Positions 1-64,000 of a stretch of DNA of 64,000 bases are shown piece after piece. This stretch comes from an uncultured Candidatus Saccharibacteria bacterium (lineage in GTDB: Bacteria; Patescibacteriota; UBA1384; DTJR01). The stretch spans positions 195,511 to 259,510 of the forward strand of contig CAZAOT010000002.1 in assembly GCA_964487045.1 (NCBI GenBank). Reading direction: 5' to 3'. Numbering within the stretch: position 1 is the stretch's first letter; each line of letters opens with the position of its first letter. The notes under the pieces are model-generated. The model made no database searches and had not been told where the DNA came from. It saw only the letters and a program-made list of their open reading frames with translations. The translations under genes and the position numbers were made by a program.

Positions 1-1313
1 ATAATCTGAATTGGTGTAACGGATACTCCTTGGCCAAAAGAAATCGTTGCTCTATTAACATCCTTCCAAGTCTTGGAATTTCGCAGTTGTCCCGATGATT
101 CACCCGAGATATCAATTCCTGTTTTAAGTCCAAATCCTATCTTTGTCAAAAATTGTCCCAACATATCATTTCCAACTTTGTCAGCTATCCACACCATCCC
201 AATATTGTCCGAGTTCTCTAAAATTTGAGTTACTGTTTCAAAACCATAGGCAGTATCTGTTGAGTTATGAATTTCATAATCATCAACTTTAATCATATTA
301 CTGAACCCACCCTCTTGTTCAGACGGTTTTGAGTCTGGTTCAACTAGCTTAGCATTAACAGCAGCAGCCACAACTACTGGTTTGAAAATCGAACCAGGCT
401 CCCAGTTTTGTCCAGTAACGGGATTAACAAATATGGACTGCTTATCGCCAGTGACTTCATTGAACTTATTTGGGTCATAAGAAGGGGAGGAGGCCATCGC
501 CATTATTGCGCCATCAGTGGGGTTCATAATAATAATCGAACCGCCTTCCGCTCCATAACGATCCATGCCCTCTTTCAGTTTTTTTTCTGCCATATATTGG
601 ATAGAGCGATCTATAGAAAGAACAATGCTTGCGCCACTCTTGCCAGGCTCACTCTCTTCCACTTTGATTACTCGGCCAAGATTATCTTTGATTCCCTTTA
701 AAACTCCCTTTTCCCCTTTTAGAAGGCCGTCATAATACTCCTCGACTCCATACTTACCATTTCCGTTATAGTCGACAAAACCAAGAGTTTGAGCCATAAA
801 TTCCTTCTCAGGATAAAATCTAGAATACTGACCCTCCAGGTAGACCCCTTTGATTTCAAGCTTAGCTACCTTGTCTGCCTCCTCTTGAGTCATTCGTTTC
901 TTAAGGGGTGGTATATACCATTTGTCACAATTAATTTTCCCGAAAACCTCTTCTTCTTTTAGCCCAGTACTTTCAGCAATTTTTTTAGCAGCATCTTTTT
1001 TATCCTTGATGTGCTTAGGTACAATCGCTAGATCATAAAGTTCAAGGTCACTGGCCAAGGGAAAAATTCCAGCCTTCTTCTGATCAAGTAGATTCGAGGA
1101 ATCGTTATCTTTGATATAAATATCTCCTCGCTTCGCCGGCTGGTCGATTTTAGTATAATATTGCCTCTCCGCCATTTCTTTATATTTTCCATTATCAATA
1201 ACCTGTCTAAGAAACAACCTAACACACAACATTCCTAGTAACGCAAAAATAAAAAAGGTTAAATACTTAATCCTTTTTGCCCTGCTTCTATCTATTCGAT
1301 CGTTGTCTATCAT
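1..1313 (-). CDS. ftsI: Peptidoglycan D,D-transpeptidase FtsI / PBP2-family penicillin-binding protein. N-terminal ~437 aa lie in the window; the gene continues past the window start.
   Basis: Manual minus-strand translation from the ATG at 1311-1313 gives MIDNDRIDRSRAKRIKYLTFFIFALLGML... with a TM anchor, a PBP dimerisation region, the SxxK motif (GSIFK) and an SxN-like NSDN. The start overlaps the ftsL stop in an ATGA, and the gene sits in dcw order after ftsL. The ORF track omits it because it has no stop inside the window. Confidence 0.8.
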   Translation of the reverse strand, partial: MIDNDRIDRSRAKRIKYLTFFIFALLGMLCVRLFLRQVIDNGKYKEMAERQYYTKIDQPAKRGDIYIKDNDSSNLLDQKKAGIFPLASDLELYDLAIVPKHIKDKKDAAKKIAESTGLKEEEVFGKINCDKWYIPPLKKRMTQEEADKVAKLEIKGVYLEGQYSRFYPEKEFMAQTLGFVDYNGNGKYGVEEYYDGLLKGEKGVLKGIKDNLGRVIKVEESEPGKSGASIVLSIDRSIQYMAEKKLKEGMDRYGAEGGSIIIMNPTDGAIMAMASSPSYDPNKFNEVTGDKQSIFVNPVTGQNWEPGSIFKPVVVAAAVNAKLVEPDSKPSEQEGGFSNMIKVDDYEIHNSTDTAYGFETVTQILENSDNIGMVWIADKVGNDMLGQFLTKIGFGLKTGIDISGESSGQLRNSKTWKDVNRATISFGQGVSVTPIQI

Positions 1314-1618
1314 TGAGTAGAAGATTCCATACCCTTTTCCTGGGCTTTCTCTTGAATTATCGAAAGGGCTTTTAGACGATTTGCCTCCACTTCAAGCCTT
1401 TCTTTTTCTGCAGTTAGCTTACTATTTTCATCATCTAAACCAGAGACAATATAATTTTTCGCGGCACTCTGGCTAGATTGGGAAAGATAGAATAATGAAA
1501 AAGCGGCTAGTACTACAATAGCCAATATTTTAACCGCATTTGGGCCAAGCACAACCCTTTGTTCAACTGAACGCTTTTTTACTCCTAGATCTTTGCTTCT
1601 TTTTCCAACAATGAACAT
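1310..1618 (-). CDS. ftsL: Cell division protein FtsL-like (single TM helix plus coiled coil).
   Basis: 102 aa with an N-terminal hydrophobic helix (ILAIVVLAAFSLFYL) followed by a coiled-coil stretch. It lies between rsmH and ftsI and is translationally coupled to ftsI through an ATGA overlap. Confidence 0.6.
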   Translation of the reverse strand: MFIVGKRSKDLGVKKRSVEQRVVLGPNAVKILAIVVLAAFSLFYLSQSSQSAAKNYIVSGLDDENSKLTAEKERLEVEANRLKALSIIQEKAQEKGMESSTQ

Positions 1619-1636
1619 GTCTATCCCCTCTTATAA

Positions 1637-2524
1637 TTATTCCTGGCCCTCGCCAGAAGCACGCACAGCGACTCTGAGTTTGGCGCTTCGACTTCGGGGG
1701 TTCTCTCTTATTTCACTATATTTCGCAACGAGTGGTTTCTTTGTTAAAATTTTTATTTTTCCACTTTGTTGTAAGTTTTTAAAAGTTTGTTTCACAATCC
1801 TATCTTCCAGAGAATGAAAACTGATAACGGCTATTCTTCCTCCATCTTCCAGGCAGTCTACTGCTTCAGGAAGAACCTCTGATAATGTCTCAAGCTCATT
1901 ATTAACCGCGATCCTTAGAGCTTGAAAAGTTTTAGTGGCAGGATTAATCTTTCCCTTTTTCTTAATGGCTTTATTTATAACTTCGCTAAGCTCTAACGCT
2001 GATTCAATTTTTTTGTGCCTTCTATAATCAACGATCGCCTTTGCAATTCTTCTAGAAAGATATTCATCAGAATATTTATAAATCAAATCGGCTAACTCTT
2101 TTTCGCTCATATAATTGACCAGCTCGCTCGCGGGCGTTCCGTTGCTTCGGTCAAGTCTCATGTCGAGCTTTGGGTCCTTAAATGAAAAACCGGCTCCAAG
2201 CTCGTCGTAATGATACGAAGAAAGACCAAGGTCAAAAAGTATTTTATCGACCTTTTTAATTTTCAATTTTTTCAAGATGCGACTAATATTAGAAAAATTG
2301 TCATTTACCAGATTGATTCTTTTATCTAATTGACCTGCTTTTTCGAAAATATCTCTGTCTTGTTCTATTCCGATAACTCTCCCAGATGAGCCAATTTTTT
2401 TCAGAATTTCTTTAGTATGACCACCGAAACCATACGTTGCATCTACCACCAGGTCACCTTTTTGAGGATCCAAGTGCTGCAGAACTTCTTCGATTAAGAC
2501 GCTTTGATGGTATGATTTTTCCAT
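1637..2524 (-). CDS. rsmH: 16S rRNA (cytosine1402-N4)-methyltransferase RsmH (MraW).
   Basis: Begins ...SVLIEEVLQHL...DATYGFGGHTKEIL..., the SAM-binding signature of the RsmH family. Positioned between mraZ and ftsL. Confidence 0.9.
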   Translation of the reverse strand: MEKSYHQSVLIEEVLQHLDPQKGDLVVDATYGFGGHTKEILKKIGSSGRVIGIEQDRDIFEKAGQLDKRINLVNDNFSNISRILKKLKIKKVDKILFDLGLSSYHYDELGAGFSFKDPKLDMRLDRSNGTPASELVNYMSEKELADLIYKYSDEYLSRRIAKAIVDYRRHKKIESALELSEVINKAIKKKGKINPATKTFQALRIAVNNELETLSEVLPEAVDCLEDGGRIAVISFHSLEDRIVKQTFKNLQQSGKIKILTKKPLVAKYSEIRENPRSRSAKLRVAVRASGEGQE

Positions 2525-2742
2525 ATATTAGTTTTAATGTTCTTATTACGACACGGGCGGAAAGGTTCCTCGATAGCTTCCAAACATTGGCAGAGCCAAA
2601 GCCCAGAGAGTTAAGCCTCCGCTTGCGCGAAGAGAGGAGCCCCCCTCCTTGCCCCGAGGGGTTTTTCGGGTTAACCGCCCATGTCAATACACTCGTGAGC
2701 AGCTGACCTAAAGCCAGCACTTCACGTTGCTACTTACGAATG

Positions 2743-3195
2743 TTACACACCCAGCTCAGACAAATTTTCAATTAATTCTTCGGCCCTCTTATCAGATTTA
2801 GCCGATTCTTTTTCAAAACCTTCTTTGCTCCAAATCTCTACTCGGTCATACAGACCCAGTACCATCGCATCTTTCTTTAGCGAACCATGTTTTTTCAGAT
2901 AACCCGGTAAAACGATCCTTCCCTGATTGTCAAAGTCCACTTCCTGGGCCGACGCGAGAATTACCCTTGCGTAAAGCCGAGCTGATGATTTTGTGAGTGG
3001 TAACTCGGCAATACTCTGCGCCATTTGTCTAAACTTGTCTTTGGCAAACAAAAAGAGACAGCCATCGAGCCCTTTGGAAAGAACCGCTCCTGATTTAAAC
3101 TCCTTTCGGAATTTTGAAGGAATTGCGATTCGGTTTTTCTCATCGATTGTGTGCTCAAACTGTCCAATAAACATTGTTTCACCACTTTTCCCCAC
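2743..3195 (-). CDS. mraZ: Transcriptional regulator MraZ.
   Basis: MFIGQFEHTIDEKNRIAIPSKFRKEF... shows two MraZ/SpoVT-AbrB-like repeats. The true start is probably the internal Met at 3174 (MFIGQ...). First gene of the dcw cluster. Confidence 0.8.
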   Translation of the reverse strand: MGKSGETMFIGQFEHTIDEKNRIAIPSKFRKEFKSGAVLSKGLDGCLFLFAKDKFRQMAQSIAELPLTKSSARLYARVILASAQEVDFDNQGRIVLPGYLKKHGSLKKDAMVLGLYDRVEIWSKEGFEKESAKSDKRAEELIENLSELGV

Positions 3196-3287
3196 CTTTT
3201 ACCACTGCAATCATATTACCCCTATCAAAAGGAGTGTCAATATAGAACAAAATGCGAACATAACAGGTTTAGTACAAATAGATCAAT

Positions 3288-4385
3288 TTATTTAAAATGA
3301 TACTCGCGCGGGATAGTTGGATTTAGGCCGGTCAAAATTTCCCTAACATTGGTGTTGGCGATATTTGCAAGCTCTTGAGCAAAAACTGATTCTTCCTTTT
3401 GTGATCCAATTAGAATTACCTCTTCACCTACCCGGCAACTTATACCAGTGACATCAATCATCATCGCATTCATATTTATAAATCCAATCACTTTAGCCCT
3501 TGCCCCTCCAATAATTACTTCAGATTTATTGGAAAGAGATCGTGGATAGCCGTCAGCATAACCCACTGGCGCAATAGCAATCTTCCTAGGACTTGCCGCC
3601 TTATAGAGCCTGTTATAAGAAACTGATTCTCCTTTGGCCACTCTTTTGAGAGCAATCACATGACTTTTCCATGACAGCACTGGAGAAAAATTAGCTTGAA
3701 GTTCAGGAATCTCGCTATAGCCGTATAGGCCAAGCCCTATCCTAATCGCATCAAGCTGGCTTTCACTATATAGATAGCTAGCATTGGTCGCAGCCATATG
3801 AGCCATCGGGATTGTGATTCGTTGTTGCTGGAGGCTGAACAATACATTTTGAAATTCTCTAAGTTGCTGCGAGGAAAATTCCGGATCAAGTGCATCGGCA
3901 TAATGAGAGTGAATTCCCTCTATCTTGATATGTTCGAATTTCGCTACTTCCAAAAACTTCTCGCTCGCTTCATACGATTTAAAACCCAATCTGTTCATAC
4001 CCGTATCAACTTCAAAATCAATCTTAGCCCAGCGATTATGTTTTTTTGCTTCAAGATGAAGTAAGTAAATTACATCAAGATCATAACCTGTAAGAGTTAA
4101 GTCGAACTCGAGTGCTTTATAAAAATGTTTCGGGTCCACATATCCTAGCACCAAGATTGGTGATTTTATCTTATTAACCCTAAGTTCTACCGCTTCATCA
4201 ATTGTCCAAGTAGCAAGCTGATCGGCGCCACTAGTCCAAATTGCTCTGGCAGTTTCAACTAGACCATGACCGTAAGCATTGGCTTTAACGACACCGATGA
4301 TTTTTGTCTCAGGATAAATTATCTTTCTGATCGCTGAAAGATTGTGAACAATCGAATTTAAATCAACTTCAATTAATGAATTCAT
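3288..4385 (-). CDS. alr: Alanine racemase.
   Basis: 365 aa with the PLP-site motif VVKANAYGHG near the N-terminus and an alanine-racemase C-terminal domain. Confidence 0.85.
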   Translation of the reverse strand: MNSLIEVDLNSIVHNLSAIRKIIYPETKIIGVVKANAYGHGLVETARAIWTSGADQLATWTIDEAVELRVNKIKSPILVLGYVDPKHFYKALEFDLTLTGYDLDVIYLLHLEAKKHNRWAKIDFEVDTGMNRLGFKSYEASEKFLEVAKFEHIKIEGIHSHYADALDPEFSSQQLREFQNVLFSLQQQRITIPMAHMAATNASYLYSESQLDAIRIGLGLYGYSEIPELQANFSPVLSWKSHVIALKRVAKGESVSYNRLYKAASPRKIAIAPVGYADGYPRSLSNKSEVIIGGARAKVIGFINMNAMMIDVTGISCRVGEEVILIGSQKEESVFAQELANIANTNVREILTGLNPTIPREYHFK

Positions 4386-4391
4386 TTGTTT

Positions 4392-5111
4392 TTACATTAC
4401 CTCATCGGGTAGCAATTTTCCAAATTCATAAATGAAATGCTCGAGAATAATTTTATAGGCTTTCTCAAAAACTGCTTGGTTGGTTTTATATGAAGAAACT
4501 TGCTCAGTAGATAAGCTTGAAACTACTCTAAGAAGCTTAATCTCTTCCGGTTCTGCCAGCAGGCACTCACCCCCAGAACAATGATGGTGCGCTAACCCTC
4601 CTTTTAAGTCAAAAACAAAGTCATCGCTTGCCAAAATCTTCTTTTGACAAAAGGCGCAGTTGTCAAACTCTGGAAGCGACCCAAGATCGCGTAGTACCTC
4701 AATTATAAATTTTAAAAAAATAAGTTGACGCTTCGATAGCGAAATTGACTCAACTAAAGCACAAAGGGAAATATAAGTATTCGGATGCGCTTCGCCAAGC
4801 TCAAATAGCCTGTCTATTATCTTAAGAGCGTAAGAAATAGTCTGGGTCTTCTCATATTCACCCCTAGCGCCAAATGGATGATATATCGGATCAATTTCAG
4901 TAATAATATCAATCGATTTTGTCTTGTGCAGATGAAATCTAGCGATCGTGCCTAGATCGGAATTGGGACTTAAGCGATTTCCCGGACGCCTCGCTCCTTT
5001 GGCCAAGCCTTCTATTTTGCCTTCTTCTTTAGAAAATAATGTTAAAATACGATCTTTTTCCAAAAAATTTCTTCTTCTTAAAACTATTGCATTAACCTTA
5101 AAACTATTCAC
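4392..5111 (-). CDS. recO: DNA repair protein RecO.
   Basis: 239 aa with an N-terminal OB fold (KVNAIVLRRRNFLEKDRILTLFSKEEGKIEGLAKGARRP) and a C-terminal Cys-rich region (CAFCQ...HHHC) typical of RecO. Confidence 0.75.
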   Translation of the reverse strand: MNSFKVNAIVLRRRNFLEKDRILTLFSKEEGKIEGLAKGARRPGNRLSPNSDLGTIARFHLHKTKSIDIITEIDPIYHPFGARGEYEKTQTISYALKIIDRLFELGEAHPNTYISLCALVESISLSKRQLIFLKFIIEVLRDLGSLPEFDNCAFCQKKILASDDFVFDLKGGLAHHHCSGGECLLAEPEEIKLLRVVSSLSTEQVSSYKTNQAVFEKAYKIILEHFIYEFGKLLPDEVM

Positions 5112-5142
5112 ATAATAAACATATTAGATTGCTCCTAAAAAG

Positions 5143-5580
5143 CAATGGGCGCTCTTGACCGAAGTCATGAGCACCCTATGTGAACGGTAGCCGATACAAT
5201 GGCTACCAAGGAAGTGTTGGTGAGAGCCTTTCGGATTTTTGGCCGGCCCTCCTAGCCTCAGCGATCATTTTCTCAGGCTGATCGCAAGCAAACACCTGTA
5301 CGCAGTTGGCCGCTGTCTGGGTGCGGCGGCCCGCTCTAGCCACAGTGTGGCTAAAGCACGTGAACTAGCTAGGGATAACCCAACTTTCACTCCTCCTTGA
5401 ATGCTTTGTGCGAAGAACCCGATTGGCCCTTCGCCTCTCTTGCTTTTTTGTATCCCGCGAAAGGGATCAAAAAACCGCGCTTCGGGGCGCGGTTTCTGGG
5501 GGAAAATCATTTTAATGACTGTTACCTCAGAAACCGCCCTCCGATTTGTTTTTTGGAAACAAAAAGGACGCCCATTGGGG
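5143..5580. ncRNA. GC-rich structured non-coding RNA candidate, possibly RNase P RNA (rnpB). Strand and identity unresolved.
   Basis: About 440 nt of strongly GC-enriched non-coding sequence in an AT-rich genome. The two ends are complementary (caatgggcg at 5145-5153 with cgcccattg at 5566-5574). Segments resemble RNase P conserved regions. On plus: GGUGAGAGCC (like GGUAAGAGCGC) and CAGAAACCGCCC or GAAGAACCCGAUUGG (like ACAGAACCCGGCUUA). On minus: GGAGGAGUGAAAGUUGGGUUAUCC (like GGAGGAAAGUCCGGGCUCC). Several stable hairpins are present, including one with a UUCG loop. The 81-, 69- and 64-aa ORFs predicted here are rejected. Confidence 0.4.
5466..5495 (-). terminator. Hairpin (ccgcgc-UUCGgg-gcgcgg) with a T6 run on the minus strand. 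Either an intrinsic terminator or an internal helix of the structured RNA.
   Basis: Perfect 6-bp GC stem with a UUCG-type loop. Read on the minus strand it is followed by TTTTTTGA. Confidence 0.35.
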
Positions 5581-5676
5581 AGTGTGAATTCCTAATTGAT
5601 GTGTAATTATTATTCATAGCAAATTAAAGAATATCTAACTTGTTCTTACCTGTCAATACCAACCTTAGTATTATAT

Positions 5677-5726
5677 CGCAAAAAGCGAGGAAAGTCAAGC
5701 CCAGCCCTCCTTTTGGCAGGCTGGGC
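5677..5726 (-). terminator. Rho-independent terminator downstream of the nucleotidyltransferase gene.
   Basis: 8-bp stem gcccagcc/ggctgggc, followed on the minus strand by a T-rich tract. Lies about 90 nt downstream of the stop at 5818. Confidence 0.5.
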
Positions 5727-5817
5727 GCCGACCCCTCTCTCTAGACCCGAAAACGAACACGAACATATAGTTCGAGTGAGCTATCGAGTTAGAGGGAGCG
5801 GGTCAAGCACATTTATC

Positions 5818-6621
5818 TTAGTTCCTCGATTTAAGTATTCTCTCGGCTTCTTCCTTATCCTCAGAGGTATTTATTCCAAGCGCCTCGCTTATATCATCTA
5901 TCTCAACAGTTTCTACTTTTTCGCCCTCGGCGATGGCCATCTCTACAATAGTATTAATATAATATTCTTTTTTGACCGGACTCATCTGAATTTTTGGAAG
6001 CGATGCAAATAACCATTTATTGTTAACGACAAAAATACTGGGGCTTTTTTCGGCGATTTTAAGCTGTTCGTCGGTTGCCTCCGGAACTTCCACTATCCCT
6101 AGGACTTTTCCCTGATCATCCCTTACTACCCTCCCATAACTATCAAATTTCTCCCGATCTATAACAGTTGCAAAAGTTAAGGTTGCTCCAGTTTCGGTAG
6201 CATGATTAATCATTTTTTCAAATGTTTTTTCGCTATAGAGTGCATGATCACCGTTGGAAATAAGCGTAAGTCCTTCTTCATCCTCCAAAAGCGCTTCGGC
6301 TTGCCTGACCGCATGGGCAGTTCCCAGTTGATCCTTTTGCCAAACATACTCACTTTTATCACCTAGATAATCAATCACCTGATTACCTAGAAAGCCAACT
6401 ACTGTCACAATCCTATCAACAATCCCCTTTTCCTTTAATTTTAGAAAAGGAGAAATCGACCAGTGAATAATTGGCTTGCCGGCGACTTCAAACATAACCT
6501 TTGGCTTGTCCGAGGCACCAATCCTTGTTCCTTTTCCGGCCGCCATCAAAACTACAAATATTTTATAATTGTTAACCATAATATCTCTATTTATCTTTTT
6601 ATAAATATACCAATTATTCAC
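5818..6621 (-). CDS. Sugar-phosphate nucleotidyltransferase. GlmU N-terminal-like uridylyltransferase domain only, with no acetyltransferase domain.
   Basis: VVLMAAGKGTRIGASDKPKVMFEVAGKPII...QLGTAHAV matches the NTP-transferase G-x-G-T-R signature and GlmU/RmlA-type motifs. The real start is probably the internal Met at 6579 (MVNNYKIF...). Confidence 0.7.
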   Translation of the reverse strand: MNNWYIYKKINRDIMVNNYKIFVVLMAAGKGTRIGASDKPKVMFEVAGKPIIHWSISPFLKLKEKGIVDRIVTVVGFLGNQVIDYLGDKSEYVWQKDQLGTAHAVRQAEALLEDEEGLTLISNGDHALYSEKTFEKMINHATETGATLTFATVIDREKFDSYGRVVRDDQGKVLGIVEVPEATDEQLKIAEKSPSIFVVNNKWLFASLPKIQMSPVKKEYYINTIVEMAIAEGEKVETVEIDDISEALGINTSEDKEEAERILKSRN

Positions 6622-6905
6622 TCTTGTTCAAGGTAAACCCCGTTAGAGAAGACAGCTCATTCACTTCAATTTATTAGCAATATTAGACTGCTAGCACCTG
6701 GAACAAACAACTCACCGCCGATAGAAATCCGTGGCCCTTCTCTAACGGGGTAAAAACAAAGGGGATAGGTGTTTTTGATCGTTGGCCCTCCAGCCTTAGA
6801 TCTAAACACATATCCCCTAAATGGATAGGAAACTTCCTTCCTTGAAGTATAGTTTCCAGAAATTCATGCCCGCCTGCCTTCCCAAGAATGCAGGATAACT
6901 AAAAA

Positions 6906-6958
6906 CCCAGTGACTCTCCCGTCACTCGGCCAGTCAGCAGGACTCTCCCGTCCTGGGG
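6906..6958 (-). terminator. Compound terminator-like structure: two adjacent hairpins with identical loops, closed by an outer stem, then a T-run on the minus strand.
   Basis: Plus strand reads cccag-[gtgac tctccc gtcac]-tcggccagtcag-[caggac tctccc gtcctg]-ggg. On the minus strand the structure is followed by GGGTTTTTAG. It sits 11 nt past the stop of the minus-strand ORF ending at 6969. Confidence 0.45.
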
Positions 6959-6968
6959 CCCAAAGCTG

Positions 6969-7214
6969 TCAAGCAGCTATACCAGCAGCCTGACGCAAGT
7001 CAGAGGCGCGATTCGGGTCAACTCCTCGCTCGCGTTTGCAGCTCTTGCATCTCTCGACAAGCCTGTGACCATCAAAGATCACTCGGCGGCCCTTCTTGAC
7101 CTTGGTGCCGATGACCATCTCGCGGCACTTTCCGTCGCAGCCTTCGCATCGGCGCTTCGCCCATTCGCCCCGGTACAGGACCCTAGTTATGACATGATTG
7201 TCCGACGGCATCAT
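6969..7214 (-). CDS. Hypothetical small basic Cys-rich (zinc-ribbon-like) protein, GC-rich island.
   Basis: 81 aa with CEGCDGKC...CKSC. Part of a tightly packed same-strand array with gaps of 10-25 bp. About 60% GC. Confidence 0.4.
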   Translation of the reverse strand: MMPSDNHVITRVLYRGEWAKRRCEGCDGKCREMVIGTKVKKGRRVIFDGHRLVERCKSCKRERGVDPNRASDLRQAAGIAA

Positions 7215-7224
7215 CTGCCTCCCT

Positions 7225-7554
7225 CTACGCTATTCGTTCGATCGGTTCGCCCGATAAGCTGAACCAGTTGGGGCCATTCTGCTTGTGGGAACAGATCATC
7301 CTGTATCCCCGATCACTCTTCTCGAGCATCTCGGTGACCTGACGGCCACAATAGAATAGCATCTTCGCGATCGCGAGTAGCCTGATCTCCTCGCTCGCTC
7401 CGCCGCCAACTGCTACCCTACCGTAGGTATGCAAAAGCGGCATCGGCGTGAGAAATTCATCAAGCTGATCCGGCGTCGCGACTCCTTCCGGAATAGTGAC
7501 GAGCTGACAGACCAGCCCGCCAATCGAAACGAAACCCGTACTACAGTCTTTCAT
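7225..7554 (-). CDS. Hypothetical protein, GC-rich island.
   Basis: 109-aa ORF in the same tightly packed minus-strand array. No family recognised. Confidence 0.4.
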   Translation of the reverse strand: MKDCSTGFVSIGGLVCQLVTIPEGVATPDQLDEFLTPMPLLHTYGRVAVGGGASEEIRLLAIAKMLFYCGRQVTEMLEKSDRGYRMICSHKQNGPNWFSLSGEPIERIA

Positions 7555-7568
7555 CTAAACCTCCCTTA

Positions 7569-7814
7569 TCACTGACCGGCAGCAGGCCAGCCACCACAGA
7601 CGTTCATGGTTGCAAGGCTGTGCGTGCGAAGCTCGTATGCTCGTTTCGCGAGCTCTAGCTCTTCGGCAGTTAGCTCGATCCGACTTGTACATAGACAGGA
7701 GCGGTGGAAATCAGGTTCTTCTCCTTCTTGGTCAGACTCGACTGCGAAGACCCTGGTCTGTCCGTCACACCTACTACAGTGCTTTGCGTGCCCTAAGTCT
7801 ACAATTGCCATCAC
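7569..7814 (-). CDS. Hypothetical small Cys-rich protein, GC-rich island.
   Basis: 81 aa with CSRCDG...CLC...CGGW. Same-strand array. The overlapping plus-strand ORFs are taken as GC-rich artefacts. Confidence 0.4.
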   Translation of the reverse strand: MMAIVDLGHAKHCSRCDGQTRVFAVESDQEGEEPDFHRSCLCTSRIELTAEELELAKRAYELRTHSLATMNVCGGWPAAGQ

Positions 7815-7839
7815 TCAACCTCCAGAATTCCATCAGTAG

Positions 7840-8238
7840 TTATTTATCCTTGAACGTAACTCGCCACTGCCCTTCGACGTGATCGTAGTCTTCAACTTCA
7901 AAGACGTTTGGCTTATGCTTGACCACATCCTCCTCCTCAGGCAAACCTTCGAGAAAGCCAGCCGACCCGCATGTTGTACAGATACGCAGTCTCATCATGC
8001 AGTAGAATCGGCGCTCTAGTCTCTCCTCAAGTTCGTCAGGAGGATGATAACTGTCTAGGCGCGCAACAAACGAAGTTCCGCCACATTCACAAGGCTTTGG
8101 AACCCCGTAAATGAGCGCTTCGTGAATCAACTCTGGAGCACCCATGCACTCTCCTCCTTTATGACTCTTTTTGTCAATCTTGTCGGCTCTCGACATATGT
8201 CGAAAGCTCACAGATAGACAAACCCGCACACTTTTCAA
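7840..8238 (-). CDS. Hypothetical Cys-rich protein, GC-rich island. The real start may be the internal Met giving about 100 aa.
   Basis: Contains PKPCECGG...CTTCGSAG motifs. Has its own upstream AT-rich spacer that could hold a promoter. Confidence 0.4.
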   Translation of the reverse strand: MKSVRVCLSVSFRHMSRADKIDKKSHKGGECMGAPELIHEALIYGVPKPCECGGTSFVARLDSYHPPDELEERLERRFYCMMRLRICTTCGSAGFLEGLPEEEDVVKHKPNVFEVEDYDHVEGQWRVTFKDK

Positions 8239-8318
8239 CCTCTCGCAGTATCCCTATTCGTGAATCTGCGAATAGGTTTCAAAGTGAGGGGTTATTTTTG
8301 GGATTCTTTTTTTAAGGT

Positions 8319-8346
8319 ACAAAAACAAAAACCGGCTCGAGGCCGG
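8319..8346 (-). terminator. Palindromic hairpin (ccggc-tcgag-gccgg) preceded on plus by an A-run, so a minus-strand terminator.
   Basis: The perfect palindrome ccggctcgaggccgg has a T-run after it on the minus strand. Confidence 0.4.
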
Positions 8347-8670
8347 TAGCAATTCTTGTGTTTTATTTTACAAACTAAATCGCCCGGCCTCCGTTGTCGG
8401 TAAAATAAAACCAAAAATTAACATTCATCAATTTCATTATTTAATAATTTATCAAACAAAAAATACTCTGTCAATCCCTCACTCTTAGTCGATATTGATG
8501 TATACAATTTTAATTTGACTCATGGTGTTTGATTCAATTATCTTCTTCCTAAAAATAAAATTCGAAACGGCATCAACTATCAAACACTTTGATTTGCAAT
8601 CATGAAGATACATATAAGTTTCTTTTGATATTGCATCTGATGATGCGAATCGACTAAGAGTGAGTGATCA

Positions 8671-8706
8671 AGAAAAGAGGGCCGTTGCGTCAAGAGACGC
8701 AACGAC
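8671..8706 (-). terminator. Rho-independent terminator after the standalone LeuA regulatory-domain gene.
   Basis: Stem of 8-9 bp, cgttgcgtc-aagag-acgcaacg. Read on minus it is followed by CCCTCTTTTCTTG. Lies about 30 nt downstream of the stop at 8736. Confidence 0.55.
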
Positions 8707-8735
8707 CCGTAATCATTTTGGCAGTATTAACCCTA

Positions 8736-9170
8736 CTATGTCATAACTGCCAGCTTATAAGCGTCCAGGATTGCCATCCAGCCGGCATGGTCCTGGTTCT
8801 GGTGTTCAGCCACCGAGACCCAATGCTCAGAACCTCGGCGAAACTTGACAATGCAACGGACGATTCCGCCTGGCGACCGATTGCCATCCCGCTTGATCAG
8901 CTCGATGTGATAGTCGTACAAAGTAATCGAGTCGATCTTGGGAAGCATCTCTGCTATCGCCTTGTGCAAGGCGCAATCAAAAGCGTCGATAGGTCCGACG
9001 CCATCACCCGCCGAGTGAGCTTGGCGACTACCTACTTCAACCTTGACGGTTGCTTCGGTGTTTGGTTCCTCCCCACTCCAGGTAGTATTCAGCGTGATGT
9101 TGGTTACCGCAAAAGGTTCGCCGGCTCCAGCATCCTTCAGTTCCCGTATTCGCTCTTGGACGTTTATCAT
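8736..9170 (-). CDS. Standalone LeuA allosteric/dimerisation (regulatory) domain protein.
   Basis: 144 aa. GDGVGPIDAFDCALHKAI...IVRCIVKFRRG parallels the C-terminal LeuA_dimer domain of the adjacent leuA ([15 protein letters not shown]...). Immediately downstream of leuA on the same strand. Confidence 0.55.
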   Translation of the reverse strand: MINVQERIRELKDAGAGEPFAVTNITLNTTWSGEEPNTEATVKVEVGSRQAHSAGDGVGPIDAFDCALHKAIAEMLPKIDSITLYDYHIELIKRDGNRSPGGIVRCIVKFRRGSEHWVSVAEHQNQDHAGWMAILDAYKLAVMT

Positions 9171-9208
9171 AACGATCCCCTTCTGAAGAGTTAGGCAGTC
9201 ATAACCCG

Positions 9209-10750
9209 CTAGTGGCCGTTGCCATTGTCCAGCATGATCAGACGATTGACGGCATTGACCAAAGCCATTGCAGAGGCACGAACAACGTCAGTATCAGCCG
9301 CGCGACCCGTCACTTCACGACCTTTTTCGTCCTTCACGTGAATGGTCGCCTCGCCGATCGCGTCGCCGCCGCGAGTAACCGATCGGACTGAGTAGTCAGA
9401 GATCTCTAGCTCGATCCCTGTGATCCGCTGAATCACGTTGAAGGCGGCATCTACCGGTCCGTTGCCGAGCGACACATTTTCGAATTCTGCTTCGCCTTTT
9501 CTGAGAATCATCGTCGCTTGAGGCTTCAGCAGACCACCTGTTATTGTCGTCAAGCTGACGAGTGACCAGAAATCCATCCCCTCGGGCACATCGGAGCCCA
9601 TTTCGGTCATGATAGCGACTAGATCCTCATCGAAGACTTGCTTCTTGTTGTCAGCTAGTGCCACAGCTCGCTCGTAGATCTTGGCCAGCTCTTCGTCGTT
9701 GACTGTATAACCGAGCTCCTTGAGCCTAGCTCGATAACCGTGCTTGCCGGAACGAGGCCCGAGGGGCAAAGCTGTCTCGGTGCTGGACCAGCCGACATCA
9801 GCCGGATCCATGATTTCGTAGGTCTGACGATCCTTGAGCATACCATGCTGATGGATACCTGCTTCATGCCGGAACGCATTCGAGCCCACGATAGCCTTGT
9901 TCGGCTGAACAACGAAGCTCGAGTATTGCGACACTAGCTTCGAGGTCCCAACCAGATGCTTGGTGCAGATATCGGTGTAAGCGTCGAACTGATCAGATCT
10001 TGTCTTCAGAGCCATGACCACTTCTTCGAGTGAGCAGTTGCCCGCTCTCTCACCGATGCCGTTGATGGTGCACTCGACTTGACCTGCTCCCGCACGGATT
10101 GCAGCGAGAGAATTGGCAGTAGCCATGCCTAGATCATTGTGGTTGTGCACGCTGATCGTTGCCTGTGAAATGTTCGGCACATTGGTGATCAAATCAACAA
10201 TCACCGCTTCCATGATCCAAGGCATGGTATAGCCGACCGTGTCAGGGATGTTGACCGTGGTCGCACCAGCCTCGATAACTGTCTGAACGACGAGGCGCAG
10301 GTACTCGCGATCAGTGCGCATGGCATCCTCAGCCGAGAACTCGACATCATCGCATAGAGTCTTGGCAAACTGAACGGCCGAGCGGGCAAGCTCGAGAACT
10401 TCCTCGTAGGTCTTCTCGAACTTCCTCTCGACGTGTAGCGGTGAAGTGCCGATGAAAGTGTGAATCCTGCGACGGCTCGCTGGGGCAATTGCCTCGGCGC
10501 AGGAAACGATGTCGCTCTCGTTGGCACGACAAAGTCCGCAGATGATCGGGCCATCAACCTGCTCGGCGATGGCTTGAACGGACCGGAAGTCGGCCGGCGA
10601 AGAGAAAGGAAAGCCTGCCTCAATGACATCTACGTTGAGCTGGGCCAGTCTTTTAGCAATGGCCAGCTTCTCATTCAGACTCATACTCGCACCGGGTGAT
10701 TGCTCACCATCACGAAGCGTCGTGTCAAAGATTGTGATCCTACGACTCAT
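9209..10750 (-). CDS. leuA: 2-isopropylmalate synthase (LeuA / citramalate synthase family) with a C-terminal regulatory domain.
   Basis: 513 aa. N-terminal [19 protein letters not shown] is the HMGL-like TIM-barrel signature, with [21 protein letters not shown] and a C-terminal LeuA_dimer domain. GGGAGG Shine-Dalgarno lies 7 nt before the ATG. About 58% GC against roughly 35-40% in the flanks. Confidence 0.9.
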
Positions 10751-10830
10751 GATACTACCTCCCAGATTTCGGGCGCTGTGCGCCCTTCGTTTATGCTAAA
10801 ACAAAAAGCACAAACGCCCGATTCCAGGCA

Positions 10831-10862
10831 AAAGAAAAACCGCCTGTGTAGGCGGCTTTTCT
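10831..10862. terminator. Bidirectional hairpin terminator (ccgcc-tgtgta-ggcgg) with an A-run on one side and a T-run on the other.
   Basis: Lies between leuA and the 88-aa ORF. On the minus strand the hairpin is followed by TTTTTCTTTTG. Confidence 0.45.
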
Positions 10863-11086
10863 GATTCGTGTGTAAAAAGGTACGGAAGCTTTATTGCCGC
10901 CAAGTAAAGTCTAAGCCTAGTAGTAGGCCAAGATTCACCAAAGCGGTTTTATTAATAAAGCTCCTCAACATAAGGAGATTCTAGCTTAATTAGATCAAAA
11001 ATGCAACACTATGATTTGCTATTTAATCTAAAAAAGAAAGCGGTCAACAACTGCCCGCTTGGTACGCATCGTTCTGATGCAATGAC

Positions 11087-11353
11087 TTACCGGCGTCTGC
11101 GACGCCGCGATTGACGAAAGGCCCTAGCCCTAGGCGACATTGTCGGAAATCCGGATGCAGTCATCGCTTCAACCGCGTCTCCTCTTCCTACCATGATCAG
11201 CCCGTCGAGAGCACTCGGTGCTTCGGCAATGCGCCCTCGGACAATTCCAGTAGCCTGATTGCGCTGCTGATACCGATCGAATGCAGCCCTCATCACCGCT
11301 CTGGTAACTTTCATTAAGTCACCTCCGTAGGCAAAAAATATCATTTTAGACAC
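11087..11353 (-). CDS. Hypothetical small protein with a poly-Arg C-terminus, at the edge of the GC island.
   Basis: 88-aa ORF ending RQSRRRRRR. No homologue recognised. An overlapping plus-strand ORF also exists. Confidence 0.3.
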   Translation of the reverse strand: MSKMIFFAYGGDLMKVTRAVMRAAFDRYQQRNQATGIVRGRIAEAPSALDGLIMVGRGDAVEAMTASGFPTMSPRARAFRQSRRRRRR

Positions 11354-11431
11354 AAAAAAACAATCCTATCCAAACATCCTGACCGACTTATTGTGAGTAT
11401 TTACAAATAAACTTGCCTAAAAAGCCTGTTC

Positions 11432-12298
11432 TCAACGCTGACAAATTGGGCAATAATGAGTACCCCTACCACCCACAACTACTCTCTTCACCTTACCGCA
11501 ACCACCCGGACATTGATTTCCAGTTTTTCGATATATTTTAAAATGATTCTGCATCTGGCCTGTTTTGCCGTCGATATCAACAAATGTATTTTCACTCGAG
11601 CCGCCATATTCAAGACCCATCTTAAGGACTTTTCTTATACAATCAATTAATTTAGTAAGCTCTACTCGCTTGACATCTTTAGCCAGTCGAAGAGGTGAAA
11701 TACCAGCGCAAAACAACGACTCATCCGCATAGATATTACCAATCCCAGCAATATTAGTTTGATCCATTAGTATTTGCTTGATTTTACTCTTTGGTCTGCG
11801 GGAGATAACGCTCATCAAATATTCCTCGGTCAATTCTTTTGTAAAAGGGTCTGGCCCGAGCCCCTTCAGCTCTCGCGTATCTTTAATTTTATCTTGGTCA
11901 AAAACCTTTATGTATCCAAATTTCCTAAGATCGTTAAAATATAAAACGCTTCCGTCTTTAAATTTAAAAATTACGTGAGTAAATTTATTTGGCAAATCCG
12001 CTACCCAATCATTGGATGGATGGCCTCCTGCCATTCGTTCACACTTATCTCCCGGTTTTTTATCGAAAATTAGTTGGCCGGTCATTTTCAAATGTATCAA
12101 AAGTGCTTTGCCGTTTGATAAATCAACTTCAATCATTTTGGCGTGTCTAGAAATTGACTTGGCCTTGCTTCCGACAACATCTGAGACTTCGCCGCTAAAA
12201 AGCTTCTTAGCCCTAATCTCAACTTCGACAATTTCTCGGCCGAGAATCTTACTTTCCAACCCTCTCTTTACAATTTCAACTTCGGGTAGCTCTGGCAT
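11432..12298 (-). CDS. mutM: Formamidopyrimidine-DNA glycosylase (Fpg/MutM).
   Basis: N-terminal MPELPEVE catalytic motif, an H2TH domain and a C-terminal zinc finger CPGGCG...THYCPICQ. Confidence 0.9.
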   Translation of the reverse strand: MPELPEVEIVKRGLESKILGREIVEVEIRAKKLFSGEVSDVVGSKAKSISRHAKMIEVDLSNGKALLIHLKMTGQLIFDKKPGDKCERMAGGHPSNDWVADLPNKFTHVIFKFKDGSVLYFNDLRKFGYIKVFDQDKIKDTRELKGLGPDPFTKELTEEYLMSVISRRPKSKIKQILMDQTNIAGIGNIYADESLFCAGISPLRLAKDVKRVELTKLIDCIRKVLKMGLEYGGSSENTFVDIDGKTGQMQNHFKIYRKTGNQCPGGCGKVKRVVVGGRGTHYCPICQR

Positions 12299-12299
12299 A

Positions 12300-12836
12300 T
12301 TATTTTTTTTCCTTAATTAGTAGAGCGGCCAGCGATGATCCCATTGAAATAATTTTATTATCGAGCACCATCTCAAAAACTTCATTCTTATCCATCAATA
12401 TAACTTCAATATCTTCGGTCACATCACCCGACTTTCGCTCTCCTTCTAGCAAGTGAGCATTTTTAGCATGGAAAATATGTATCTGACGATTAAGCTGCCC
12501 CATCGTCTCATAAAATTTCCCGAGTAACTCCAAACCTTCACATGTATAACCGGTTTCCTCTTCGAATTCGCGAATTACGCAATCCTCGATCGATTCGCCA
12601 GGATCGGAATGTCCAGAGGGAAATTCAAGTGCGACCTGATCTGGAAGATAACGAAACTGTTTAATCATGACAAGTTTATTGTCAGGTGTTTCCGCGACTA
12701 GCATTGCTGAGTCAGGACTGTTCCAATACAACCACTCTACTTGCTCCCCACTTGGAATTTCAACAATATCTTTATTGACTCGAAAATATTTATGATTAAA
12801 AACTTCCTCAGTTGAAATTTTATTCCAAGACTTCAT
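12300..12836 (-). CDS. NUDIX hydrolase (ADP-ribose pyrophosphatase-like).
   Basis: Nudix box GHSDPGESIEDCVIREFEEETGY. Confidence 0.8.
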   Translation of the reverse strand: MKSWNKISTEEVFNHKYFRVNKDIVEIPSGEQVEWLYWNSPDSAMLVAETPDNKLVMIKQFRYLPDQVALEFPSGHSDPGESIEDCVIREFEEETGYTCEGLELLGKFYETMGQLNRQIHIFHAKNAHLLEGERKSGDVTEDIEVILMDKNEVFEMVLDNKIISMGSSLAALLIKEKK

Positions 12837-12845
12837 TTTGAAAGA

Positions 12846-14942
12846 TTAGTTAGAGCAAGTAGCACTATTTAAAATACTTGAATTTAAACTATTTTCAAAT
12901 AAATAAACCCAATAGGCTTTTTTTGCTGAAATCTGAGAAACTTCGGGTAATATAGGATTTTGCGTTGAGCAGGTTGGTGAAAGCTTATCTACTCCTGTTA
13001 AAAGCGAAAAGACTGCACAAGCGTCAGACGACTGGGTGCTCTGAATAACAAAAACATTCGAATAAATTATTCTTGCGATTTTTAAATCTGACAAACTAAC
13101 ATTCTTAGCCAAACATTGCCCCTGGCGATTAATAATTGTATATCTCAAATCGCTAATATTTGATACTTGCTCATTCCAAAGCAAGTTCCATCCTGGTCTG
13201 AGCGATTTTTGCGAATCTGTTTGGCCGACTGAAGGTTGGTTTATGTTCGTATCCGCTGGAGAATAGATATAATACCCTCGGTTAGCCTGAAACGAAGCGG
13301 GCTGGCTAGATCCAGAAACATCCCATTTATTTTCCAACGAATTAAATCCAAATAAATACATCCCAGCCTGCAGCATTGAAGGTGCGAGCGCACTTCCATC
13401 GAACCCCAAAGTATTAAAACCCCTGTGTAGATTAATTGTATTATTAGTAGATACAGACACTGTTGGTGAAGCTGTCGGTGTTTGACCCTCTGGAATCATG
13501 CTAAGATTTAACGTAGGTGGAACAGAATTACTTACAACCAAACTTTGAGTAGTCGTTTGGTATCCAGACTTTTCCGCAACTATGTTCCAAGCCCCCTGCG
13601 AAAGAGAGAAGTATATAGCTCCGGAATTTGAGGTAACTCCTATATCTTTTACCAAATTATCTCCAATTATTGAGTAAGGTCCAGTTTGTTTTTGAACTTT
13701 TATCTTAACCCCAGACAAAGGCGTTGAGGCATCAGCTTTCTTAACTATGCCAACAACTGTTTCATTACCTCCCCCTGTAGAACTACCGTTAATAATAGGG
13801 CCTTGAGAATAATTACAACCAATTTTAATGCATGAAAATGACCATCCGCCTGAAGCGTCACTGCAAAAACCATCTGGGCAATTTGTTGATTGCAGGCCAG
13901 AGGCTTCGCAGGTTTGGCCATTCTGCCTCGGAATACAATTATGCAGGCCGATCGTCTTAAGCCTTGCCATATAATCAAAACTGCTCCCCATTTTGCTACC
14001 GCAGTATTGATTAGATAATTCTTCAGCCATCGACGTATTCGTCGTGTTTAGATATGGTGCTGCAATAGAATTTACTTCACAAAGCCTTTTATCGAACATC
14101 GTTCCACCGTGACATGTTGCATCTACTAGCTGACCATTGGCATATCTTTTTGAATCTTGATTAAAACTGTCACATTTACTTGCAATCATGGTCTCGCATG
14201 CGTCATTTAGACGCTCCTGGGTAACAGCAGCACCTATTTGGCAATATTTTGGATAAACCTGCTCATTGACACGTTTTAGGTTTTTACATTCGTCCAGACA
14301 CCTACAGCAGGAGTCGCTGTCTACCCCCTGCTCATTCTCGTCATTACCTTCTTCGCACATACAAGCATTCATTATTTTAGTTGGAGCCATCCTTGTCATA
14401 TCGTCCTGACAATGCGCCTGACATTCTCCAATATCAACCTTGGGATTGTTAGGATCACAATAATAGTCCATGGTGTCTTTGTAGCACGCTTGTTCTGAAT
14501 TATCAGCCTTAACGTCATTACATTTGGGCATCATCGGACTACCATTAGGCGGGGTGCAAGCCTTAGTCATCATCCCTCTGATTGCACAACAATTTTGAGC
14601 ATTATTGAGAGTATCTTCACCTGAGTAGCTCTTACATTGATTAATGTTAGTGAACTGACTATAGGAATAGTCGCCAGTAGACAAACCTTGCCCAGTGCAC
14701 ATTGCCTCCGGAATGGTAATAGAACAAGATCCTGTTTCTGTAGTCTGAGTAGGATATTGGGAAGTCTCGCAACTAACATGAATAGTCGGGCAAGTCTGCT
14801 GGCAACCGGGAGGAAAATAAGATACTGAATCTGCTGATATTTTATTTCGAATAAAACGTCCAGCTAAAAAAGAGAGACCAAATAGTAGCAAAGCTATCAA
14901 CAAAAACCTCAACCCCCACTTTAGCTTCCCCATTTTCTTCAT
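12846..14942 (-). CDS. Secreted Cys-rich surface protein with a CarboxypepD_reg-like domain and a conserved C-terminal domain shared with the ORF at 25074-25988.
   Basis: 698 aa. Has a signal peptide (MKKMGKLKWGLRFLLIALLLFGLSFLAG), more than 50 Cys in the central region, a VVGIVKKADASTPLSGVKIKVQ beta-sandwich region, and a C-terminal GWNLLW...AYWVYLF block. Confidence 0.65.
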   Translation of the reverse strand: MKKMGKLKWGLRFLLIALLLFGLSFLAGRFIRNKISADSVSYFPPGCQQTCPTIHVSCETSQYPTQTTETGSCSITIPEAMCTGQGLSTGDYSYSQFTNINQCKSYSGEDTLNNAQNCCAIRGMMTKACTPPNGSPMMPKCNDVKADNSEQACYKDTMDYYCDPNNPKVDIGECQAHCQDDMTRMAPTKIMNACMCEEGNDENEQGVDSDSCCRCLDECKNLKRVNEQVYPKYCQIGAAVTQERLNDACETMIASKCDSFNQDSKRYANGQLVDATCHGGTMFDKRLCEVNSIAAPYLNTTNTSMAEELSNQYCGSKMGSSFDYMARLKTIGLHNCIPRQNGQTCEASGLQSTNCPDGFCSDASGGWSFSCIKIGCNYSQGPIINGSSTGGGNETVVGIVKKADASTPLSGVKIKVQKQTGPYSIIGDNLVKDIGVTSNSGAIYFSLSQGAWNIVAEKSGYQTTTQSLVVSNSVPPTLNLSMIPEGQTPTASPTVSVSTNNTINLHRGFNTLGFDGSALAPSMLQAGMYLFGFNSLENKWDVSGSSQPASFQANRGYYIYSPADTNINQPSVGQTDSQKSLRPGWNLLWNEQVSNISDLRYTIINRQGQCLAKNVSLSDLKIARIIYSNVFVIQSTQSSDACAVFSLLTGVDKLSPTCSTQNPILPEVSQISAKKAYWVYLFENSLNSSILNSATCSN

Positions 14943-15005
14943 AATTAAATACTATAGCCTATTTGCTCTTTATTCAATCGCTTTAAAATACTTACGTCGC
15001 AATAA

Positions 15006-15665
15006 TCAAATATCAACAATAAGCTCAAAAATTGCGAAATGTTTAGGCGTGTGAAAATTTGGTGTCTGCTCCATATTTGGTACTAGCGCCTGAAAAGAAT
15101 TCTGCTGCGGATAACCATCGATCCTAAATAAGTTTCCTCTTAGCCTATCCCCCTCTTTTAGTTCTGAGACACTAAGCTCATCCACAGGAAGCTTGACTTG
15201 GGTAATCCAACGACCTGATTTATATTCGCCAAAATCGCCTGTTGATGAAATTCGCTGTTTAAACTCTAAGTCAGAATTCCAATTAATATCGACATTAAAT
15301 CCTGAGTCATGCCTTGAGCCAGTCGGGTTACTTACTTTCCCATCAAACTTTATTCCCATCGGTGAAAATTGAAGCTCGAGATAATTTTTAGGGATTGCCT
15401 CTCCAAAAGAGATGAATGCTTCCACTACCTCTTGCTCATAGATCGGATCATCATTATTCTGATACGTACCCCAAATATGATCGTCTTCCACGTCAAACAG
15501 AAAATACAAATATTTTTCACTCCACAGGATTTTCGCCTTCGCTTTCTTTAGGATAGGACTGCCACTTGTAACATCTTTGAGTTCGTAGAAGGATGTTTTA
15601 TCCCAATTAAGAGAAGGCCATTCGCTAAGCTCAAAACCTTCGGTCTTTTTGATTTGATAAATCAT
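15006..15665 (-). CDS. Carbohydrate-binding family 9-like (CBM9/DOMON-like) domain protein.
   Basis: 219 aa. LNWDKTSFYEL...YLYFLFDVEDDHIW pattern typical of CBM9_2-like proteins. The stop overlaps the galK start. Confidence 0.5.
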   Translation of the reverse strand: MIYQIKKTEGFELSEWPSLNWDKTSFYELKDVTSGSPILKKAKAKILWSEKYLYFLFDVEDDHIWGTYQNNDDPIYEQEVVEAFISFGEAIPKNYLELQFSPMGIKFDGKVSNPTGSRHDSGFNVDINWNSDLEFKQRISSTGDFGEYKSGRWITQVKLPVDELSVSELKEGDRLRGNLFRIDGYPQQNSFQALVPNMEQTPNFHTPKHFAIFELIVDI

Positions 15666-16831
15666 CTCTTTATTTCTTTTGCGCCATCAGAAGCATTGCA
15701 AATATATGCGTTTCCCTTAATTCCTAATTTTTGTCGATACATCTCTTCAAGTTCACCAGCAAAATGCTGAGCCGTTCCTCTTTTTACTAAGTTAATCGTG
15801 CAACCGCCAAATCCCCCGCCGATCATGCGAGAACCAATGATCCCCTCAATTTTCTTGCTCAAGTCTACCGCGGCATCTAACTCTGGGCATGAAACCTCAT
15901 AATCATTCCTCAGGCTATTATGGCATTCGTATAATATCTTACCGATCTGCTTGTAGTCATCATTGTTAAGCGCATCCTTCATTTTCATCACTCTGGTGTT
16001 TTCTGTAATAGGATGTTTGGCTCGACGATATACTAGATCACCTTGCTTATTGCCCAGTCTAGAAATTAACTCTGGCTTGAGCTCATCAAGCATTTCTATA
16101 GTCATATCTCGAAGCATCTCCAGCTTAGGATTTTTGAAAAATTCTCTAGCAATTTCGAGCACTTCTCTCGCCTGTCTCTTTCTTTCATCAAACGGCGAAT
16201 CGATCTGTTTGTGTCTGATCGTAGTTTCAAATACTACTATTTCTACATCTTGAGGAATCTTAATATATTCAAATTTTAATGTTCGACAATCAAGTAGCAC
16301 TGCGTGTCCTTCCTTGCCATTTGCGATGCAAAACTGGTCCATAATTCCACCGGTTGTTCCATACCACCACTCTGCTTCACAGCCAACCTTGGCTAACTCT
16401 ACCCGATCGAGTCCGAGCTTATAATAGTCATTCAGCAAATACGCAAATCCGGTTGCAAGTGATGAAGAGGAGGAAAGACCACTCCCAATTGGAATTGTTG
16501 AATGAATAGCAAAATTAATTCCCCCAAACTTATGCCCTCGTTTCTTAAGAACTTCAACTACACCTTGCAAATATAACATCCACTCATATTTTGTTCTAAC
16601 ACTCTTGCGTGTATCAAATTGGCCAATTTCATCAAATTTTTCAGAATATCCGCTAACTAAATCATGGTCTTTCGACATTGACCAAGTTATGCCCAGGTCA
16701 ATCGCAGCCGGCATCACATAGCCTGCATGATAATCGGAATGCTCCCCAATGATATTTACCCTACCCGGAGACCAATAATATTTCTCTGGTTCTCCTGAAA
16801 AGTGATTTTTAAATATTTTTTCTGATTCCAT
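15662..16831 (-). CDS. galK: Galactokinase.
   Basis: Galactokinase signature PGRVNIIGEHSDY, the GHMP kinase ATP motif PIGSGLSSSSSL and a C-terminal GGGFGGC. Confidence 0.9.
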   Translation of the reverse strand: MESEKIFKNHFSGEPEKYYWSPGRVNIIGEHSDYHAGYVMPAAIDLGITWSMSKDHDLVSGYSEKFDEIGQFDTRKSVRTKYEWMLYLQGVVEVLKKRGHKFGGINFAIHSTIPIGSGLSSSSSLATGFAYLLNDYYKLGLDRVELAKVGCEAEWWYGTTGGIMDQFCIANGKEGHAVLLDCRTLKFEYIKIPQDVEIVVFETTIRHKQIDSPFDERKRQAREVLEIAREFFKNPKLEMLRDMTIEMLDELKPELISRLGNKQGDLVYRRAKHPITENTRVMKMKDALNNDDYKQIGKILYECHNSLRNDYEVSCPELDAAVDLSKKIEGIIGSRMIGGGFGGCTINLVKRGTAQHFAGELEEMYRQKLGIKGNAYICNASDGAKEIKR

Positions 16832-16851
16832 AATATGCTTTAGTTATATTA

Positions 16852-17292
16852 ATGATAAAACGATTCTTTTATATCTTAATTGTTCCGGCATTTCTACTTA
16901 CAGGCTGTTCTAATCTACCAAAAAATGACTCTAAAAAGAAGGTCTCGATAGAGAATAGGAAATTCGAGCTGGAAATTGCAGACACGATTGAAGAGCATCG
17001 AAAAGGTTTAATGGACCGAAATGCCCTCGAAGCAGACAGGGGTATGTTATTTCTTTTTGACCAAAAAGACTACCAACAATTTTGGATGAAAAATACTTTA
17101 ATTCCGCTACAAGTAATCATGATCGATGACTGCCAAGTTGTAGATTTAATCGAAATGCCAAAAGAAGAGGATCCGGCAAACGCCAAAATGATCTATAAGT
17201 CGAGTAAACCAGCTAACAAGGCAATTGAACTCAATACTAAAACTTTTGACCAATCCCTAGTCGGTCAGAAGATTGAAGATCTTTGTAAGTGA
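16852..17292 (+). CDS. DUF192 family lipoprotein.
   Basis: Lipoprotein signal with lipobox LLTGCS. DUF192-like core (...RGMLFLFDQ...IPLQVIMID...). Confidence 0.65.
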   Translation: MIKRFFYILIVPAFLLTGCSNLPKNDSKKKVSIENRKFELEIADTIEEHRKGLMDRNALEADRGMLFLFDQKDYQQFWMKNTLIPLQVIMIDDCQVVDLIEMPKEEDPANAKMIYKSSKPANKAIELNTKTFDQSLVGQKIEDLCK

Positions 17293-17339
17293 TTGACTAT
17301 TAACAAGTTTTTGGCATTATTGTTCTAGCTCGAGAAGGG

Positions 17340-17672
17340 GTGAATAGCATGAAAGATGAGCATTTTGCTCTCAAACGAAACGAGTATGTCGTTGAGCAGC
17401 TTCGTGAGTTCGAGCGAGCCCTAGAGAGGCGCTGCCGAAAATCACGCAAGCGCAAAAAGCCAAAGTGGATGAGGCGCCGGCTCGATATCGCTCACTTGAT
17501 TGTTCTCGAGTTTCTTTCGTCTGATGATACCCGGTTCTGCCGCTATCAATTGCGCGAGTACGCGCGCAAGGTGCTTAACGCTAAGCCTAAAGGTTTTTCT
17601 AAGGCTTGGAGATATGTAACTGAGCAAGTGCAGAACTTCATAGATCTCGATACTTTGGGAGCGTCGCCTTAG
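17340..17672 (+). CDS. Hypothetical small basic protein. Locally GC-rich ORF overlapping the uvrC 3' end.
   Basis: 110-aa ORF at about 50% GC, embedded in AT-rich flanks. Highly basic (KSRKRKKPKWMRRR). No family recognised. Confidence 0.35.
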   Translation: MNSMKDEHFALKRNEYVVEQLREFERALERRCRKSRKRKKPKWMRRRLDIAHLIVLEFLSSDDTRFCRYQLREYARKVLNAKPKGFSKAWRYVTEQVQNFIDLDTLGASP

Positions 17673-18868
17673 TGCGCCGCTCCTTCGTTTTTTAATATTT
17701 TACGATGGAGCTTTTGATAGTAGCCTTTGGCAAATCGATGAGCTTCATCACGAACTTGTTTAAATAGTGCTATTTCGCCACGAGGCAAAATTCTAGAAGT
17801 TATAATTTCGTCTTTTTTTCGATCTGGTCCTTTGGCCAGTCCGACAATCGGAATATTCAAATTCAAACTTTTTAGCACGATCACCGCCGAATTTACCTGC
17901 CCTTTTCCACCATCAATAACTATCAAATCCGGGTGTGGCCAATTGTTTCGAAATCGTCTTCGCAGTACTTCCTTCATCATCCCAGTATCATTGGCGCCTT
18001 GAACTGATTTAATTTTGAACTTTCGGTATTCACTCTTTTCAGCCAAACCGTCTATAAAAACAACCATCGAGCCTGTTGCGAACGATCCGGAAATGTTAGA
18101 AATATCATAGCCTTCTACACGATCAAAGATCGTGTCTATTTCTTTTTTTATAGCAAATGAATGCTTTAAATGTTCAAGAGCTTGAAGCCTATCTCTAATT
18201 TGCGCTGCCTGCTCGTATTCCTCGTTTTTGGAAAATTTATTTAAGTCTTTTTTTAAGCTAGAGATTACTCTATCTTTCTTTCCTTCAAAAAAATCCCTCA
18301 CTAATCGAATGCTTTTTCGATACTGGGCTTTATCTACTTGCGAAATACAAGGGGCCGCGCAAAGACCAAGATAACCATACAGACATTGTTTCTTAGGTAG
18401 TTTCCGACAAGACCTAAAAGGCGCAATTTTCCTAATCAGCTCCAAAGCCAACGCCAGCGAGGCTCCTGAAAAGAATGGCCCGTAGATAATGGGATTTTTT
18501 TCCTTGATAGAAACGAGATCGGTTTCTCTTAGCGTATAAACCCTTGGGAACTCTTCGCGGGTGATATGGATATAAAGCTTCGACTTATCATCTTTCTCTT
18601 TAATATTATATATCGGGGAGTGTTTCTTAATTAATCTACTTTCAAGCAAAATTGCTTCAACCGTAGAGTCAGTTTCGATATATTCAATTTCTACCACTTC
18701 GGACATTTGTTTGGCAGTTTTGGTTGGAAGATTTTTTTGAAAATATGAAAGAACTCTGTGCTTTAACGAAGTAGCTTTGCCAACATAGATTATTTCTTTT
18801 TGCGTATTTGACATCAAATAAACCCCAGGAGACTCAGGAAAATTATTAATGGATGATTTTAAACTCAT
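17669..18868 (-). CDS. uvrC: Excinuclease ABC subunit C, short form (399 aa).
   Basis: GIY-YIG domain (PGVYLMSN...IIYVGKATSLKHRVLSYF), UVR domain (EYEQAAQIRDRLQALE) and the start of an RNase H-like domain. Translationally coupled to uvrA. Lacks the C-terminal (HhH)2 region of canonical ~600-aa UvrC. Confidence 0.8.
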   Translation of the reverse strand: MSLKSSINNFPESPGVYLMSNTQKEIIYVGKATSLKHRVLSYFQKNLPTKTAKQMSEVVEIEYIETDSTVEAILLESRLIKKHSPIYNIKEKDDKSKLYIHITREEFPRVYTLRETDLVSIKEKNPIIYGPFFSGASLALALELIRKIAPFRSCRKLPKKQCLYGYLGLCAAPCISQVDKAQYRKSIRLVRDFFEGKKDRVISSLKKDLNKFSKNEEYEQAAQIRDRLQALEHLKHSFAIKKEIDTIFDRVEGYDISNISGSFATGSMVVFIDGLAEKSEYRKFKIKSVQGANDTGMMKEVLRRRFRNNWPHPDLIVIDGGKGQVNSAVIVLKSLNLNIPIVGLAKGPDRKKDEIITSRILPRGEIALFKQVRDEAHRFAKGYYQKLHRKILKNEGAAH

Positions 18869-21690
18869 AGTAACTTTTTAAGATATTGTCCAGTTGAAGA
18901 ATTCTTCATGCCAGCAATAATCTCGGGACTTCCAGCAGCCACTATCTTTCCACCAGCTTCCCCTCCCTCTGGTCCAAGATCAATAATGTAATCAGCGACC
19001 TTGATCACGTCGAGATTATGTTCGATCACTACTACCGTGTTGCCAGCATCTACTAATCTATTAATTACCATAAGTAGCTTGGCAACATCATCGAAATGCA
19101 ATCCTGTCGTTGGCTCATCCAAAATATATAAAGTCTTGCCAGTAGCACGCTTTGATAGTTCGCTTGATAATTTGATTCGCTGAGCCTCCCCACCAGAAAG
19201 AGTCGTTGCGCTTTGGCCTAATTTCACATAGCCAAGACCAACATCCTTAAGCACCTTCAAAATATCATTTAGCTTCGGAATGCTTTTGAAGAATTCGTAT
19301 GCCTCCTCAACAGTTAAATCTAAAACGTCAGCGATATTTTTATCTTTATACTTAACTTCTAGGGTTTCGCGATTATATCTCTTGCCCTGACAAACGTCAC
19401 AAGGAATATAAACATCTGGCAAAAAATGCATTTCAATTTTTAACATTCCATCACCGGAGCATTTTTCACAACGACCGCCAGATACATTGAAAGAAAATCT
19501 TCCGGGCTTATATCCTCTAATTCTTGCCTCTTCGGTTGCCGCATATAGTTCACGAATAATATCAAAAGCTTTTGTATATGTTGCTGGATTTGATCGTGGT
19601 GTTCGACCAATCGGCGACTGATCAATATCGATAATTTTATCGATATTTTCTTTGCCAAGAATTTCTCTATATTGACCTGGCTTTTGCCAAGAACGCCCTA
19701 GTTCACGCGACAAGCCTTTAAACAGAATCTCATTAACAAGTGTTGATTTTCCAGATCCTGAAACACCCGTAACGCAGGTCAGAAGGCCGATCGGAATTTT
19801 GACATTAAGGTTTTTCAAATTATTTTCACTTGCCCCTACGATCGAAATATATTCGCCGCTTAATTTTCTTCTTGAGCGGGGAACTTCAATCTTCTTATCC
19901 CCCCTCAAATATTGCGCGGTCATCGAGTTTGTTTTCATAACTTCGCCTATTGAGCCCTGGGCTACAACTTCTCCTCCATTTACTCCAGCTCCCGGTCCGA
20001 TATCGATAATGTGATCAGCCGATCTAATTGTCTCTTCATCATGTTCAATCACCAAAACCGAGTTGCCTAGATCGCGAAGATTTTTAAGAGTATCAAGCAA
20101 GCGATTATTGTCTCGCTGGTGAAGGCCAATCGAAGGCTCATCTAGAACATAAAGTACACCGACTAAACCAGACCCAATTTGTGAAGCTAGCCTAATTCTT
20201 TGAGTCTCTCCGCCAGAGAGTGAATTTGCATATCGACTCAGAGTAAGATAATTAAGTCCGACATCGCTTAAGAATTTTAGTCTTGATGTAATTTCTTTTA
20301 TCAAACGCTCGGCAATAGTTTTTTCATTTTCATTTAATTTAGCACTGGAGAAAAAATCCAAGCATTTATCGATCGACATCGAAGTTACTTCATCAATATT
20401 TTTTCCATCTATCTTTACTGACAACGCTGATTCTTTTAATCTCTTACCTTTGCATTTCTCACAAGGCTGCTTGGACATGTATTTGGTAATCTCTTCCTTG
20501 ACCGCATCAGAATCAGTCTTGTGATATCTGGATTCAAGCAAACTTGCTAAACCATTAAAATAAATATAGAAAGTCCGAGCACGACCCTTTGTATAATAAG
20601 TTACTTTAAGCGGCTCTTCTGCGCCGCGACCATTTATCAGATAATCTATCTGGTCTGCTTTTAAATTTTTGATTGGAACATTTGTCTTAGCGCCAACTTC
20701 AGCCGCAGCCGCCCTAATGATTGAGCCATAATAATTAAAAGTTGAATAACTCCACGGCAAAAATGCTCCCTCTTCGATAGTTTTATTTTGATCAGGCGCG
20801 ATCAAACTTTCATCAACTTCTTGCGAATATCCAATTCCTAAACAATCCTCGCAAGCACCGTATGGACTATTAAACGAGAAGAGTCTAGGTTCGAGCTCAT
20901 CAAAAATATGTCCTTGCGAACAAGAAAATTTTGTTGAAAACGTCAGTTCCTCATCCCCGGATGAAATTATTACTCGGCCATCTGCTTCTAGAGTTGCTCT
21001 CTCTATCGCCTCGTTTAATCTAAGGGCATTTGCCTTTTCGATTTTGCCAACAATTTCAAAACTATCAACTAACAGATCAATTGTATGAACTTTATATCTT
21101 TCCAATCTCTTTGCCTGGCGCAGATTTACTTCCTTACCATCAATTCGAGCATTTTCGTAACCTTTTTGAAAATATTCCTGAAGCAGCGTAAGATAATCAC
21201 CCTTTCGACCTCGCACCACTGGAGAGAAAATTTTTACACTTTTTCCTTCTAAATTAGTAAAGATAAAATCAGCAATTTCATCGACTGAATATTGTTGAAT
21301 TGGAAGACCATCAATCGGGCAATATGCTTTTCCAATTCGTGCAAACAGAACTCTTAGATAATCATAAATTTCAGTAACCGTGCCGACAGTTGAACGAGGA
21401 TTTTTAGAAACTGCCTTTTGATCGATAGAAACAGCCGGCGACAATCCTTCGATATAGTCTACATCTGGTTTTTCCATTTGACCCAAGAATTGTCTAGCGT
21501 AACTAGATAAAGACTCGATATATCTTCTCTGACCTTCGGCAAAAATTGTATCAAATGCCAAAGAAGACTTGCCGGATCCTGACAAGCCAGTAATAACTAC
21601 AAATTTATTTCTTGGGATCTCGACATCAATATTTTTTAAATTATGTTCTCGAGCTCCCTTTACAAAAATCACGTCTTCCATAGAGCACAA
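18865..21690 (-). CDS. uvrA: Excinuclease ABC subunit A.
   Basis: 941 aa with two ABC ATPase modules (GLSGSGKSSLAFDTI and [15 protein letters not shown]), ABC signature LSGGE twice, and zinc-finger Cys pairs. Confidence 0.95.
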   Translation of the reverse strand: MCSMEDVIFVKGAREHNLKNIDVEIPRNKFVVITGLSGSGKSSLAFDTIFAEGQRRYIESLSSYARQFLGQMEKPDVDYIEGLSPAVSIDQKAVSKNPRSTVGTVTEIYDYLRVLFARIGKAYCPIDGLPIQQYSVDEIADFIFTNLEGKSVKIFSPVVRGRKGDYLTLLQEYFQKGYENARIDGKEVNLRQAKRLERYKVHTIDLLVDSFEIVGKIEKANALRLNEAIERATLEADGRVIISSGDEELTFSTKFSCSQGHIFDELEPRLFSFNSPYGACEDCLGIGYSQEVDESLIAPDQNKTIEEGAFLPWSYSTFNYYGSIIRAAAAEVGAKTNVPIKNLKADQIDYLINGRGAEEPLKVTYYTKGRARTFYIYFNGLASLLESRYHKTDSDAVKEEITKYMSKQPCEKCKGKRLKESALSVKIDGKNIDEVTSMSIDKCLDFFSSAKLNENEKTIAERLIKEITSRLKFLSDVGLNYLTLSRYANSLSGGETQRIRLASQIGSGLVGVLYVLDEPSIGLHQRDNNRLLDTLKNLRDLGNSVLVIEHDEETIRSADHIIDIGPGAGVNGGEVVAQGSIGEVMKTNSMTAQYLRGDKKIEVPRSRRKLSGEYISIVGASENNLKNLNVKIPIGLLTCVTGVSGSGKSTLVNEILFKGLSRELGRSWQKPGQYREILGKENIDKIIDIDQSPIGRTPRSNPATYTKAFDIIRELYAATEEARIRGYKPGRFSFNVSGGRCEKCSGDGMLKIEMHFLPDVYIPCDVCQGKRYNRETLEVKYKDKNIADVLDLTVEEAYEFFKSIPKLNDILKVLKDVGLGYVKLGQSATTLSGGEAQRIKLSSELSKRATGKTLYILDEPTTGLHFDDVAKLLMVINRLVDAGNTVVVIEHNLDVIKVADYIIDLGPEGGEAGGKIVAAGSPEIIAGMKNSSTGQYLKKLL

Positions 21691-21725
21691 TTATATGAAA
21701 AAACCGAACATAATGCAAACATCCG

Positions 21726-23717
21726 TTACCTGACTTTATTAAAAAATCCTGCAGCTTTCTTGAGTTCAATCGCCTGATCACGAAGTATCGCAGCTTCTTC
21801 AAACCTCATCTGCTCAGCCGCCTCCTTCATACTCTTTTCTTTCTCTTTTATCAGAGCCTTGATATCTGTTTGGGATAAATCTTTTTCAACATCATCAAGC
21901 TCTAGAGGTTTCAAATTTTCTACAATCGAATTAATTTCTTTTTTAATTGTAGTGGGAGTTATATGATGAACTTTATTATATTCTAGCTGAATAGCTCGCC
22001 TACGATTAGTCTCGTCGATGGCCCTCTTCATCGATCCAGTTATATTGTCAGCATAAAGGATAACTTTACCGTTGATATTTCTGGCAGCGCGACCAATCGT
22101 CTGAACAAGAGAAGTTTCTGATCTGAGAAATCCTTCTTTGTCAGCATCTAAAATTACTACAAGTGAGACTTCAGGCAGATCGAGTCCTTCTCTAAGAAGG
22201 TTTACCCCGATCAAAACATCAAACTCTCCTTGGCGAAGCGCAGAAAGGATTTCGATTCTCTCAAGTGTCTCTACATCAGAATGAAGATATCTAACCAAAA
22301 TATCTTTTTCTTTCAGATATGCTGTAAGATCTTCAGCCATTTTTTTAGTAAGAGTAGTTACTAAAGTTCGTTCATTATTTTTAACTCGTTTTTCAACTTC
22401 ACTTAGCAAATCATCGATTTGATTTTCAGAAGGCTTTATTACCACCTCAGGATCTATCAACCCTGTCGGACGGACCACCTGCTCGACGACTACATCCTTA
22501 GACTTTTCCTTTTCATAGATAGCAGGAGTTGCTGAAACAAATATCGTTTGAGGCATTTTCTTTTCAAATTCATCAAATTTAAGTGGACGATTATCTTTGG
22601 CCGCTGGAAGTCTAAAGCCAAAATCAACCAATGCATTTTTTCGAGACCTATCACCTTCATACATTGCTCGAACCTGTGACACGGTGACATGACTTTCATC
22701 AATTACCATCAGATAATCATCTCCATAATGCTCCTTAAAATAATCAAGCAAAGTGTAAGGTGCTTCTCCTGGCAAGCGACCATCAAAATATCTTGAATAA
22801 TTTTCAATGCCATTGCAGTAGCCGATTTCGCGTATCATCTCGATGTCGTAACGCGTCCGCCTTGAAAGTCGCTCCGCTTCAATAATCTTTCCATCTTTTT
22901 GAAATTTTTTAAGCTGCTCATCAAGATCCTTTTCAATCTGGCTGATCGCGCCTTCTCTTGTCTCTTGAGGAATTACATAATGGCCAACAGGAAATATTTG
23001 CAACTCATTAATATTTTCCAAAACGTTACGATTTAATTTATGAAGAACTTCAATTTTATTGACTACTCCGCCCTCAAGATCAAAGCGATAAATAAGCTCT
23101 TTGTCGGCAGGCATTAGCTCAAAGTAATTTCCCATTAATCTAAAAGTACCCCGTTTAAGTTCGACCTCATCTCGATTGAAATTTAAAGCAAGTAACTTTT
23201 TCATAAGGTCGTATCCGCTTGTAGCGTCACCGACTTTTATTTCAACAATACTTCTTCGATATAATTCTGGAGAGCCTAGACCATAAATACAGGACACCGA
23301 AGCAACTACAATCACATCATCTCTAGAAAGAATTGACTGTGAAGCGGAATTTCTAAGTCGGTCGATCTCTTCATTAATCGTCGATTCCTTTTCGATATAC
23401 GTATCAGTATTGGGAAGATATGCTTCCGGCTGATAATAGTCGTAATAACTGACAAAATACTCAACCGCATTATTTGGGAAAAACTGCCTAAATTCCTGAG
23501 TTAATTGAGCTGCTAACGTCTTATTATGAGCGATAACTATCGTCGGTTTTTGGGTTTTATCTATAACATTAGCAATCGTAAAGGTCTTTCCACTTCCGGT
23601 TACGCCAAGAAGAGTTTGGAATTTGACTCCATTATTGATGTTTTTCGATAACTCCGAAATTGCCTCTGGTTGACTCCCAGAAGGCTTAAGGTCGGATATA
23701 AGTTTAAACTTGGACAT
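21726..23717 (-). CDS. uvrB: Excinuclease ABC subunit B.
   Basis: 663 aa with helicase motif I GVTGSGKTF, a beta-hairpin region, a DEAD-like DESH motif and a C-terminal UVR domain (EEAAILRDQAIELKK). Confidence 0.95.
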   Translation of the reverse strand: MSKFKLISDLKPSGSQPEAISELSKNINNGVKFQTLLGVTGSGKTFTIANVIDKTQKPTIVIAHNKTLAAQLTQEFRQFFPNNAVEYFVSYYDYYQPEAYLPNTDTYIEKESTINEEIDRLRNSASQSILSRDDVIVVASVSCIYGLGSPELYRRSIVEIKVGDATSGYDLMKKLLALNFNRDEVELKRGTFRLMGNYFELMPADKELIYRFDLEGGVVNKIEVLHKLNRNVLENINELQIFPVGHYVIPQETREGAISQIEKDLDEQLKKFQKDGKIIEAERLSRRTRYDIEMIREIGYCNGIENYSRYFDGRLPGEAPYTLLDYFKEHYGDDYLMVIDESHVTVSQVRAMYEGDRSRKNALVDFGFRLPAAKDNRPLKFDEFEKKMPQTIFVSATPAIYEKEKSKDVVVEQVVRPTGLIDPEVVIKPSENQIDDLLSEVEKRVKNNERTLVTTLTKKMAEDLTAYLKEKDILVRYLHSDVETLERIEILSALRQGEFDVLIGVNLLREGLDLPEVSLVVILDADKEGFLRSETSLVQTIGRAARNINGKVILYADNITGSMKRAIDETNRRRAIQLEYNKVHHITPTTIKKEINSIVENLKPLELDDVEKDLSQTDIKALIKEKEKSMKEAAEQMRFEEAAILRDQAIELKKAAGFFNKVR

Positions 23718-23769
23718 AATTAAAGACTACAATAGCAGATTGCACCCTTAAAATGAAGTAGCGACTTAA

Positions 23770-24210
23770 TTATTTAGCTTTTAACAGCGGACCTAGATCG
23801 ACGTTCTTGCCCTGAACTTGTGCTTTTAGGGAGTAGCTCTTACCGTTTTCGGTTTTTGTATAATCCATGCCAAGCGGAACTTCCTTGAGTAGGTCGGGAG
23901 TTAAATCGTCTAGTTTGTCTGGATATTTGCCCTTTTCTATACCATAAACGTCGAGCGCTTGCTGAACTTCTAGAACAGGAGTGTATGATTTTTGAAATTT
24001 AGCGTATTTAAGCCCTCCATATGATGTATACGAGAGAAGAAGGAGTGCAATTATACTTATTAGTGTAACTACCCATTTTGTTGCATTAGACCAGCGCGAA
24101 ACAAGCCATACAGGAATGGCCGCGACTGGCGTTAGATAGGCGATACAAACGATACAAACAATATCTCGCCAGCTTTCTGATTTCTCAACTTGATTAGCTG
24201 TTTCTTCCAT
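23770..24210 (-). CDS. Membrane protein with a pseudopilin (GspG-like) C-terminal fold.
   Basis: 146 aa. Two hydrophobic helices, then QALDVYGIEKGKYPDKLDDLTPDLLKEVP, which resembles the T2SS GspG/type IV pilin-like domain. No canonical prepilin cleavage motif. Confidence 0.45.
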   Translation of the reverse strand: MEETANQVEKSESWRDIVCIVCIAYLTPVAAIPVWLVSRWSNATKWVVTLISIIALLLLSYTSYGGLKYAKFQKSYTPVLEVQQALDVYGIEKGKYPDKLDDLTPDLLKEVPLGMDYTKTENGKSYSLKAQVQGKNVDLGPLLKAK

Positions 24211-24283
24211 ATGTATATTTTAACACAAATTTAATAATGCAAGTACATTTTGCCATTGAGCTTACCAGTGATAAGATAAATTA

Positions 24284-24667
24284 ATGAAAGTGATTGCATT
24301 TGGAACATTCGATCCAATCCATAAAGGCCATGAAGACTTTTTAAGGCAAGCCAAGAAACTCGGGCATTTAATTGTAGTAGTTTCTCACGATGATAAGATT
24401 AAGCTTGAGAAGAACAGGGATCCAAGAGAGTCCAGCCATGATAGACTTGAAAAAGTAAAAGCTCTAAATATCGCTGATGAAATAATTATAAGTGAACCAG
24501 GAGAGCAATTTAATTTGCTCGAAAATATAAATCCCGATATTATTGCTCTCGGTTACGACCAGAAAATCCCTGAACCCTTGAAAAATAAGGTAAAAAAGTA
24601 TAATATAATAACGCTCAAGCCCTTTAAACCGGAAGTCTATAAGTCAACGCTTCTGACTAAAAAGTAG
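24284..24667 (+). CDS. Cytidylyltransferase-family nucleotidyltransferase (HxGH; RibL/TagD-like small adenylyl/cytidylyltransferase).
   Basis: 127 aa. GTFDPIHKGH has the (H/T)xGH motif of the CTP_transf_like superfamily, as in archaeal-type FAD synthetase RibL. Confidence 0.7.
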   Translation: MKVIAFGTFDPIHKGHEDFLRQAKKLGHLIVVVSHDDKIKLEKNRDPRESSHDRLEKVKALNIADEIIISEPGEQFNLLENINPDIIALGYDQKIPEPLKNKVKKYNIITLKPFKPEVYKSTLLTKK

Positions 24668-24696
24668 TTACTTGATTATTTACAAATTTAATTGGG

Positions 24697-24771
24697 GGCC
24701 TCATCATCTAGTGGTTAGGATACCAGGTTTTCATCCTGGACACCGGGGTTCGACTCCCCGTGAGGTCACCA
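24697..24771 (+). tRNA. tRNA-Glu(TTC).
   Basis: Hand-folded cloverleaf. Acceptor GGCCTCA/TGAGGTC (one G-U pair), D-arm ATCT-AGTGGTTAG-GGAT, anticodon stem CCAGG/CCTGG with loop TTTTCAT (anticodon TTC), T-arm CGGGG-TTCGACT-CCCCG. CCA is encoded. Confidence 0.8.
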
Positions 24772-24819
24772 ATTAAATTTGTCTAGTAAGGAGTAGGTTT
24801 TTGTTCCACCCAAAAACCG

Positions 24820-24860
24820 CATCCTGGACACCGGGGTTCGACTCCCCGTGAGGTCACCAT
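24820..24860 (+). repeat. Direct repeat of the tRNA-Glu 3' half (anticodon-stem 3' strand through CCA), att-like scar.
   Basis: CATCCTGGACACCGGGGTTCGACTCCCCGTGAGGTCACCA is identical to 24732-24771. The preceding 5' portion does not match the tRNA. Confidence 0.7.
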
Positions 24861-24861
24861 C

Positions 24862-24890
24862 AGAAAATCACCCGAAAGGGTGGTTTTTTG
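24862..24890 (+). terminator. Hairpin terminator (cacccGAAAgggtg plus T6) directly abutting the duplicated tRNA-Glu 3' end. Also one arm of an inverted repeat with 27763-27800.
   Basis: atcagaaaatcacccgaaagggtggttttttgatgg. GNRA-type loop, 5-bp GC-rich stem, then T6. Confidence 0.55.
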
Positions 24891-24910
24891 ATGGCTTTGA
24901 TCCACGGGAA

Positions 24911-24990
24911 AAGAGTCGAAGGCCGGAGTGAGCGAAGGCGAACGAGGCGGGGTCGACGGAAATTTCAGCAGGAATTTACCGGTGACCGAC
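24911..24990 (+). repeat. Conserved tRNA-associated element, copy 1 of 3. Ends in a degenerate tRNA T-arm/acceptor-like segment.
   Basis: ggccggag...ggcggggtcgacgg-aaatttcagcaggaattt-accggtgaccgactccccgtgcg parallels 52131-52215 and the reverse complement of 38318-38398. The central hairpin is preserved by compensatory changes. Confidence 0.5.
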
Positions 24991-25073
24991 TCCCCGTGCG
25001 CTTTTCGGACGCAACGAAAAGCTAATGTAATTCACCAACTATTTTTTATTTCTCAACTTTAGGGTATTAGATT

Positions 25074-25988
25074 TTAGTAGACATAAACCCAAAAAGCTTT
25101 ACCCGAAGGTAGCTTGGAAACGGATCCAATCTGACCGCTTGGACAGTTAGCTGATACTTGCGTATCAGAAAGTAGTTTAAAATACTCACAAGACTGACTA
25201 GCTAATTCGTTATCAATTATATAAACATTATTAAGGATCCTGTTCTCACTAGACCACCCATCAATAGATTTGATCTGACCATCTATTTCCAGCTGAATTT
25301 GGGATTTTGATTTTTCATTAACCGACCAAAGCAAATTCCATCCCTTAGAAACCTTGTAAAGATTCACAATTACTAAATCTACTGGAACAGATATTGTTTT
25401 TGCAGATCCGGGATTATATACATAATACCCATAGAACTGGCTCGCATTAAACGAAGAACCACCAGGATATAAAAGCCATTTGTTGTTTACGCCATCGAAT
25501 CTATACAGATAAAGACCATTTTGCGCAAAGAAGTCACCTGACACCTCTTTTGTATTTCCAAAAACACTAAATCCATGGGGAAAAGATATCGTCTTATAAT
25601 TTGCTCCACTCGAAGTTGATGGTAATGATGATGACGCACCAGAAACGTCCCTTTCCCTCATAGGACCTATTTCACCAAATACTCCCGATTCTTTAAAATT
25701 AAATGGTTCAAATCCAATCAAGCTAATTGCAGGTGAACTTGTCTTGAGACGATAGTCCCCCGCACCCGCATCCTCAAATTGCGGATCAGCAAATACCGAA
25801 TGATTTTCTAAATTGTTGATTCCATTAGCTTGCCACAGATTTTCAAGCCATGACCATGCTCTTAATTTTGGTCCGCCATTATTTATAAAAACTGATGGAT
25901 GACTTGTATCTTCACCAGAATAATCAAAATACAAATTATAGTCCCTTTGCGCAATCATTTTTGCGAGCATCTCCCTCTCTAAGCCCAC
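25074..25988 (-). pseudogene. 5'-truncated gene for a surface protein: C-terminal beta-helix-like end plus the conserved C-terminal domain shared with 12846-14942. The upstream part is replaced by a duplicated segment.
   Basis: The ORF has no signal peptide and begins mid-domain (…ADPQFEDAGAGDYRLKTSSPAI, typical of the end of a parallel beta-helix protein). Its C-terminal region (YGYYVYNP...GWNLLW...AFWVYVY) is paralogous to the C-terminus of the 698-aa secreted protein. It abuts the 780-bp duplication at 26042. Confidence 0.45.
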
Positions 25989-26002
25989 AGCACAATCAGA
26001 GT

Positions 26003-26392
26003 TCAGATAAAGTGGGCGAGTTGGATTATTTGGATCACCTGGGCGCGAGCTTTCACATCCGCTTTCTTCATATGATAAAGTTCACCAACCATCTCAAGTG
26101 TTTCTCTGCCTGTCATAAATTCATCAACGGCTGCAAACTGGCCAGCCAATCCTATTTCATGCCTAACCTTAGAGCCTTCAGTGCAAACATCAAATCCAGC
26201 AACCTCCATCGTCCCACTATCTGGCATCGTAAGTGTTGCTAAAAGTCTTACTAAAGTAGTCTTGCCAGCTCCGTTTGGACCTAGCAATGCATGAATCGTG
26301 CCCTTTTCGATATCCAGGCTCAATCGATCTAAGGCAACAGTTTTGCCAAAACTTTTTGTAATATCCTTTACGTGAATAATTGCTTGAGCCAT
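26003..26392 (-). pseudogene. Truncated copy (first ~120 codons) of the ABC transporter ATP-binding gene found intact at 39324-40262.
   Basis: The protein is identical to the 39324-40262 product through ...MKKADVKARA and then diverges into junk. It lies inside the 780-bp duplication. Confidence 0.7.
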
Positions 26393-26824
26393 TTTACCTA
26401 GATTCCTTAATTTTTCTCTTAACCTTTTCCTTCATTTCAACCACCCTGGATGAAAACGCCGTCATTTTGTCCAGAAATTCATTTAGTTTCTCAGCTTCAA
26501 TCATATGAAGCATTTCCCCAACACCAAAAAATACAAACTTATCACCGGTTTTAATTTTTAATTCATCTCGAGCTTCAATAGGCACAACAATTTGGCCTTT
26601 CTCCCCGATAGTTCCGACTCCGTAAAATTTCTTACATTGATGCATTTTTTCACTATTTGATTATTTCCTACATTTCATACATTACATACTAAACATAATG
26701 ATGTCAATAAAAAAATGAGCATTTGCCCATTTTTTTTACGGTACCTCTGGCGCTTATTCGACTCCCTCGGCTGCCAAATATCAACAAAAAAAGAGCTAAT
26801 GCTCGTTCTTTGTTGATCTGGTAC
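26042..26824. repeat. Near-identical ~780-bp duplication, copy A. Copy B is 39903-40693. It ends with 6 nt of the tRNA-Arg(TCG) 3' end.
   Basis: Nucleotide identity from ggcgcgagctttcacatcc... through ...gttgatctggtac, with only a few indel/SNP differences in the last ~40 bp. Includes the abrB-like gene, the ABC ATPase 5' portion and the tRNA-proximal hairpin. Confidence 0.85.
26394..26645 (-). CDS. AbrB/SpoVT-family DNA-binding protein (duplicate copy of 40264-40515).
   Basis: 83 aa, identical to the 40264-40515 product. GEKGQIVVPIEARDELKIKTGDKFVFF is a swapped-hairpin AbrB-type domain. Confidence 0.65.
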   Translation of the reverse strand: MHQCKKFYGVGTIGEKGQIVVPIEARDELKIKTGDKFVFFGVGEMLHMIEAEKLNEFLDKMTAFSSRVVEMKEKVKRKIKESR

Positions 26825-27012
26825 CCTACTCCGGTCTATAAACCTCATCAGATACCTTAGTCACTATACCTTGTAGAAGCACTTTTTTCAAGAAAAAATG
26901 GCACACAATGGCACAGTATAAAAAAGGGGTGTTCCATTTTATATTTGACTTAGTTGGTCCACCCGTCATCCATTAAAATTTGATAGATATTTCTCATTTC
27001 TTTATTGCACTA

Positions 27013-27041
27013 TTGACAATTTATGACATATGTTCTATATT
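27013..27041 (+). promoter_or_regulatory. Sigma70-like promoter TTGACA-17-TATATT upstream of the DUF134 gene.
   Basis: TTGACA at 27013-27018, a 17-nt spacer, TATATT at 27036-27041. An AAAGGA Shine-Dalgarno at 27054 lies 5 nt before the ATG at 27064. Confidence 0.5.
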
Positions 27042-27063
27042 CAATCTGTAATGAAAGGAATAT

Positions 27064-27582
27064 ATGCGAGGAAGACCTAAGAGAAAAAGATGTATAAACT
27101 TTGTACCAGAGATTACTTATTTTAAGCCAGCGGGTATCCCCCTTCGTGAACTCCAAGAAGAGATACTTTCTTTAGATGAGGCAGAAGCTCTTCGGCTTAC
27201 GGATATTGAAGGACTTGACCAAGAAACTGCCGCAAAGAAAATGGGTATAGTCAGAATAACTTATCTAAATATCATCCATAGCGCGCACAAAAAAGTTGCA
27301 CGAGCTTTAATATACGGAAAAAGCATCCAATTGAAGGGAGGTGATGTTATAATGCCGAACCTAGATGGAACTGGACCGCAGGGTCAAGGACCGATGACAG
27401 GCAGAGGCCAGGGTAGAGGAATGGGTAGAGGACAAAATGCACCTGGGCCAAGAGCTGGCGGAAGCGCGGAATGCACTTGCCCAAGTTGCGGCGAGAAAGT
27501 TGCTCACACTAAAGGAGTGCCTTGCTCGCAAACCAAATGTCCGAAATGTGATACGCCAATGCGTGGCGTGTTCTGTAGCTAA
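27064..27582 (+). CDS. DUF134 (UPF0251) DNA-binding protein fused to a C-terminal DUF5320-like Gly/Arg-rich zinc-ribbon domain.
   Basis: N-terminal [15 protein letters not shown]...FKPAG...[22 protein letters not shown] is DUF134-like. The C-terminus has [23 protein letters not shown] followed by CTCPSCG...CPKC. Confidence 0.7.
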
Positions 27583-27624
27583 GAAAAAAGAGTCGGATGC
27601 GTACGACCGGCTCTTTTTTTGTTT
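27583..27624 (+). terminator. Rho-independent terminator of the DUF134 gene.
   Basis: Stem gagtcgg/ccggctc with a 10-nt loop, followed by TTTTTTTGTTT immediately after the stop codon. Confidence 0.6.
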
Positions 27625-27661
27625 AAAATTTATAATAAGGAGAAAATTGGCTAATTTTTAA

Positions 27662-27680
27662 CAGGTTGGAGGGCCGAGTG
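27662..27680 (-). repeat. 19-bp copy of the tRNA-Lys(CTT) 3' end. Proposed left att direct repeat of the integrated element.
   Basis: ttggagggccgagtgggat is identical to 38222-38240, the 3' acceptor/T-stem of the intact tRNA-Lys. A further 9-nt copy (ggccctcca) at 27790-27800 is fused to an inverted copy of the 24862-24890 terminator. Confidence 0.6.
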
Positions 27681-27872
27681 GGATCCTCGGCGATAATAGC
27701 TTTTTCAAATGAACATCGCCTTGCGCACCCATCCTTCGGATGGGTTCAATTCCGAGACAATCTTCCATCAAAAAACCACCCTTTCGGGTGTTTTTCTGAT
27801 GGAGGGCCTTATCTTACGCTATTATAACCTTGATTGAAGATAATGAATACTGGAAAGCACTCGGTTCTAAAC

Positions 27873-28817
27873 TTAACTATGCTTTTTAATCAAACTATCA
27901 AAACTTTGTTTTTCAACATTTTGAGGCATTGAAGATCTTGGGACAACAGTGTATCTCACCGGCTTATCGCTATCCCTGTTTTTCTCAGGAATATGCTTTA
28001 TGACAAGACCCTTTGGCAATTTAAAAGCTAAAAGGAAAACGATGATGTCCTCGCAGAAAGGAAATAAATTTTCCCACATTTTTGATAAATAAGATGGAAT
28101 ATCTAAATCGTTAATTCTTGGTTCAACCCCAATTGGTTGATTCTTTGAGTCTAAGTGGTATTCAATGCAAGGAAGTTGAAAACCCGAATGTTCAATTTGT
28201 GTCCGTACATCAATGAATTGCGAAAACCACTTCTCTCTATCATCTTTAACCATATCAATGAAAAATTTCATTCCTCCACTTGGATTATTTTCTAAAAACT
28301 TTTTACTTTCCTTATCAAAGTCACTGTCTGATTTAAATATAAACGAAATTTTAAAATCTAAAAATTTTGCAAACCTAATTATGTTTTGATTAGCGATATA
28401 ACCTCTGATAAAAAAATCTTTGAACCAAATATTGAGATTGTCATCAATGGATTCATCTACTCTCAAAGTCTGGTTTTCCACTTTTACAATCTCTCCGCTT
28501 TTGATCTTTTGTCGGTGTTGAACAAGAAGGTTTACACACTCTTCCATTACAATTCTCGCTTCAATTAAATTTTGCAGGACTGGTCCATAAAATTTATCAA
28601 ACTCTCTACGATCCTCTTCCGTTGAGAATACAAAATCTCTTATCTCTAAAATCTGCATTCTCATTCTTGCAGTAAATAGATCTTGCGACCCAAGGTCAGA
28701 GACCTTTACTAAAGTATGTAAAATTTTCTGTTCCTTTTTGTTCATACAACACTTTTTATATTTCTTTCCGCTTTTGCAAGGGCAGGGATCATTTCTTTTT
28801 ATCTTTGTCATTTTCAA
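27873..28817 (-). CDS. SEC-C motif-containing protein of unknown function.
   Basis: N-terminal SEC-C metal-binding motif PCPCKSGKKYKKCC, followed by about 280 aa with no recognised family. Located inside the tRNA-Lys element. Confidence 0.55.
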   Translation of the reverse strand: MKMTKIKRNDPCPCKSGKKYKKCCMNKKEQKILHTLVKVSDLGSQDLFTARMRMQILEIRDFVFSTEEDRREFDKFYGPVLQNLIEARIVMEECVNLLVQHRQKIKSGEIVKVENQTLRVDESIDDNLNIWFKDFFIRGYIANQNIIRFAKFLDFKISFIFKSDSDFDKESKKFLENNPSGGMKFFIDMVKDDREKWFSQFIDVRTQIEHSGFQLPCIEYHLDSKNQPIGVEPRINDLDIPSYLSKMWENLFPFCEDIIVFLLAFKLPKGLVIKHIPEKNRDSDKPVRYTVVPRSSMPQNVEKQSFDSLIKKHS

Positions 28818-28931
28818 AAATTATTCTCCTGTCAATATTATTAGCCATAAACCACCAACCATGCAACAAGAGAACTTATTTTATTCAAACATTAAATACG
28901 TTATACTTAGGATAACTTAGGAGGGAATAAG

Positions 28932-30431
28932 ATGTTACCAGAGGAACAATCAAGTGCCAGCGCCTTATTAACAGTAAGTGAAGCCTCGGAAATATTAGGG
29001 CTACATCCCGATACCCTTAGAGATTGGGACAACTCTGGATTCTTGAAATGTATTAGAATCGGAAAAAGAAGAGACAGGCGTTACCAGAGAAATGATATTG
29101 AGAGGATCTTGTCGGAAGGCACCATTCAAAGAAAAACAGACCAAGGAGAGAGACTAAGACTAATTGAAGAGAAATATCACGTTAATTACCCCGAAACAAA
29201 TTCGGCTACATATACAAGTTTAGTTAACTATAGAGCGGACTTAAAAAGCCCCTTTCAAGGATGGTACAACTACAAGGAAGGATATTCTCTTGAGTTGAAT
29301 CACTTGATCTTTCAATATTTCGGCACGAAGGCAGGTGATTTAATTCTTGATCCCTTCTCGGGAAGCGGCACAACATTACTTGCAGCCAAACAGATAGGTC
29401 TCAGATCAGTCGGATATGAAGTAAATCCTTTTTCTCATTTTCTTTCTGTTGTTAAGACTAGAGATTATTCACCAACCGATTTAAAAACAATTAAAGAAAC
29501 CCTCTGCAATTTTAAAAAGGAGTCGCTGAAGAATGTTAAGTTTGACAAACCAAAGTTATCCACAATTGATAAACTATTTAGTTCTGAAACATTATCTGAA
29601 TTGATGGCAATCAGACAATTCGTTGATAACCTCCCAAGCCAAAAAACAAAGGATTTATTTTTCTTGGCTTGGTTGTCGGGTTTAGAAGAACTATCAAATT
29701 ATAGAAAAGCAGGAAATGGACTCAAAATTCGGAAGACTAAGAATCAAACAACACCAGATCCAAAAAAAACAATTATTCAAAAGATTTCATTAATGATTGA
29801 TGACATCAGCTCCCAGACAACAAAGTCATCCAGCAATGATTTAGAGCCAGTTATCTATAGGAAGTCTTCTCTCAATCTTATTGAAGATATAGAGAAAGGA
29901 TCCGTGAGAGGGGTGATATTTTCGCCACCCTACGCAAACTGCTTTGATTACACAGAAATCTACAAAATTGAATTGTGGCTAGGTGGGTTTGTGCACGACT
30001 ATTCCGATCTGAAGGAGTTGAGAATGGAGACAGTAAAATCTCATCTCAACAGGAAATTTGAAAATCATGGCGATCTTGATATTCCAATCTTGGCAAAGAT
30101 TATAGGAGAAGTTTCTAGGTCAAAGATTTGGGATAAAAGGATACCTAAAATGATTCAGGGGTATTTTGAAGATATGGGGCAAGCACTTTCTCAGCTGTAT
30201 TTAACATTAGAGAAGGGAGGGTTTTGCTGTGTGATTGTAAGTAATTCATCGTATTCCGGCATTATCATTCCAACCGATTTAATAATCTCAGAGATTGCCG
30301 AACAAATAGGATTTACTATTAGAAAAATAGATGTCGCCCGATTTATTATAACCAGCTCGCAGCAATACCACACTACAAAGAGATGGGGTAAATATTTAAG
30401 AGAAAGTATAATTTACATGGAAAAAATATGA
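28932..30431 (+). CDS. DNA methyltransferase (amino-MTase; probably N6-adenine) with an N-terminal MerR/excisionase-type HTH. First of two paralogous MTases.
   Basis: HTH SEASEILGLHPDTLRDWDNSGFL. SAM motif I LDPFSGSGTTLLAA. Catalytic motif IV SPPYANCFDY about 180 aa later. Confidence 0.75.
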   Translation: MLPEEQSSASALLTVSEASEILGLHPDTLRDWDNSGFLKCIRIGKRRDRRYQRNDIERILSEGTIQRKTDQGERLRLIEEKYHVNYPETNSATYTSLVNYRADLKSPFQGWYNYKEGYSLELNHLIFQYFGTKAGDLILDPFSGSGTTLLAAKQIGLRSVGYEVNPFSHFLSVVKTRDYSPTDLKTIKETLCNFKKESLKNVKFDKPKLSTIDKLFSSETLSELMAIRQFVDNLPSQKTKDLFFLAWLSGLEELSNYRKAGNGLKIRKTKNQTTPDPKKTIIQKISLMIDDISSQTTKSSSNDLEPVIYRKSSLNLIEDIEKGSVRGVIFSPPYANCFDYTEIYKIELWLGGFVHDYSDLKELRMETVKSHLNRKFENHGDLDIPILAKIIGEVSRSKIWDKRIPKMIQGYFEDMGQALSQLYLTLEKGGFCCVIVSNSSYSGIIIPTDLIISEIAEQIGFTIRKIDVARFIITSSQQYHTTKRWGKYLRESIIYMEKI

Positions 30432-31702
30432 ATAAAGTTGACCTTGAAATAGTGGAAGTAGACGAACTCCCCCTGAACCCAATAAGGAATCGCGTTTACT
30501 CCATTAACTCAAAAAATATCGGTGTATATACACACAGCTTTTTTAAGTATCCCTGTAAGTTTATCCCTCACATTCCAAGATGGGCAATAAAAAAATACCT
30601 TAAAGGCGACGGAGCGGTATTAGATCCTTTTTGTGGGTCAGGAACAACACTTGTAGAAGGTATCATTCTTGGTAAAAATTCTTATGGCATAGATATTGAC
30701 CCGTTTGGAAGAATGCTTACTCTAGGAAAGACCGAGCGATTTTCAGAAAAGGAAGTCATAGAGCTAGAAAAGATTGGTAGGGAAATAGTCAGAAAATCTA
30801 AAGATATGAAATTTGAGAAAAAATATATTCCACCAATTCCAAATATTGAGCATTGGTTTAGTCAACAAAGCATAGAATCTCTTGCCTCCATAAAAAAAGC
30901 TATTAAAAAATATTCTTTAAAAAGTAAATACGAAAATTTCTTTTATATAGTATTTGCTTCAATTATTAGGAAAGCATCTAAAGCCGATGAAGCGTCACCT
31001 AAACCATACATCTCATCCAGATTCGGTAAAAAACAATGCAATGTTTTTGATTTATTTGAGAAATTCTTTGATAAATATCTAATAAAGATTAAAGAGTTCA
31101 GCGCCATTGCCCCAAGAAAAAATATTTCAAAGATTGTCGGAAATGATGCGAGAAAATTCAAAAAGATGCCAGAGTCAATCAGCTTAGCTATAACCTCTCC
31201 CCCGTATATAAATGCATTTGATTATGTCAGAACACTTAAACTTGAAAACTACTGGCTTGATCTTGTTAACGAAGAAAAATTGTTAACGATTAGGTCTAAT
31301 AGCGTTGGCACAGAAACGATAGCTAAGAACGAACGTAATAAGCTTGTAATTAGCGATATTGAATCCAAGAAGCTCAGACACGCAGTAGAGGAGATAGCCG
31401 AGAAGGATAAGCGGAGATCAATCGTCGTAACCAAATATTTTGAAGACCTAGCGCTAAATCTTCAAGAGGTTTATAAGTCACTTAAGAAAGATGGGGTCTA
31501 TGTAATTGTTGTTGCAGATAGTAATATAAGAAATGTAGAGGTTCCAACACACGAAATACTTTGTGAGCTAGGCAAGAAAACTGGTTTTGTGGTTGAGAAT
31601 ATCTTTGCATATGTTATAAAGAACAGATATCTCCGAATTCCCAGAGAGGGACGAGGAGGGTTTATGCATAACGATTGGATAATATGCCTGAAGAAGAAGT
31701 AG
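30428..31702 (+). CDS. DNA methyltransferase (amino-MTase), paralogue of the upstream MTase.
   Basis: Motif I LDPFCGSGTTLVEG. Motif IV SPPYINAFDY. The 4-bp start/stop overlap with the upstream gene implies translational coupling. Two MTases suit an asymmetric Type IIS site. Confidence 0.75.
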   Translation: MNKVDLEIVEVDELPLNPIRNRVYSINSKNIGVYTHSFFKYPCKFIPHIPRWAIKKYLKGDGAVLDPFCGSGTTLVEGIILGKNSYGIDIDPFGRMLTLGKTERFSEKEVIELEKIGREIVRKSKDMKFEKKYIPPIPNIEHWFSQQSIESLASIKKAIKKYSLKSKYENFFYIVFASIIRKASKADEASPKPYISSRFGKKQCNVFDLFEKFFDKYLIKIKEFSAIAPRKNISKIVGNDARKFKKMPESISLAITSPPYINAFDYVRTLKLENYWLDLVNEEKLLTIRSNSVGTETIAKNERNKLVISDIESKKLRHAVEEIAEKDKRRSIVVTKYFEDLALNLQEVYKSLKKDGVYVIVVADSNIRNVEVPTHEILCELGKKTGFVVENIFAYVIKNRYLRIPREGRGGFMHNDWIICLKKK

Positions 31703-33477
31703 CAGTTGACGCTTCACAATCCAGAAGAGAAGTTTGGCTCATACCCAAGCGATGTAACATTCACCAAATTATTGGTATGGTTGATATTCTTGCGACACAA
31801 GATTTCAATGAACGGATTTGGAATCATGGTAAACAAGAAGCCCTAGGTACAAAAATGGGACTTAGAAAACTTACAGATTCGGGTAGATCAATTACTGGGC
31901 AATCTGTTAGAACTTTACTTGCGAATGGGCCTAAGTATCTAGGTTTTGTTTATATTGATGACGGATCAAAAAAAATATTTGTTACAGACATTGGTTTAGA
32001 GCTAATAAGGGAGAATCTTTTACATTCGGAAAATAATAGCAACCTATCCGACTGGGAAAATAATAATCCAATTGATTCTTCGGAAGCATTTAAGAAACAA
32101 CTTTCAAAGTTAATATTAAACAATCCTCTTGTACGTACTGAGACGAATGGTGTATTAGTCTTCCCCTTTAGGAATACAGTAAAGCTCGCTTTAGACCTAG
32201 AATATTTAGATATTGAAGAACTTGCCTACATAGTATTTAGCATGAAATCAGAAGATGAGTATGACTTGATTAAGGAGAGAATAATTAATTTCCGAGCATT
32301 GACCCCTTTGCAAAGAGATAGAGAGATTGAGGCTTATTCCAGAACCGAAGCTGGTCAGCTGACACTAGTTAAAGCCCCATCTGCTGGATATTACATGTCT
32401 TTTTGTTGCGCTTCGGGACTTTTTGAACGAACTCGGGTTAACGCGAATAGGACTAGGCAGCCGCTTGCGGCAATTAAATTGAGAGATCAAGATGGGGCTA
32501 TCGCCCTTGTTGAGAAATACCAAGCGGCTAGAATATATGATTTCAAAGAAAACTTAAAATTATGGATTGAATACTACTCCTCGCCTAATCGTCTCTTTCC
32601 TCCCCACGACATTACAATTAATTTCAAAGCAAATAAAGGCATATCTTTAGTTGAAATTTTTAAGGATGGAGTAGCTGTCGGTGGCGATATTATTGATGAA
32701 AATAATTCCAAGTTAGTCGTACCAATGTTCCCCGATGAACCCTATTCACTTATTGCTTATGATTCTGATGCGAGCAAGAATTATGAAAAACATATCTCTG
32801 TACAGAACGAAACAGGGGATGTTGAAATAGACCTCGGTACAAGCGAACCAACAGCAGAAGTTAGAACCTCCGAAAATATCAAAAAACTTATCCTGGAAAT
32901 GTTTTCAAGTAAAAGTGGCTTTGACAGTGAATATGAAAAAAGATTAAACCTCTTGCTGAGGAGATTATCTTTAAACCGCTTTGACAGTATTAGAAAGGGC
33001 GGACGACTAGAGTTTCTTTTCAGCGAATTACTTGAGCAACTAAAAAGCAATGGTGTTGTAGATTTCGTGAATTGGTATGGGTCAGTAAAACAATACGGTC
33101 TTGCCTACCCCGCACCTGGAGGTCTTAACGGTAACCCTGATATAGTATTCGGGATAGACAATATAACGGTTGTTCTTGAGCTCACCACAATAAGGGCCAA
33201 TGCTGGGCAATGGGCCGGATCTGAGGCCGCTTCTGTCCCTGATCACATTCAAAGATATCAAAGGGAGACTGGAGCAAAAGATAATATTTTAGGTATCTTT
33301 TGTGCTCCTAGCATCAACGACAGAGTAAGGAATAATTTTGCTGCTCACTCCGAAAGGTCCGGAAGAGCTCATATCTGCCTCTCGGTTGAAGAGATGCTAG
33401 AATTGCTTTCCCGGGACAGACAACACATAATTCAAGAACTTAGAGATTTACAAAGTCAGTCTATCTCCAGAGACTAA
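31675..33477 (+). CDS. Probable Type IIS restriction endonuclease (AlwI/PleI/N.BstNBI-family-like).
   Basis: 600 aa, overlapping the second MTase gene. The C-terminal region has a PD-(D/E)xK-like PDIVFGIDNITVVLELTT. The size and the two-MTase context match GAGTC/GGATC-type IIS systems. The family assignment is from memory, not from an alignment. Confidence 0.5.
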   Translation: MDNMPEEEVAVDASQSRREVWLIPKRCNIHQIIGMVDILATQDFNERIWNHGKQEALGTKMGLRKLTDSGRSITGQSVRTLLANGPKYLGFVYIDDGSKKIFVTDIGLELIRENLLHSENNSNLSDWENNNPIDSSEAFKKQLSKLILNNPLVRTETNGVLVFPFRNTVKLALDLEYLDIEELAYIVFSMKSEDEYDLIKERIINFRALTPLQRDREIEAYSRTEAGQLTLVKAPSAGYYMSFCCASGLFERTRVNANRTRQPLAAIKLRDQDGAIALVEKYQAARIYDFKENLKLWIEYYSSPNRLFPPHDITINFKANKGISLVEIFKDGVAVGGDIIDENNSKLVVPMFPDEPYSLIAYDSDASKNYEKHISVQNETGDVEIDLGTSEPTAEVRTSENIKKLILEMFSSKSGFDSEYEKRLNLLLRRLSLNRFDSIRKGGRLEFLFSELLEQLKSNGVVDFVNWYGSVKQYGLAYPAPGGLNGNPDIVFGIDNITVVLELTTIRANAGQWAGSEAASVPDHIQRYQRETGAKDNILGIFCAPSINDRVRNNFAAHSERSGRAHICLSVEEMLELLSRDRQHIIQELRDLQSQSISRD

Positions 33478-33650
33478 TCTTTTTTACGACTCGGAAAACT
33501 CGGTTTTTCTATTGATGAATCAGGGGCATTATCCAAAAAGCTCAAATAGCTCTAATTCCTTTTTTAGTGACTCTATAAACTCTGATTTGTTTTTTTAATG
33601 ACTCAGAAAACTCAGGTTTTCGCTATTACCTGCCGATATCAAACGTTTTT

Positions 33651-34892
33651 TTATAGTGAGGTTATCGTTTCGCCTAGTGGTGTGCTAAGTTGCCATTGAG
33701 GTCCATTGCTAGTTCCCATTTCATTTATCAACCCAAGCTCGTGTTGCTTCATCCAATCTTCAGGCGCTTTATAGGCATAATCTTGGTTTTTAACTAGGTT
33801 CATGCAATATGAAATATCTTTACAATCAGGTGGTAATTTAACCTGACCATCTTTATCTCTAACTTTTCCATAGTTTAGATCCCAGTCAATATATTCTTGA
33901 ATTTTTTCATCGCTATCAAAGAGATGAAAATAAGATGATTTATCCTTAGAATGCATTTCTCGCGCAGCATTTTTAAGTTCATCGTCCGTTGGTTTTCTTG
34001 AAAAAACGATCATTTTCCAAGTCTGCCCAGTTTGTTGATAACTTTTTACCTCTCTATAACTCAAAGCGGTAATTGGAGTGTTGGTAGGCGTTGAAGTTTG
34101 CGTTTTGCTCTGTTCAGTTTGCTTTGGGCTTGGAGTTTCTGTTGGGACTTGAGTTTTGTTTTCTATACTTTTAACCTTAGTTGGTACTTCCTTTGGAATA
34201 TAGTTTATGGCTATATCCTTACTCTCACTTTGATTCCCAGCTTTATCGCGAGCAATAATCTGAAATTTGTTCTCTCCCTTATCAAGGGCAATTCCTTTAA
34301 TGGTAAAGCTATTACTCTTAACCTTAACTTTTTTAATTTCTTTTGTATTTTTTATTACGACAATTTCCGCTTTTGCCTCGGAGCTTCCCTTGATATCTAG
34401 CTTATTTCGCTCCGTGGGGCTTTGTGGCGCTTCAATTGTCAGGGATGGGGATATTGTATCTAAAACCACTGATGCTTCATTGCTCTGCCTGATCCTGCCC
34501 TCCATATTTGTTGAACTTACCATGAGTTTATTTTCGCCTTCTTTTAGCTCTAAACTCTTAAATGAAAATTTGCCCTGATTATCTGCTTTGGCTTCTTCCT
34601 TTAATTCAGAATTGAAATAAATTTTCACCACCGAATCATTAAAAGCATTGGTTCCGGAAATTATAAGCGCTTTTTGATTCGTTGGACTTTTAACCGCATC
34701 TAAGTATGGAATTCCTTTTGCAAATACTGTGAATATTATTACAGAGGCAATAGTTAGAGGAACGAAGATCAAGGAAATGACTTTCCTATTTGAGTAACTT
34801 TTAAGAATTCGTTTAAAAACTAAAGGCTTAATCATTCCAACAATAAATGCTATTCCAAAAATGAAGAACAGCGCCATAAACAATGAGTCCAT
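33651..34892 (-). CDS. Membrane-anchored surface protein with Ig-like (Big-type) domains.
   Basis: 413 aa. N-terminal TM segments, then repeated beta-sandwich-like segments (…ISGTNAFNDSVVKIYFN…KGENKLMVSS…, …KGENKFQIIARDKAGN…) and a Thr/Pro/Gln-rich linker. Confidence 0.55.
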   Translation of the reverse strand: MDSLFMALFFIFGIAFIVGMIKPLVFKRILKSYSNRKVISLIFVPLTIASVIIFTVFAKGIPYLDAVKSPTNQKALIISGTNAFNDSVVKIYFNSELKEEAKADNQGKFSFKSLELKEGENKLMVSSTNMEGRIRQSNEASVVLDTISPSLTIEAPQSPTERNKLDIKGSSEAKAEIVVIKNTKEIKKVKVKSNSFTIKGIALDKGENKFQIIARDKAGNQSESKDIAINYIPKEVPTKVKSIENKTQVPTETPSPKQTEQSKTQTSTPTNTPITALSYREVKSYQQTGQTWKMIVFSRKPTDDELKNAAREMHSKDKSSYFHLFDSDEKIQEYIDWDLNYGKVRDKDGQVKLPPDCKDISYCMNLVKNQDYAYKAPEDWMKQHELGLINEMGTSNGPQWQLSTPLGETITSL

Positions 34893-35009
34893 AATATCCC
34901 CCGTTTAAATTAATTTATAGTTGGTCCAAACAATTAGAATGCTATATAATCACTGGTCAATATTCAAGTAGAGGAGTATAAAGTAAAAAGAATTAAAATT
35001 AAAATTAAT

Positions 35010-35660
35010 ATGAAATATTCAACTAGCACAACAGACAAAATCAAGAAGTTGTGCGAATTCATACAAGGACAGATTGAGCTTAAAGGTAAATTCAAAGTTC
35101 AGTTTGACGACACACATGCAGGAATTGCCAATGATACTAAAAATGTTATTGAGCTCTTAAGAAAAAATGAATGCCTGTTCAGAACAGTAGAGAAAAGGAC
35201 AATAGTATACCCAGAGAACTTTAACGAAGAACATGATTTCTTTACTCTTGAGATAGATCCAATAAAATTTAACAACTATATCAGAAATGAACTACGTATC
35301 CTTCCTCCAAGTATTGAAAGTATTGGTGAAATTAAGAAAATAGAATATCTGGAAAATTTCAGATCATTTTCTTTAAATGATAGAAAAAGTGAAATTCAAT
35401 TAAAGGGCGGAAAAAAGATTGCTGATATTCTTGAGCTCCTATGGAAGAATAGAAGAGTATCTAGAAAAGGTAGGGTTGATCCACTACGAATTGGAGAATT
35501 TTATAATATTGAACCTCTTATGCAAAATAGCAGAACAGTAAGTACAGAAGCTTTGCTCAGAAGTATTGGGAGGATTAATACTTTCTTCGTAGAAAACTAT
35601 CTACCAATGAGAATAGAAAGTAAGAATCAAGAAAAGTTTCGCCTAGAGATTAATTTTTGA
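35010..35660 (+). CDS. Hypothetical protein (element cargo).
   Basis: 216-aa ORF with typical AT-rich coding composition. No family recognised. Confidence 0.5.
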   Translation: MKYSTSTTDKIKKLCEFIQGQIELKGKFKVQFDDTHAGIANDTKNVIELLRKNECLFRTVEKRTIVYPENFNEEHDFFTLEIDPIKFNNYIRNELRILPPSIESIGEIKKIEYLENFRSFSLNDRKSEIQLKGGKKIADILELLWKNRRVSRKGRVDPLRIGEFYNIEPLMQNSRTVSTEALLRSIGRINTFFVENYLPMRIESKNQEKFRLEINF

Positions 35661-35788
35661 CAAGCGTTAGACAAAATTGGACAAAATTGACAGAGTTTTA
35701 GATTGAAGTTAGGGTGTGCTAAGCCGCATACGCTGAATCGTCTATTTTGTCTTATTCTGTAAAGCTGCCTGCGTGGTAATTTTATTCT

Positions 35789-36031
35789 ATGAATGAGAAT
35801 AACAATTACTACAAATCTTCCGACCTTGGCTGTTCAGCGGCATTAATTACTGCTGGTTTTGAATTAATGACGATAGAGAAAAATGACCCCAAGAGGGTTA
35901 TTTTTGTTTTTGATATATCAAAAGAGATACAGCTTTCCGCGGAAGACTATTTGTCTGACAGATTGCAGGTCAGTGCCCGAAGATATTTTGAAAATCTACG
36001 AGTTCTTAAAAGCAGAATTTACGCAGACTAA
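35789..36031 (+). CDS. Hypothetical small protein (element cargo).
   Basis: 80-aa ORF. No family recognised with confidence. Confidence 0.45.
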   Translation: MNENNNYYKSSDLGCSAALITAGFELMTIEKNDPKRVIFVFDISKEIQLSAEDYLSDRLQVSARRYFENLRVLKSRIYAD

Positions 36032-36177
36032 AAATAAAAAATGAAACTGCAACAAAATCAAACTAATCAACGCGAACTTTCAATGGAAGAATTGGAAGAC
36101 CTTTTCGCAGCCCAACTAGCAGAGATTTTTGTTGAGCAGATTTTAGATGAAGAAAAAAATAAAGATGAAAATTACCA

Positions 36178-36564
36178 ATGGACGAGTACGAACTTAAGTC
36201 AAAGCTAAGAGGTTATTTCAATTTCCCGAGATCACTTATTATTGATTTAGCTACAAATAATATAACGCCTGATCAATTTACTCTATTTACTGTTTTTCTA
36301 GGACTAGCTAGCTGGGACAGTAGAGGAAAAAACTATGCAACTATAAATACTTCTAATCGCGAGATTTCCAAAATACTCCACTGGAATAGAAATAAAATCG
36401 GGCTTAATAAGGGGTTACTATTTGGCCGCAAATATATTGATTTACTAAATGGAAAAAACCGCCAACTCAAAATAAGAATCAATAACCCTGAGCTATTTTA
36501 CTCAAAAATTACAGGAGAAGTGTCCAAGACGAGAGCCACTAAGGTTAATCCAAGGCCCACTTAA
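36178..36564 (+). CDS. Hypothetical protein, possibly a winged-helix DNA-binding or replication-associated protein (element cargo).
   Basis: 128-aa ORF directly upstream of the recombinase gene. Contains an HTH-like segment (NREISKILHWNRNKIGLNKG). Weak support. Confidence 0.4.
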   Translation: MDEYELKSKLRGYFNFPRSLIIDLATNNITPDQFTLFTVFLGLASWDSRGKNYATINTSNREISKILHWNRNKIGLNKGLLFGRKYIDLLNGKNRQLKIRINNPELFYSKITGEVSKTRATKVNPRPT

Positions 36565-36713
36565 CAGATTAAATTTCTTTATTTAATTTTCTTTGAAGAT
36601 AGCAATGTATTAATGAGAATAAATATTTTAATAATAAGGAGGCAAAAATGTTAGAATTGTTATAGAAGCAATAAAAAAAGTATAAACACTGGATAAATAA
36701 TTAATCAAAAAAA

Positions 36714-38264
36714 ATGAAATGTTTAATTTACTCACGAGTTAGTACCGAAGACCAAGCAGAAAAGGGACGATCAATTGGTGACCAAATCAAAATGTGCAAA
36801 AGATATGCTGATGACAACGGCTATCGCATTATAGATATATTCAAGGATGAAGGAAAAACTGCTACAAATATGAATCGGGCAGGGCTACAAGATCTAATCA
36901 TTAAATGTCAGGAAGAAAAGGATATAGCTTGTGTACTTGTACAAGACACGGATCGTCTTGCAAGGAACACATCCGATCATCTCCAAATAAAAGCGATTCT
37001 GAAAAAAGCAGGAGCAAGGGTAATCTCTATTAGCCAACCAATGCTTGATGACGAAACCCCCGAGGGTCAATTTATGGATTTGGTTATTGCAGGGGTAAAT
37101 GCCTTTCAGTCAAAAATTACAGGAAGAAAGGTGAGTAAATGCATGAAAGAGAAATTTCTTGAAGGTGTGTGGCCTAGCTGGGTAACCGTTGGATATATTA
37201 ATGACGATATCGGAACTCTAGAAAAACCTATGAATGTAATCTCAGATGATAAATTCAAACAGCCACTTATAAAGGAAGCTTTTAGATTATTCTCAAAAGG
37301 AATCTATAGCGTGGAAGAAGTCAACGACATAGTCTTCAAAAAGGGCTTAACCGGAAGGCATGGAAAAAAGATGTCTCCATCAGAGCTAAATAGGGTATTG
37401 AAAAACCCTTTTTATTTTGGATTGATGCGGTGGAACGGATTGGAAAAAATGGGTACGCACACTAAGATCATTACTAAATCTCTATTTGACCAGTGTCAGA
37501 ATGTTTTTATTGAACGCAATATGATGGCTAATCGTGAAAGAAAACATAACTTCCTATTAAGAGGTTTTGTCTACTGTGGAACTTGTGGAAAAAGATTGAC
37601 CGCTGAGTATCATGGCTCTAAATTTTATTACCATTGTGCTTCAAAACTTCATAGCAACAAAGGACAAAATTTTGATGGGGATACTACCGAAGCGAGAATT
37701 GAGCAATTGTTTGACCAACTTAAGTTACCAGATGACTTTACAAAAAAAGTATTTTCAAAAGCGGAGGAAATACTTAAGAATTCGCGTGTTGAAGTTAACC
37801 AGACAAAAAGAACTCTTAATGCACAAAAAGCAAAATTAGAAACAAAGAGAGACTCAATTGAAGATAGATTACTTGAAGGAGTAATTACCTCTGATGTATA
37901 TGTAAGGCAACATAATAGCGTTGAGGAGCAAATAAAAAATATTGAGAAACAGCTTGATGACGCAAATCATAATAAAAATGAGAATATAAAAGTTTTTGAA
38001 AAATTGATGTTTTTATCTGGAAATTTAGGAGAAGCTTACCGACTAGCTAATCCAAGAATCAAAAGGCATTACCTAACAATATTTTGGGATAGAATTGAAA
38101 TCAAAAATCATAAGATAAAAAAAGCGGTCCCGACAAAGACCTACTTAAAATTATTTCCTGGCATGAACTATAACAAACCTGAAAATTTGGTTGCGAACCA
38201 TAAAATTATAAAAGAACGAAATTGGAGGGCCGAGTGGGATTCGAACCCACGACCAATTGCTTAA
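36714..38264 (+). CDS. Large serine recombinase (integrase) of the tRNA-Lys-associated element.
   Basis: 516 aa. Resolvase-type catalytic domain (LIYSRVSTEDQ...DQ...DRLARN), a recombinase domain, a zinc ribbon (CGTCGKRLTAEYHG...YYHC) and a coiled-coil tail. The last 14 codons read into the tRNA-Lys 3' end, so the gene overlaps the att core. Confidence 0.85.
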   Translation: MKCLIYSRVSTEDQAEKGRSIGDQIKMCKRYADDNGYRIIDIFKDEGKTATNMNRAGLQDLIIKCQEEKDIACVLVQDTDRLARNTSDHLQIKAILKKAGARVISISQPMLDDETPEGQFMDLVIAGVNAFQSKITGRKVSKCMKEKFLEGVWPSWVTVGYINDDIGTLEKPMNVISDDKFKQPLIKEAFRLFSKGIYSVEEVNDIVFKKGLTGRHGKKMSPSELNRVLKNPFYFGLMRWNGLEKMGTHTKIITKSLFDQCQNVFIERNMMANRERKHNFLLRGFVYCGTCGKRLTAEYHGSKFYYHCASKLHSNKGQNFDGDTTEARIEQLFDQLKLPDDFTKKVFSKAEEILKNSRVEVNQTKRTLNAQKAKLETKRDSIEDRLLEGVITSDVYVRQHNSVEEQIKNIEKQLDDANHNKNENIKVFEKLMFLSGNLGEAYRLANPRIKRHYLTIFWDRIEIKNHKIKKAVPTKTYLKLFPGMNYNKPENLVANHKIIKERNWRAEWDSNPRPIA

Positions 38265-38297
38265 GAGGCAACTGCTCTACCGCTGAGCTATCGGCCC
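38223..38297 (-). tRNA. tRNA-Lys(CTT).
   Basis: Hand-folded. Acceptor GGGCCGA/TCGGCCC, D-arm GCTC-AGCGGTA-GAGC, anticodon stem GTTGC/GCAAT with loop CTCTTAA (anticodon CTT), T-arm GTGGG-TTCGAAT-CCCAC. CCA is encoded. Confidence 0.8.
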
Positions 38298-38317
38298 ATG
38301 CATTTCTATTGTTAAAA

Positions 38318-38492
38318 GTTCGAATCCGATTCGGTCACCCGTCAAAATCTGTTGATTTTGCGGTCGACCCCGGCTCGGCCCGTCGGCCTGCGCCTCTTTG
38401 ACGTTTAGCTCGCCATTCCACCCGTCGAGCCGTCAAAGCCCACGACCAATTGCTTGAAGTGCGACAACTGCACAACCCGTGAGCTATCGGCC
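38318..38492 (-). repeat. Conserved tRNA-associated element, copy 2 of 3 (38318-38398), followed by a degenerate copy of the tRNA-Lys 5' two-thirds (38437-38492).
   Basis: Minus-strand read: gggccgatagctcacgggttgtgcagttgtcgcacttcaagcaattggtcgtggg is a degenerate tRNA-Lys 5' part. Then ...aggccgacgggccgagccggggtcgaccg-caaaatcaacagattttg-acgggtgaccgaatcggattcgaac matches the elements at 24911-24990 and 52131-52215. The 70-aa ORF predicted here is rejected. Confidence 0.5.
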
Positions 38493-38550
38493 CAATCTTG
38501 AATTATTCTACCGTATTCGAGAGAATATTTCAATTCAACAAGACGCTTTT

Positions 38551-39327
38551 TTAGACTGCTCGCCTGAACAAACGTGATGAGATTGGACCAAATACAACTA
38601 TAATTGCTAATATCCATATCAAAGTATATAAAACAGAGCTGGATTCAGCGCCACCAGTAGAAAGATATCTCACGGCATTAACAACATGAGTCACAGGTTG
38701 GTTCTCGGCAAATTTTTGAAGCCATGAAGGCATTGTTTGTACTGGGACAAAGACCGAACTGGCAAATACCAATGGAAATATCCAAACAAATCCTGCTACT
38801 TGCGCAGTCTCAGAGTCTTTCACCGCCAACCCAATTGTCAGAGAAATCCACGAGAAAGCAAAACCAAATAAGACTACTAAACCTACAGCGGCCAAAGCAT
38901 GCCAAATCCCCTGCTCGAATCTAAATCCAAGTCCCATACCGACTCCAGTCATTATCAAAACGACCATAATATTACGGCAGGCGTCAGCCAATGTTCTACC
39001 GGCTACAATCGATCCGCGTGAAATAGGCAGACTCAAGAATCTATCTACCACGCCTTTGCCCAAGTCTTCCGCCATACCTACACCAGTCTGAGCTGATCCA
39101 AATAGCGCAGTCTGGGCTAAGATACCAGGCAGGAGAAAAACAATGTAGGAGCTCCCGCTAGTTGATCCCGACACCGCTCCACCAAAAACATAATTAAAAA
39201 GAAACAAGAACATAACTGGCTGAAACGCAGAGAAAAATAATAGTTGAGGCGTTCGCCAAACCCTTGTTAAGTTACGCTTAGCGATTATCAGAATATCGTG
39301 TAAAAAATTATATAAATTTATTATCAT
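38551..39327 (-). CDS. ABC-2 type transporter permease.
   Basis: 258 aa with 6 predicted TM helices, overlapping the ATPase gene upstream on the same strand. Confidence 0.7.
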   Translation of the reverse strand: MIINLYNFLHDILIIAKRNLTRVWRTPQLLFFSAFQPVMFLFLFNYVFGGAVSGSTSGSSYIVFLLPGILAQTALFGSAQTGVGMAEDLGKGVVDRFLSLPISRGSIVAGRTLADACRNIMVVLIMTGVGMGLGFRFEQGIWHALAAVGLVVLFGFAFSWISLTIGLAVKDSETAQVAGFVWIFPLVFASSVFVPVQTMPSWLQKFAENQPVTHVVNAVRYLSTGGAESSSVLYTLIWILAIIVVFGPISSRLFRRAV

Positions 39328-40262
39328 TTCGTTTTTCTCCCAGTTACCGCAAGAAATACATCATCAAGGCTAGGTCTATGTAGTGAAATTTCTTCTGGCT
39401 CGATGCCTGCTTTTAAAAGCGCATCTGCTACTAACAAAAGCGTCTTGCTACCATCTTTAGCCGGTAAACGTACCGCTGCAGTTAGTGAGTCAATATTTAT
39501 ATTTTTATTAATTTTATAGAGAACCTTCTCACCATCGGCCTGTTGATTTTCCCTAAAACGCACTTCTATAACATCACGACCAAGTGATTTTTTAAGCTCC
39601 ACCGGAGTTCCCTCCGCAGCTATTCGCCCTTTATCAATTACAGTAATGTAATCCGCTAACGCATCAGCCTCCTCCATATACTGGGTTGTCAATAAAATCG
39701 TTGATCCATCCTTTACAAGATCACGAATAATATTCCACAGCTCTGAACGAGTCCGTGGATCGAGTCCGGTAGTCGGCTCATCTAAGAAAATGACTTTAGG
39801 CTGATATACCAAACTTGCTCCGACATCAAGACGGCGGCGCATACCACCAGAGTAGGTTTTGGCTGGTCTATCAGCAGCTTCGGTAAGACCTAATTTTTCA
39901 AGTAACTCCTTGGCGCGAGCTTTCACATCCGCTTTCTTCATATGATAAAGTTCACCAACCATCTCAAGTGTTTCTCTGCCTGTCATAAATTCATCAACGG
40001 CTGCAAACTGGCCAGCCAATCCTATTTCATGCCTAACCTTAGAGCCTTCAGTGCAAACATCAAATCCAGCAACCTCCATCGTCCCACTATCTGGCATCGT
40101 AAGTGTTGCTAAAAGTCTTACTAAAGTAGTCTTGCCAGCTCCGTTTGGACCTAGCAATGCATGAATCGTGCCCTTTTCGATATCCAGGCTCAATCGATCT
40201 AAGGCAACAGTTTTGCCAAAACTTTTTGTAATATCCTTTACGTGAATAATTGCTTGAGCCAT
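39324..40262 (-). CDS. ABC transporter ATP-binding protein (DrrA/ABC-2 exporter type).
   Basis: Walker A GPNGAGKTT, ABC signature YSGGMRRRL, Walker B ILFLDEPTTGLD. 312 aa. Confidence 0.85.
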   Translation of the reverse strand: MAQAIIHVKDITKSFGKTVALDRLSLDIEKGTIHALLGPNGAGKTTLVRLLATLTMPDSGTMEVAGFDVCTEGSKVRHEIGLAGQFAAVDEFMTGRETLEMVGELYHMKKADVKARAKELLEKLGLTEAADRPAKTYSGGMRRRLDVGASLVYQPKVIFLDEPTTGLDPRTRSELWNIIRDLVKDGSTILLTTQYMEEADALADYITVIDKGRIAAEGTPVELKKSLGRDVIEVRFRENQQADGEKVLYKINKNINIDSLTAAVRLPAKDGSKTLLLVADALLKAGIEPEEISLHRPSLDDVFLAVTGRKTK

Positions 40263-40263
40263 T

Positions 40264-40515
40264 TTACCTAGATTCCTTAATTTTTCTCTTAACCTTTTCC
40301 TTCATTTCAACCACCCTGGATGAAAACGCCGTCATTTTGTCCAGAAATTCATTTAGTTTCTCAGCTTCAATCATATGAAGCATTTCCCCAACACCAAAAA
40401 ATACAAACTTATCACCGGTTTTAATTTTTAATTCATCTCGAGCTTCAATAGGCACAACAATTTGGCCTTTCTCCCCGATAGTTCCGACTCCGTAAAATTT
40501 CTTACATTGATGCAT
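40264..40515 (-). CDS. AbrB/SpoVT-family DNA-binding protein, likely regulator of the downstream ABC exporter.
   Basis: 83 aa. GEKGQIVVPIEARDELKIKTGDKFVFF. Located 1 bp upstream of the ABC ATPase gene. Confidence 0.65.
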   Translation of the reverse strand: MHQCKKFYGVGTIGEKGQIVVPIEARDELKIKTGDKFVFFGVGEMLHMIEAEKLNEFLDKMTAFSSRVVEMKEKVKRKIKESR

Positions 40516-40645
40516 TTTTTCACTATTTGATTATTTCCTACATTTCATACATTACATACTAAACATAATGATGTCAATAAAAAAATGAGCATTTGCCCAT
40601 TTTTTTTACGGTACCTCTGGCGCTTATTCGACTCCCTCGGCTGCC

Positions 40646-40688
40646 AAATATCAACAAAAAAGAGCTAATGCTCATTTTTTTGTTGATC
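40646..40688 (-). terminator. Long hairpin terminator immediately 3' of tRNA-Arg(TCG).
   Basis: atcaacaaaaaagagc-taat-gctcatttttttgttgat: a stem of about 16 bp, followed on the minus strand by a T-rich tract. A copy sits at 26779-26820 within the duplication. Confidence 0.5.
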
Positions 40689-40765
40689 TGGTACGCCCGG
40701 AGGGATTCGAACCCCCGACCTACTGTTCCGAAGACAGTCGCTCTAATCCACTGAGCTACGGGCGC
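40689..40765 (-). tRNA. tRNA-Arg(TCG).
   Basis: Hand-folded. Acceptor GCGCCCG/CGGGCGT (G1-U72), D-arm GCTC-AGTGGATTA-GAGC, anticodon stem ACTGT/ACAGT with loop CTTCGGA (anticodon TCG), T-arm GGGGG-TTCGAAT-CCCTC. CCA is encoded. Confidence 0.8.
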
Positions 40766-40768
40766 ATA

Positions 40769-41272
40769 TTATTTATACAATTCTTTCAACGCATGCGTGG
40801 TATTTTTGAATGCCAATTCTTTCCACGGAACAGCTTCTTCGGAAAACCATCCATAATCAGAATTTTCACTATCAAGCTTAATCTCACCTGACTTGATTTT
40901 ACATCGATAAAACAAGTTTAGCGTATAAAAATTACCTTTAACATATTCATATTTATCAACTACTATTGTCAGTATTTCAACTGGCTCGATTTCGACTGAC
41001 AGCTCTTCGCTCATTTCTCGCTGAAGCCCCTCAACCGGGCCTTCGCCATTCTCCAAAAACCCACCTGGAAGATCCCATTTACCATGATAAGGATTGATTG
41101 CTCTTTTGATTAGCAGAACCTCATTTTGGTTATTTACAATCACGGCTGAAGCGGTTGGCTTTGAATTTTGATAGAATACAAAATCGCAATCGGCACAGAC
41201 AGGATGCAAAGTGTGATCGAGTTTTTTCGACTTTAGTGATCCTCCACACTTTGGGCAAAATTTGTAATTCAT
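40769..41272 (-). CDS. NUDIX hydrolase with an N-terminal zinc ribbon (NADH pyrophosphatase-like).
   Basis: CPKCGG...CADC zinc ribbon, then Nudix box GGFLENGEGPVEGLQREMSEELSV. Confidence 0.8.
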   Translation of the reverse strand: MNYKFCPKCGGSLKSKKLDHTLHPVCADCDFVFYQNSKPTASAVIVNNQNEVLLIKRAINPYHGKWDLPGGFLENGEGPVEGLQREMSEELSVEIEPVEILTIVVDKYEYVKGNFYTLNLFYRCKIKSGEIKLDSENSDYGWFSEEAVPWKELAFKNTTHALKELYK

Positions 41273-41277
41273 TTTAT

Positions 41278-41353
41278 TGGGGTGGCCAGACGGGCTCGAA
41301 CCGACAACCTACAGTTCCACAAACTGTTGCTCTGCCATTGAGCTATGGCCACC
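41278..41353 (-). tRNA. tRNA-His(GTG) with an encoded G-1.
   Basis: Acceptor GTGGCCA/TGGCCAC with an extra 5' G opposite discriminator C (the tRNA-His hallmark). Anticodon stem ACAGT/ACTGT with loop TTGTGGA (anticodon GTG). T-arm GTCGG-TTCGAGC-CCGTC (one wobble). CCA is encoded. Confidence 0.75.
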
Positions 41354-41454
41354 ATACTAAACAAGATTATACCTTAAATTCACATCTTCTTCAAGGATTA
41401 TACAAAAACCCGACCGAGGGGAAGTCGGCCGGGAATTTGTATCAAAAGGACTTG

Positions 41455-41916
41455 TTAATTAGCATTGTGACAGTTTCCTGCACCTCTTCCGCCATTACCC
41501 TGTCCATTTCCACCGAATCCAATATATTCGTGGACCTTGTCGAAGTCGATACCGTTATCTTTGTAGAACTGTTCCATCTCGGCTCTTTTCGAACCTCGCT
41601 CGCCTCTAATTTCAGCCTGCTTGTCGAGAATCTTCTGCTTTTGTTCAGAGGTGATGACACCATCTTTGATCGCTTCATCAAGCTTAGAAGATACTTCGGC
41701 TTGTCGCTCTTTTTGCTTTTCAACTCGAATCTCTTCCATTGCTGAGTCAACTTTTGCTTGATCGATGCCCAACTTCTGCGCCAAAGCCTCGGTATTTGGC
41801 CCTCGTCTTCCAGCCGTATCATCAGCGAGTGCTTTTGCTGAATAGAGTGCGCCACTTAGAACTAGAGCTCCCAGTAACATCATCGGAACAATTATTTTCG
41901 AGTTTTTCATCTTCAC
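41455..41916 (-). CDS. Small secreted protein with a coiled-coil/charged middle and a Gly-rich C-terminus. Hypothetical.
   Basis: 153 aa with a signal peptide (MKMKNSKIIVPMMLLGALVLSGALYSAKALA) and a C-terminal FGGNGQGNGGRGAGNCHNAN. Lies upstream of the MacB-like ABC genes. Confidence 0.5.
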   Translation of the reverse strand: MKMKNSKIIVPMMLLGALVLSGALYSAKALADDTAGRRGPNTEALAQKLGIDQAKVDSAMEEIRVEKQKERQAEVSSKLDEAIKDGVITSEQKQKILDKQAEIRGERGSKRAEMEQFYKDNGIDFDKVHEYIGFGGNGQGNGGRGAGNCHNAN

Positions 41917-41978
41917 TCACCACCCTTCTTGTTATTTACTTTATGATCTTAGTTTATTATTTAATACTGAAAGGAAGC

Positions 41979-42644
41979 TTAAGACAGCTTGCCATCTTTC
42001 ATGTGAAAAATTTTATCAGCCTGGCTTGCTATACTCTCATCGTGAGTCACAACAATAATCGCTGTTTTTTTAGTTCTGGCTAATTTCTTAAGTAGATCAA
42101 TTATAACTTTTCCAGTTGCCGAGTCTAAGTTTCCAGTCGGCTCATCAGCTAAAATTATTTTCGGATCATTGGCAAGAGCTCTCGCAATTGAAACCCTCTG
42201 TTGCTCTCCTCCAGAAAGCCGACCCGGCATCCTGGAATGCTTGTCGTCGGAAATACCAACCTGATTCAAAAGTTTCTGAGCCCGCTCTTGCTGTTCGGCT
42301 TTTGAAATACCATTGAATTCAAGCGAAAGCATTACATTTTCAAGTGCAGTTAAATTCGGAATTAGATTATAATTCTGAAATACAAATCCGATACTACTTC
42401 TTCGATAGGAAATTAATTTCATATCGGATAATTTGGCAATATCCTTACCTTCAATCTCAATCGAACCCGAAGTAGGACGATCAAGCGCACCGAGCAGAGC
42501 AAGCAGTGTGCTTTTTCCGCTTCCACTTTTTCCAACTATTGCGTTGAAGCTTCCCTCTACCAGCTCGAAATTTACATCCCTAACCGCTTGAACCTTATTT
42601 TCTCCAGAGACAAATTCTTTTGATAGTTTTTGTACTTTAATCAT
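41979..42644 (-). CDS. ABC transporter ATP-binding protein (MacB/LolD/FtsE-like).
   Basis: Walker [12 protein letters not shown], signature [15 protein letters not shown], Walker [13 protein letters not shown]. Confidence 0.85.
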
Positions 42645-42657
42645 TTTATCCTTTTAA

Positions 42658-43992
42658 TTATTCAGCCCTCATTACTTCCGCTGGTGAAATCTTAGCAATT
42701 ATAAATGATGGAATTACACTACCTAATATTGCAATCATAAGAGCGGCGAGAAGACCATATAGAATTACATCGAAGCCTACATTTGCTGAGATATTTCGAA
42801 GTCCATTTTGCGCTCCACTGATTACTCCAGCCCCAACTCTCATCATCATCATGTGACCTTCTCCAGGATTTCTAGGACCACTTGATACATTATTATTCAC
42901 TAAAACTTTCAAGATTGGATTGGACAAGAGGACTCCGGCAATAATTCCTATCGCGCTACTTGTCAGTGTAAGCACCAGTGACTCAATCGCAAACTGCGCA
43001 GTCACTAGATAGTTTGAAGAACCAATCGCTTTAAGCACGCCTATCTCCCTTCTTCGTTCTCGGACGATCATAACCATCGTTAAAAATAGAATAATTGCAC
43101 CGGCTATAAGCGAGCCAACCAAACTATAAGTAGATATTGTTTTAATGTTCTCAAGCGGTGCAACAGCCTCTTTAGCTGAATCCTGCGATGAAACAATATC
43201 TGCTTTATCACTCATAATCTCTTTAATCTTAGATGACACTGAATCGAGTTTATCAACTGAGTCCACCTGCACTAAAACACTATTAACCTGCCCTGATTGA
43301 TCCGAAAGACTTTGTAGTGATTTTATAGGCATAACCACAAGGTTATTTGCAAAATTGTTGCCTGCATCAAAAATCCCAACCAGTTTAATGTCCTTGTCAT
43401 ATGCCTTAAATGTTTGGCCTACTGAGAGATTGTTTTTTTCCGCTAGAGACTTACCGAGCATCGCAATATTCTCCTCAGAATTTCCGTCAAATTTCTCACC
43501 GCTAGTTACGTCAAATTTACTTACATTCAAATTAGTTGTTACCGATAAATCATTTGTCGCAGTAATCATAAGCGGCATTTGAAAATTATGATTTTCACTG
43601 CTCATAGTTGATGAGCCAGCGCGCTGCTGCCTCTGGCCAAAACTTCCCGCTTCAACTGCAGATGCGAGACTGGTTCCTCTTGATAAGTGATCGTTTAGGG
43701 TTTTTATCACTTTACTTACTCCATCGACTTTCGAGATTTTGTCAATATTCTCATCCGTTAAAAGCTCTCCGCCTCCTTCAAAACCCCTTATACCCGCCGG
43801 TGAAACTGAGAGTGTATTTCCAATAGAAGATTTAACTGAAGAAATTTTTGATGTAACTGTATTTAAAGAAATCAGCATGACGAGCGATAAGCCTATCGCA
43901 ATTGATAGTATTAAAATAACCGACACCGATCTAACTCCATTTCGAAACGCATTTCTGTAGCCTCTACTTATTACGCCCATATACATTCTCAA
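42658..43992 (-). CDS. ABC transporter permease, FtsX/MacB-like, with a large extracytoplasmic domain.
   Basis: 444 aa with an N-terminal TM, a periplasmic domain of about 250 aa and a C-terminal FtsX-like 3-TM bundle. Confidence 0.75.
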   Translation of the reverse strand: MRMYMGVISRGYRNAFRNGVRSVSVILILSIAIGLSLVMLISLNTVTSKISSVKSSIGNTLSVSPAGIRGFEGGGELLTDENIDKISKVDGVSKVIKTLNDHLSRGTSLASAVEAGSFGQRQQRAGSSTMSSENHNFQMPLMITATNDLSVTTNLNVSKFDVTSGEKFDGNSEENIAMLGKSLAEKNNLSVGQTFKAYDKDIKLVGIFDAGNNFANNLVVMPIKSLQSLSDQSGQVNSVLVQVDSVDKLDSVSSKIKEIMSDKADIVSSQDSAKEAVAPLENIKTISTYSLVGSLIAGAIILFLTMVMIVRERRREIGVLKAIGSSNYLVTAQFAIESLVLTLTSSAIGIIAGVLLSNPILKVLVNNNVSSGPRNPGEGHMMMMRVGAGVISGAQNGLRNISANVGFDVILYGLLAALMIAILGSVIPSFIIAKISPAEVMRAE

Positions 43993-44161
43993 ATTAATCT
44001 TTTCTTAAGAATAAATTCGTTTACTGAAAAATAGCTTAAACCAAAACGGCCCAGGGGGAAGGGGCCGTTTTGGTTTGTTTAGAGATCAATTAGGTGGGCA
44101 CATTGCTTGCCTACTTTCTCTTAGTTCTACATCAGTTTAGCAATGCATTCTGAAATTTTGC

Positions 44162-45205
44162 TTAAGTTCGACTTTTACGAAGCAATACCTTGAATTCGCT
44201 CCCCTTCTCCGGCGAGCTTTTGACCGAGATAGATCCTTCGTTTAAATCAATTATTTGTTTTGCTAGCGACAAACCTAAACCATAGCCATCGATTTTAGTT
44301 TTGGCGCGAGAGTGGTCTGCTCTATAAAACCTATCAAAAATATATGGTAAATCGCTACTCTTGATTCCGACTCCATGATCCTTTACTGTAACTGCAACAT
44401 TTGAACCCTCCTCAAACATTTTTATTTCGACTTTAGAATTTTTACTGGAATATTTTATTGCGTTATCAATCAAGATGACAAAAAGCTCTACAAGATTATC
44501 TTTGTCGCCGACAACTCTAAATGGCTTAAGCTCATTTTCAAATTGGATGTTTTTATTTTTCGCGAGCGCCGAAATCCTCTCATAAGACTCAATGATCACT
44601 TCCTCTATACTGAGTTCATTACTTTCATTTTGCTCTTTCTCATATCTCGCTAATCTCAAAAGTGCACCAGAAAGATTTTCCAGTTTAGAAATTTCTTCAA
44701 TATTGCTACTTAATAATTTTCTTGCGTCATCCTTAGAAAGATTTTTTTGTCTTAGCGCTACTTCTATCTCAGCTCGCATAGCTGCTAGTGGCGTTCGAAG
44801 TTCGTGACTTGCGTCTGCCGTAAATCGCTGCTGACTTTCCATCGCTCCCTCAAGAGGATGAAGGGTTTTTTTGGCTAAGAAATAACTGAGTGCTGAAGAA
44901 ATCGCCAGAATAATAAGGTTAAAATAAATTAGTCTGTCCTGAAGACTACCATTAATTTCGGTAATTTGCTCAACTCTTGCATGTTCTAAATTCTCAAACC
45001 CTGGCGGAAGCTTTCCAGGCGAGCACTGGTTGATAATCTTATATGTTCTGCCGAGTCCTTTACCAAGTTCTTTGGTCGAAATGTTATAAATAACCATCGA
45101 AAAACTTATGGAAATTGCCATAGCAATCAAGACATAAAAAATAGAAAGCTTGATCGCTGCCCACTCGAAATCACTGATTCTTTTTATTATCTTATTCATC
45201 TTCAC
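44162..45205 (-). CDS. Sensor histidine kinase (intramembrane-sensing type).
   Basis: Two TM helices with a short loop, HisKA H-box ADASHELRTPL and a HATPase_c domain (GLGLSLAKQII). Overlaps the response-regulator gene. Confidence 0.8.
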   Translation of the reverse strand: MKMNKIIKRISDFEWAAIKLSIFYVLIAMAISISFSMVIYNISTKELGKGLGRTYKIINQCSPGKLPPGFENLEHARVEQITEINGSLQDRLIYFNLIILAISSALSYFLAKKTLHPLEGAMESQQRFTADASHELRTPLAAMRAEIEVALRQKNLSKDDARKLLSSNIEEISKLENLSGALLRLARYEKEQNESNELSIEEVIIESYERISALAKNKNIQFENELKPFRVVGDKDNLVELFVILIDNAIKYSSKNSKVEIKMFEEGSNVAVTVKDHGVGIKSSDLPYIFDRFYRADHSRAKTKIDGYGLGLSLAKQIIDLNEGSISVKSSPEKGSEFKVLLRKSRT

Positions 45206-45890
45206 TTATTTTATACCCGAATCCCCTTACTGTCTTTATCAGTGGTTTTGAATTTTTAAATGGTTTATCAATTTTATTTCGCAAGTAACCGATAAAAACT
45301 TCTACCGTATTTGGCAGTATATCTGCGTCATAATCCCAAACATGAGCAATAATATTGTCCTTAGTTAGAATTCTGCCTTTATTTCTAAGTAAGTATTCGA
45401 GTAATCCAAACTCCTTCGTAGATAACTTCAACTGCGTGCTACCCCTTTTAACAATAAATTCCTTTGTATTAAGCTCTAGATCAGCAATCTTCAATATCTC
45501 ATTTTCCAAATTACTAGGTCTTCTAAGGAGCGCTCTAACTCTTGCAATGAGCTCTTCAAAGGAAAATGGTTTTATCAAATAGTCATCAGCACCGCAATTC
45601 AAACCATCAACACGATCACTAACCTTGTCTTTTGCCGTAAGCATTAATATTGGAACTTTTTTTTGATCATCTCTAAGCCTTCTACAAATCTCCATACCAT
45701 CCAATTTGGGGAGCATTCTGTCTAAGATAATAAGATCGTAGTCTATTGTACTCGCCTGTCCATAACCATCTTCACCGTCAAATGATACATCAACAGCAAA
45801 AGAATCTTGTTCGAATCCTTTTTTTAAAGCATTAGCAATCTTGTGATCATCTTCGACTATAAGTATTCGCATAAGCAAATAATATACCAC
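45192..45890 (-). CDS. OmpR-family response regulator.
   Basis: Receiver domain (ILIVEDD...DLIILD...MLTAKD) with a winged-helix output (…LLEYLLRNKGRILTKDNI…VRGFGYKI). The real start is probably at MRILIVEDD. Confidence 0.85.
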   Translation of the reverse strand: MVYYLLMRILIVEDDHKIANALKKGFEQDSFAVDVSFDGEDGYGQASTIDYDLIILDRMLPKLDGMEICRRLRDDQKKVPILMLTAKDKVSDRVDGLNCGADDYLIKPFSFEELIARVRALLRRPSNLENEILKIADLELNTKEFIVKRGSTQLKLSTKEFGLLEYLLRNKGRILTKDNIIAHVWDYDADILPNTVEVFIGYLRNKIDKPFKNSKPLIKTVRGFGYKISEDE

Positions 45891-45935
45891 AAATACTTAA
45901 AATTTGCTGAGGATAAAGCTATTTAAGTTGTTTTT

Positions 45936-46379
45936 ATGAGTGATTATAGTAGAATTGCATTACAACTTAAAAGGAGATATATGAAGGGATTTAACGACAA
46001 CATAGAGAAGTCGACTCTTGAAAACGACAATTTTAGAAAGGTATTGTACACTGGCAAGCATAGCCAGTTGGTATTGATGAGTCTTAAGCCAAGCGAAGAC
46101 ATAGGGATGGAAACTCACGATGAAAATGATCAGTTTTTTAGGTTTGAATCAGGCACGGGAAAGGTTGTTATAGACGGCAACGAATACGAAGTATCAGATG
46201 GAAGCGCCGTAGTGGTACCAATGGGCGCCGAACACAATGTCATAAACACTTCAGATAGCGAGCCGTTAAAACTTTACACCATCTATTCCCCGGCACATCA
46301 CAAAGATGGAATTGTCCGAGCGACAAAGGAAGAAGCATCTCGAAATGAAGCCGAATTCGACGGCCAGACGACAGAATAA
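45936..46379 (+). CDS. Cupin-domain protein.
   Basis: 147 aa with a cupin_2 two-motif pattern (METHDENDQFFRFESGTG...AVVVPMGAEHNVIN). Confidence 0.6.
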   Translation: MSDYSRIALQLKRRYMKGFNDNIEKSTLENDNFRKVLYTGKHSQLVLMSLKPSEDIGMETHDENDQFFRFESGTGKVVIDGNEYEVSDGSAVVVPMGAEHNVINTSDSEPLKLYTIYSPAHHKDGIVRATKEEASRNEAEFDGQTTE

Positions 46380-46435
46380 TAAATCTAAATAAAACAAAAA
46401 GTGGGCCGACGGCCCACTTTTTGTTACCGACTAGT

Positions 46436-49400
46436 TTAGTCCCTTTTCTTGATGAAATAATAGGACAGTCCTCCGATTCCTACAAGTATAATCAAATGCC
46501 ACCATCTCCACCATCCGGCGTTTGAATTTTCAGCTGTATCGCCTTTGACAACTGGGGTTGGCTCGCTTGCCACACTATCTTCTTCCAAGTCTGCCTCTAT
46601 GCTTGAGTCTATATCCTGAGCAATTACAATATTTCCATTTTCTTCCAATAGATTTTCATCTTGTTTATTATCACTAACTTCAACCACTGTACTGGCTTGC
46701 GAAGCTGGCTCGGCACTTGTCTGATTTTCAGAGCTTGTTTCTTCTTCCGCAGGAACTAGCGGCTGCTCGGCTGGCTCTGCAACATAAATATTATTGATCG
46801 TAACAGTTCTAACTGTCTTGTTGCCCGCTTGATCAATAGCTGTGAAGTCAAATGAACCGTTTTTAGTAAATGTGTAAGACGGCTCATTTAATGTTCCTTC
46901 GTTTGTGGTTGCACTCACAATAATACTTTCGGTAGTAGGCTCGGTTGAATAATCGCTTATGGTAATAACTGGGGCAGTATTATCAACATTAATCTCCATT
47001 TCCGAAGTAGTTGTCTTGTTGCCCGCCTTGTCATAAATCACTGACCAAATCTTATGAGTTCCATCTTCAACTTTTGTCGTATCCCAGTCTACAGTATAGG
47101 GAGCGATAAAATCAGTACCGATGAGGGTTGGGGTGCTCGCGTGATAAAATTCGACTTTGTCGATACCGAGACCGTCATCCTCACCGCTTGTCACAAGCGA
47201 TACCAAGGACCTCATATAGCTCCCCGGCTCTATATCATTTATGGATCCCTTCGGAACATTCTTATCTATGTTTTCGATTTTTACTCTTTGGCGAGTCTGG
47301 TTGCCAAGTGAATCTGTAGCAACAAACTCAAATTCTCCGTTTGAAGTAAAGGTGTGCGAAGTGAAGTTCAGTGATCCCTCCTCTACTGATGCATATACTG
47401 TGATATCCTGATTAGTCGGAGTTAGTAAGTATGGAGCGATTGTAAGCTCAGGACCCACTTTGTCTATATTGGTTATAGTAATAGTTCTTGTTGTTACATT
47501 ACCAGCCGGATCAGTGGCTACAAAATCAAAGGTACCGTTTGAAGTAAATGTATAAGAGCTTTGATTTAAACTACCCTCATTTGAGCTTGCAGTAACTACA
47601 ACATCTTCGTTCGTTGGATCAGTCGTATAAGGATCTATTGTTATAACCGGCAGAGTATTATCAACCGAAGTTACAATAGTTGCTGAAGTTTTAACGTTAC
47701 CAGCCTTGTCGTAACCTATCGAGTAAAGATGATAGGCACCATCAGCAACCAACCTCGTATCCCAGTCGATAACATAAGGAGCAAGATTATCTTCAGAAAT
47801 TTTCCCTGTCTCAGTTGAATAGAATTCGACTTTATCTATTCCGCTTTCATTATCATGCACTTCGGCTTGAATAGCGATGGTTTGCTTCACAAAATTAAAA
47901 GGTTCAGGGGAAGTTATTGTAATTCCTTGTGGCTGCACCTTATCGATATTCTCAATAGAAACTATTTTTGAAGTAGTGTTGCCAGCCTCGTCGGTTGCGA
48001 CAAATTCAAATGATCCGTTTTCAGTAAATGTATGAGAGGTTTCATTAAGCCTTCCTTCATCTGTAGATGCGGTAACTACAATATCTTTATTTGTCGGGCC
48101 CTTTTCGTAGTCGCTCAGCGTGATAACCGGAGCCAGCCGGTCAATGTTTGTAATCGTTACTGTCTTTTGCGACTTATTTCCAACTGCGTCTATTGCTTCA
48201 AAATTGAATGAATCGTTTTGCGTGAATGTATATGTAGATTGATTCAGCGTTCCCTCGTTTATAGATGCAGTTACCTCAATATCCTTATTTGTCGGATTTG
48301 TTTCATATGGCAAGATCGTGATTACCGGTGCGGTTTTATCGATATTCGTGATAGTAACTGTTTTTGTTGTTTTATTGCCTGCTTCGTCGGTTGCCTCAAA
48401 ATCAAACGAGCCATTTTCAGTGAATGTATGTGATGTGTGATTAAGAGTTCCTTCGTTTGTCGATGCGTAAACAATTATGTCTTGATTGGTTGGATCTTGA
48501 TTGTATGAATCAATAGTAATAATTGGAGGTGTCGCATCGATTTTGAAATTAACCGAGCTCGTCTGACCGCTAACATTCGTAACCGTAATATTGTAGTCGC
48601 CATCCTCACTAACAGTCACTCCAGAAATTGCCGGCATTCCATTTAGCGACCCAAGACCATTATCCCAAGTAATAGTTTTGGCCGTATTGTAAAGTCCGCC
48701 GTCTTCAACTCCTGAAATAACTGGTGCGTTATAAATTGCTTTGTCGGTAGCGAGATAAATCTTCGAATCTTTAATGTAATAAACGAAGCGATTTGCGCCA
48801 TTGGTTGTAACCGAAGGATTCGATCCTAGGTTATCAATGTTTACCGGCGCTGAAAAACCTTCGCCAAAATTTTCGCTATAGTTCACACCAGAGTTGACAT
48901 ATGCGATTGCGACTGATGAATTGCTGGCGCTTATCGCTGGCGCAGAGCCAGCCACTAAATCGCTAGATACCCAAGCACCTCCGCTTATAAGACCATGTTT
49001 GATACCACCATAGAGCACATGTGCTCTGCCTAAAGCATCTATTGTTAGCGAATTTTTATAAAGTGCATAATTTCCTCCAAGATTGACCGAGGCTCCTGGA
49101 ATATTCGTATGATATTGCAAATCGTATCCTACATCATTTCCATTGGGCCAGCGCCAAATACTTGTATGCCAGAAGAGAAGATGATAATTGTCACTATCAT
49201 CAACAGAAATTGAAATAGGATGTTGGTTATAGTAAGCTGCTCCCCAAGAACCCGAAGACGAGTAATCTCGATAACCATTCCACCCAGCAATATATTCGAA
49301 TGTTCCGTTTATATTTGATGCATAAATAAGATCTATGTTACTATAATCGTCACCTGCATAATAAAAAGTTCTCATAAAGATATGCGCATTGCCGTTTGTG

Positions 49401-49801
49401 TCGGTATCAAGGTCGACATAACTTGCGTCAGTGCCGATGCCAACATTGACCTCGTTATCCCAGTCACCATTAAAAGTCTCATAGATAACCGATCCGGCAT
49501 TAATATATGCAACGTGGGGAACTCCTGAATTATCTATGGAGAGAGCGGGATTTGATCCTGAGCCGATGAGTACTTCAGCGTCTCGATTTTTGGTTAAATA
49601 AATACTTCCCGATCTTTCATATACCACAAATGTATTGCCTGAATTATCAGTAGCTGAATCGATGTTTGACCCAACAGCTATTTCATAATTGTTCGAAAGA
49701 GTGATAGGGTCAGCTGCTTTTGCTTCAAGAAAACCTACTAGTACGATCCCAAGAGAAAACATTGCAAGAACCAATATCGTCATTTTTATTTTAGAAATCA
49801 T
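46436..49801 (-). CDS. Giant cell-surface protein with an N-terminal beta-propeller-like region, about eight tandem ~90-aa Ig-like repeats and a C-terminal TM anchor.
   Basis: 1121 aa with a signal peptide. Repeats of the form ...IDKTAPVITI.PY.TNPTNKDI.VTAS.NEGTLN.S.YTFT.NGSF.F.A.D.AGN.T.KTVTI.NIDK. The C-terminus has an acidic/Ser-rich stalk and a WWRWWHLIILVGIGGLSYYFIKKRD anchor. Confidence 0.7.
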   Translation of the reverse strand: MISKIKMTILVLAMFSLGIVLVGFLEAKAADPITLSNNYEIAVGSNIDSATDNSGNTFVVYERSGSIYLTKNRDAEVLIGSGSNPALSIDNSGVPHVAYINAGSVIYETFNGDWDNEVNVGIGTDASYVDLDTDTNGNAHIFMRTFYYAGDDYSNIDLIYASNINGTFEYIAGWNGYRDYSSSGSWGAAYYNQHPISISVDDSDNYHLLFWHTSIWRWPNGNDVGYDLQYHTNIPGASVNLGGNYALYKNSLTIDALGRAHVLYGGIKHGLISGGAWVSSDLVAGSAPAISASNSSVAIAYVNSGVNYSENFGEGFSAPVNIDNLGSNPSVTTNGANRFVYYIKDSKIYLATDKAIYNAPVISGVEDGGLYNTAKTITWDNGLGSLNGMPAISGVTVSEDGDYNITVTNVSGQTSSVNFKIDATPPIITIDSYNQDPTNQDIIVYASTNEGTLNHTSHTFTENGSFDFEATDEAGNKTTKTVTITNIDKTAPVITILPYETNPTNKDIEVTASINEGTLNQSTYTFTQNDSFNFEAIDAVGNKSQKTVTITNIDRLAPVITLSDYEKGPTNKDIVVTASTDEGRLNETSHTFTENGSFEFVATDEAGNTTSKIVSIENIDKVQPQGITITSPEPFNFVKQTIAIQAEVHDNESGIDKVEFYSTETGKISEDNLAPYVIDWDTRLVADGAYHLYSIGYDKAGNVKTSATIVTSVDNTLPVITIDPYTTDPTNEDVVVTASSNEGSLNQSSYTFTSNGTFDFVATDPAGNVTTRTITITNIDKVGPELTIAPYLLTPTNQDITVYASVEEGSLNFTSHTFTSNGEFEFVATDSLGNQTRQRVKIENIDKNVPKGSINDIEPGSYMRSLVSLVTSGEDDGLGIDKVEFYHASTPTLIGTDFIAPYTVDWDTTKVEDGTHKIWSVIYDKAGNKTTTSEMEINVDNTAPVITISDYSTEPTTESIIVSATTNEGTLNEPSYTFTKNGSFDFTAIDQAGNKTVRTVTINNIYVAEPAEQPLVPAEEETSSENQTSAEPASQASTVVEVSDNKQDENLLEENGNIVIAQDIDSSIEADLEEDSVASEPTPVVKGDTAENSNAGWWRWWHLIILVGIGGLSYYFIKKRD

Positions 49802-49885
49802 AAAATCTCCTTATTTATGGCTACTTAGCAATATATCAATAAATTTTCAAATAGCAAAAGTTTTTTAGAAAAGCTGATTACTCAT

Positions 49886-49960
49886 GAATGGCATTAAAAA
49901 AACTCTTTTTCAGGGTAAAATATCAAAAATGGAACGGGAATGGCTAGATTGTTAGAAAAA
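49886..49960 (+). repeat. Degenerate copy of the tRNA-cluster promoter plus the first ~23 nt of tRNA-Pro (copy 1; copy 2 at 51810-51884).
   Basis: aatggcattaaaaaaactctttttcagggtaaaatatcaaaaatggaacgggaatggctagattgttaga versus aatggcattgaaaaaaactctttttcagggtaaaatatcaaagatggaacggggcgtggctcaattggtaga. Confidence 0.6.
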
Positions 49961-49991
49961 AATTAAAAGATGGGTTCGGTCCATCTTTTAA
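49954..49991. terminator. Bidirectional hairpin terminator (agatgg-gttcggt-ccatct) flanked by A- and T-runs.
   Basis: aaaaaaattaaaagatgggttcggtccatcttttaattt. It would serve the minus-strand DedA-like gene ending at 50010. Confidence 0.5.
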
Positions 49992-50009
49992 TTTGAACAA
50001 ATTTGCTAA

Positions 50010-50591
50010 TTAAAAGGTTATTGCCAAGTCGATAACGAAGAATATGCCTACAATATTAAGTGCAAAAGTTACTAACAAAAACTGCCAAGTTTTGATCTTG
50101 GAAATCCCCATTAGCGAGATTCCAACTTCATCTGGGATAATCGGGACTAAAATCACTGCTGCGCCAAAAATTGGAATTATCCAAGAAAAATAAGGACTTG
50201 CAAATATCATCCTTATCAAAGATCTTTTTTTAAACCTAAACAGTGGGGCAATCTCTTCAAAGACGTGATTTTTCATAAATCTCAAGATAAGCAGATCCCC
50301 GATAGCTGCTCCAGAAGAAGCAGCGATTGCAATCCAGACAGGATTCAACAGAGAATTAGAAAATTCAAAAAGAATTGCCGAGGCAGGTACGACAGTGAAT
50401 ATTGAGACGAACAAAATGCCAGATAAAAAAGCACCGAGATAACCAAGTGAACCAATTTTCGCAACGAAGTATTGAATTGCGGGCGTCTCTATAAAATAAA
50501 AAAACAAAGCAATAGCAATAATAAGCAAAAAAGTATTTTTATATTGCCAATTTTTCCACCTTTTCCTCAGATTTTTTTCTATCTCGTGCAT
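50010..50591 (-). CDS. DedA/TVP38-TMEM64 (VTT-domain) family membrane protein.
   Basis: 193 aa, polytopic. The hydrophobic pattern and GAAIGDLLILRF/IPDEVG motifs suit the DedA family. Assignment tentative. Confidence 0.5.
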   Translation of the reverse strand: MHEIEKNLRKRWKNWQYKNTFLLIIAIALFFYFIETPAIQYFVAKIGSLGYLGAFLSGILFVSIFTVVPASAILFEFSNSLLNPVWIAIAASSGAAIGDLLILRFMKNHVFEEIAPLFRFKKRSLIRMIFASPYFSWIIPIFGAAVILVPIIPDEVGISLMGISKIKTWQFLLVTFALNIVGIFFVIDLAITF

Positions 50592-50598
50592 TTCTATT

Positions 50599-50961
50599 TT
50601 ATTCCTTGTCAGAACAGGGATGGCAGATCATCCCTGCATCATCTTCTGACAAATTTTGGCATTCCCAACAATCAATCTTAACTTCACGAGCCTCGCTGAT
50701 AATACTAATTGCTCGGCCCTCGGTCAGCGCTAGAGTAATTTTTTGACAGGCTTCGGTTAGAATCCGCTGATAAGTACTTTGCGAAATCCCCATCTTAATC
50801 GCTGCAGCTTCTTGACCAAGACCCTCAAGACTCCTAAGGCGTAAAGACTCCAATTCACTATCAGTTAAGTAAACTATCTGATTTTCAGAATATTCTCCCT
50901 GAGGCTTGAAAAGTCTTATTTTTGGATGCTTGCTAATATGGCAATGTTTTTTGGGTCTCAT
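50599..50961 (-). CDS. DUF134 (UPF0251) DNA-binding protein with a C-terminal Cys cluster. Paralogue of 27064-27582.
   Basis: MRPKKHCHISKHP...FKPQG...LSLEGLGQEAAAIKMGISQSTYQRIL plus C-terminal CWEC...CHPC. Confidence 0.65.
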   Translation of the reverse strand: MRPKKHCHISKHPKIRLFKPQGEYSENQIVYLTDSELESLRLRSLEGLGQEAAAIKMGISQSTYQRILTEACQKITLALTEGRAISIISEAREVKIDCWECQNLSEDDAGMICHPCSDKE

Positions 50962-50971
50962 CTATCTTATT

Positions 50972-51706
50972 TTACTGTGCCGTCCAGCCACCGTCTACAT
51001 TTAGTATTTCTCCCGTAATATATTCTGCCTCGTCAGAAGCTAGGTATAAAGCGGCATTGGCAATATCTTCAGGTTTACCGACATATCCCATGGGTGTAGC
51101 TGAAGTAACTAGATTATTGAAATCTTGGCTAGTCAAAGCCTCATCCGTCATGTTAGTTTTAATGAAACCTGGTGCGATACCGTTTACCCTAACTTTTGAA
51201 GTCGCAAGCTCCATAGCTGCAGCCCGAGTCAGCTGAACTGCTCCGCCTTTTGCCGCACAGTAAGCAATTGCACCGTTAAATCCTACTCGGCCGAGTATGG
51301 AGCACATATTAATAATCGAACCTTCAACTTTATTTCTAACCATTGAATTGGCAGCCGCTCGCATAGTCTTAAATACTCCAGATAGATTCACTTCTATAAC
51401 TTTGTTCCAAGTTGAATCATCGGTGTCCAAGACAGTACCCATATTGCCAATGCCTGCATTACAGACAGCAATATCAACTTTTCCGAACTTCTCTTCTGCT
51501 TTTTTAAACAAATCTTCCACCTCATCTGTTTTTGTAACATCACACTTTATAAACGATCGGTGATTTTCTTTTTCCGATAAAAAATCCGGTTTATTTATAT
51601 CGGAATATATGACCTTCGCTCCTTCTTTTGCAAATCTGTCCGCAATTGCTTTGCCAATTCCAGAGTTAGCTCCTGTTACAACTGCCACTTTATCTTTTAG
51701 ACGCAT
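50972..51706 (-). CDS. SDR-family oxidoreductase (FabG-like 3-oxoacyl-ACP reductase).
   Basis: TGANSGIGKAIA Rossmann motif, NAG motif (CNAGIG), catalytic S...YxxxK (YCAAKGG). Confidence 0.85.
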   Translation of the reverse strand: MRLKDKVAVVTGANSGIGKAIADRFAKEGAKVIYSDINKPDFLSEKENHRSFIKCDVTKTDEVEDLFKKAEEKFGKVDIAVCNAGIGNMGTVLDTDDSTWNKVIEVNLSGVFKTMRAAANSMVRNKVEGSIINMCSILGRVGFNGAIAYCAAKGGAVQLTRAAAMELATSKVRVNGIAPGFIKTNMTDEALTSQDFNNLVTSATPMGYVGKPEDIANAALYLASDEAEYITGEILNVDGGWTAQ

Positions 51707-51817
51707 AGAACCTCCTTTATTTTGAATATATACCCATAATATAAGAAATATTTTTTAAGTCAATAACCTTTTTTTTCGCCTACAAATTCGGATATAGTCA
51801 CTAAGCTTGAAATGGCA

Positions 51818-51846
51818 TTGAAAAAAACTCTTTTTCAGGGTAAAAT
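51818..51846 (+). promoter_or_regulatory. Sigma70-like promoter TTGAAA-17-TAAAAT driving the tRNA-Pro/Gly/Arg cluster.
   Basis: TTGAAA at 51818-51823, a 17-nt spacer, TAAAAT at 51841-51846. tRNA-Pro begins 14 nt downstream. Confidence 0.55.
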
Positions 51847-51859
51847 ATCAAAGATGGAA

Positions 51860-51935
51860 CGGGGCGTGGCTCAATTGGTAGAGTGCCGGCTTTGGGAGCC
51901 GGAGGTTCCGAGTTCGAGTCTCGGCGCCCCGACCA
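51860..51935 (+). tRNA. tRNA-Pro(TGG).
   Basis: Acceptor CGGGGCG/CGCCCCG. Anticodon stem CCGGC/GCCGG with loop TTTGGGA (anticodon TGG). T-arm CCGAG-TTCGAGT-CTCGG. CCA is encoded. Confidence 0.8.
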
Positions 51936-52010
51936 AACTTCATTCCTTCGGAATTTCGCTTGGCGAGCCAGATCATTTGCGGGCCCGCCCTGCCGAAGCT
52001 TTAAGCGAAG

Positions 52011-52085
52011 GCGGGTATAGTATAGTGGTTATTATGCGAGTTTTCCAAACTCGAGATGCGGGTTCGATTCCCGCTACCCGCTCCA
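52011..52085 (+). tRNA. tRNA-Gly(TCC).
   Basis: Acceptor GCGGGTA/TACCCGC. Anticodon stem CGAGT/ACTCG with loop TTTCCAA (anticodon TCC). T-arm GCGGG-TTCGATT-CCCGC. CCA is encoded. The D-stem is weak (3 bp). Confidence 0.7.
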
Positions 52086-52130
52086 GAAAAAATTACTCAG
52101 TAATTTTTGAGGTGGAGCGATCGGGAATTG

Positions 52131-52215
52131 AAAGGCGGAGGCCGACGGGCCGAGCCGGGGTCGAGCGCGATTTCAGCAGAAATCGACGCGTGACCGATTC
52201 CCGCTACCCGCTCCA
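52131..52215 (+). repeat. Conserved tRNA-associated element, copy 3 of 3. Ends with a 21-nt duplicate of the tRNA-Gly 3' end.
   Basis: aaaggcggaggccgacgggccgagccggggtcgagcg-cgatttcagcagaaatcg-acgcgtgaccgattcccgctacccgctcca. The last 21 nt repeat 52065-52085. The 152-aa ORF predicted across this tRNA region is rejected. Confidence 0.55.
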
Positions 52216-52231
52216 AAAAAGAAGGAAATAT

Positions 52232-52308
52232 GCGCCCTTAGCTCAGATGGATAGAGCGACTCCCTTCTAAGGAGTAGGTCGCAGGTTCGAATCCTGCAGG
52301 GCGTACCA
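52232..52308 (+). tRNA. tRNA-Arg(TCT).
   Basis: Acceptor GCGCCCT/AGGGCGT (G1-U72). Anticodon stem ACTCC/GGAGT with loop CTTCTAA (anticodon TCT). T-arm GCAGG-TTCGAAT-CCTGC. CCA is encoded. Confidence 0.8.
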
Positions 52309-52426
52309 GATAAGTTGGTTCTAGGCGACCGGAATGCCGTCATCGCCAAAAATCAACAGGTTGGCATCAAAAATAAAAAAATGGCTTGAAGCCATTTTTT
52401 TATTTTGCCCTCTGCTGGAATCGAAC

Positions 52427-53773
52427 CTAACGAATTACCGAGATCTTCTTATCTTTCAAACTCATCTTAATTTTCAAACAGTTTAGGAGTTCTCGTTTTT
52501 CTTCACGAGACCCCTCACGAAGTACGAACTTTGAGTAATCTCTTAGATCCACTTTATTTTCTAAGTCCCTACTGACTTTCTGCTTTAATATTTTTGACAT
52601 AAATCTTTCATATCGTTCAATCTCGCTGTTGAGATGTTTTTGAGTGTTTAACGAATCGATATTGACTTGATCGATAATTTCACAAATTTGATCGGTCACA
52701 TCTTCTTCGCGAATGTAGGGCTGTTTACAGTCGCGATCTTTTCCACCAGTGCAATGATAGTAGACATATCTTCGAATTACTCCGTTGTCTTGCCGTTTGA
52801 ACTTCTCTTCGGCCGTCACGCCAGAACCACATACACCGCAGTAAATTAACTTAGTGAAATCGAATTCTTTGGTTCCTGGACGAGATTTAGGAATAATTGC
52901 CAATCTTGCCTGAACTTTATCAAATAGTTCCTTGGTAATGATCGATTCATGTCCGGCTTGATACCAAACGCCCGATCCCTTTGGATATTCGAAAGAGCCG
53001 TAATAATAATGATTGTTTAAAATTGCATAAACCGAGCTCAACACAACTAACCGACCTTGTCTGCTCCTAAAATCTATTGAGTTAAGCCAGCCGAGTACTG
53101 TTCTACCGCTTTCCCCATGGGAAACCCTTTCAAATATTTCTTTAATTATCGGAGCTCTTTCAGGATCTAAGAATATTTTCTTATAGCCTTTTTTACCACC
53201 AATTTCATTCAAGTAACCAAGCGGTGGAGCGCATGGTCTAAATCCCATCTCACATTTGGCCTTGAGCCCTCTTTTTACGTTAATGACTTTATTATCATTT
53301 TCTAACTTTGCCTGGCTTCCTAGAATCATCAACAAGAATTTATCGTTCGGTGAATTTGTAAACGTCTGATTAATTGTTCTGATTTCCAATAAATAATTCT
53401 GGTCCATCAGATCTACTAAAGTACCGAGATCGCCCGCGTTCCTACTTAAACGGTCTGGAGCCCAAGCAAGGATACCTTGAATTTTGTCTTCTCTAATATC
53501 TTTGATAATCGACATAAAAACAGGCCGTTCGCCTGAATTCTTTGCTGAATGACTTTCTTTTCTTATGTCAGCCACCTCCAAACCGTCTCTATCAGCAACC
53601 GTTAGCATTTCTTTCAACTGAGAATCAATCGACAAGGCTTGCAATTCGTCCCTCTCTGTCGATTTTCTTGCGTAAAGACAGAACTTGATCTTCTTATTTC
53701 CGGGCAATGTAGCTTCCATAGCAGAGAGGAAGGTACCGCAAGTGTTAGTTAAGTCAAGCAAAAACCCTTCCAT
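52427..53773 (-). CDS. Large serine recombinase (integrase) adjacent to the tRNA cluster.
   Basis: 448 aa. Resolvase catalytic domain (CLYARKSTERDELQALSIDSQ...DRLSRN), a recombinase domain and a zinc ribbon (CGVCGSGVTAE...YVYYHC). Confidence 0.85.
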   Translation of the reverse strand: MEGFLLDLTNTCGTFLSAMEATLPGNKKIKFCLYARKSTERDELQALSIDSQLKEMLTVADRDGLEVADIRKESHSAKNSGERPVFMSIIKDIREDKIQGILAWAPDRLSRNAGDLGTLVDLMDQNYLLEIRTINQTFTNSPNDKFLLMILGSQAKLENDNKVINVKRGLKAKCEMGFRPCAPPLGYLNEIGGKKGYKKIFLDPERAPIIKEIFERVSHGESGRTVLGWLNSIDFRSRQGRLVVLSSVYAILNNHYYYGSFEYPKGSGVWYQAGHESIITKELFDKVQARLAIIPKSRPGTKEFDFTKLIYCGVCGSGVTAEEKFKRQDNGVIRRYVYYHCTGGKDRDCKQPYIREEDVTDQICEIIDQVNIDSLNTQKHLNSEIERYERFMSKILKQKVSRDLENKVDLRDYSKFVLREGSREEKRELLNCLKIKMSLKDKKISVIR

Positions 53774-53840
53774 ACCTGTTAGCTTGGTGCTATGATTGAG
53801 CTAAATTGGTGTGATTCTTTATTAAAATTCAGAAAATTAA

Positions 53841-55328
53841 ATGACTAAGATAGAGCTATCCAAATTAGAACAACATATCTCAAAAGCTGCATGGATATTA
53901 AAGGGTCCAGTAGATGCTGCCGATTTCAAGGTTTATATTTTTCCTTTACTTTTCTTCAAACGAATTTCTGATGTCTATGATGAAGAATATATTCATATGC
54001 TCGAAGAATCTGGTGGCGACGATAGTTATGCCAAACTTGAGGAATTTCATCGTTTTGTAATTCCAGATGACTGCCACTGGGAAGATGTTCGATCAAAAAC
54101 CGTAAATGTCGGGCAAGCCCTTCAGTATGCATTCCGCGAGATCGAGAAGGCTAATCAGAAGTTTCTCTATGGTATCTTCGGTGACGCTCAATGGTCAAAT
54201 AAAGAAAAGCTTTCCGATAGCTTACTGATAGACCTGATAGAGCATTTCTCAAAAGTAAACCTCTCCACATCGAATGTAGATTCCGATATTCTTGGCCAAT
54301 CATACGAGTACCTTATCAAACAATTCGCTGATTTGACGAATAAAAAAGCAGGAGAATTCTATACACCACGTTCGGTTGTGCATCTGATGGGTAGAATAAT
54401 AGATCCAAAAGAAGGTGAATCAATCTACGATCCTGCGTGTGGTACCGGAGGGATGCTCCTGGAATGTGTAGAAGATCTCCGAAGAGAAAACAAAGATCCA
54501 AGAACTTTGAAAATATACGGGCAAGAAAAGAATTTGACTACCGCCTCGATAGCTCGGATAAATATGTTTTTACATGGCGTAGAAGATTTTAAAATAGTCC
54601 GTGGCGATACTCTTAGGAATCCTGCATTTTATGATGGCGATCAACTAGCCACATTCGATTGCGTAATAGCTAATCCACCATTCTCACTTAAAAAATGGGG
54701 TGATGATCTATGGATTAAGGACCCTTATGGAAGGAATTTTGCCGGGGTGCCACCGACTGGAAACGGCGATCTCGCTTGGGTTCAACATATGATTAAATCC
54801 ATGGCATTTCCACACGGAAGAATTGCAGTTGTATTGCCTCATGGCGCACTATTTAGAAAGGGTCGTGAAGGAGAAATTCGCAAGGCTATTCTAAAAATGG
54901 ATATTTTAAAAGCTGTGATTGGTCTTGGACCCAATATTTTTTATGGGGCTGGTATATCTGCATCAATCCTTATTTTTAAGGCAAACAAATCCGTAGATGA
55001 GAAAGGCAAAGTATTATTTATTGACGCATCCGATCAAATTCGGGTTGGGCGGGCTCAAAACTATTTGGAAGAAAAACATTCAAATCAAATTTATGATTGG
55101 TATTCAAATTTTGCAGAAGTTAAGAATAGTGTGCATTGCGCCACATTAGAGGAAATAGAAAAGAATGATTTCTCTCTGAACATACCATTATATGTAGAGA
55201 AAATTGTTGAAGACGATCTACCTTCAATTGATGAGGCGACTAATCAGCTGAAAGCATCAATGGATGAAATGTGGAAGGCAGAAGACAAGCTAAAAGAATT
55301 GCTTAAGGAATTTTCTTTGATGGAATAA
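53841..55328 (+). CDS. hsdM: Type I restriction-modification system methyltransferase subunit HsdM (copy 1).
   Basis: HsdM N-terminal domain, SAM motif I (DPACGTGGML) and catalytic motif IV NPPFS. 495 aa. Confidence 0.85.
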   Translation: MTKIELSKLEQHISKAAWILKGPVDAADFKVYIFPLLFFKRISDVYDEEYIHMLEESGGDDSYAKLEEFHRFVIPDDCHWEDVRSKTVNVGQALQYAFREIEKANQKFLYGIFGDAQWSNKEKLSDSLLIDLIEHFSKVNLSTSNVDSDILGQSYEYLIKQFADLTNKKAGEFYTPRSVVHLMGRIIDPKEGESIYDPACGTGGMLLECVEDLRRENKDPRTLKIYGQEKNLTTASIARINMFLHGVEDFKIVRGDTLRNPAFYDGDQLATFDCVIANPPFSLKKWGDDLWIKDPYGRNFAGVPPTGNGDLAWVQHMIKSMAFPHGRIAVVLPHGALFRKGREGEIRKAILKMDILKAVIGLGPNIFYGAGISASILIFKANKSVDEKGKVLFIDASDQIRVGRAQNYLEEKHSNQIYDWYSNFAEVKNSVHCATLEEIEKNDFSLNIPLYVEKIVEDDLPSIDEATNQLKASMDEMWKAEDKLKELLKEFSLME

Positions 55329-55330
55329 TT

Positions 55331-56794
55331 ATGGCTATAAAGCAACAAGCATTAGAAAAATATCTTTGGGGAGCAGCGACTTTGCTTCGTGGTGTTATCG
55401 ATGCCGGAGATTATAAGCAATACATCTTTCCTCTACTTTTCTATAAAAGAATATGTGATGTATATGACGAAGAAACCGCTACAGCCTTAGAAGAATTCGG
55501 GGGTGATTTTGCAGAAAATCATCGTTTCAAGGTTCCGAAAAATTCACATTGGAATGATGTCCGTCAGATTACGGTGAATGTTGGACAAGCGCTACATACT
55601 GCCTTGAGAGAAATCGAAAAAGCTAACCAAGATATGCTCTATGGGATATTTGGTGATGCATCTTGGACGAACAAAGATCGCCTTTCGGATGAAATTTTAA
55701 TAAATATACTCGAGCATTTTTCTGAACAAAATCTAAGTGTAGCGAACGTTCCCAACGATGAGTTGGGCGATGCCTATGAATTTTTGATTAAAAAGTTTGC
55801 AGATGATAGCGGTCACACAGCAGCTGAATTTTATACAAACCGAACCGTGGTTCATTTAATGACTTTAATAATGGACCCACAGCCAGGTGAAAGCATTTAT
55901 GATCCGACATGCGGTTCAGGCGGACTATTACTTAATTGTGTAAATCATTTGAAAGAACGAGGTAAAGAATTCAGAACACTCAAGCTGTACGGACAAGAAC
56001 TAAATCTTATGACCTCGTCTATCGCTCGTATGAATATGTTCCTGCATGGGATCGAGGATTTTCAGATTGTTAGGGGGGACACGCTTGCCCAACCTAAGTT
56101 CCTTGAGAATGACCAGCTTAAAACATTTGATGTCATTCTGGCTAATCCACCTTACTCAATTAAAAGATGGAATCGTGATGCATGGACCAAGGATCCATAT
56201 GGCAGAAATATTTACGGAACACCACCACAAGGTTGTGCTGACTATGCTTTTGAGCAGCATATTCTTAAGAGCTCAAATATAGAGCGAGGTAGAAGCGTTG
56301 TTCTTTGGCCACATGGAGTTCTCTTTCGGAATACCGAACAAGTATTTCGTGAAAAGATGCTAAAAGACGATATTGTAGATGCGGTGATTGGTCTTGGGCC
56401 GAACCTATTCTATAATTCGCCGATGGAATCCTGCTTACTGGTCTGCAGAAGTAACAAACCCGAAGAACGTAAAGGTAAGGTAATTTTTATAAACGCCGTT
56501 AATGACGTCACTAGACAGAATGCCTTTTCTTATTTAGAAGATGAGTCCATTCAAAAAATCTATAATGCCTACAAAGCTTTTGAAGATATTAATGGATTCG
56601 CCAAAGTTATTGACAATGATGCAATTATTTCAAATAAATCAAATCTGAGTATACCCCTTTATGTTTCACAAATTTCTTCAACGGAGGAGCAAAAAGATGT
56701 TATGGAAGTCGTTAAAGAATGGGCTGAAAGCAGCAAAAAGTTAAAAAAGAGTGCCGAGGAACTTTTTCAGATGATCGAAAAGGAGTTGATATGA
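55331..56794 (+). CDS. hsdM: Type I restriction-modification system methyltransferase subunit HsdM (copy 2, divergent paralogue).
   Basis: Same architecture as copy 1: YIFPLLFYKRICDVYDEE, motif I DPTCGSGGLL, motif IV NPPYS. Roughly half the residues are identical to copy 1 by eye. Starts 3 bp after the copy 1 stop. Confidence 0.85.
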   Translation: MAIKQQALEKYLWGAATLLRGVIDAGDYKQYIFPLLFYKRICDVYDEETATALEEFGGDFAENHRFKVPKNSHWNDVRQITVNVGQALHTALREIEKANQDMLYGIFGDASWTNKDRLSDEILINILEHFSEQNLSVANVPNDELGDAYEFLIKKFADDSGHTAAEFYTNRTVVHLMTLIMDPQPGESIYDPTCGSGGLLLNCVNHLKERGKEFRTLKLYGQELNLMTSSIARMNMFLHGIEDFQIVRGDTLAQPKFLENDQLKTFDVILANPPYSIKRWNRDAWTKDPYGRNIYGTPPQGCADYAFEQHILKSSNIERGRSVVLWPHGVLFRNTEQVFREKMLKDDIVDAVIGLGPNLFYNSPMESCLLVCRSNKPEERKGKVIFINAVNDVTRQNAFSYLEDESIQKIYNAYKAFEDINGFAKVIDNDAIISNKSNLSIPLYVSQISSTEEQKDVMEVVKEWAESSKKLKKSAEELFQMIEKELI

Positions 56795-57942
56795 TGGCAG
56801 CCGAATCACAAATAAAAAATATCTTGAATAATGAGGATAAATCTACTTGGGATTTGGTGTCTTTTGGCGATGTAGCAAGGGAACCGAGAGAATCGATCTC
56901 AAATCTTGAAGAAAGTCAAGTAAAACGGTTTGTCGGCCTAGAGCATATTAGTCCCAAGGATATTCACATCAGGTCATGGGGCGATGTTTCCGATGGAACT
57001 ACTTTCACCAGATCATTTAAAAAAGGGCAGGTGCTTTTCGGTAAAAGACGTGCCTATCAAGGCAAGGCTGCTTTAGCGGACTTTGACGGAGTTTGTTCTG
57101 GCGACATATTAGTTCTCGAGGCAAATGAAGAAAAAATGGAGCCAGGGTTATTGCCATTCTTAGTACATAGCGAAGGTTTTTATAATTGGGCCGTAAGCAC
57201 TTCTGCGGGATCACTTTCTCCTCGTACAAAATTCAAAGATTTATCTCGATACGAATTCCGGCTTCCGCCACGACTTCTTCAGAAGCAAATGGTGCGAATA
57301 CTGTGGGCTATCGATGAGGCTGAGAGTGGGTATATTAAGTTCTGTGAATCATTGAAATCAATGAAGAAGGCACTTTTCCAATTCTTCACCAGAGAAGCCG
57401 AACCAAAAAAAAGACTTGGAGAGTGTCTTATTCTTTCAAAAAAGAAGAGTGCATATCCTCACGAGGAAAAGTATTATTTAGGATTGGAGAATATCGATTC
57501 AGGGGCTTATGTTACAAATAGATCTATAGACGCGAAAGCAGTAAAATCAACCTGTAATATTTTCACAAAAGGTCAATTGCTTTACAGTAAACTTAGGCCC
57601 AATCTGGATAAAGCGATCATCTCAAGTTTTGAAGGTATTTGTACAACCGAGCTTCTTGTCTATGATGCCAAAGATAACAATAATTTGTATTACATTCTTA
57701 ATTTCTTACACTCAGATGATTTTATCCATTATGCAACTTCAAGAAGTTTCGGTACTAAAATGCCAAGGACATCACACGAGATTATTTCTGAATATTTGAT
57801 TTACGCTCCCACTGGCAAAGAACAAGAAGAGATATTAGAACAATTTTCCAAGATAAACGAATTAGAAGAAAGCTCTAAATCTCTGTTACGTAAGATAAAT
57901 CAGATAAAAACATCAATTATAAGTAAGGGGTTTAACAAATGA
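56791..57942 (+). CDS. hsdS: Type I restriction-modification specificity subunit HsdS.
   Basis: 383 aa with two target-recognition-domain halves separated by conserved helical spacers. Overlaps the stops/starts of the flanking hsdM and hsdR. Confidence 0.75.
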   Translation: MMAAESQIKNILNNEDKSTWDLVSFGDVAREPRESISNLEESQVKRFVGLEHISPKDIHIRSWGDVSDGTTFTRSFKKGQVLFGKRRAYQGKAALADFDGVCSGDILVLEANEEKMEPGLLPFLVHSEGFYNWAVSTSAGSLSPRTKFKDLSRYEFRLPPRLLQKQMVRILWAIDEAESGYIKFCESLKSMKKALFQFFTREAEPKKRLGECLILSKKKSAYPHEEKYYLGLENIDSGAYVTNRSIDAKAVKSTCNIFTKGQLLYSKLRPNLDKAIISSFEGICTTELLVYDAKDNNNLYYILNFLHSDDFIHYATSRSFGTKMPRTSHEIISEYLIYAPTGKEQEEILEQFSKINELEESSKSLLRKINQIKTSIISKGFNK

Positions 57943-60911
57943 CATTTAATGAACTAAATACAACAGAACACTTTATTCTGAATGAATTAGCTGGGATCAG
58001 CTTGGAGCAGCTTAAGGATGAGAATTATCGTGCTTCCGAGTCAGCCTTTCAGCCCGGTTCTGGGCAGTGGATTTATGCACCGTATAACCAATTGAAAAGA
58101 GAATTTTCGGATGTGCTTATTGAGTCTTTGCTCAAGGATGCACTTGTTCGGCTAAATCCCGACATTGCGACAAACCCTGCAAGAGCAGATGAAGTAATAT
58201 ATAAATTACGTGCCATTCTAATATCTGTTGGTAACTCTGGGTTGGTTCGAGCGAATGAGGAATTTTCAGCGTGGTTGCGGGGCGATAAGAGCATGCCATT
58301 TGGTGAAAATAATCAGCATGTAAGTATTAACCTGATCGATTTTGAAAATCCAAAGAACAATACATATATTGTTACAAATCAATACACTGTAAAAGGATCA
58401 GCTGAAAAGCGACCAGATATGGTTATGCTGGTGAATGGAATTCCTCTTGTTACAGCTGAATTCAAAACTCCGGTTCGTCCGGCAATCTCATGGCTTGATG
58501 GCGCAATTGATATCCACGATGATTATGAGAATACGATTCCTCAATTATTTGTCCCGAATGTATTTTCTTTTTCAACGGAGGGTAAAACATTTCGTTATGG
58601 TTCAGTAAGAATGCCACTTGAACTTTGGGGTCCTTGGCGCAATCAAGCCGCAAGCAGCTCGGGTTTATCAGAAATCAAACAAGCTCTGAACGGTTTGCTC
58701 AAACCAGAGAACATGCTTGATATGCTACAGAACTTCACTTTATTTGCTACGGACAACAAGAAACAGAGAATTAAGATTATCGCTCGATATCAGCAATTCG
58801 AAGGTGCAAATATGATTGTTGAACGAGTAAAAGCTGGTAAGCCTAAAAAAGGTCTTATTTGGCATTTTCAGGGTTCTGGTAAATCTTTGTTGATGGTTTT
58901 TGCGGCACAGAAATTGCGTCGTAGCCCAGAGCTGAAGAGCCCAACTGTACTCATTGTCGTAGACCGTGTTGATCTAGATACTCAAATCACAGGAACCTTT
59001 AATGCTACCGATGTGCCAAATGTAATATCCACCGATAATAGGTCAGAGCTTCAGGAGTTGCTTAGCAAAGACACAAGAAAAATTATCATCACAACTATTT
59101 TTAAGTTTGCAGAAGCGGATGGAGTTTTGAACGATAGAGAGAATATCATTGCGCTCGTTGATGAGGCTCATCGTACCCAAGAAGGTGATCTGGGAAGAAA
59201 GATGCGTGACGCCTTACCAAATGCGTTTCTTTTTGGTCTAACTGGAACCCCTATTAACAAATCTGATCGTAATACTTTTTGGGCTTTTGGCGCCGAAGAG
59301 GATGAACAAGGTTACATGTCGAGATACACATTCCAAGATTCGATTCGCGATAATGCCACGCTCCCACTTCATTTTGAACCACGGTTGCTCGAAGTTCATG
59401 TTGAAAAAGATTTGATTGATGCAGAATTCGATCTGATAACTGAGCATTTATCTGAGACCGATAGGACTAATCTCGTCAAAAAAGCGGCGCAAATGTCAGC
59501 GTTTCTTAAATCCCCAGCTCGTGTCCACATGATAGTAAAGGATATAGTTAACCACTTTAATACTAAAGTCGATCCATTCGCATTTAAAGCACAAATTGTC
59601 ACGCCTGATCGAGCTGCCTGCGATCAATATAAACAGGAACTTGATAAATTGTTACCTCCTGAAGCAAGTGCCGTTGTTATTTCAACTGGTGGCAAGGGTG
59701 AGTCAGATACCGATCTTAAGCAAAAATATTACATTACCAAAGAAGAACAGGAAAAATTACTCGATAATTTTAGAGATCCTCAGCATCCATTAAAGTTCTT
59801 AATTGTGACTGCAAAGCTCCTGACTGGCTTTGACGCACCTATTCTTCAATGTATGTATCTCGATAAAGCCCTTAAAGATCATAATTTATTGCAGGCAATC
59901 TGCCGAACAAACCGTGTTTATAAAGATAAAACGCATGGTTTAGTGGTTGACTACTTTGGTGTGTTTGATGATGTTGCAAAAGCTCTTGAGTTTGATGACG
60001 CTAGCGTCCGCTTGGTAATCACTGATATCAACGAGATTAAAAGTAAGCTGCAACAACTCATCGACCAGTGCCTTTCTCATTTTGGTGAAGTTGATCGTTC
60101 GGTTGAAGGTTACGAAGGACTGTTGCTTGCTCAGGATTGCCTAAATACCGACGAGAAAAGGGATGAATTCGCCGCTGACTATAGTTTGTTATCTAGAGCA
60201 TGGGAAGCGTTATCTCCCGACCCAATTTTGAATAAGTTTCAAAAAGAATATTCTTGGTTATCTCAGGTTTACGAATCGGTTAGGCCAGCATCGGGTGATA
60301 CAGGGAGGTTGTTGTGGCATGCGCTTGGTGCCCAGACGATGAAACTTGTACATGATCATATCCAAGTTCAGCGGGTCAATGATGATTTAGAAGAGATAGT
60401 CCTTGATGCTCAAGTTGTTGAGGATTTGATGAAAAAAGGAAACGAGAAAAATATCAAGCTCATTGAACTAGAGATTAGTAAAAGACTTAGTGGTCACGGA
60501 AATGATCCTAAGTTTGTGGCCTTGGGCATTCGGCTGGAGGAATTGCGGGACAGGGCTGAAAGGGGTTTGATTAACAGTGTTGAGTTTCTAAAAGATCTTA
60601 TTCAGATCGCGAAAGATACAGTGCAACTTGAGAACAAGTTGGATCCACAAGAGAAGAAAGACACTGCTAAGACCGCCCTCACAGAATTGTTCTTGGAGAT
60701 GAAAACAGAACAAACTCCCGCGATAGTAGAGAGAATTGTAAATGACATTGACGAAATAGTAAAGATTGTGCGTTTCCCTGGTTGGCAAAGTACGGCAGCA
60801 GGCGAAAGAGAAGTTAAACAGGCTCTCCGCAAGACGCTCTATAAGTATTCTCTGCACAAAGACAATATTTTATTCGATCGATCCTACGAATATATAAGGC
60901 AGTATTACTAA
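57939..60911 (+). CDS. hsdR: Type I restriction enzyme R subunit HsdR.
   Basis: 990 aa. N-terminal nuclease domain, SF2 helicase motifs (GSGKS, DEAH within LVDEAHRTQEG, QAICRTNR) and a C-terminal helical domain. Confidence 0.9.
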   Translation: MTFNELNTTEHFILNELAGISLEQLKDENYRASESAFQPGSGQWIYAPYNQLKREFSDVLIESLLKDALVRLNPDIATNPARADEVIYKLRAILISVGNSGLVRANEEFSAWLRGDKSMPFGENNQHVSINLIDFENPKNNTYIVTNQYTVKGSAEKRPDMVMLVNGIPLVTAEFKTPVRPAISWLDGAIDIHDDYENTIPQLFVPNVFSFSTEGKTFRYGSVRMPLELWGPWRNQAASSSGLSEIKQALNGLLKPENMLDMLQNFTLFATDNKKQRIKIIARYQQFEGANMIVERVKAGKPKKGLIWHFQGSGKSLLMVFAAQKLRRSPELKSPTVLIVVDRVDLDTQITGTFNATDVPNVISTDNRSELQELLSKDTRKIIITTIFKFAEADGVLNDRENIIALVDEAHRTQEGDLGRKMRDALPNAFLFGLTGTPINKSDRNTFWAFGAEEDEQGYMSRYTFQDSIRDNATLPLHFEPRLLEVHVEKDLIDAEFDLITEHLSETDRTNLVKKAAQMSAFLKSPARVHMIVKDIVNHFNTKVDPFAFKAQIVTPDRAACDQYKQELDKLLPPEASAVVISTGGKGESDTDLKQKYYITKEEQEKLLDNFRDPQHPLKFLIVTAKLLTGFDAPILQCMYLDKALKDHNLLQAICRTNRVYKDKTHGLVVDYFGVFDDVAKALEFDDASVRLVITDINEIKSKLQQLIDQCLSHFGEVDRSVEGYEGLLLAQDCLNTDEKRDEFAADYSLLSRAWEALSPDPILNKFQKEYSWLSQVYESVRPASGDTGRLLWHALGAQTMKLVHDHIQVQRVNDDLEEIVLDAQVVEDLMKKGNEKNIKLIELEISKRLSGHGNDPKFVALGIRLEELRDRAERGLINSVEFLKDLIQIAKDTVQLENKLDPQEKKDTAKTALTELFLEMKTEQTPAIVERIVNDIDEIVKIVRFPGWQSTAAGEREVKQALRKTLYKYSLHKDNILFDRSYEYIRQYY

Positions 60912-60920
60912 ATTAACCTT

Positions 60921-62480
60921 ATGAAACTTCTATTAGCTGGTCCCGGTACAGGTAAAACGACTAAGATAAAGGAGATGTTGACATCTCACTCCAATCTGGA
61001 TAGGGTGTTAGTTTTGTCTTTCACGAATGCTACAGTCCAAGATCTGATCCAAAGCTTTGCTGAAGATGGAATCGATATTACAGACCGTAATTGCCAGACA
61101 CTGCATAAATATGCATTGAGGCTGAATCATCAAAAAAATTTGCATATCCTAAATTCCGTTGAGGAAGATTGTCTTGGTTTTTATTCGAAAAAGTTCAATA
61201 TAGCTTTCCGCGATTTGTGTCGCGTGTTGGGGTGTATAACATTCGATCAAATGATTGTCCAAACAACGGCATATATTCAATCTAACCCAGCGTATCTTAA
61301 TGACCTTATTGGAGAAATAGATTTATTGATTGTCGATGAATATCAAGATTTTAACCAAACTGAAAGAGGTCTTATTTCATTAATTTCACAAAATGCAAAT
61401 GATTCCATCATATTAGGTGATGACGATCAATGCATATATGATTTTAAAGATGCAGATGCAGACGGAATAATGCAATTATATAACGACAGTGATGTCGAAA
61501 ATTTAGATCATCACAATGTCTGCTACCGTTGTCCGGACTGTGTTATTGACGCTTCTACTTCTCTTATTCAAAATAATCAACGGAGAGTCGCTAAGAATTG
61601 GATCAAAAATGGTAAAGAGGGTCAGCTTACATTTTGTCAATTTAGAACTCGGGATGAAGAGGCTGATTACATAATCAAAGAGATAGCATCCATTAAAAGT
61701 AACGACCCCAATTCAAGCATTATGGTTCTTTCGTCAGTAGGGTTTGCGCTAGATATAATTCATGACCAGCTCATCGAAAAAAACATTGAATTTGCTAATC
61801 TTTGCAGCCAAAAAATAGATCTAGAGAGCTTGAAAAAGCTTTGGGAAGTCAGGGCTATTCTAGGTAGTAAGAAAATACTGAATTTGCTATTTTTAATATT
61901 CCCTGGCATAAAAGGCAGTAAAAAATTATTAGCTGCACTAGCAACGAAGATGGGCGATACCTTAAGTGTCGAGACTATCGTAGACTTTATTGAGAATAAC
62001 AAGCTCATTGATTTTGATCTCCTCGAGTCGATAAAAAAAGGTCGATCTCTACAGGATCTGGTAAATGAATCTCAATATCTATTCCTGGCAGAACACCTGA
62101 ATGAATCAAAACTCGAGAGTGATTTAGAAAAGATCTCGCAGCTCATAACGGAGCCTGTATCTTTTGACCAAAATGGTATAAATCTTCTTTCCATCCATAA
62201 GTCAAAAGGCTTACAAGCGGAAAATGTGTTCATCGTCGGAGCAGTTGAAGGAATATTGCCCAATGTTCTTAGGGGGTTAGACAGTATTGAAATGCAAAGA
62301 AGATTACTTTTCGTTGGTATGAGTCGTTCCAAATCTAAACTCTATATTACATCAGCGATTGAATGGGACGGGAAATATGTAAATAAGTCAGACAAGGCTC
62401 AGTTTAAGTTTGACTTTAGATCTAGAAAGTATCTAGGCCGTGCATCTACATTTATATCAGAACTTAATTTACCGCAATGA
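60921..62480 (+). CDS. Short UvrD/PcrA-like superfamily-1 helicase (519 aa). Candidate defence-associated helicase.
   Basis: Motif I AGPGTGKTT, motif II LIVDEYQDFN, motif VI-like SIHKSKGLQAENVFIVG. It lacks the long accessory domains of UvrD. Starts 10 bp after hsdR and overlaps the next gene by 4 bp. Confidence 0.75.
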   Translation: MKLLLAGPGTGKTTKIKEMLTSHSNLDRVLVLSFTNATVQDLIQSFAEDGIDITDRNCQTLHKYALRLNHQKNLHILNSVEEDCLGFYSKKFNIAFRDLCRVLGCITFDQMIVQTTAYIQSNPAYLNDLIGEIDLLIVDEYQDFNQTERGLISLISQNANDSIILGDDDQCIYDFKDADADGIMQLYNDSDVENLDHHNVCYRCPDCVIDASTSLIQNNQRRVAKNWIKNGKEGQLTFCQFRTRDEEADYIIKEIASIKSNDPNSSIMVLSSVGFALDIIHDQLIEKNIEFANLCSQKIDLESLKKLWEVRAILGSKKILNLLFLIFPGIKGSKKLLAALATKMGDTLSVETIVDFIENNKLIDFDLLESIKKGRSLQDLVNESQYLFLAEHLNESKLESDLEKISQLITEPVSFDQNGINLLSIHKSKGLQAENVFIVGAVEGILPNVLRGLDSIEMQRRLLFVGMSRSKSKLYITSAIEWDGKYVNKSDKAQFKFDFRSRKYLGRASTFISELNLPQ

Positions 62481-63199
62481 ACTATCGTCTAATTGCAATT
62501 CAAATTGGAGATATGCTGAAATATGACTCAACCGTTAACGACATTAATCGCGCCGCCCAATCAGTATTTAGTTTCAAATGCGACACATTCCCGAATGAAT
62601 CGATTACTTCTGTCCGAGCTCAATCGATTTTCGACTGGGTGATGTCGCTCGCAAGGCAAAGAATGGACAATGATGAGCGAAATGCGAGATTGCTTCAATT
62701 TATCGAATTGATCACTCCTGAATCTTTCAAAGACGCAATTAACAAAATATTAGATCAAGGCGGGCTTCTAACTCAGTCGGCAGTATCAAAAAATGACTTT
62801 CACAGCAGAAACTTTCACTCAGAGATTAATAAACATTGTTTGAAGTTATTTTCTCAGGGTAATTATTTTCATTCAGTCTTTGAGGCAGCAAAAGTGTTCA
62901 ATAAAAAAGTTCAGGAGAAAGCCAAGAGTGTAAAAGATGGTCAAGCTTTGATGATGGAGGCTTGGACGAGTTCGGGAGTATTAAAACTGACGCGTTGTGA
63001 AAGTGAAACCGATAAAAATGTTCAAGAGGGAGTCAAGTTTCTTTCGGCGGGACTGATGCAAGCGTTACGAAATCCAACTGCGCATGAACCGGCACTGGAT
63101 TGGCCAATATCCAAAGAAGATTGCCTGGATATGCTTAGTTTTATTTCGTATCTTCTAAGGCAATTGGATAAAGCAGTGTTTTTTAAGCAAGAGAAATGA
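62477..63199 (+). CDS. TIGR02391 (Hypoth_Ymh) family protein, a defence-island-associated domain.
   Basis: The C-terminal half (...FHSVFEAAKVFNKKVQEKA...GQALMMEAW...QEGVKFLSAGLMQALRNPTAHEP...DCLDMLSFISYLLRQLD) matches my recollection of the TIGR02391/Ymh pattern (F..A.K.LE...G..LM..AF...EQ.G...L..G....RNP.AH). Translationally coupled on both sides. Confidence 0.6.
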   Translation: MNYRLIAIQIGDMLKYDSTVNDINRAAQSVFSFKCDTFPNESITSVRAQSIFDWVMSLARQRMDNDERNARLLQFIELITPESFKDAINKILDQGGLLTQSAVSKNDFHSRNFHSEINKHCLKLFSQGNYFHSVFEAAKVFNKKVQEKAKSVKDGQALMMEAWTSSGVLKLTRCESETDKNVQEGVKFLSAGLMQALRNPTAHEPALDWPISKEDCLDMLSFISYLLRQLDKAVFFKQEK

Positions 63200-63993
63200 A
63201 ACTGAATTATCTTTTTGACTCAAATGCCGTACTAGTACAAGATGAGAATCCAAATGAAATTCACGACTTATACACCTTTAATTTTTTAGGAGAAAAAATC
63301 ATCTGGAAGGCTCAAAAGCCCGGGCGGGAGGTCGTCCTAGAGTTAGTTCTGCGTAACCAGAACTTTAAGAAGAAGATTGAGAAAATTCTAAAATTTGCGT
63401 CACTTGTTGTATATAGGGACAGCCATGTGGATAGCTTTAGATACTTGTTTCACGTGAACGCTAATGTAGGTCGATTACCAAGTCAGGCCGGACTAGAAAC
63501 TAGATTTATCGTTATTGGTAACGAGCCATTATTCACAAACAAAATGTGGTCTATGCTATCTTTTTATCTTGAGGCTAAAAATTCCACAAGTTTTTATTAT
63601 AAGTTTATTTGTTTGTATAAAATTATAGAGATTGATAATTTGCGGAATGAAAAACGAAATGGAAAAAAAATTCTAGTTGAAGATTCGCAAGCAACACAAA
63701 AGTATATCGAAATGGAAATAAGCAATATTCTAACCCGACAAGAGCTTGATGAACTCAATAGAGAGGTTGAATCAACAATGCTGAAAAATAAAAATATCGG
63801 AGAATATTTTAAGCATTTATTTCGTGATGCATTTGCTCACACCGGATACTTGACCAGAAACGATTATAAATTCGGTTATCCTACGATGAATCCGACAAAT
63901 TTTGATGATTATTTAAGATACCAGAAAGCCGTCAACTGGTTTGATGAAATAGCCAAGAGAGCAGTAAGAAAGAACGAGCCGAAACTAGCATGA
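63196..63993 (+). CDS. Hypothetical protein, third gene of the helicase-Ymh operon.
   Basis: 265-aa ORF whose start overlaps the upstream stop (ATGA). Another ATG at 63990 overlaps its stop, so the operon continues past the window. No family recognised. Confidence 0.5.
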   Translation: MKLNYLFDSNAVLVQDENPNEIHDLYTFNFLGEKIIWKAQKPGREVVLELVLRNQNFKKKIEKILKFASLVVYRDSHVDSFRYLFHVNANVGRLPSQAGLETRFIVIGNEPLFTNKMWSMLSFYLEAKNSTSFYYKFICLYKIIEIDNLRNEKRNGKKILVEDSQATQKYIEMEISNILTRQELDELNREVESTMLKNKNIGEYFKHLFRDAFAHTGYLTRNDYKFGYPTMNPTNFDDYLRYQKAVNWFDEIAKRAVRKNEPKLA

Positions 63994-64000
63994 ATTATCT

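Follow-up and report, generated by a model that had tools for sequence, protein, structure and literature searches.

In the window, by which we mean the whole stretch of 64,000 nucleotides that was analysed, an intact tRNA-Lys(CTT) gene lies on the minus strand at 38223-38297, as claimed in the original prediction, and was found with both ARAGORN and Rfam (75.6 bits); in the Rfam search of 23.5-42.5 kb, tRNAs were the only matches. The end of this gene is present a second time. The 19-nt sequence TTGGAGGGCCGAGTGGGAT, i.e., the 18 nt of the tRNA 3′ end (CCA included) plus one flanking nucleotide, occurs exactly twice in the window, with a spacing of 10,556 bp and 19/19 identity, and none of 100 shuffled windows contained two matches to it. 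The proximal att core (attR-type) at 38222-38240 lies within the tRNA gene and also within the ORF of a large serine recombinase (LSR), and the distal att core (attL-type) lies at 27666-27684. The exact 19-bp copy of the tRNA 3′ end had been predicted correctly, but the coordinates first given for its distal location (27662-27680) were 4 nt too low, because TTGGAGGGCCGAGTGGGAT was located at 27666-27684. As expected of a genomic island, one end has an intact tRNA gene and the opposite end a direct repeat made of its displaced 3′ fragment, and the G+C content of the element (35.5%) differs modestly from that of its flanks (39-40%).

The LSR gene (36714-38264, plus strand) is intact, encodes 516 aa and, as had also been predicted, its stop region overlaps the tRNA gene's 3′ end. 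The TAA stop codon at 38262-38264 lies 42 nt inside tRNA-Lys, on the opposite strand, in the complement of the anticodon loop, and the final 14 codons are the antisense of the 3′ part of the tRNA. The domains found with Pfam are those of a serine integrase, with a resolvase-type catalytic domain that contains the serine (Resolvase, 6.8e-30), then a C-terminal Recombinase domain (PF07508, 2.9e-12) and a zinc ribbon (Zn_ribbon_recom, PF13408, 1.4e-07), the last two above their cut-offs; the protein also matches a PHROG integrase (3.5e-81) and the catalytic domain of the TP901-1 integrase (1.8e-14). Y6, R8 and S10 of the motif YSRVST are invariant in an alignment with 13 relatives, as are Cys288, Cys291 and Cys308. 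Among the nine ORFs of at least 80 aa between the repeats, the only Pfam integrase families are those of the LSR, and dyad symmetry in the reconstructed attP and attB sites of seven elements was not above the shuffled null. Directly upstream of the LSR gene is an ORF for a hypothetical 128-aa protein (36178-36564, plus strand) with no match in Pfam, NCBIfam, PHROGs or PADLOC, and before it one for a DUF5659 protein (35789-36031, plus strand; Pfam 2.4e-13), homologues of which are encoded upstream of the LSR at loci L004, L008 and L169 and at 9 of the 80 loci retained from a genome scan. The DUF5659 protein repeatedly accompanies this LSR lineage and may be a regulator or directionality factor; judged by position only, it and the 128-aa ORF are candidates for any recombination directionality factor.

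The genes carried between the repeats include two for amino-methyltransferases, adjacent and co-oriented on the plus strand. M1 (28932-30431) has an N-terminal MerR/HTH_17 domain followed by N6_N4_Mtase, and M2 (30428-31702) is an N6_N4_Mtase paralogue of it (26% identical, E = 2e-27). In both, motif I, LDPF[SC]GSGTT, precedes SPPY (near residues 139 and 331, respectively, in M1, and near 65 and 257 in M2), and both match the PADLOC MTase_II family over their full length (2e-104 for M1 and 3.9e-101 for M2); in PHROGs, M1 was matched to DNA methyltransferase and, more weakly, to excisionase/regulator and transposase families. The 600-aa ORF that follows (31675-33477, plus strand) encodes a restriction endonuclease of the AlwI family, with 47.9 bits against Pfam RE_AlwI (curated cut-off 23.1; best stretch at profile positions 3-116 of 441) and a match to PADLOC REase_II PDLC03422 (5.4e-107) that spans profile positions 7-588 of 591. 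At E <= 1e-5 it has 181 homologues, and among the 120 listed most have 565-600 aa, a few fall outside this range, and several bear the name AlwI family; a PDB sequence search returned no solved relative. Its start is probably three codons downstream of the TTG at 31675, because the database copy has 597 aa.

As judged from these families and motifs, the island carries a Type II restriction-modification (RM) system that is complete, with an endonuclease of the AlwI family and two SPPY methyltransferases that are paralogues. Both the methyltransferase pair, one member with an N-terminal HTH, and the endonuclease had been proposed from the sequence, and both proposals were borne out. The further assignment to Type IIS stood as far as Type II is concerned; that the system is Type IIS is probable from its membership of the AlwI family and from a gene content of two methyltransferases, which suits an asymmetric site, and not from the recognition site itself. 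AlwI, PleI/MlyI and N.BstNBI/BspD6I are Type IIS systems of this family, and GGATC and GAGTC were considered as specificities; a guess at the specificity from 5-mer depletion in the window gave no candidate site, with GGATC and GAGTC at their expected frequency. The island resembles these systems in its RE_AlwI and full-length REase_II endonuclease and in having two separate amino-methyltransferases, and differs from them in the MerR/Xis-type HTH domain at the N-terminus of M1. In itself, the RM cargo is ordinary.

The other cargo agrees with the SEC-C, surface and hypothetical proteins that had been expected. Pfam identified a 314-aa SEC-C-motif protein (27873-28817, minus strand; 5e-09), which has weak similarity to a DUF5659 protein of L004, and an Ig-like-domain (Big_13/Big_6) protein (33651-34892, minus strand), which is probably surface-exposed, while a hypothetical 216-aa protein (35010-35660, plus strand) went unmatched in Pfam, NCBIfam, PHROGs and PADLOC. 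Each of the cargo ORFs is intact. A prophage was considered and rejected, as genes for virion structure, packaging and lysis were not found in the PHROGs search of the island ORFs, the matches being limited to the LSR (integrase/DNA invertase), M1, and families of unknown function for the SEC-C and Ig-like proteins. An origin from a phage is likewise unsupported, because a scan of viral contigs for relatives of the LSR gave one moderately close match (39% identity), the others being generic LSRs.

The comparison with relatives, which had been suggested as a check, did reveal unoccupied sites, in related species and not in the same strain. At L209/L210 and L213-L216, an ABC ATPase-permease backbone is followed by tRNA-Lys(ctt), next to whose 3′ end there is no LSR element, and the AbrB gene is present in the empty-site relatives where the contig extends far enough (L212 and L216 begin later); the genomes are of a different species from that of the window, the ABC operon being 78% identical at the DNA level. 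The 14 nt that lie 3′ of the CCA in L209, ACCTGTTAATTAGC, match the outer flank of the distal repeat in the window, ACCTGTTAAAAATTAGC, and this flank of the L209/L210 tRNA-Lys thus finds its counterpart 10.5 kb away and not at the proximal repeat. By alignment with the unoccupied L209 site, 27649-27665 is the native flank 3′ of tRNA-Lys, and the distal att core is, on this sequence comparison, the native tRNA-Lys 3′ end (18 nt plus one flanking nucleotide) in a displaced position. The order at L213-L216 is permease, a 218-aa ORF, tRNA-Lys and terminator; at L208 the permease terminator adjoins the 3′ end of tRNA-Lys and the site is unoccupied, and at L190 DUF134, tRNA-Glu, tRNA-Lys(ctt) and tRNA-Arg lie inside 1.3 kb. 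The close DUF134 relatives L169-L175 were set aside as empty sites because they are not syntenic on the tRNA side; the empty sites came from the ABC-permease side.

The locus has a complicated local history. Near the island there is a perfect duplication of 785 bp and an inversion relative to L209, a 5′ pseudo-fragment of tRNA-Lys lies at 38439-38494, and tRNA-Glu 3′ repeats are present. A 13.87-kb unit between the 785-bp repeats was considered as the true mobile unit and not adopted, because the backbone of tRNA-Arg, AbrB-like gene, ATPase, permease and tRNA-Lys is conserved in relatives; in L209/L210 this backbone has an insertion of ~3.4 kb after tRNA-Arg.

The overlap between recombinase and tRNA genes recurs well beyond this island. 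Of 70 LSR relatives from species-representative genomes of many phyla, 36 have their stop codon within a tRNA gene on the opposite strand; half of the relatives sampled share this architecture, in Patescibacteria, Acidobacteriota, Verrucomicrobiota, Bacteroidota, Omnitrophota and others. Four closer relatives have flanking sequence (three further contigs that duplicate them are left out of this count), and in each of the four the LSR gene overlaps, at its 3′ end, with a convergent tRNA over 40-57 nt; an alignment of relatives revealed that the C-terminal tails WRAxWxSNPR are antisense tRNA. In six elements, 7-11 kb in size, repeats of 13-19 nt begin at the 3′ end of a tRNA, while in many relatives of the tRNA-His type no repeat of at least 10 nt was found within 10 kb. 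From these genomes, a serine recombinase at a tRNA gene reads as the rule within the lineage, and the lineage itself as widespread, barely described and targeting tRNA genes. The original description of such a recombinase at a tRNA as uncommon is accurate for the literature that was searched, where tRNA targeting by serine integrases is essentially unreported, but not for this lineage.

The anatomy of the sequence, the unoccupied sites seen in relatives, the families of the proteins and an LSR-tRNA overlap found across the lineage make it very probable that 27685-38221 (~10.5-10.6 kb) is an integrative genomic island that entered the 3′ end of tRNA-Lys(CTT) by means of its own LSR; catalysis, the position of the crossover and current mobility are what we infer beyond them. 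In the circular form, attP would be at the extreme 3′ end of the LSR gene and would carry ~18 nt of the tRNA end, in antisense ...W-R-A-E-W-D. The LSR would pair it with attB, i.e., the part of the tRNA gene that forms the acceptor and T-arm, cleave both at a crossover of 2 bp within the shared 19 nt, rotate and religate them. The element-borne copy would then restore an intact tRNA, and the native 3′ end would be displaced by 10.5 kb, beside its original flank. In the integrated state, the LSR ORF would extend into host DNA and stop at the TAA on the anticodon-loop complement (...WDSNPRPIA), whereas in the circle it is predicted to end with ...WDPRR (512 aa versus 516 aa). The RM cargo would protect the host, and it could make the island more stable.

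A more complex history is suggested by the left end of the island. The non-coding segment at 27685-27808 (~124 bp) contains a bidirectional hairpin terminator (27765-27802), which repeats the native tRNA-Glu terminator at 24857-24894 in inverted orientation (37/38), and a second match to the tRNA-Lys 3′ end, the 9-nt TGGAGGGCC at 27800-27808, which is complementary to the tRNA-Lys end GGCCCTCCA and adjoins the hairpin. The segment may be the element's own end, or the relic of an earlier insertion with 27800-27808 as an alternative attL. Because the 9-nt match abuts a copy of the host tRNA-Glu terminator, two insertions in series come into consideration, with the attL of the LSR element maybe 124 bp further in: an earlier element would have made the 19-nt repeat and decayed to ~115 bp (27685-27799, the hairpin plus 80 nt), and the LSR element, now 27809-38221 with TGGAGGGCC as its attL, would have entered the regenerated tRNA by a crossover at most 9 nt from the 3′ end. 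Two successive 3′ fragments with a hairpin and ~100 nt between them are also found at the L209 tRNA-Arg and at the window tRNA-Glu, both without an LSR, and an identity of 19 nt is far above the ~2 bp that a serine recombinase needs (PMC5704250). We nevertheless regard the serial history as unlikely: the repeats of the six best-defined lineage elements reach the T-stem, in agreement with the 19-nt repeat; the circular ORF stops three codons on if the core is of 19 nt, whereas a 9-nt core would give 27 more codons, into the SEC-C gene in antisense; and 6 of the 9 matching nucleotides are outside the hairpin, so that the match could be due to chance. For the single insertion that we prefer, the predicted circular junction, at odds with the serial one, is GAGTGGGAT joined to CCTCGGCG.

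It is more improbable still that the island integrated at the tRNA and is now a fixed, immobile fossil in which the LSR is kept but unused. Neither a circle nor an empty site of the same species emerged from exact-protein look-ups of the window DUF134 protein, the LSR and P0001 (no record), from a scan of metagenome contigs for the left flank plus core (0 matches) or from two scans of viral contigs for both candidate attP junctions (0 matches), and the locus around the island is much rearranged and scarred; the identity of the repeats, a full-length LSR with invariant catalytic residues and the intact cargo ORFs nonetheless speak against a fossil, and a Logan contig (SRR11845623) that ends exactly at the tRNA CCA, as at an assembly-graph branch, is weakly in line with them. 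The tRNA-Lys pseudo-fragment, tRNA-Glu repeats, 785-bp duplication and inversion could be taken to mean that the 19-nt repeat arose by local duplication or rearrangement of tRNA genes and that the LSR/RM block is there by coincidence or through MAG mis-assembly. This is hardly credible in view of the native flank, whose place next to the distal repeat is just what integration predicts, of the orientation of both copies, also as predicted, with only the tRNA 3′ end in the distal one, and of an LSR-tRNA overlap that recurs in 36 independent assemblies.

In the textbook and survey view, tyrosine integrases use tRNA genes, and serine integrases use, and often disrupt, protein-coding genes. The island LSR shares with phiC31, Bxb1, TP901-1, A118, CcrB and XisF the domain order Resolvase, Recombinase, zinc ribbon and the catalytic serine in YSRVST, and its gene is likewise at the edge of the element, adjoining an att site. 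Myxophage Mx8 IntP and the Sulfolobus SSV1 integrase have attP within the integrase ORF and attB in a tRNA gene, and the integrase gene is altered upon integration in Mx8 and split in SSV1; both are tyrosine recombinases, and in the present island, by contrast, only the last few LSR codons are predicted to change. Known large serine integrases target protein-coding or intergenic sites with a crossover identity of ~2 bp, often disrupting the target (PMC5704250; PMC10083194), whereas the island LSR uses a tRNA 3′ end, would restore the tRNA via a shared block of 13-19 nt, and has its attP within its own last codons. Islander/TIGER tRNA islands (PMC4383910) have in common with it the intact tRNA, the displaced 3′ fragment as distal direct repeat, the integrase gene beside the tRNA and a sporadic presence among relatives, but they encode tyrosine integrases. 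In Mageeney 2020, 14 of 297 S-Int elements were at t(m)RNA genes, which was called previously unreported and in need of experimental proof. Tycheposons are similar as small cargo-carrying elements at tRNA genes, and in the portion of the Prochlorococcus preprint that was available (bioRxiv 10.1101/2020.12.28.424599), 27 of 937 elements (tycheposons plus cryptic ones) encode a large serine instead of a tyrosine recombinase, with no mention there of an LSR ORF overlapping the tRNA; they differ in host phylum and in their replication module, which was not found among the genes of the present island.

The island provides a clean, intact example, with empty-site support, of a serine integrase that appears to use and regenerate a tRNA 3′ end, and makes the question of Mageeney et al. 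2020, whether S-Ints truly use tRNA genes, testable. It also brings to light small islands by which defence genes spread in the streamlined genomes of Patescibacteria (candidate phyla radiation, CPR), and serine integrases with very conserved natural attB sites are of interest for genome engineering. More tentatively, as a possibility that we would not yet call likely, a large, multi-phylum LSR lineage may be specialised on tRNA genes, undescribed as such, with the antisense overlap functional as an integration-state switch; tRNA genes would then be highly conserved landing sites for genome engineering. In such a switch, the host tRNA would provide the last codons and the stop of the recombinase, and convergent tRNA transcription, stopped by a terminator that lies within the LSR codons in antisense, would turn off or modulate the LSR only in the integrated state, in analogy to Mx8 IntP/IntX or integration-dependent immunity but in serine recombinases. 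A terminator-like hairpin with a T-run is present on the tRNA strand (38117-38141, minus), antisense within the LSR codons KKAVPTK and ~85-100 nt downstream of tRNA-Lys, and comparable sites were found at 23 of 39 related loci, compared with a background of 0.23 per 150 nt.

A tRNA-Lys(ctt) gene was located by ARAGORN on the minus strand at 38223-38297, with a concordant Rfam match of 75.6 bits, and the last 18 nt of this gene (CCA included) together with one flanking base make up a 19-mer, TTGGAGGGCCGAGTGGGAT, of which the window holds exactly two copies, at 27666-27684 and 38222-38240; two matches were found in none of 100 shuffles. The intact tRNA gene and the exact copy of its 3′ end about 10.5 kb away had both been part of the original prediction and were found again, except that the distal copy, previously placed at 27662-27680, lies 4 nt higher. 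The G+C content of the island is 35.5%, versus 39-40% in the flanks. Its large serine recombinase (LSR) is encoded on the plus strand at 36714-38264, carries the three Pfam domains of such enzymes, matches a PHROG integrase family (3.5e-81) as well as the catalytic domain of the TP901-1 integrase, and retains Y6, R8 and S10, which are invariant among its relatives. The stop region of this gene had been expected to overlap the tRNA, and, in fact, the stop codon lies 42 nt inside tRNA-Lys, in the complement of the anticodon loop. The tRNA-Lys island is thus a real feature, and its interpretation as an insertion into the tRNA gene is supported.

An exact-match look-up of window proteins (DUF134, the LSR and P0001) did not trace them to other contigs, and a metagenome scan for the flank joined to the core gave no match; close relatives were reached through the ABC-2 permease on the tRNA side. 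In two of these, the related loci L209 and L210, the ABC operon is 78% identical to that of the window in DNA and about 90% in protein, and the order is tRNA-Arg(tcg), an insertion of ~3.4 kb, an AbrB-like gene, the ATPase, the permease, a 218-aa ORF and tRNA-Lys(ctt), past which ordinary genes follow, with no LSR element. Directly after the tRNA-Lys CCA, L209 reads ACCTGTTAATTAGC; the window, on the tRNA strand, reads ACCTGTTAAAAATTAGC beside the distal repeat, while beside the intact tRNA-Lys it has antisense LSR coding sequence without similarity to the L209 flank. The L209 sequence therefore pairs with the distal and not the proximal flank of the window, which, on this sequence comparison, puts the native flank 10.5 kb away from its tRNA, as integration predicts. 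In a second lineage (L213-L216) a terminator immediately follows tRNA-Lys, so that the proposed check on insertion-free relatives turned up unoccupied genes in both groups. At L208 the permease terminator abuts the tRNA-Lys 3′ end, and at L190 DUF134, tRNA-Glu, tRNA-Lys(ctt) and tRNA-Arg(tcg) all lie inside 1.3 kb. Separately, a Logan contig (L207, SRR11845623), 100% identical to window 39941-38223, breaks off precisely where the CCA of tRNA-Lys ends, missing the outer border of the att core by 1 nt; such a break is compatible with, but no proof of, an assembly-graph branch caused by polymorphism at the site. The closest DUF134 homologue (92% amino acid identity; L169, 584-7372) adjoins another LSR (28% identity) and a DUF5659 gene, and the DUF134 gene therefore often adjoins mobile DNA.

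In the reading with most support, an attP within the final LSR codons, bearing the tRNA 3′ end, would recombine with an attB in the tRNA gene by a crossover presumably within the common 19 nt, whereupon tRNA-Lys would be restored by the island-borne copy. The end of the LSR ORF would change from ...WDPRR* in the circle, where the protein would have 512 aa, to ...WDSNPRPIA* and 516 aa after integration. The predicted junctions are TTTTTAACAGGTTGGAGGGCCGAGTGGGATTCGAACCC for the empty site (attB) and, for attP, GAGTGGGATCCTCGGCGATAATAG with the 19-nt core or AATTGGAGGGCCTTATCTTACGC with a 9-nt core; dyad symmetry in the reconstructed attP and attB sites was not above that of a shuffled null. Catalysis by the LSR, the crossover position and present-day mobility are inferred. 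The regenerated tRNA-Lys would lose its native terminator on integration. A terminator-like hairpin with a T-run on the tRNA strand (minus, 38117-38141), antisense to the LSR codons KKAVPTK, may end transcription of the regenerated tRNA. These codons are conserved as (I)KKAVPT, with comparable sites at L004, L006, L011 and others. Of 39 related loci, 23 have such a site within 150 nt of the tRNA, whereas the rest of the antisense LSR genes shows a background of 0.23 per 150 nt; this enrichment is suggestive only, because the 39 loci are not independent.

The overlap of recombinase and tRNA is shared by all four of the closer relatives (51-58% identity) that have enough flank, two of which are duplicated by three further contigs: at its 3′ end the LSR gene shares 57 nt with a convergent tRNA-Glu(ctc) in L001-L003; in L004 and L006-L008 the partner is a convergent tRNA-Lys(ttt) and the overlap measures 40-42 nt. 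An alignment of 13 relatives showed C-terminal tails of the form W-R-A-x-W-x-S-N-P-R, i.e., the antisense translation of CCA, acceptor stem and T-loop. Among 70 LSR relatives of 25-42% identity, drawn from a collection with one genome per species, the stop codon lies within an antisense tRNA gene in at least 36, a lower bound because several loci scored as having none possess tRNA-like tails; the tRNAs are His (14 loci), Glu (11), Asn (3), Ala and Arg (2 each), and Asp, Cys, Lys and Ser (1 each), and the hosts belong to Patescibacteria, Acidobacteriota, Verrucomicrobiota, Bacteroidota, Omnitrophota and other phyla. By our own estimate, the stop codon of a random gene would fall in an antisense tRNA with a chance well under 1%. 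Six elements of 7-11 kb have distal repeats of 13-19 nt, which start at most 3 nt from the tRNA 3′ end and extend to the T-stem or T-loop; the distal copy in L004 has a terminator behind it, as expected of a native tRNA flank. The integration module of the island is unusual, its lineage widespread and its restriction-modification cargo ordinary. Mageeney et al. (2020; PMC7192596) placed 14 of 297 S-Int elements at t(m)RNA genes, a siting that they termed previously unreported and in need of experimental proof, and Durrant et al. (2022; PMC10083194), in their large survey of LSRs, nowhere mention tRNA. A review of mobilizable elements (PMC5704250) describes serine-recombinase elements as having very short flanking repeats and sitting within genes, and the Prochlorococcus tycheposon study (bioRxiv 10.1101/2020.12.28.424599) gives an LSR in 27 of 937 elements, tycheposons and cryptic elements pooled. 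No description of an LSR ORF reading into its own tRNA target was found in the literature searched. The nearest known analogues, Mx8 IntP and SSV1, are tyrosine integrases.

At the distal end, read on the minus strand, the island is followed by GGCCCTCCA (27808-27800), a hairpin (27802-27765), about 80 nt, the 19-nt repeat and the native flank. The hairpin repeats, in inverted orientation and with 37/38 identity, a terminator at 24857-24894, which comes after a displaced tRNA-Glu 3′ fragment, is native to tRNA-Glu and has an orthologue in L209; the copy lies inside the left end of the island and abuts a 9-nt match to the tRNA-Lys 3′ end. Because of this copy, and of similar double-fragment scars at tRNA-Arg in L209 and at the tRNA-Glu of the window, an earlier insertion might have left 27685-27808 behind, in which case the attL of the LSR would be 27800-27808, a reading that we regard as improbable: the outer boundary is favored by the 13-19-nt repeats of the other lineage elements and by the stop codon that follows at once if attP has the 19-nt core. 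The inverted 38-nt hairpin pair could mediate inversion of 24895-27764.

Between the repeats lie genes for a SEC-C protein, two methyltransferases (M1 and M2), a 600-aa endonuclease, an Ig-like protein and a DUF5659 protein, besides two ORFs without any family match; phage structural genes are absent from the island. The SEC-C protein and the paralogous methyltransferases had been anticipated, and the latter both have motif I (LDPF[SC]GSGTT) before SPPY, are 26% identical to each other (E = 2e-27) and match PADLOC MTase_II over their full length (2e-104 and 3.9e-101), M1 having the additional N-terminal MerR/HTH_17 domain that had also been foreseen. The endonuclease, previously a candidate, passed the Pfam RE_AlwI model (47.9 bits; cut-off 23.1) and matches PADLOC REase_II at positions 7-588 of 591 (5.4e-107). 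A search at E <= 1e-5 gave 181 homologues; the 120 listed mostly measure 565-600 aa, and the name "AlwI family type II restriction endonuclease" is attached to several of them. Together with M1 and M2 the endonuclease forms a complete, otherwise ordinary Type II restriction-modification system, predicted to be Type IIS because it has two methyltransferases and because of the known properties of AlwI-family enzymes; 5-mer depletion gave no hint of its recognition site. The small DUF5659 gene recurs on the same strand 0.6-2.7 kb upstream of LSR genes of the lineage (35789-36031 in the window, 8927-9157 in L004, 3939-4178 in L008, 3643-3876 in L169, and nine genome loci), making its product a candidate accessory or directionality factor of the LSR; by position, the 128-aa ORF just ahead of the LSR gene is another candidate for a directionality factor.

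The surroundings of the locus bear further rearrangements. A 785-bp direct repeat (26043-26826 and 39913-40695, spacing 13,870 nt), whose copies are identical but for a few differences toward the right end (mismatches and a 1-nt indel), spans an AbrB/MazE-like gene plus the start of the ABC ATPase gene (~116 codons), and its right end reaches 6 nt into the 3′ end of tRNA-Arg(tcg) (TGGTAC). In the left copy the ATPase ORF is truncated (26003-26392), and L207 ends 30 nt into the repeat, as for a k=31 unitig; unequal exchange, circle insertion or another event are candidate origins. Upstream of the intact tRNA-Lys, at a distance of 141 nt, lies a degenerate fragment of the gene (38439-38494, minus) that extends from its 5′ end as far as the 3′ strand of the T-stem and is ~82-87% identical to the intact copy; relatives have the 218-aa ORF in this place, and similar 5′ fragments precede tRNA-Lys in L006 and L190. 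At 24697-24998, a 40-nt stretch from the 3′ end of tRNA-Glu(ttc) recurs without mismatch 48 nt past the gene (24820-24859), in front of the terminator, and a third, degenerate copy lies at 24978-24998; this is an old integration scar, since L209 has an 18-nt version of it. Relative to the synteny of L209/L210, the cytidylyltransferase gene, tRNA-Glu and terminator (24284-24894; L209 12358-13100) are inverted, while the genes flanking this block (UvrB and UvrA at one end, the ABC operon at the other) are oriented as in L209/L210. The L209 insertion at tRNA-Arg(tcg) (5202-8720) encodes 881-aa and 133-aa ORFs, with no recombinase seen, and extends from the tRNA to two 3′ fragments in a row, first GGGTACCA with a hairpin and then CCGGGCGTACCA with the native terminator. 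Finally, the G+C-rich spacer between tRNA-Lys and its pseudo-fragment (38364-38395) has a 97% inverted copy at 52133-52164, between tRNA-Gly and tRNA-Arg(tct), and behind tRNA scars, at 24895-24960 and in L209, there are related stretches rich in G+C.

Follow-up and report, generated by a model that had tools for sequence, protein, structure and literature searches.

The restriction-modification (RM) genes analysed here very probably encode, as judged from their sequence, a member of the known PacII-type m4C/m6A class of two-methylase Type I systems (M1M2S plus HsdR). Systems of this class place m6A on one strand and m4C on the other (Morgan et al. 2016, PMC5100572), and the crystal structure of one of them, PacII from Pseudomonas alcaligenes NEB585, has been reported (7VRU, 7VS4; Zhu et al. 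2022, PMC9613975). The combination of M1 and M2 is therefore already described and not new. A sequence-only reading of this DNA had offered a heteromeric methylase as one of several explanations for the two hsdM genes, and this is the option that held up (PMC5100572, PMC9613975).

The locus lies in a 64-kb window, the whole stretch of DNA that was analysed (64,000 nucleotides). The RM genes follow the order NPPF-M, NPPY-M, hsdS, hsdR, with NPPY-M adjoining hsdS (Table 1). The two tandem, divergent, full-length hsdM genes of the sequence-only reading are present as open reading frames exactly where it had placed them, although the gap between them is 2 bp (TAA-tt-ATG) rather than 3 bp. The hsdS start codon overlaps the hsdM2 stop codon by 4 bp (ATGA), and the hsdR start overlaps the hsdS stop, also by 4 bp. 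A scan of positions 52300-64000 returned promoters and terminators at counts not above those in shuffled sequence (27 versus 32.6 expected and 9 versus 8.9, respectively), so that only the overlaps and short gaps point to an operon.

Table 1. Features of the RM locus and its surroundings (positions in the 64-kb window).
Feature	Position	Strand	Description
tRNA-Pro(TGG), tRNA-Gly(TCC), tRNA-Arg(TCT) cluster	51860..52308	+	ARAGORN; left flank of the island
Large serine recombinase	52427..53773	-	Pfam Resolvase + Recombinase + Zn_ribbon_recom; divergent from hsdM1
hsdM1 (hsdM-1)	53841..55328	+	495 aa; predicted M1-type adenine (m6A) modification subunit; Pfam HsdM_N + N6_Mtase
hsdM2 (hsdM-2)	55331..56794	+	487 aa; predicted M2-type cytosine (m4C) modification subunit; Pfam HsdM_N + N6_Mtase
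hsdS	56791..57942	+	383 aa; two-TRD specificity subunit; Pfam Methylase_S, two stretches
hsdR	57939..60911	+	990 aa; restriction/translocase subunit; Pfam HSDR_N, SWI2_SNF2, ResIII, T1R_D3-like
UvrD-like SF1 helicase	60921..62480	+	519 aa; Pfam UvrD-helicase + UvrD_C
Conserved right-hand module	62477..63993	+	Pfam PF09509 (E 4e-33), PF17419 (E 3e-11)
Hypoth_Ymh protein	62477..63199	+	First gene of the right-hand module
MauJ-like protein	63196..63993	+	Second gene of the right-hand module

In both M proteins the HsdM_N and N6_Mtase domains are complete (E 3e-99 and 6e-86 in Pfam), and both retain motif I and the NPP(F/Y) motif, as first read from the letters. Specifically, motif I is DPACGTGG in M1 and DPTCGSGG in M2, while motif IV is NPPF in M1 (54672-54683) and NPPY in M2 (56144-56155). 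Aligned over 488 residues, the two proteins share 51% identity and 69% similarity, so the pair is not a recent duplication, in agreement with the sequence-only reading; the published mutual identity of M1 and M2 in the two-M class is 45-55% (PMC5100572, PMC9613975). The class is further marked by AGEF with NPPF in the M1 pocket and AAEF with NPPY in the M2 pocket (PMC9613975). Here, M1 carries AGEF within AGEFYTPR, and M2 carries AAEF within AAEFYTNR. Next to the flipped base, M2 has a bulky loop of its own, Asn-Ser-Pro-Met-Glu, whereas the residues of M1 at this place are small (PMC5100572). M2 contains this NSPME loop at residues 362-366 (56414-56428), and the corresponding loop of M1 is GAGIS (residues 369-373), with GTAIP as its counterpart in PacII M1. 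M2 subunits also have a conserved arginine, R29 in PacII, which makes a stacking contact with the target adenine and which M1-type subunits lack (PMC5100572, PMC9613975). Its equivalent here is R20 of M2 (55388-55390), and M1 has K21 at this position. The M2 mark residues, including R20, are invariant in 14 homologues. The sequence-only reading did not recognise the difference between NPPF and NPPY as a diagnostic mark of the M1M2S class.

The two proteins and the two M chains in the PacII structure are reciprocal best matches. The best PDB match of M1 is PacII M1 (7VRU_A; 546 bits versus 499 bits for PacII M2, 7VRU_B), while the best match of M2 is PacII M2 (638 bits versus 467 bits for PacII M1). 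M1 and M2 score about 500 bits against each other, and at most 223 bits against any single-M HsdM of known structure. Among the PacII M2 residues mapped at pocket, DNA-backbone and M1-M2 interface positions, 22 of 25 are kept, including D33, D36, K38, R130, K167, K168, H175, F180, S289, K291, R346 and F373; K15, D19 and R410 are changed. Twelve of the 16 mapped residues of PacII M1 are kept, including D25, E170, F171, R252, S280, R336 and R401. The equivalent of R410, which contacts a base in PacII, is Asn in our M2, and this position varies among relatives.

The same two-gene arrangement recurs among relatives. We compared the 80 closest loci, taken from species-representative genomes of many phyla; no strain of a characterised two-M system is among them. 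An M1 gene lies upstream of M2(-S) in all 72 loci with at least 1.6 kb of upstream sequence, NPPF is present in 70 of these 72 upstream genes, and S lies downstream of M2 in 78 of the 80 loci. M1 and M2 are directly adjacent, as here, in 19 of 74 relatives. The M1 and M2 sequences of relatives form two clean groups, and each window protein falls into the expected one: the mean identity of M1 is 68% with the M1 group and 48% with the M2 group, and that of M2 is 65% with the M2 group and 51% with the M1 group. At the 20 columns that discriminate the groups, M1 carries the M1-group residue at 19 and M2 carries the M2-group residue at all 20. Arrangement and group-specific residues are kept in Bacteroidota, Proteobacteria, Planctomycetota, Verrucomicrobiota, Chloroflexota and candidate-phyla bacteria.

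Residues 19-251 of HsdS align to residues 9-238 of PacII S (7VRU_C; whole-protein E 1.8e-38), and its N-terminal target-recognition domain (TRD1) matches TRD1 of PacII. TRD1 has a mean identity of 44% to 70 related S proteins and TRD2 has 22%; conservation among relatives is thus about twofold higher for TRD1, the pattern described for cytosine TRDs. PacII S residues R75, R76, Y78, Q79 and K81 are kept, R75 and R76 being base contacts. The base-contacting H94 is replaced by Asp, at a position that varies among relatives and is Asp in 30 of the 70 related proteins. When the TRD1s of relatives were sorted into classes, TRD1 here was of the 'CSGD' type. By its sequence, TRD1 is of the conserved cytosine-half-site type, matching the CCC-reading TRD1 of PacII, and TRD2 is divergent. 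The Asp weakly suggests a cytosine half-site other than CCC, and this TRD1 variant may specify one that is as yet uncharacterised. Because of this Asp and the unrelated TRD2, the recognition sequence should differ from that of PacII. The substitutions at R410 of M2 and H94 of S are probably due to a change in target sequence, not to a loss of function.

HsdR is full length (990 residues here, ~988 in relatives) and scores 543 bits against TIGR00348, with a cut-off of 285. It contains the nuclease motif PD...E.K (residue 159), a Walker A motif GSGKS (312) and a DEAH motif (408).

Overall, the locus resembles PacII in gene set and order, in the M1 marks (AGEF, NPPF) and M2 marks (AAEF, NPPY, the NSPME loop and the R29 equivalent), in a mutual M1/M2 identity of ~50%, in an S protein of 383 residues with a homologous TRD1, in the C-terminal tails on both M subunits and in an intact HsdR. 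Identity to PacII is moderate (M1 52.5%, M2 58.4%, TRD1 43.5%). The two systems differ in that the S and R genes of PacII lie between its two M genes, whereas M1 and M2 are directly adjacent here, as well as in the His94-to-Asp change, the unrelated TRD2 and the host, which appears, to go by how the closest homologues are named, to be a candidate-phyla (Patescibacteria-like) bacterium. The nine remaining characterised two-M Type I systems (DbaKI, PcaI, BceNI, Mma5219I, Apa12260I, Asu14238II, Pme5I, Sen483I and Dac11109IV), compared by their description, have the same architecture, with NPPF-M upstream of NPPY-M, NPPY-M beside S, and R downstream; they recognise bipartite targets with a cytosine half-site of CCC, GCC or TCY (PMC5100572). 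Classical Type I systems (families IA-IE, e.g. EcoKI and EcoR124I) share the HsdM, HsdS and HsdR folds and domains, the two-TRD S and the ATP-dependent HsdR. However, they have one hsdM, a homodimeric M2S1 methylase and m6A on both strands, and the two conserved M paralogues with group-specific residues do not fit a classical single-hsdM system (M2S1R2).

By analogy with characterised homologues, the locus likely forms a heterotrimer with m4C and m6A chemistry and restricts DNA. In the mechanism proposed from homology to PacII, M1 (NPPF) would bind HsdS first, through its C-terminal helix, and the M1-HsdS complex would then recruit M2 (NPPY) to give an asymmetric M1M2S methyltransferase. TRD1 would read a short cytosine-containing half-site and hand the flipped cytosine to M2, which would produce N4-methylcytosine there, while TRD2 would read an adenine-containing half-site and hand the opposite-strand adenine to M1 for conversion to N6-methyladenine. 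With HsdR bound, unmethylated bipartite sites would set off ATP-driven translocation, with cleavage at a remote position.

A heterotrimer of this composition could also read two adenine half-sites, with M2, like M1, producing m6A and the enzyme making no m4C. Once the target bases are swapped, adenine is a substrate of PacII M2 in vitro, in addition to cytosine (PMC9613975), so the M2 sequence alone does not fix the base modified at the TRD1 half-site, and TRD1 differs from PacII at a base-contacting residue. We nevertheless consider two adenine half-sites unlikely: m4C is found at the TRD1 half-site in all ten characterised two-M systems (PMC5100572), TRD1 falls into the conserved family that includes the cytosine TRD of PacII, its Asp variant is common in relatives, and the NSPME residues, proposed to narrow the M2 pocket for cytosine, are intact.

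The sequence-only reading had also raised the idea that the second M partners a different S elsewhere, which would give two independent M2S methylases with a shared R. The window is 64 kb of a ~283-kb contig, leaving room for another hsdS; however, the 4-bp overlap couples translation of hsdM2 to that of the local hsdS, the 64-kb window contains no further hsdS or hsdM, M1 and M2 occur together in 72 of 72 informative loci, and PacII M2 without M1 neither binds S nor methylates (PMC5100572, PMC9613975). An orphan hsdS served by the second hsdM is thus highly improbable. The hybrid of two systems that the reading had likewise put forward is equally improbable and already contradicted, as are two Type I systems brought side by side by chance and a decaying duplicate. 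The presence of two M genes is all that speaks for them, whereas the locus has a single S and a single R, the two M proteins resemble each other far more than they resemble single-M HsdMs, neither is truncated, both retain their SAM-binding and catalytic motifs, and the arrangement is kept across many phyla. An inactivated copy, or one from another enzyme family, had been a further concern, but both M genes are intact and the other families searched score far under their cut-offs. Specifically, MADS was rejected at 81 and 58 bits for MAD2 (cut-off 720) and 28 bits for MAD5 (cut-off 400; NCBIfam), as were BREX PglX and Type IIG for the methyltransferases. An m4C/m6A M1M2S system remains the preferred reading.

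The 'integrase' noted earlier beside the RM genes is the large serine recombinase of Table 1 (PHROG integrase match, E 2e-65), probably the integrase of the island carrying the RM cassette. Homologous recombinases occupy the same position in two related loci (L003 and L051), and a related contig (L089) has one with 84% nucleotide identity beside a different RM cassette. Analogous to the tRNA cluster here, a tRNA-Asn lies beside the recombinase in L051, and a tRNA-Arg(TCT) lies beside hsdM1 in locus L002. On the right, the UvrD-like helicase starts 9 bp after hsdR. It is GajB-like in PADLOC (E 2e-40), but Gabija was rejected as there is no GajA in the window among the neighbouring genes scanned. 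The helicase was not found beside the RM genes in 79 of the 80 closest loci and shares only 25% identity with the helicase that L089 has in the corresponding position; it belongs to the variable portion of the island, and M1M2SR systems do not keep it as a conserved partner. The right-hand module has a PD-Lambda-3_B-like match (E 2e-25), and its DNA is 89% identical to that of L089, where it lies downstream of the different RM cassette. A 366-aa multi-zinc-ribbon protein continues the module just past the window end, as seen in locus L082.

The composite defence island proposed in the sequence-only reading is therefore partly supported, by the adjoining tRNA cluster and recombinase and by the flanks that L089 keeps around a different RM cassette. 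A repeat search of positions 51700-64000 for attachment-site duplications gave no convincing island boundary, finding only a copy of the tRNA-Gly 3' end and a perfect 18-nt palindrome, and base composition shows no GC anomaly over the island. Tentatively, and with considerable doubt, M1-M2-S-R could be an exchangeable cassette in a candidate-phyla defence-island scaffold bounded on the left by the serine recombinase, in which the Hypoth_Ymh/HEPN-like, MauJ-like and multi-zinc-ribbon proteins might constitute a defence or addiction module not described so far, travelling with varied RM systems, and the TRD1 variant could bring an uncharacterised cytosine half-site.

The chief value of the analysis is correct annotation, as the source records name both genes merely as generic Type I M protein or DNA methyltransferase. 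The assignment predicts m4C alongside m6A at a bipartite motif of the host DNA, a prediction that bears on the binning of metagenomes by methylome and on transformation attempts on such bacteria. The locus also supplies a new uncharacterised TRD1/TRD2 pair for a family used in engineering m4C specificities, and the swapping of an RM cassette between conserved flanks provides a modest example of RM spread among small-genome bacteria.

Four co-directional RM genes are present in the ORF table at the coordinates that the sequence-only reading had reported, including two full-length hsdM genes arranged in tandem, as that reading had claimed. The spacer between hsdM-1 and hsdM-2 is 2 bp (TAA tt ATG) rather than the claimed 3 bp, and the M2/S and S/R junctions each overlap by 4 bp. 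Both encoded proteins, the upstream M1 and the downstream M2, contain complete HsdM_N and N6_Mtase domains and keep motif I (DPACGTGG and DPTCGSGG, respectively) and motif IV (NPPF and NPPY), in agreement with the same reading. Pairwise alignment (51% identical, 69% similar over 488 residues) confirms that the pair is divergent, and nothing that refutes the claim of tandem hsdM genes was found, both motifs and domains being intact. HsdR is full length (TIGR00348 score of 543 bits), with PD...E.K nuclease, GSGKS and DEAH motifs. No further hsdM or hsdS gene is encoded within the window.

Coordinates of the RM operon, flanking features and MauJ-like genes of related loci (window positions unless a locus is named)
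Feature	Position	Strand	Remarks
Second large serine recombinase	36714-38264
Repeat protein	46436-49801	-	1121 aa
tRNA-Pro, tRNA-Gly, tRNA-Arg	51860-52308		upstream of RM operon
tRNA-Gly 3' end	52055-52090
Copy of tRNA-Gly 3' end	52185-52220
Inverted repeat	52370-52406		18 nt, perfect
Large serine recombinase	52427-53773		divergent from RM operon
hsdM-1	53841-55328	+	495 aa
hsdM-2	55331-56794	+	487 aa
hsdS	56791-57942	+	383 aa
hsdR	57939-60911	+	990 aa
UvrD-like helicase	60921-62480	+	GajB-like
Hypoth_Ymh protein	62477-63199	+	PD-Lambda-3_B-like
MauJ-like protein (PF17419)	63196-63993	+	Type I operon
366-aa protein	L082 4670-5770		just past window end; overlaps MauJ-like gene by 4 bp
MauJ-like	L087 10001-10792		Type I operon
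MauJ-like	L085 10001-10795		HpaII+Vsr operon
MauJ-like	L084 10001-10798		PLD-helicase with MmeI-like methyltransferase

Type I systems with two different M subunits form a family whose founding member is PacII; ten were characterised by Morgan et al. in 2016, and more than 300 were in REBASE by that year (PMC5100572). In these systems the NPPF subunit (M1) produces m6A and the NPPY subunit (M2) produces m4C, the gene for the former precedes that for the latter, which adjoins hsdS, the M subunits are 45-55% identical to each other, and the N-terminal, cytosine-reading target recognition domain (TRD1) is unusually conserved; extra ORFs between the M1 and M2 genes were also reported (PMC5100572). 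The window locus has the same order (NPPF-M, NPPY-M, then S), and its M1/M2 identity lies inside the published range. Zhu et al. solved the PacII structure in 2022 and added the marks AGEF/NPPF for M1 and AAEF/NPPY for M2 (PMC9613975). R29, an arginine specific to M2, stacks against the target adenine, and PacII assembles by loading of M1 onto S, followed by recruitment of M2 (PMC9613975).

In a search of solved structures, the upstream M protein scores 546 bits against PacII M1 (7VRU chain A) and 499 bits against PacII M2 (chain B), and the downstream M protein scores 638 bits against chain B and 467 bits against chain A. The next best solved structures for both proteins are classical single-M HsdMs, at 223 bits or less. 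The window proteins carry the marks of each subunit. In M1 these are AGEFYTPR, NPPF and, as the loop of small residues, GAGIS; in M2 they are AAEFYTNR and NPPY, together with the NSPME loop and R20, which corresponds to R29 of PacII. Of the residues that Zhu et al. mutated or discussed (PMC9613975), 22 of 25 PacII M2 positions are retained (all but K15, D19 and R410, the last being Asn in the window), as are 12 of 16 PacII M1 positions, including D25, E170, F171, R252, S280, R336 and R401. An alignment of 14 M2 homologues shows no variation in R20, AAEFYTN, NPPY or NSPME, indicating that the Pro-to-Asn substitution in the M2 'FYTP' motif is a family hallmark and not a defect. HsdS residues 19-251 align with residues 9-238 of PacII S, which comprise the CCC-reading TRD1 and the central helix (E 1.8e-38). 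Every sequence-level mark of PacII-type membership is thus found in the window locus, and of the three explanations offered by the sequence-only reading, the most interesting, a heteromeric methylase, is correct.

A scan of species-representative genomes identified at least 568 stretches encoding M2 relatives, and ORFs called in the best 80 loci were classified against the window proteins. These 80 loci span Bacteroidota, Gamma- and Deltaproteobacteria, Planctomycetota, Verrucomicrobiota, Chloroflexota and candidate-phyla bacteria. Upstream sequence of 1.6 kb or more is available in 72 loci; each of these has a same-strand M1 gene upstream of M2, and 70 of these 72 genes encode NPPF. The hsdS gene is downstream of M2 in 78 of the 80 loci (within 100 bp in 70 of the 78), and hsdR was found in 63 of the 80, within the locus sequence examined. 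M1 directly adjoins M2 in 19 of 74 loci, with extra ORFs between them in the others. A joint alignment separates the M proteins into two clean groups (mean identity 73% and 71% within groups, 50% between groups). Mean identities to the M1 and M2 groups are 68% and 48% for window M1 and, in the same order, 51% and 65% for window M2. At 20 discriminating columns, at least 95% conserved inside each group and different between groups, window M1 has the expected residue in 19 and window M2 in 20. The closest M2 homologues with a source name are from Candidatus Pacebacteria, Moranbacteria and Lloydbacteria, and the exact window proteins are on record both on a 283-kb NCBI contig and in Logan assemblies of runs SRR11845623-25.

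By homology to PacII, M1 would bind HsdS and M2 would then join to form an asymmetric M1M2S clamp, in which TRD1 presents a cytosine to M2 for m4C formation and M1 receives an opposite-strand adenine from the second domain, TRD2, for m6A formation; with HsdR bound, unmodified sites would set off translocation and cleavage. A minor alternative, disfavoured by the conserved TRD1 of the cytosine type, is that window M2 methylates adenine, as PacII M2 is able to do in vitro (PMC9613975). The heteromeric methylase also prevails over the remaining explanations of the sequence-only reading. A second M serving a different S is made very unlikely by the coupling of M2 to the local S, the constant co-occurrence of M1 and M2, and the inertness of PacII M2 without M1. 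The single S, the single R, the intact M genes and an arrangement kept across phyla speak against a hybrid of two systems and equally against a duplicate in decay. Scores for MADS, BREX and Type IIG methyltransferases are far under the family cut-offs.

The window HsdS is on average 44% identical to the S proteins of relatives in TRD1 and 22% in TRD2. Of the PacII TRD1 base-contact residues, R75 and R76 are retained and H94 is replaced by Asp. Because the H94 position is Asp in 30 of 70 related S proteins (His in 34), within a local sequence of 'CSGD' or 'CSAH', the window TRD1 falls into a second, common class, whose half-site may differ from CCC. Among the characterised systems, the cytosine half-site is CCC for PacII, BceNI, Pme5I and Sen483I, GCC for DbaKI, PcaI, Apa12260I and Asu14238II, and TCY for Mma5219I.

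The operon is preceded by tRNA genes and a large serine recombinase gene. Homologous recombinases, 46-54% identical, occupy the same position beside M1M2SR operons in two loci of candidate-phyla genomes (L003 and L051), and in L051 a tRNA-Asn lies ~200 bp from the recombinase 3' end. In the window, the 3' end of tRNA-Gly has an 86% copy between tRNA-Gly and tRNA-Arg, possibly a scar left by a past integration. The interval separating tRNA-Arg from the 3' end of the recombinase gene contains the inverted repeat, AAAATAAAAAAATGGCTT a AAGCCATTTTTTTATTTT, a possible bidirectional terminator or attachment-site component. The second large serine recombinase, encoded ~15 kb upstream, is 27% identical to the first. 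The 1121-aa protein has a signal-like segment at the N terminus, a transmembrane segment at the C terminus and six or more tandem ~90-aa repeats with the pattern 'D.Y...PTN.DI.V.AS.NEG.LN...TFT.NG.F.F.A.D.AGN....TVTI.NIDK'; from these features it looks like a cell-surface protein.

Downstream of hsdR, the helicase, Hypoth_Ymh and MauJ-like genes are tightly coupled; no GajA partner was found for the GajB-like helicase. The 366-aa protein, encoded on contig L082, which overlaps the end of the window, has several CxxC zinc-ribbon pairs, is without Pfam or PADLOC match, and is 86% identical to its counterpart in the related contig L089. L089 retains the recombinase region at 1-901 (84% DNA identity to window 52427-53792, up to position 53792) and the Ymh, MauJ-like and zinc-ribbon genes at 9283-10804 (89% DNA identity from window 62478 to 64000). 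Between these flanks, a PLD/SNF2 helicase, an Eco57I/TaqI_C-type methyltransferase and a UvrD-like helicase unrelated to that of the window (25% identical) replace M1-M2-S-R-helicase. The window Type I system therefore sits in an exchangeable ~8.7-kb slot (53793-62477) held by a conserved island scaffold, in support of the composite defence island proposed by the sequence-only reading. The right-hand end of the island is located beyond the window; neither att repeats nor a base-composition shift was found. The MauJ-like gene has just 16 homologues at E<1e-5 among 5.8 billion proteins, and four other contexts of it were examined. In three of these, as in the window, it is the last gene, with a 4-bp overlap, of an RM or defence operon that differs from case to case; the fourth context, in L088, is no RM operon. 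The gene immediately upstream differs by context (Ymh/HEPN-like, HNH, unknowns).

Two-M systems have been known since 2016, are widespread, and have a solved crystal structure. Judged by its sequence, the window locus is an uncharacterised but typical member of this two-M Type I family. Only two threads are mildly novel. One is the unassigned TRD1 class; the other is the island, with its swapped cassettes and recurring MauJ-like tail gene.

Follow-up and report, generated by a model that had tools for sequence, protein, structure and literature searches.

Helicase, Ymh, MauJ-type and zinc-ribbon genes behind a Type I restriction-modification operon as probable independent add-ons in a patescibacterial mobile element

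Four genes that directly follow a Type I restriction-modification (RM) operon are, on our assessment, probably independently assorting add-ons of the abortive-infection type, stacked in the defense hotspot of a mobile element. They encode a UvrD-type helicase, a Ymh-domain protein, a MauJ-type protein (p3) and a zinc-ribbon protein (p4). Their tight spacing within a defense island had hinted at a new system; comparison with related loci instead shows cassettes joined at gene boundaries.

Layout of the gene array

The window, that is, the whole 64,000-nucleotide stretch of DNA analyzed here, contains the following features of the array and its surroundings.

51860-52308: cluster of tRNA-Pro, tRNA-Gly and tRNA-Arg genes, adjoining the large serine recombinase gene
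52427-53773, minus strand: large serine recombinase, island boundary on one side (ORF list)
53841-60911, plus strand: Type I RM genes, opening the same array
53841-55328, plus strand: hsdM1
55331-56794, plus strand: hsdM2
56791-57942, plus strand: hsdS
57939-60911, plus strand: hsdR
60921-62480, plus strand: helicase, 519 aa (ORF list)
62477-63199, plus strand: Ymh protein, 240 aa (ORF list)
63196-63993, plus strand: p3, the third, MauJ-type gene, 265 aa (ORF list)
63990-64000, plus strand: start of p4, the fourth gene, 366 aa, ending 1090 nt past the window (positions 4670-5770 of contig L001)

The family names of the four hsd genes are those that an earlier, sequence-only reading of this DNA gave to their translations, with no library scan of these four. 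Used as phmmer queries, hsd proteins matched genes in locus L085 that bear HsdM_N/N6_Mtase and HSDR_N/ResIII/T1R_D3-like Pfam hits, while hsdS found a match in L111 and none in L085. The two methylase subunits, hsdM1 and hsdM2, are 51% identical.

The three ORFs behind hsdR and the fourth start at 63990 were present as that reading had described them, linked by 4-bp ATGA overlaps at the helicase/Ymh, Ymh/p3 and p3/p4 junctions, with a gap of 9 nt between hsdR and the helicase gene. Throughout the array, junctions are either 4-bp overlaps or gaps of at most 9 nt. Such overlaps are weak evidence of coupling here, because 8 of the 39 same-strand gene pairs in the window overlap by 4 bp, four of these eight outside the island, and half of the same-strand pairs are spaced by 20 nt or less. 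Plus-strand terminators and promoters inside the array occurred in counts at or below chance. The genes hsdM-hsdM-hsdS-hsdR-helicase-Ymh-MauJ-p4 probably form one long, co-transcribed cargo array.

Contig L001, identical to the window over 4680 nt, carries the sequence onward. The suggestion that the operon extends past the window holds for p4, which continues outside, and goes no further: p4 closes the array, and the next gene, coding for a 106-aa HNH protein, is convergent. The description of a bounded defense island also stands, with the large serine recombinase on one side and defense-type genes inside. Relatives of this recombinase in L086, L169, L170 and L171 carry the Resolvase, Recombinase and Zn_ribbon_recom domains. 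The second island boundary falls outside the window.

Family assignment of the encoded proteins

The 519-aa protein is predicted to be an SF1 helicase of the UvrD/Rep/PcrA type with intact motifs, in agreement with the earlier call of a short UvrD-like helicase. Pfam matches were UvrD_C (1e-23) and UvrD-helicase (1e-22), with AAA_19 and UvrD_C_2 also above the cut-off, and the best PDB match was UvrD (4c2u, 3e-25). The alignment to UvrD/PcrA structures spans GPGTGKT, DEYQD, GDDDQ (GDDDQCIY), YRC, HKSKGL and VGMSRS. Among PADLOC models, the best matches were those of GajB (PDLC00117, 2.4e-40; PDLC00114, 1e-38). Relatives of the helicase were not found in IMG/VR, and a plasmid search returned only conjugative-plasmid helicases of 24-26% identity, which was uninformative.

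For the second protein, the Ymh/TIGR02391-type assignment was confirmed by matches to Hypoth_Ymh PF09509 (4e-33, 114 bits; cut-off 25) and TIGR02391 (3e-27, 95 bits; cut-off 39.45). Ymh is a HEPN family with an Rx4-6H motif whose genes occur 'in operon with R-M', according to Anantharaman et al. (2013; PMC3710099). Across 35 homologs drawn from several phyla, the corresponding Rx4H motif here (R198-N-P-T-A-H203) does not vary, nor do N199, P200, T201, E204 and P205, and identities across phyla within the family are 58-75%. Residues 1-105 form a conserved N-terminal domain with no Pfam match, hit by neither ATPase nor AbiJ-NTD models. RM methylases and subunits of Type I systems predominate around Ymh genes; of 126 neighboring proteins, two are UvrD. 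The protein is, thus, a predicted HEPN-domain RNase, and its gene is, as judged from motif and neighborhood, a solo HEPN gene of the type habitually placed after RM genes.

The 265-aa p3 had been described as having no recognizable family, which proved wrong: residues 121-257 match Pfam MauJ PF17419 (E 3e-11, 44.6 bits; gathering cut-off 28), and all p3 relatives match it too. In two homolog alignments, reaching down to 21% identity, R210 and H215 form an invariant Rx4H; E126, S132 and Y135 are likewise invariant, and N129 and S130 nearly so. A medium-confidence structure prediction suggests an N-terminal beta domain and a C-terminal HEPN-like helical domain. Profile-profile comparison of p3 with Ymh showed no link, and the literature on MauJ with HEPN held nothing usable. 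Motif and predicted structure make a second HEPN nuclease the most likely identity of p3. The family is rare (33 representatives), and its members terminate unrelated defense arrays in which the partners include HNH, NACHT-like and unknown proteins without Ymh.

Starting with a helical N terminus, the p4 protein has four CxxC pairs of the zinc-ribbon type and ends in a ferredoxin-like domain; eight or more cysteines are invariant or nearly so in its family. Searches of Pfam, PADLOC and NCBIfam yielded no family for p4, PHROGs returned only a zinc-ribbon fragment, tblastn against 50,697 phage records gave zero matches and a BFVD fold search gave nothing below E 1e-3. These searches lend no support to a nuclease function of p4 or to its identity with a known phage protein.

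Comparison with related loci

The closest relative, L170, has 86% nucleotide identity over Ymh-p3-p4. Homology to it begins at the second base of the Ymh start codon (62478) and continues into p4; on the other side, it resumes only at the recombinase end, at 53685-53792 (recombinase 5′ end and intergenic sequence, 83% identical). Between these two homologous parts, PLD-SNF2, an Eco57I-type methylase and a 659-aa helicase replace the Type I RM genes and the 519-aa helicase. The L170 helicase is UvrD-type and occupies the same position but shares only 25% identity with ours and is non-orthologous. With the junction placed precisely at the boundary of the helicase and Ymh genes, the helicase gene moved together with the RM genes. 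A further boundary is visible in L169, where homology (89%) begins exactly at the p4 start codon: p4 is 90% identical there, and helicase, Ymh and p3 are all absent. In L086 and L088, p3 is present without p4.

The pair of 519-aa helicase and Ymh recurs once only, in L091, which holds the sole ortholog of this helicase that we saw (58% identity). The Ymh proteins are ~72% identical, the genes again overlap by 4 bp and the pair sits behind a different RM system. Among the 80 closest metagenome loci with Ymh, 44 of which have at least 1.6 kb of upstream sequence, a UvrD-type helicase was found within two small ORFs upstream of Ymh in five loci, representing three distinct arrangements. One of these is a complete GajA-GajB Gabija (L092/L093). 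L131/L134 have other UvrD-type helicases upstream of Ymh, without GajA. Mutual identity among the helicases preceding Ymh is only 23-26%. In 80 further fetched p4 loci, neither a helicase nor p3 was nearby and no Ymh adjoined; L028 is the sole one of these 80 with a Ymh-domain ORF, ~6 kb away. One conserved novel module, as the sequence-only reading had proposed, is not what these loci show: the helicase-Ymh-p3 trio occurs elsewhere only in the near-identical relative L170, with a non-orthologous helicase, and, thus, essentially does not co-occur elsewhere.

A variable slot upstream of p4

The p4 family was found in 283 species genomes, nearly all from Patescibacteria. A ParB-methylase, terminase or serine recombinase gene lies within 6 kb in 46 of the 80 fetched loci, and in 59 of 76 loci p4 shares its strand with the preceding gene, usually at a distance below 50 nt. 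Immediately upstream, the first one or two genes include Shedu, Hachiman HamB, KAP/PifA-like and Schlafen genes as well as ThsB-TIR, SMODS/patatin, NotI and Type I S genes, so that the cargo of the slot covers Shedu, Hachiman, CBASS, Thoeris-type and RM genes. Genes without a defense-like appearance also precede p4, namely a DUF4352 gene in L169 and a lipoprotein-like gene in L171. The LOOT RNA is associated with mobile elements of this kind; the literature on LOOT offered nothing usable. From its gene neighborhoods, p4 is predicted to belong to the backbone of the mobile element, to delimit the cargo slot at its 3′ edge and to be no specific partner of the genes upstream.

Weighing of alternative explanations

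The co-occurrence data largely refute a single novel defense system made of helicase, Ymh, MauJ-type protein and zinc-ribbon p4, which we consider extremely improbable. Although the 4-bp overlaps are unbroken and the full set reappears in L170, that locus is a close relative over Ymh-p3-p4 and its helicase is non-orthologous, the p4 of L169 stands without the other three genes, none of the 80 further p4 loci has a helicase or p3 nearby, a Ymh-domain ORF is confined to L028, and L086 and L088 have p3 without p4. A less inclusive reading is a dedicated two- or three-gene abortive-infection system, made of helicase plus Ymh and possibly the MauJ-type protein. Recognition of phage DNA or its ends by the helicase would then trigger the HEPN RNase or RNases, and the Type I RM genes and p4 would be mere neighbors. 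The orthologous pair of L091, with the same overlap and a different RM system ahead, the GajA-less UvrD-type helicases upstream of Ymh in L170 and L131/L134 and the intact helicase motifs speak for it. It is nevertheless doubtful: a UvrD-type helicase precedes Ymh in only 5 of the 80 closest loci, a complete Gabija accounts for one of the three distinct arrangements, the helicases concerned are highly divergent and the recombination junction of L170 splits helicase from Ymh. The HNH, NACHT-like and unknown partners of p3, found without Ymh, further weigh against its inclusion.

Because tight coupling to the upstream genes is a constant feature of p3 and p4, we retained a role for one or both as generic downstream partners (shared regulator, adaptor or effector) of any inserted defense cargo, while considering it unlikely. 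Both always close otherwise unrelated arrays with tight spacing, p4 is conserved beside many defense families and its four zinc-ribbon CxxC pairs appear suited to nucleic-acid binding. Against this, p4 also follows the DUF4352 and lipoprotein-like genes, co-localizes with terminase, ParB-methylase and recombinase genes like a backbone gene and shows no recognized catalytic or regulatory fold, and p3 is too rare for a general role. That p4, perhaps with p3, would be a generic co-transcribed component serving any cargo inserted upstream across Patescibacteria, from Type I/III RM to Shedu, Hachiman, CBASS, Thoeris-like and other genes, as a zinc-ribbon regulator, adaptor or effector with the LOOT RNA in the same control circuitry, is quite unlikely. 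We rate as very unlikely a role for the mobile element instead of host defense, with the helicase acting in element replication and the HEPN proteins as addiction toxins. The array lacks an MNT-type antitoxin and any other small partner gene, Ymh orthologs reside mostly in RM neighborhoods of many unrelated genomes, and the helicase is missing from nearly all related elements, which argues against a function in element replication.

Proposed organization and function

Independent add-ons, the explanation that we prefer, would make the array the cargo of a variable slot in a small integrative element, one of a type widespread in Patescibacteria (CPR). The recurrence of a helicase ahead of Ymh, in L091 and L170, is more than negligible and speaks against this explanation. 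Its modules would be an orphan GajB-like SF1 helicase, a solo Ymh HEPN gene, a rare MauJ-family gene and the backbone gene p4. The Type I enzyme may provide the first line of defense. By analogy with PrrC/RloC and PD-lambda-3, Ymh and p3 could be latent RNases that supply a second, abortive-infection layer once restriction is bypassed. The helicase may detect phage DNA for Ymh at the expense of ATP; most Ymh orthologs would work without a helicase. For p4, nucleic-acid binding is probable, either for element function or for regulation of the slot.

The locus is a cautionary case, in which gene coupling and a defense island suggested a new system and comparison revealed stacked cassettes. It nevertheless yields helicase and Ymh as a candidate minimal pair, and motif, predicted structure and array context point to the unstudied Pfam family MauJ as HEPN-like and defense-associated. 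The p4 family is a handy anchor for mining variable defense slots in mobile elements of Patescibacteria, a group with few cultured members, and the orphan LOOT RNA gains genomic context via the p4-flanked element.

Comparison with known systems

As stated by the sequence-only reading, the array has no GajA partner and, according to Pfam and PADLOC scans, fits no named system. Gabija consists of the OLD-type ATPase-TOPRIM nuclease GajA and the UvrD-like helicase GajB. The window helicase matches GajB models best but, at 519 aa, is shorter than the best GajB profiles (604-635 positions). No GajA match (AAA_15, OLD-TOPRIM) was present among the scanned Ymh, MauJ, p4 and HNH genes downstream of the helicase; the locus is not Gabija because GajA is absent, and the real GajA-GajB-Ymh locus L092/L093 looks different. 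Hachiman comprises HamA (DUF1837) and the SF2 helicase HamB, while the window helicase is of the SF1 UvrD type; neither HamA nor HamB was among the listed PADLOC matches of the four proteins (for the helicase, the best 25 of 46), and Hachiman was rejected. PrrC and RloC, which are also discussed in PMC3710099, are anticodon nucleases linked to Type I RM that act as a fallback when restriction is blocked. The window resembles them in a predicted HEPN RNase encoded in or beside a Type I hsd operon and differs in that no ABC-ATPase is fused to the HEPN domain, the separate SF1 helicase being the only NTPase nearby.

PD-lambda-3 is reportedly a two-gene abortive-infection system of E. coli, described by Vassallo et al. 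in 2022. The PADLOC model PD-Lambda-3_B matched the Ymh protein (2e-25) over residues 105-233, corresponding to profile positions 134-263 of 270; it, thus, covers only the C-terminal domain and leaves the N-terminal domain unmatched. PD-Lambda-3_A was not among the listed PADLOC matches of the helicase (best 25 of 46), p3, p4 and HNH. PD-lambda-3 acts by abortive infection (PMC13190303) and includes a PD-(D/E)xK nuclease partner (PMC10952713). With the match limited to the Ymh domain and the partner nuclease absent, we discarded this assignment.

Closest in kind are the solo Ymh genes of RM operons, whose placement after RM genes was published in 2013 (PMC3710099). Shared are the domain, the conserved Rx4H (RNPTAH), the solo placement directly after RM genes and the predicted role as an RNase-based second-line defense analogous to PrrC/RloC. 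Unlike those genes, the window Ymh gene has an orphan helicase on one side and a second HEPN-like gene on the other, and the conserved N-terminal domain of its product matches no Pfam family. The overall arrangement resembles a reported variable slot between conserved element genes in which diverse defense systems are swapped as cassettes (PMC13586616). It differs in its host clade, Patescibacteria as judged from the distribution of homologs, in its flanks, where p4 lies opposite large serine recombinase or ParB-methylase/terminase genes, and in the LOOT RNA associated with the window-type element.

A densely packed gene array within a mobile-element cargo slot

The genes downstream of hsdR belong to a co-oriented, densely packed array within the cargo slot of a mobile element. 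As the sequence-only reading had proposed, four plus-strand genes directly follow hsdR and are joined by 4-bp overlaps, on which the ORF list and the sequence agree: a gap of 9 nt separates hsdR from the helicase gene, and the helicase/Ymh, Ymh/p3 and p3/p4 junctions are ATGA overlaps. Because hsdM1, hsdM2, hsdS and hsdR are likewise tightly joined, the eight genes from 53841 on form a single unbroken array, within which consensus scans found no excess of plus-strand promoters or terminators. Coupling by itself says little on function, since such overlaps are frequent in this compact genome (8 of 39 same-strand gene pairs in the window, four of the eight outside the island).

Table. The array and its surroundings (window positions unless marked L001, a metagenomic contig)
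51860-52308; tRNA-Pro, tRNA-Gly, tRNA-Arg cluster
52427-53773; divergent from the array; large serine recombinase, abutting the tRNA cluster
53841-55328; plus; hsdM1
55331-56794; plus; hsdM2
56791-57942; plus; hsdS
57939-60911; plus; hsdR
60921-62480; plus; UvrD-like helicase, 519 aa
62477-63199; plus; Ymh protein, 240 aa
63196-63993; plus; MauJ-type protein p3, 265 aa
63990-64000 plus L001 4670-5770; plus; zinc-ribbon protein p4
L001 5798-6118 (1118-1438 nt past the window end); minus; HNH endonuclease, 106 aa (PF01844, 1.5e-7)

An exact-sequence look-up retrieved L001, which matches 4680 nt of the window without a difference and adds 1572 nt. The fourth ORF, correctly placed at 63990 and present in the ORF list, here reaches its full length of 366 aa. 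The expectation that the operon extends past the window held insofar as p4 runs on; nevertheless, the array closes with p4, and beyond it lies a convergent HNH gene, whose terminator, a GC-rich hairpin with T-run on the HNH strand, overlaps the p4 stop codon. The extension contains no GajA-like gene, so the absence of a GajA partner noted earlier also applies beyond the window edge.

Around the array, a 152-aa ORF at 51812-52270 is spurious and overlies the tRNA genes. hsdM1 and hsdM2 are tandem paralogs (51% identical) with intact AdoMet (DPxCGxGG) and NPPF/NPPY motifs in both copies, two methylases being unusual in one Type I arrangement. G+C rises to 0.52-0.545 at 7001-11000 versus about 0.39 elsewhere in the window; a gathering-level Rfam search of the window returned tRNAs only, with no rRNA as its source.

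A GajB-like helicase and a HEPN-family Ymh protein

The first gene encodes an intact SF1 helicase of the UvrD-like type originally recognized, with UvrD N- and C-terminal domains in a Pfam scan, conserved motifs that align with UvrD and PcrA structures, and GajB models as top defence-library matches (2.4e-40). The Ymh/TIGR02391 C-terminal domain assigned to the second gene was confirmed by a Hypoth_Ymh/TIGR02391 profile match over residues 111-233. R198-N-P-T-A-H203 is invariant in 35 homologs, and the family is 58-75% identical across Caldicellulosiruptor, Thermosipho, Geobacter, Bacteroidota and an archaeon. Ymh is a HEPN family with an Rx4-6H motif, found as ‘solos ... in operon with R-M’ (Anantharaman et al. 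2013, PMC3710099). PADLOC places the domain in PD-Lambda-3_B; PD-lambda-3 acts by abortive infection (PMC13190303) and includes a PD-(D/E)xK component (PMC10952713).

Of the 80 closest metagenomic Ymh loci, 44 include 1.6 kb or more of upstream sequence. The gene most often found before Ymh was an Eco57I/N6_Mtase/TaqI_C methylase, often after a PLD-SNF2 protein, and some further loci sit within Type I operons. A UvrD-type helicase stood at most two small ORFs upstream in only five loci; apart from the ortholog in L091, these helicases are 23-26% identical to that of the window. Gabija, like RM systems, can have Ymh appended: at 1066-8720 of L092/L093, from another metagenome, hsdR, GajA (AAA_15+OLD-TOPRIM) and a 657-aa GajB-like helicase precede a gene of this Ymh family. 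The PLD+SNF2 helicase (~1060-1125 aa) and the Eco57I/MmeI/TaqI_C methylase (~1040-1200 aa) form a recurrent two-gene RM-like pair, which stands before this Ymh family more often than any other neighbour.

Table. Features of fetched loci
Ymh with upstream helicase: L091, 519-aa ortholog, 58% identical to the window helicase
Ymh with upstream helicase: L092/L093, complete GajA-GajB Gabija
Ymh with upstream helicase: L131/L134, 933-aa helicase
PLD+SNF2/methylase pair: L090 1278-8723; L106 1263-8723; L112; L170 135-6504; L088 1-5625
p3 context: L085, Type I RM, YgjP-like, HNH, p3, p4
p3 context: L086/L087, HpaII RM, Vsr, 1328-aa NACHT-like protein, 196-aa protein, p3; no p4
p3 context: L088, PLD-SNF2, methylase, 233-aa protein, 1203-aa protein, p3; no p4
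p4-bearing: window 63990-64000 plus L001 4670-5770; L005-L084, L169-L171, L174-L179
LOOT RNA: L170 11541-11664; L169 6826-6947; L171 1820-1941; L086 675-797

A putative second HEPN-type protein

The 265-aa protein p3, initially considered to lack a recognisable family, belongs to Pfam MauJ (PF17419), which it matches above the gathering score. This family is rare, with 16 clusters in an indexed search and 33 representatives among 1.84 billion proteins in a profile search. Members down to 21% identity retain W118, E126, S132, Y135, R210, H215 and P233, comprising an ExxNSxS patch and an Rx4H motif. Two proteins of the array hence carry a conserved Rx4H, one of them from a family known alongside RM systems. 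Together with an AlphaFold model of medium confidence (pLDDT 71.6; N-terminal beta domain, C-terminal helical domain), the motif suggests that p3, too, is of HEPN type; comparing its profile with that of Ymh gave no match, as expected between HEPN families, and lends no support. Relatives of p3 terminate arrays of quite different genes (L085, L086/L087, L088), those immediately 5' being mutually unrelated. The MauJ-type domain also forms the C-terminal part of some 490-560-aa proteins (P0230, P0232, P0234-P0236, P0241), whose ~300-aa N-terminal region had no Pfam match.

p4 flanks a defence-cargo slot in Patescibacteria

Zinc-ribbon fragments aside, Pfam, PADLOC and PHROGs assign p4 to no family; phage genomes gave no match, and nothing informative came from PDB or BFVD. 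In its alignment, four CxxC pairs supply eight cysteines that are invariant or nearly so. A homolog sharing 90% identity was modelled with confidence (pLDDT 90.9) and has a long helical hairpin, zinc ribbons in a beta-rich centre and a C-terminal domain of ferredoxin-like fold. Relatives were found in 283 species-representative genomes, nearly all of them carrying Patescibacteria/CPR labels, a distribution that by itself points to a Patescibacterium as the host. In the fetched loci, a variable block of plus-strand genes ends in p4; the gene before p4 shares its strand in 59 of 76 loci, usually at a distance of <50 nt. The one or two genes 5' of p4 include Shedu SduA, Hachiman HamB, KAP/PifA/QatA-like NTPases, Schlafen-AlbA2, ThsB-TIR, NERD, NotI, SMODS+AGS_C, patatin, Type I S subunits and YgjP-like proteins. 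A ParB-N6/N4-methylase, small or large terminase (phrog_38, 2.5e-78) or large serine recombinase lies within 6 kb in 46/80 loci. From this position and these neighbours, we regard p4 as the conserved flank of a defence-cargo slot, which lies within small integrative elements with a large serine recombinase, terS/terL-like genes and a ParB-methylase. A comparison of six IMG/VR contigs by hallmark genes revealed neither a capsid nor a portal gene. Most likely, p4 serves the element or slot, its zinc ribbons being predicted to bind DNA or RNA, and the family could be an anchor for mining defence genes in Patescibacteria.

LOOT RNA (Rfam RF03000; 89-99 bits, gathering score 46) belongs to these elements and was found by nhmmer in 13 of 80 p4 loci. 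It lies on the p4 strand, where it usually follows the recombinase directly or precedes a ~375-aa gene. As L001 ends in a conserved 37-nt stretch that precedes LOOT elsewhere (6216-6252; 1536-1572 nt past the window end), the RNA probably lies just beyond the HNH gene in this genome.

Exchange of blocks at gene boundaries

A single conserved module of helicase, Ymh and 265-aa protein, as originally envisaged, did not withstand the co-occurrence check of p4, p3 and Ymh loci and the nucleotide comparison; judged from these sequences, the helicase, Ymh, p3 and p4 do not travel together. Neighbour genes here are longest-ORF calls, and the context samples lean to the best 80 matches per scan. With phmmer and family profiles, neither helicase nor p3 was detected near p4 in 80 fetched loci, and the lone Ymh-domain ORF (L028) lay about 6 kb away. 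Locus L170 contains a serine recombinase followed by PLD-SNF2, methylase, 659-aa UvrD, Ymh, p3 and p4; its 86% identity to the window starts at 62478, the second base of the Ymh start codon, continues into p4 and returns only at the recombinase end (53685-53792). In L169, with recombinase, 378-aa gene, DUF4352 and p4, 89% identity starts exactly at 63990, the p4 start codon. That homology starts at start codons indicates that blocks are swapped cassette-like at gene boundaries, with no common motif before the two junctions.

These comparisons also bear on whether helicase and Ymh form a dedicated module, which we consider unlikely: the orthologous pair recurs in L091 behind a different RM system, the sole positive evidence, whereas the onset of window-L170 identity at Ymh indicates that the helicase moved with the RM block rather than with Ymh.

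Proposed function and relation to known systems

We propose that the Type I enzyme restricts incoming DNA, while the Ymh and MauJ-type proteins would act as latent HEPN RNases causing growth arrest or death once restriction fails; for Ymh, the helicase may serve optionally as sensor or motor. Such fallback logic is established for PrrC/RloC beside Type I systems. The latent-RNase proposal builds on that logic, proposed for Ymh in 2013, and the abortive mode of PD-lambda-3 is consistent with it.

None of the candidate systems accounts for the array. Gabija is ruled out by the lack of GajA, Hachiman by a helicase of SF1 rather than SF2 type and no HamA among the PADLOC matches listed, and PD-lambda-3 by a match at domain level only with its partner missing. 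PrrC/RloC is likewise rejected, as the array differs in having no fused ATPase, although by analogy it probably works alike. A solo Ymh after RM genes is an arrangement already described. New in detail are the coupling of a GajA-less GajB-like helicase to Ymh, the second, MauJ-type HEPN-like gene, p4 as anchor of a Patescibacteria defence slot, and the association of the p4 element family with LOOT RNA.
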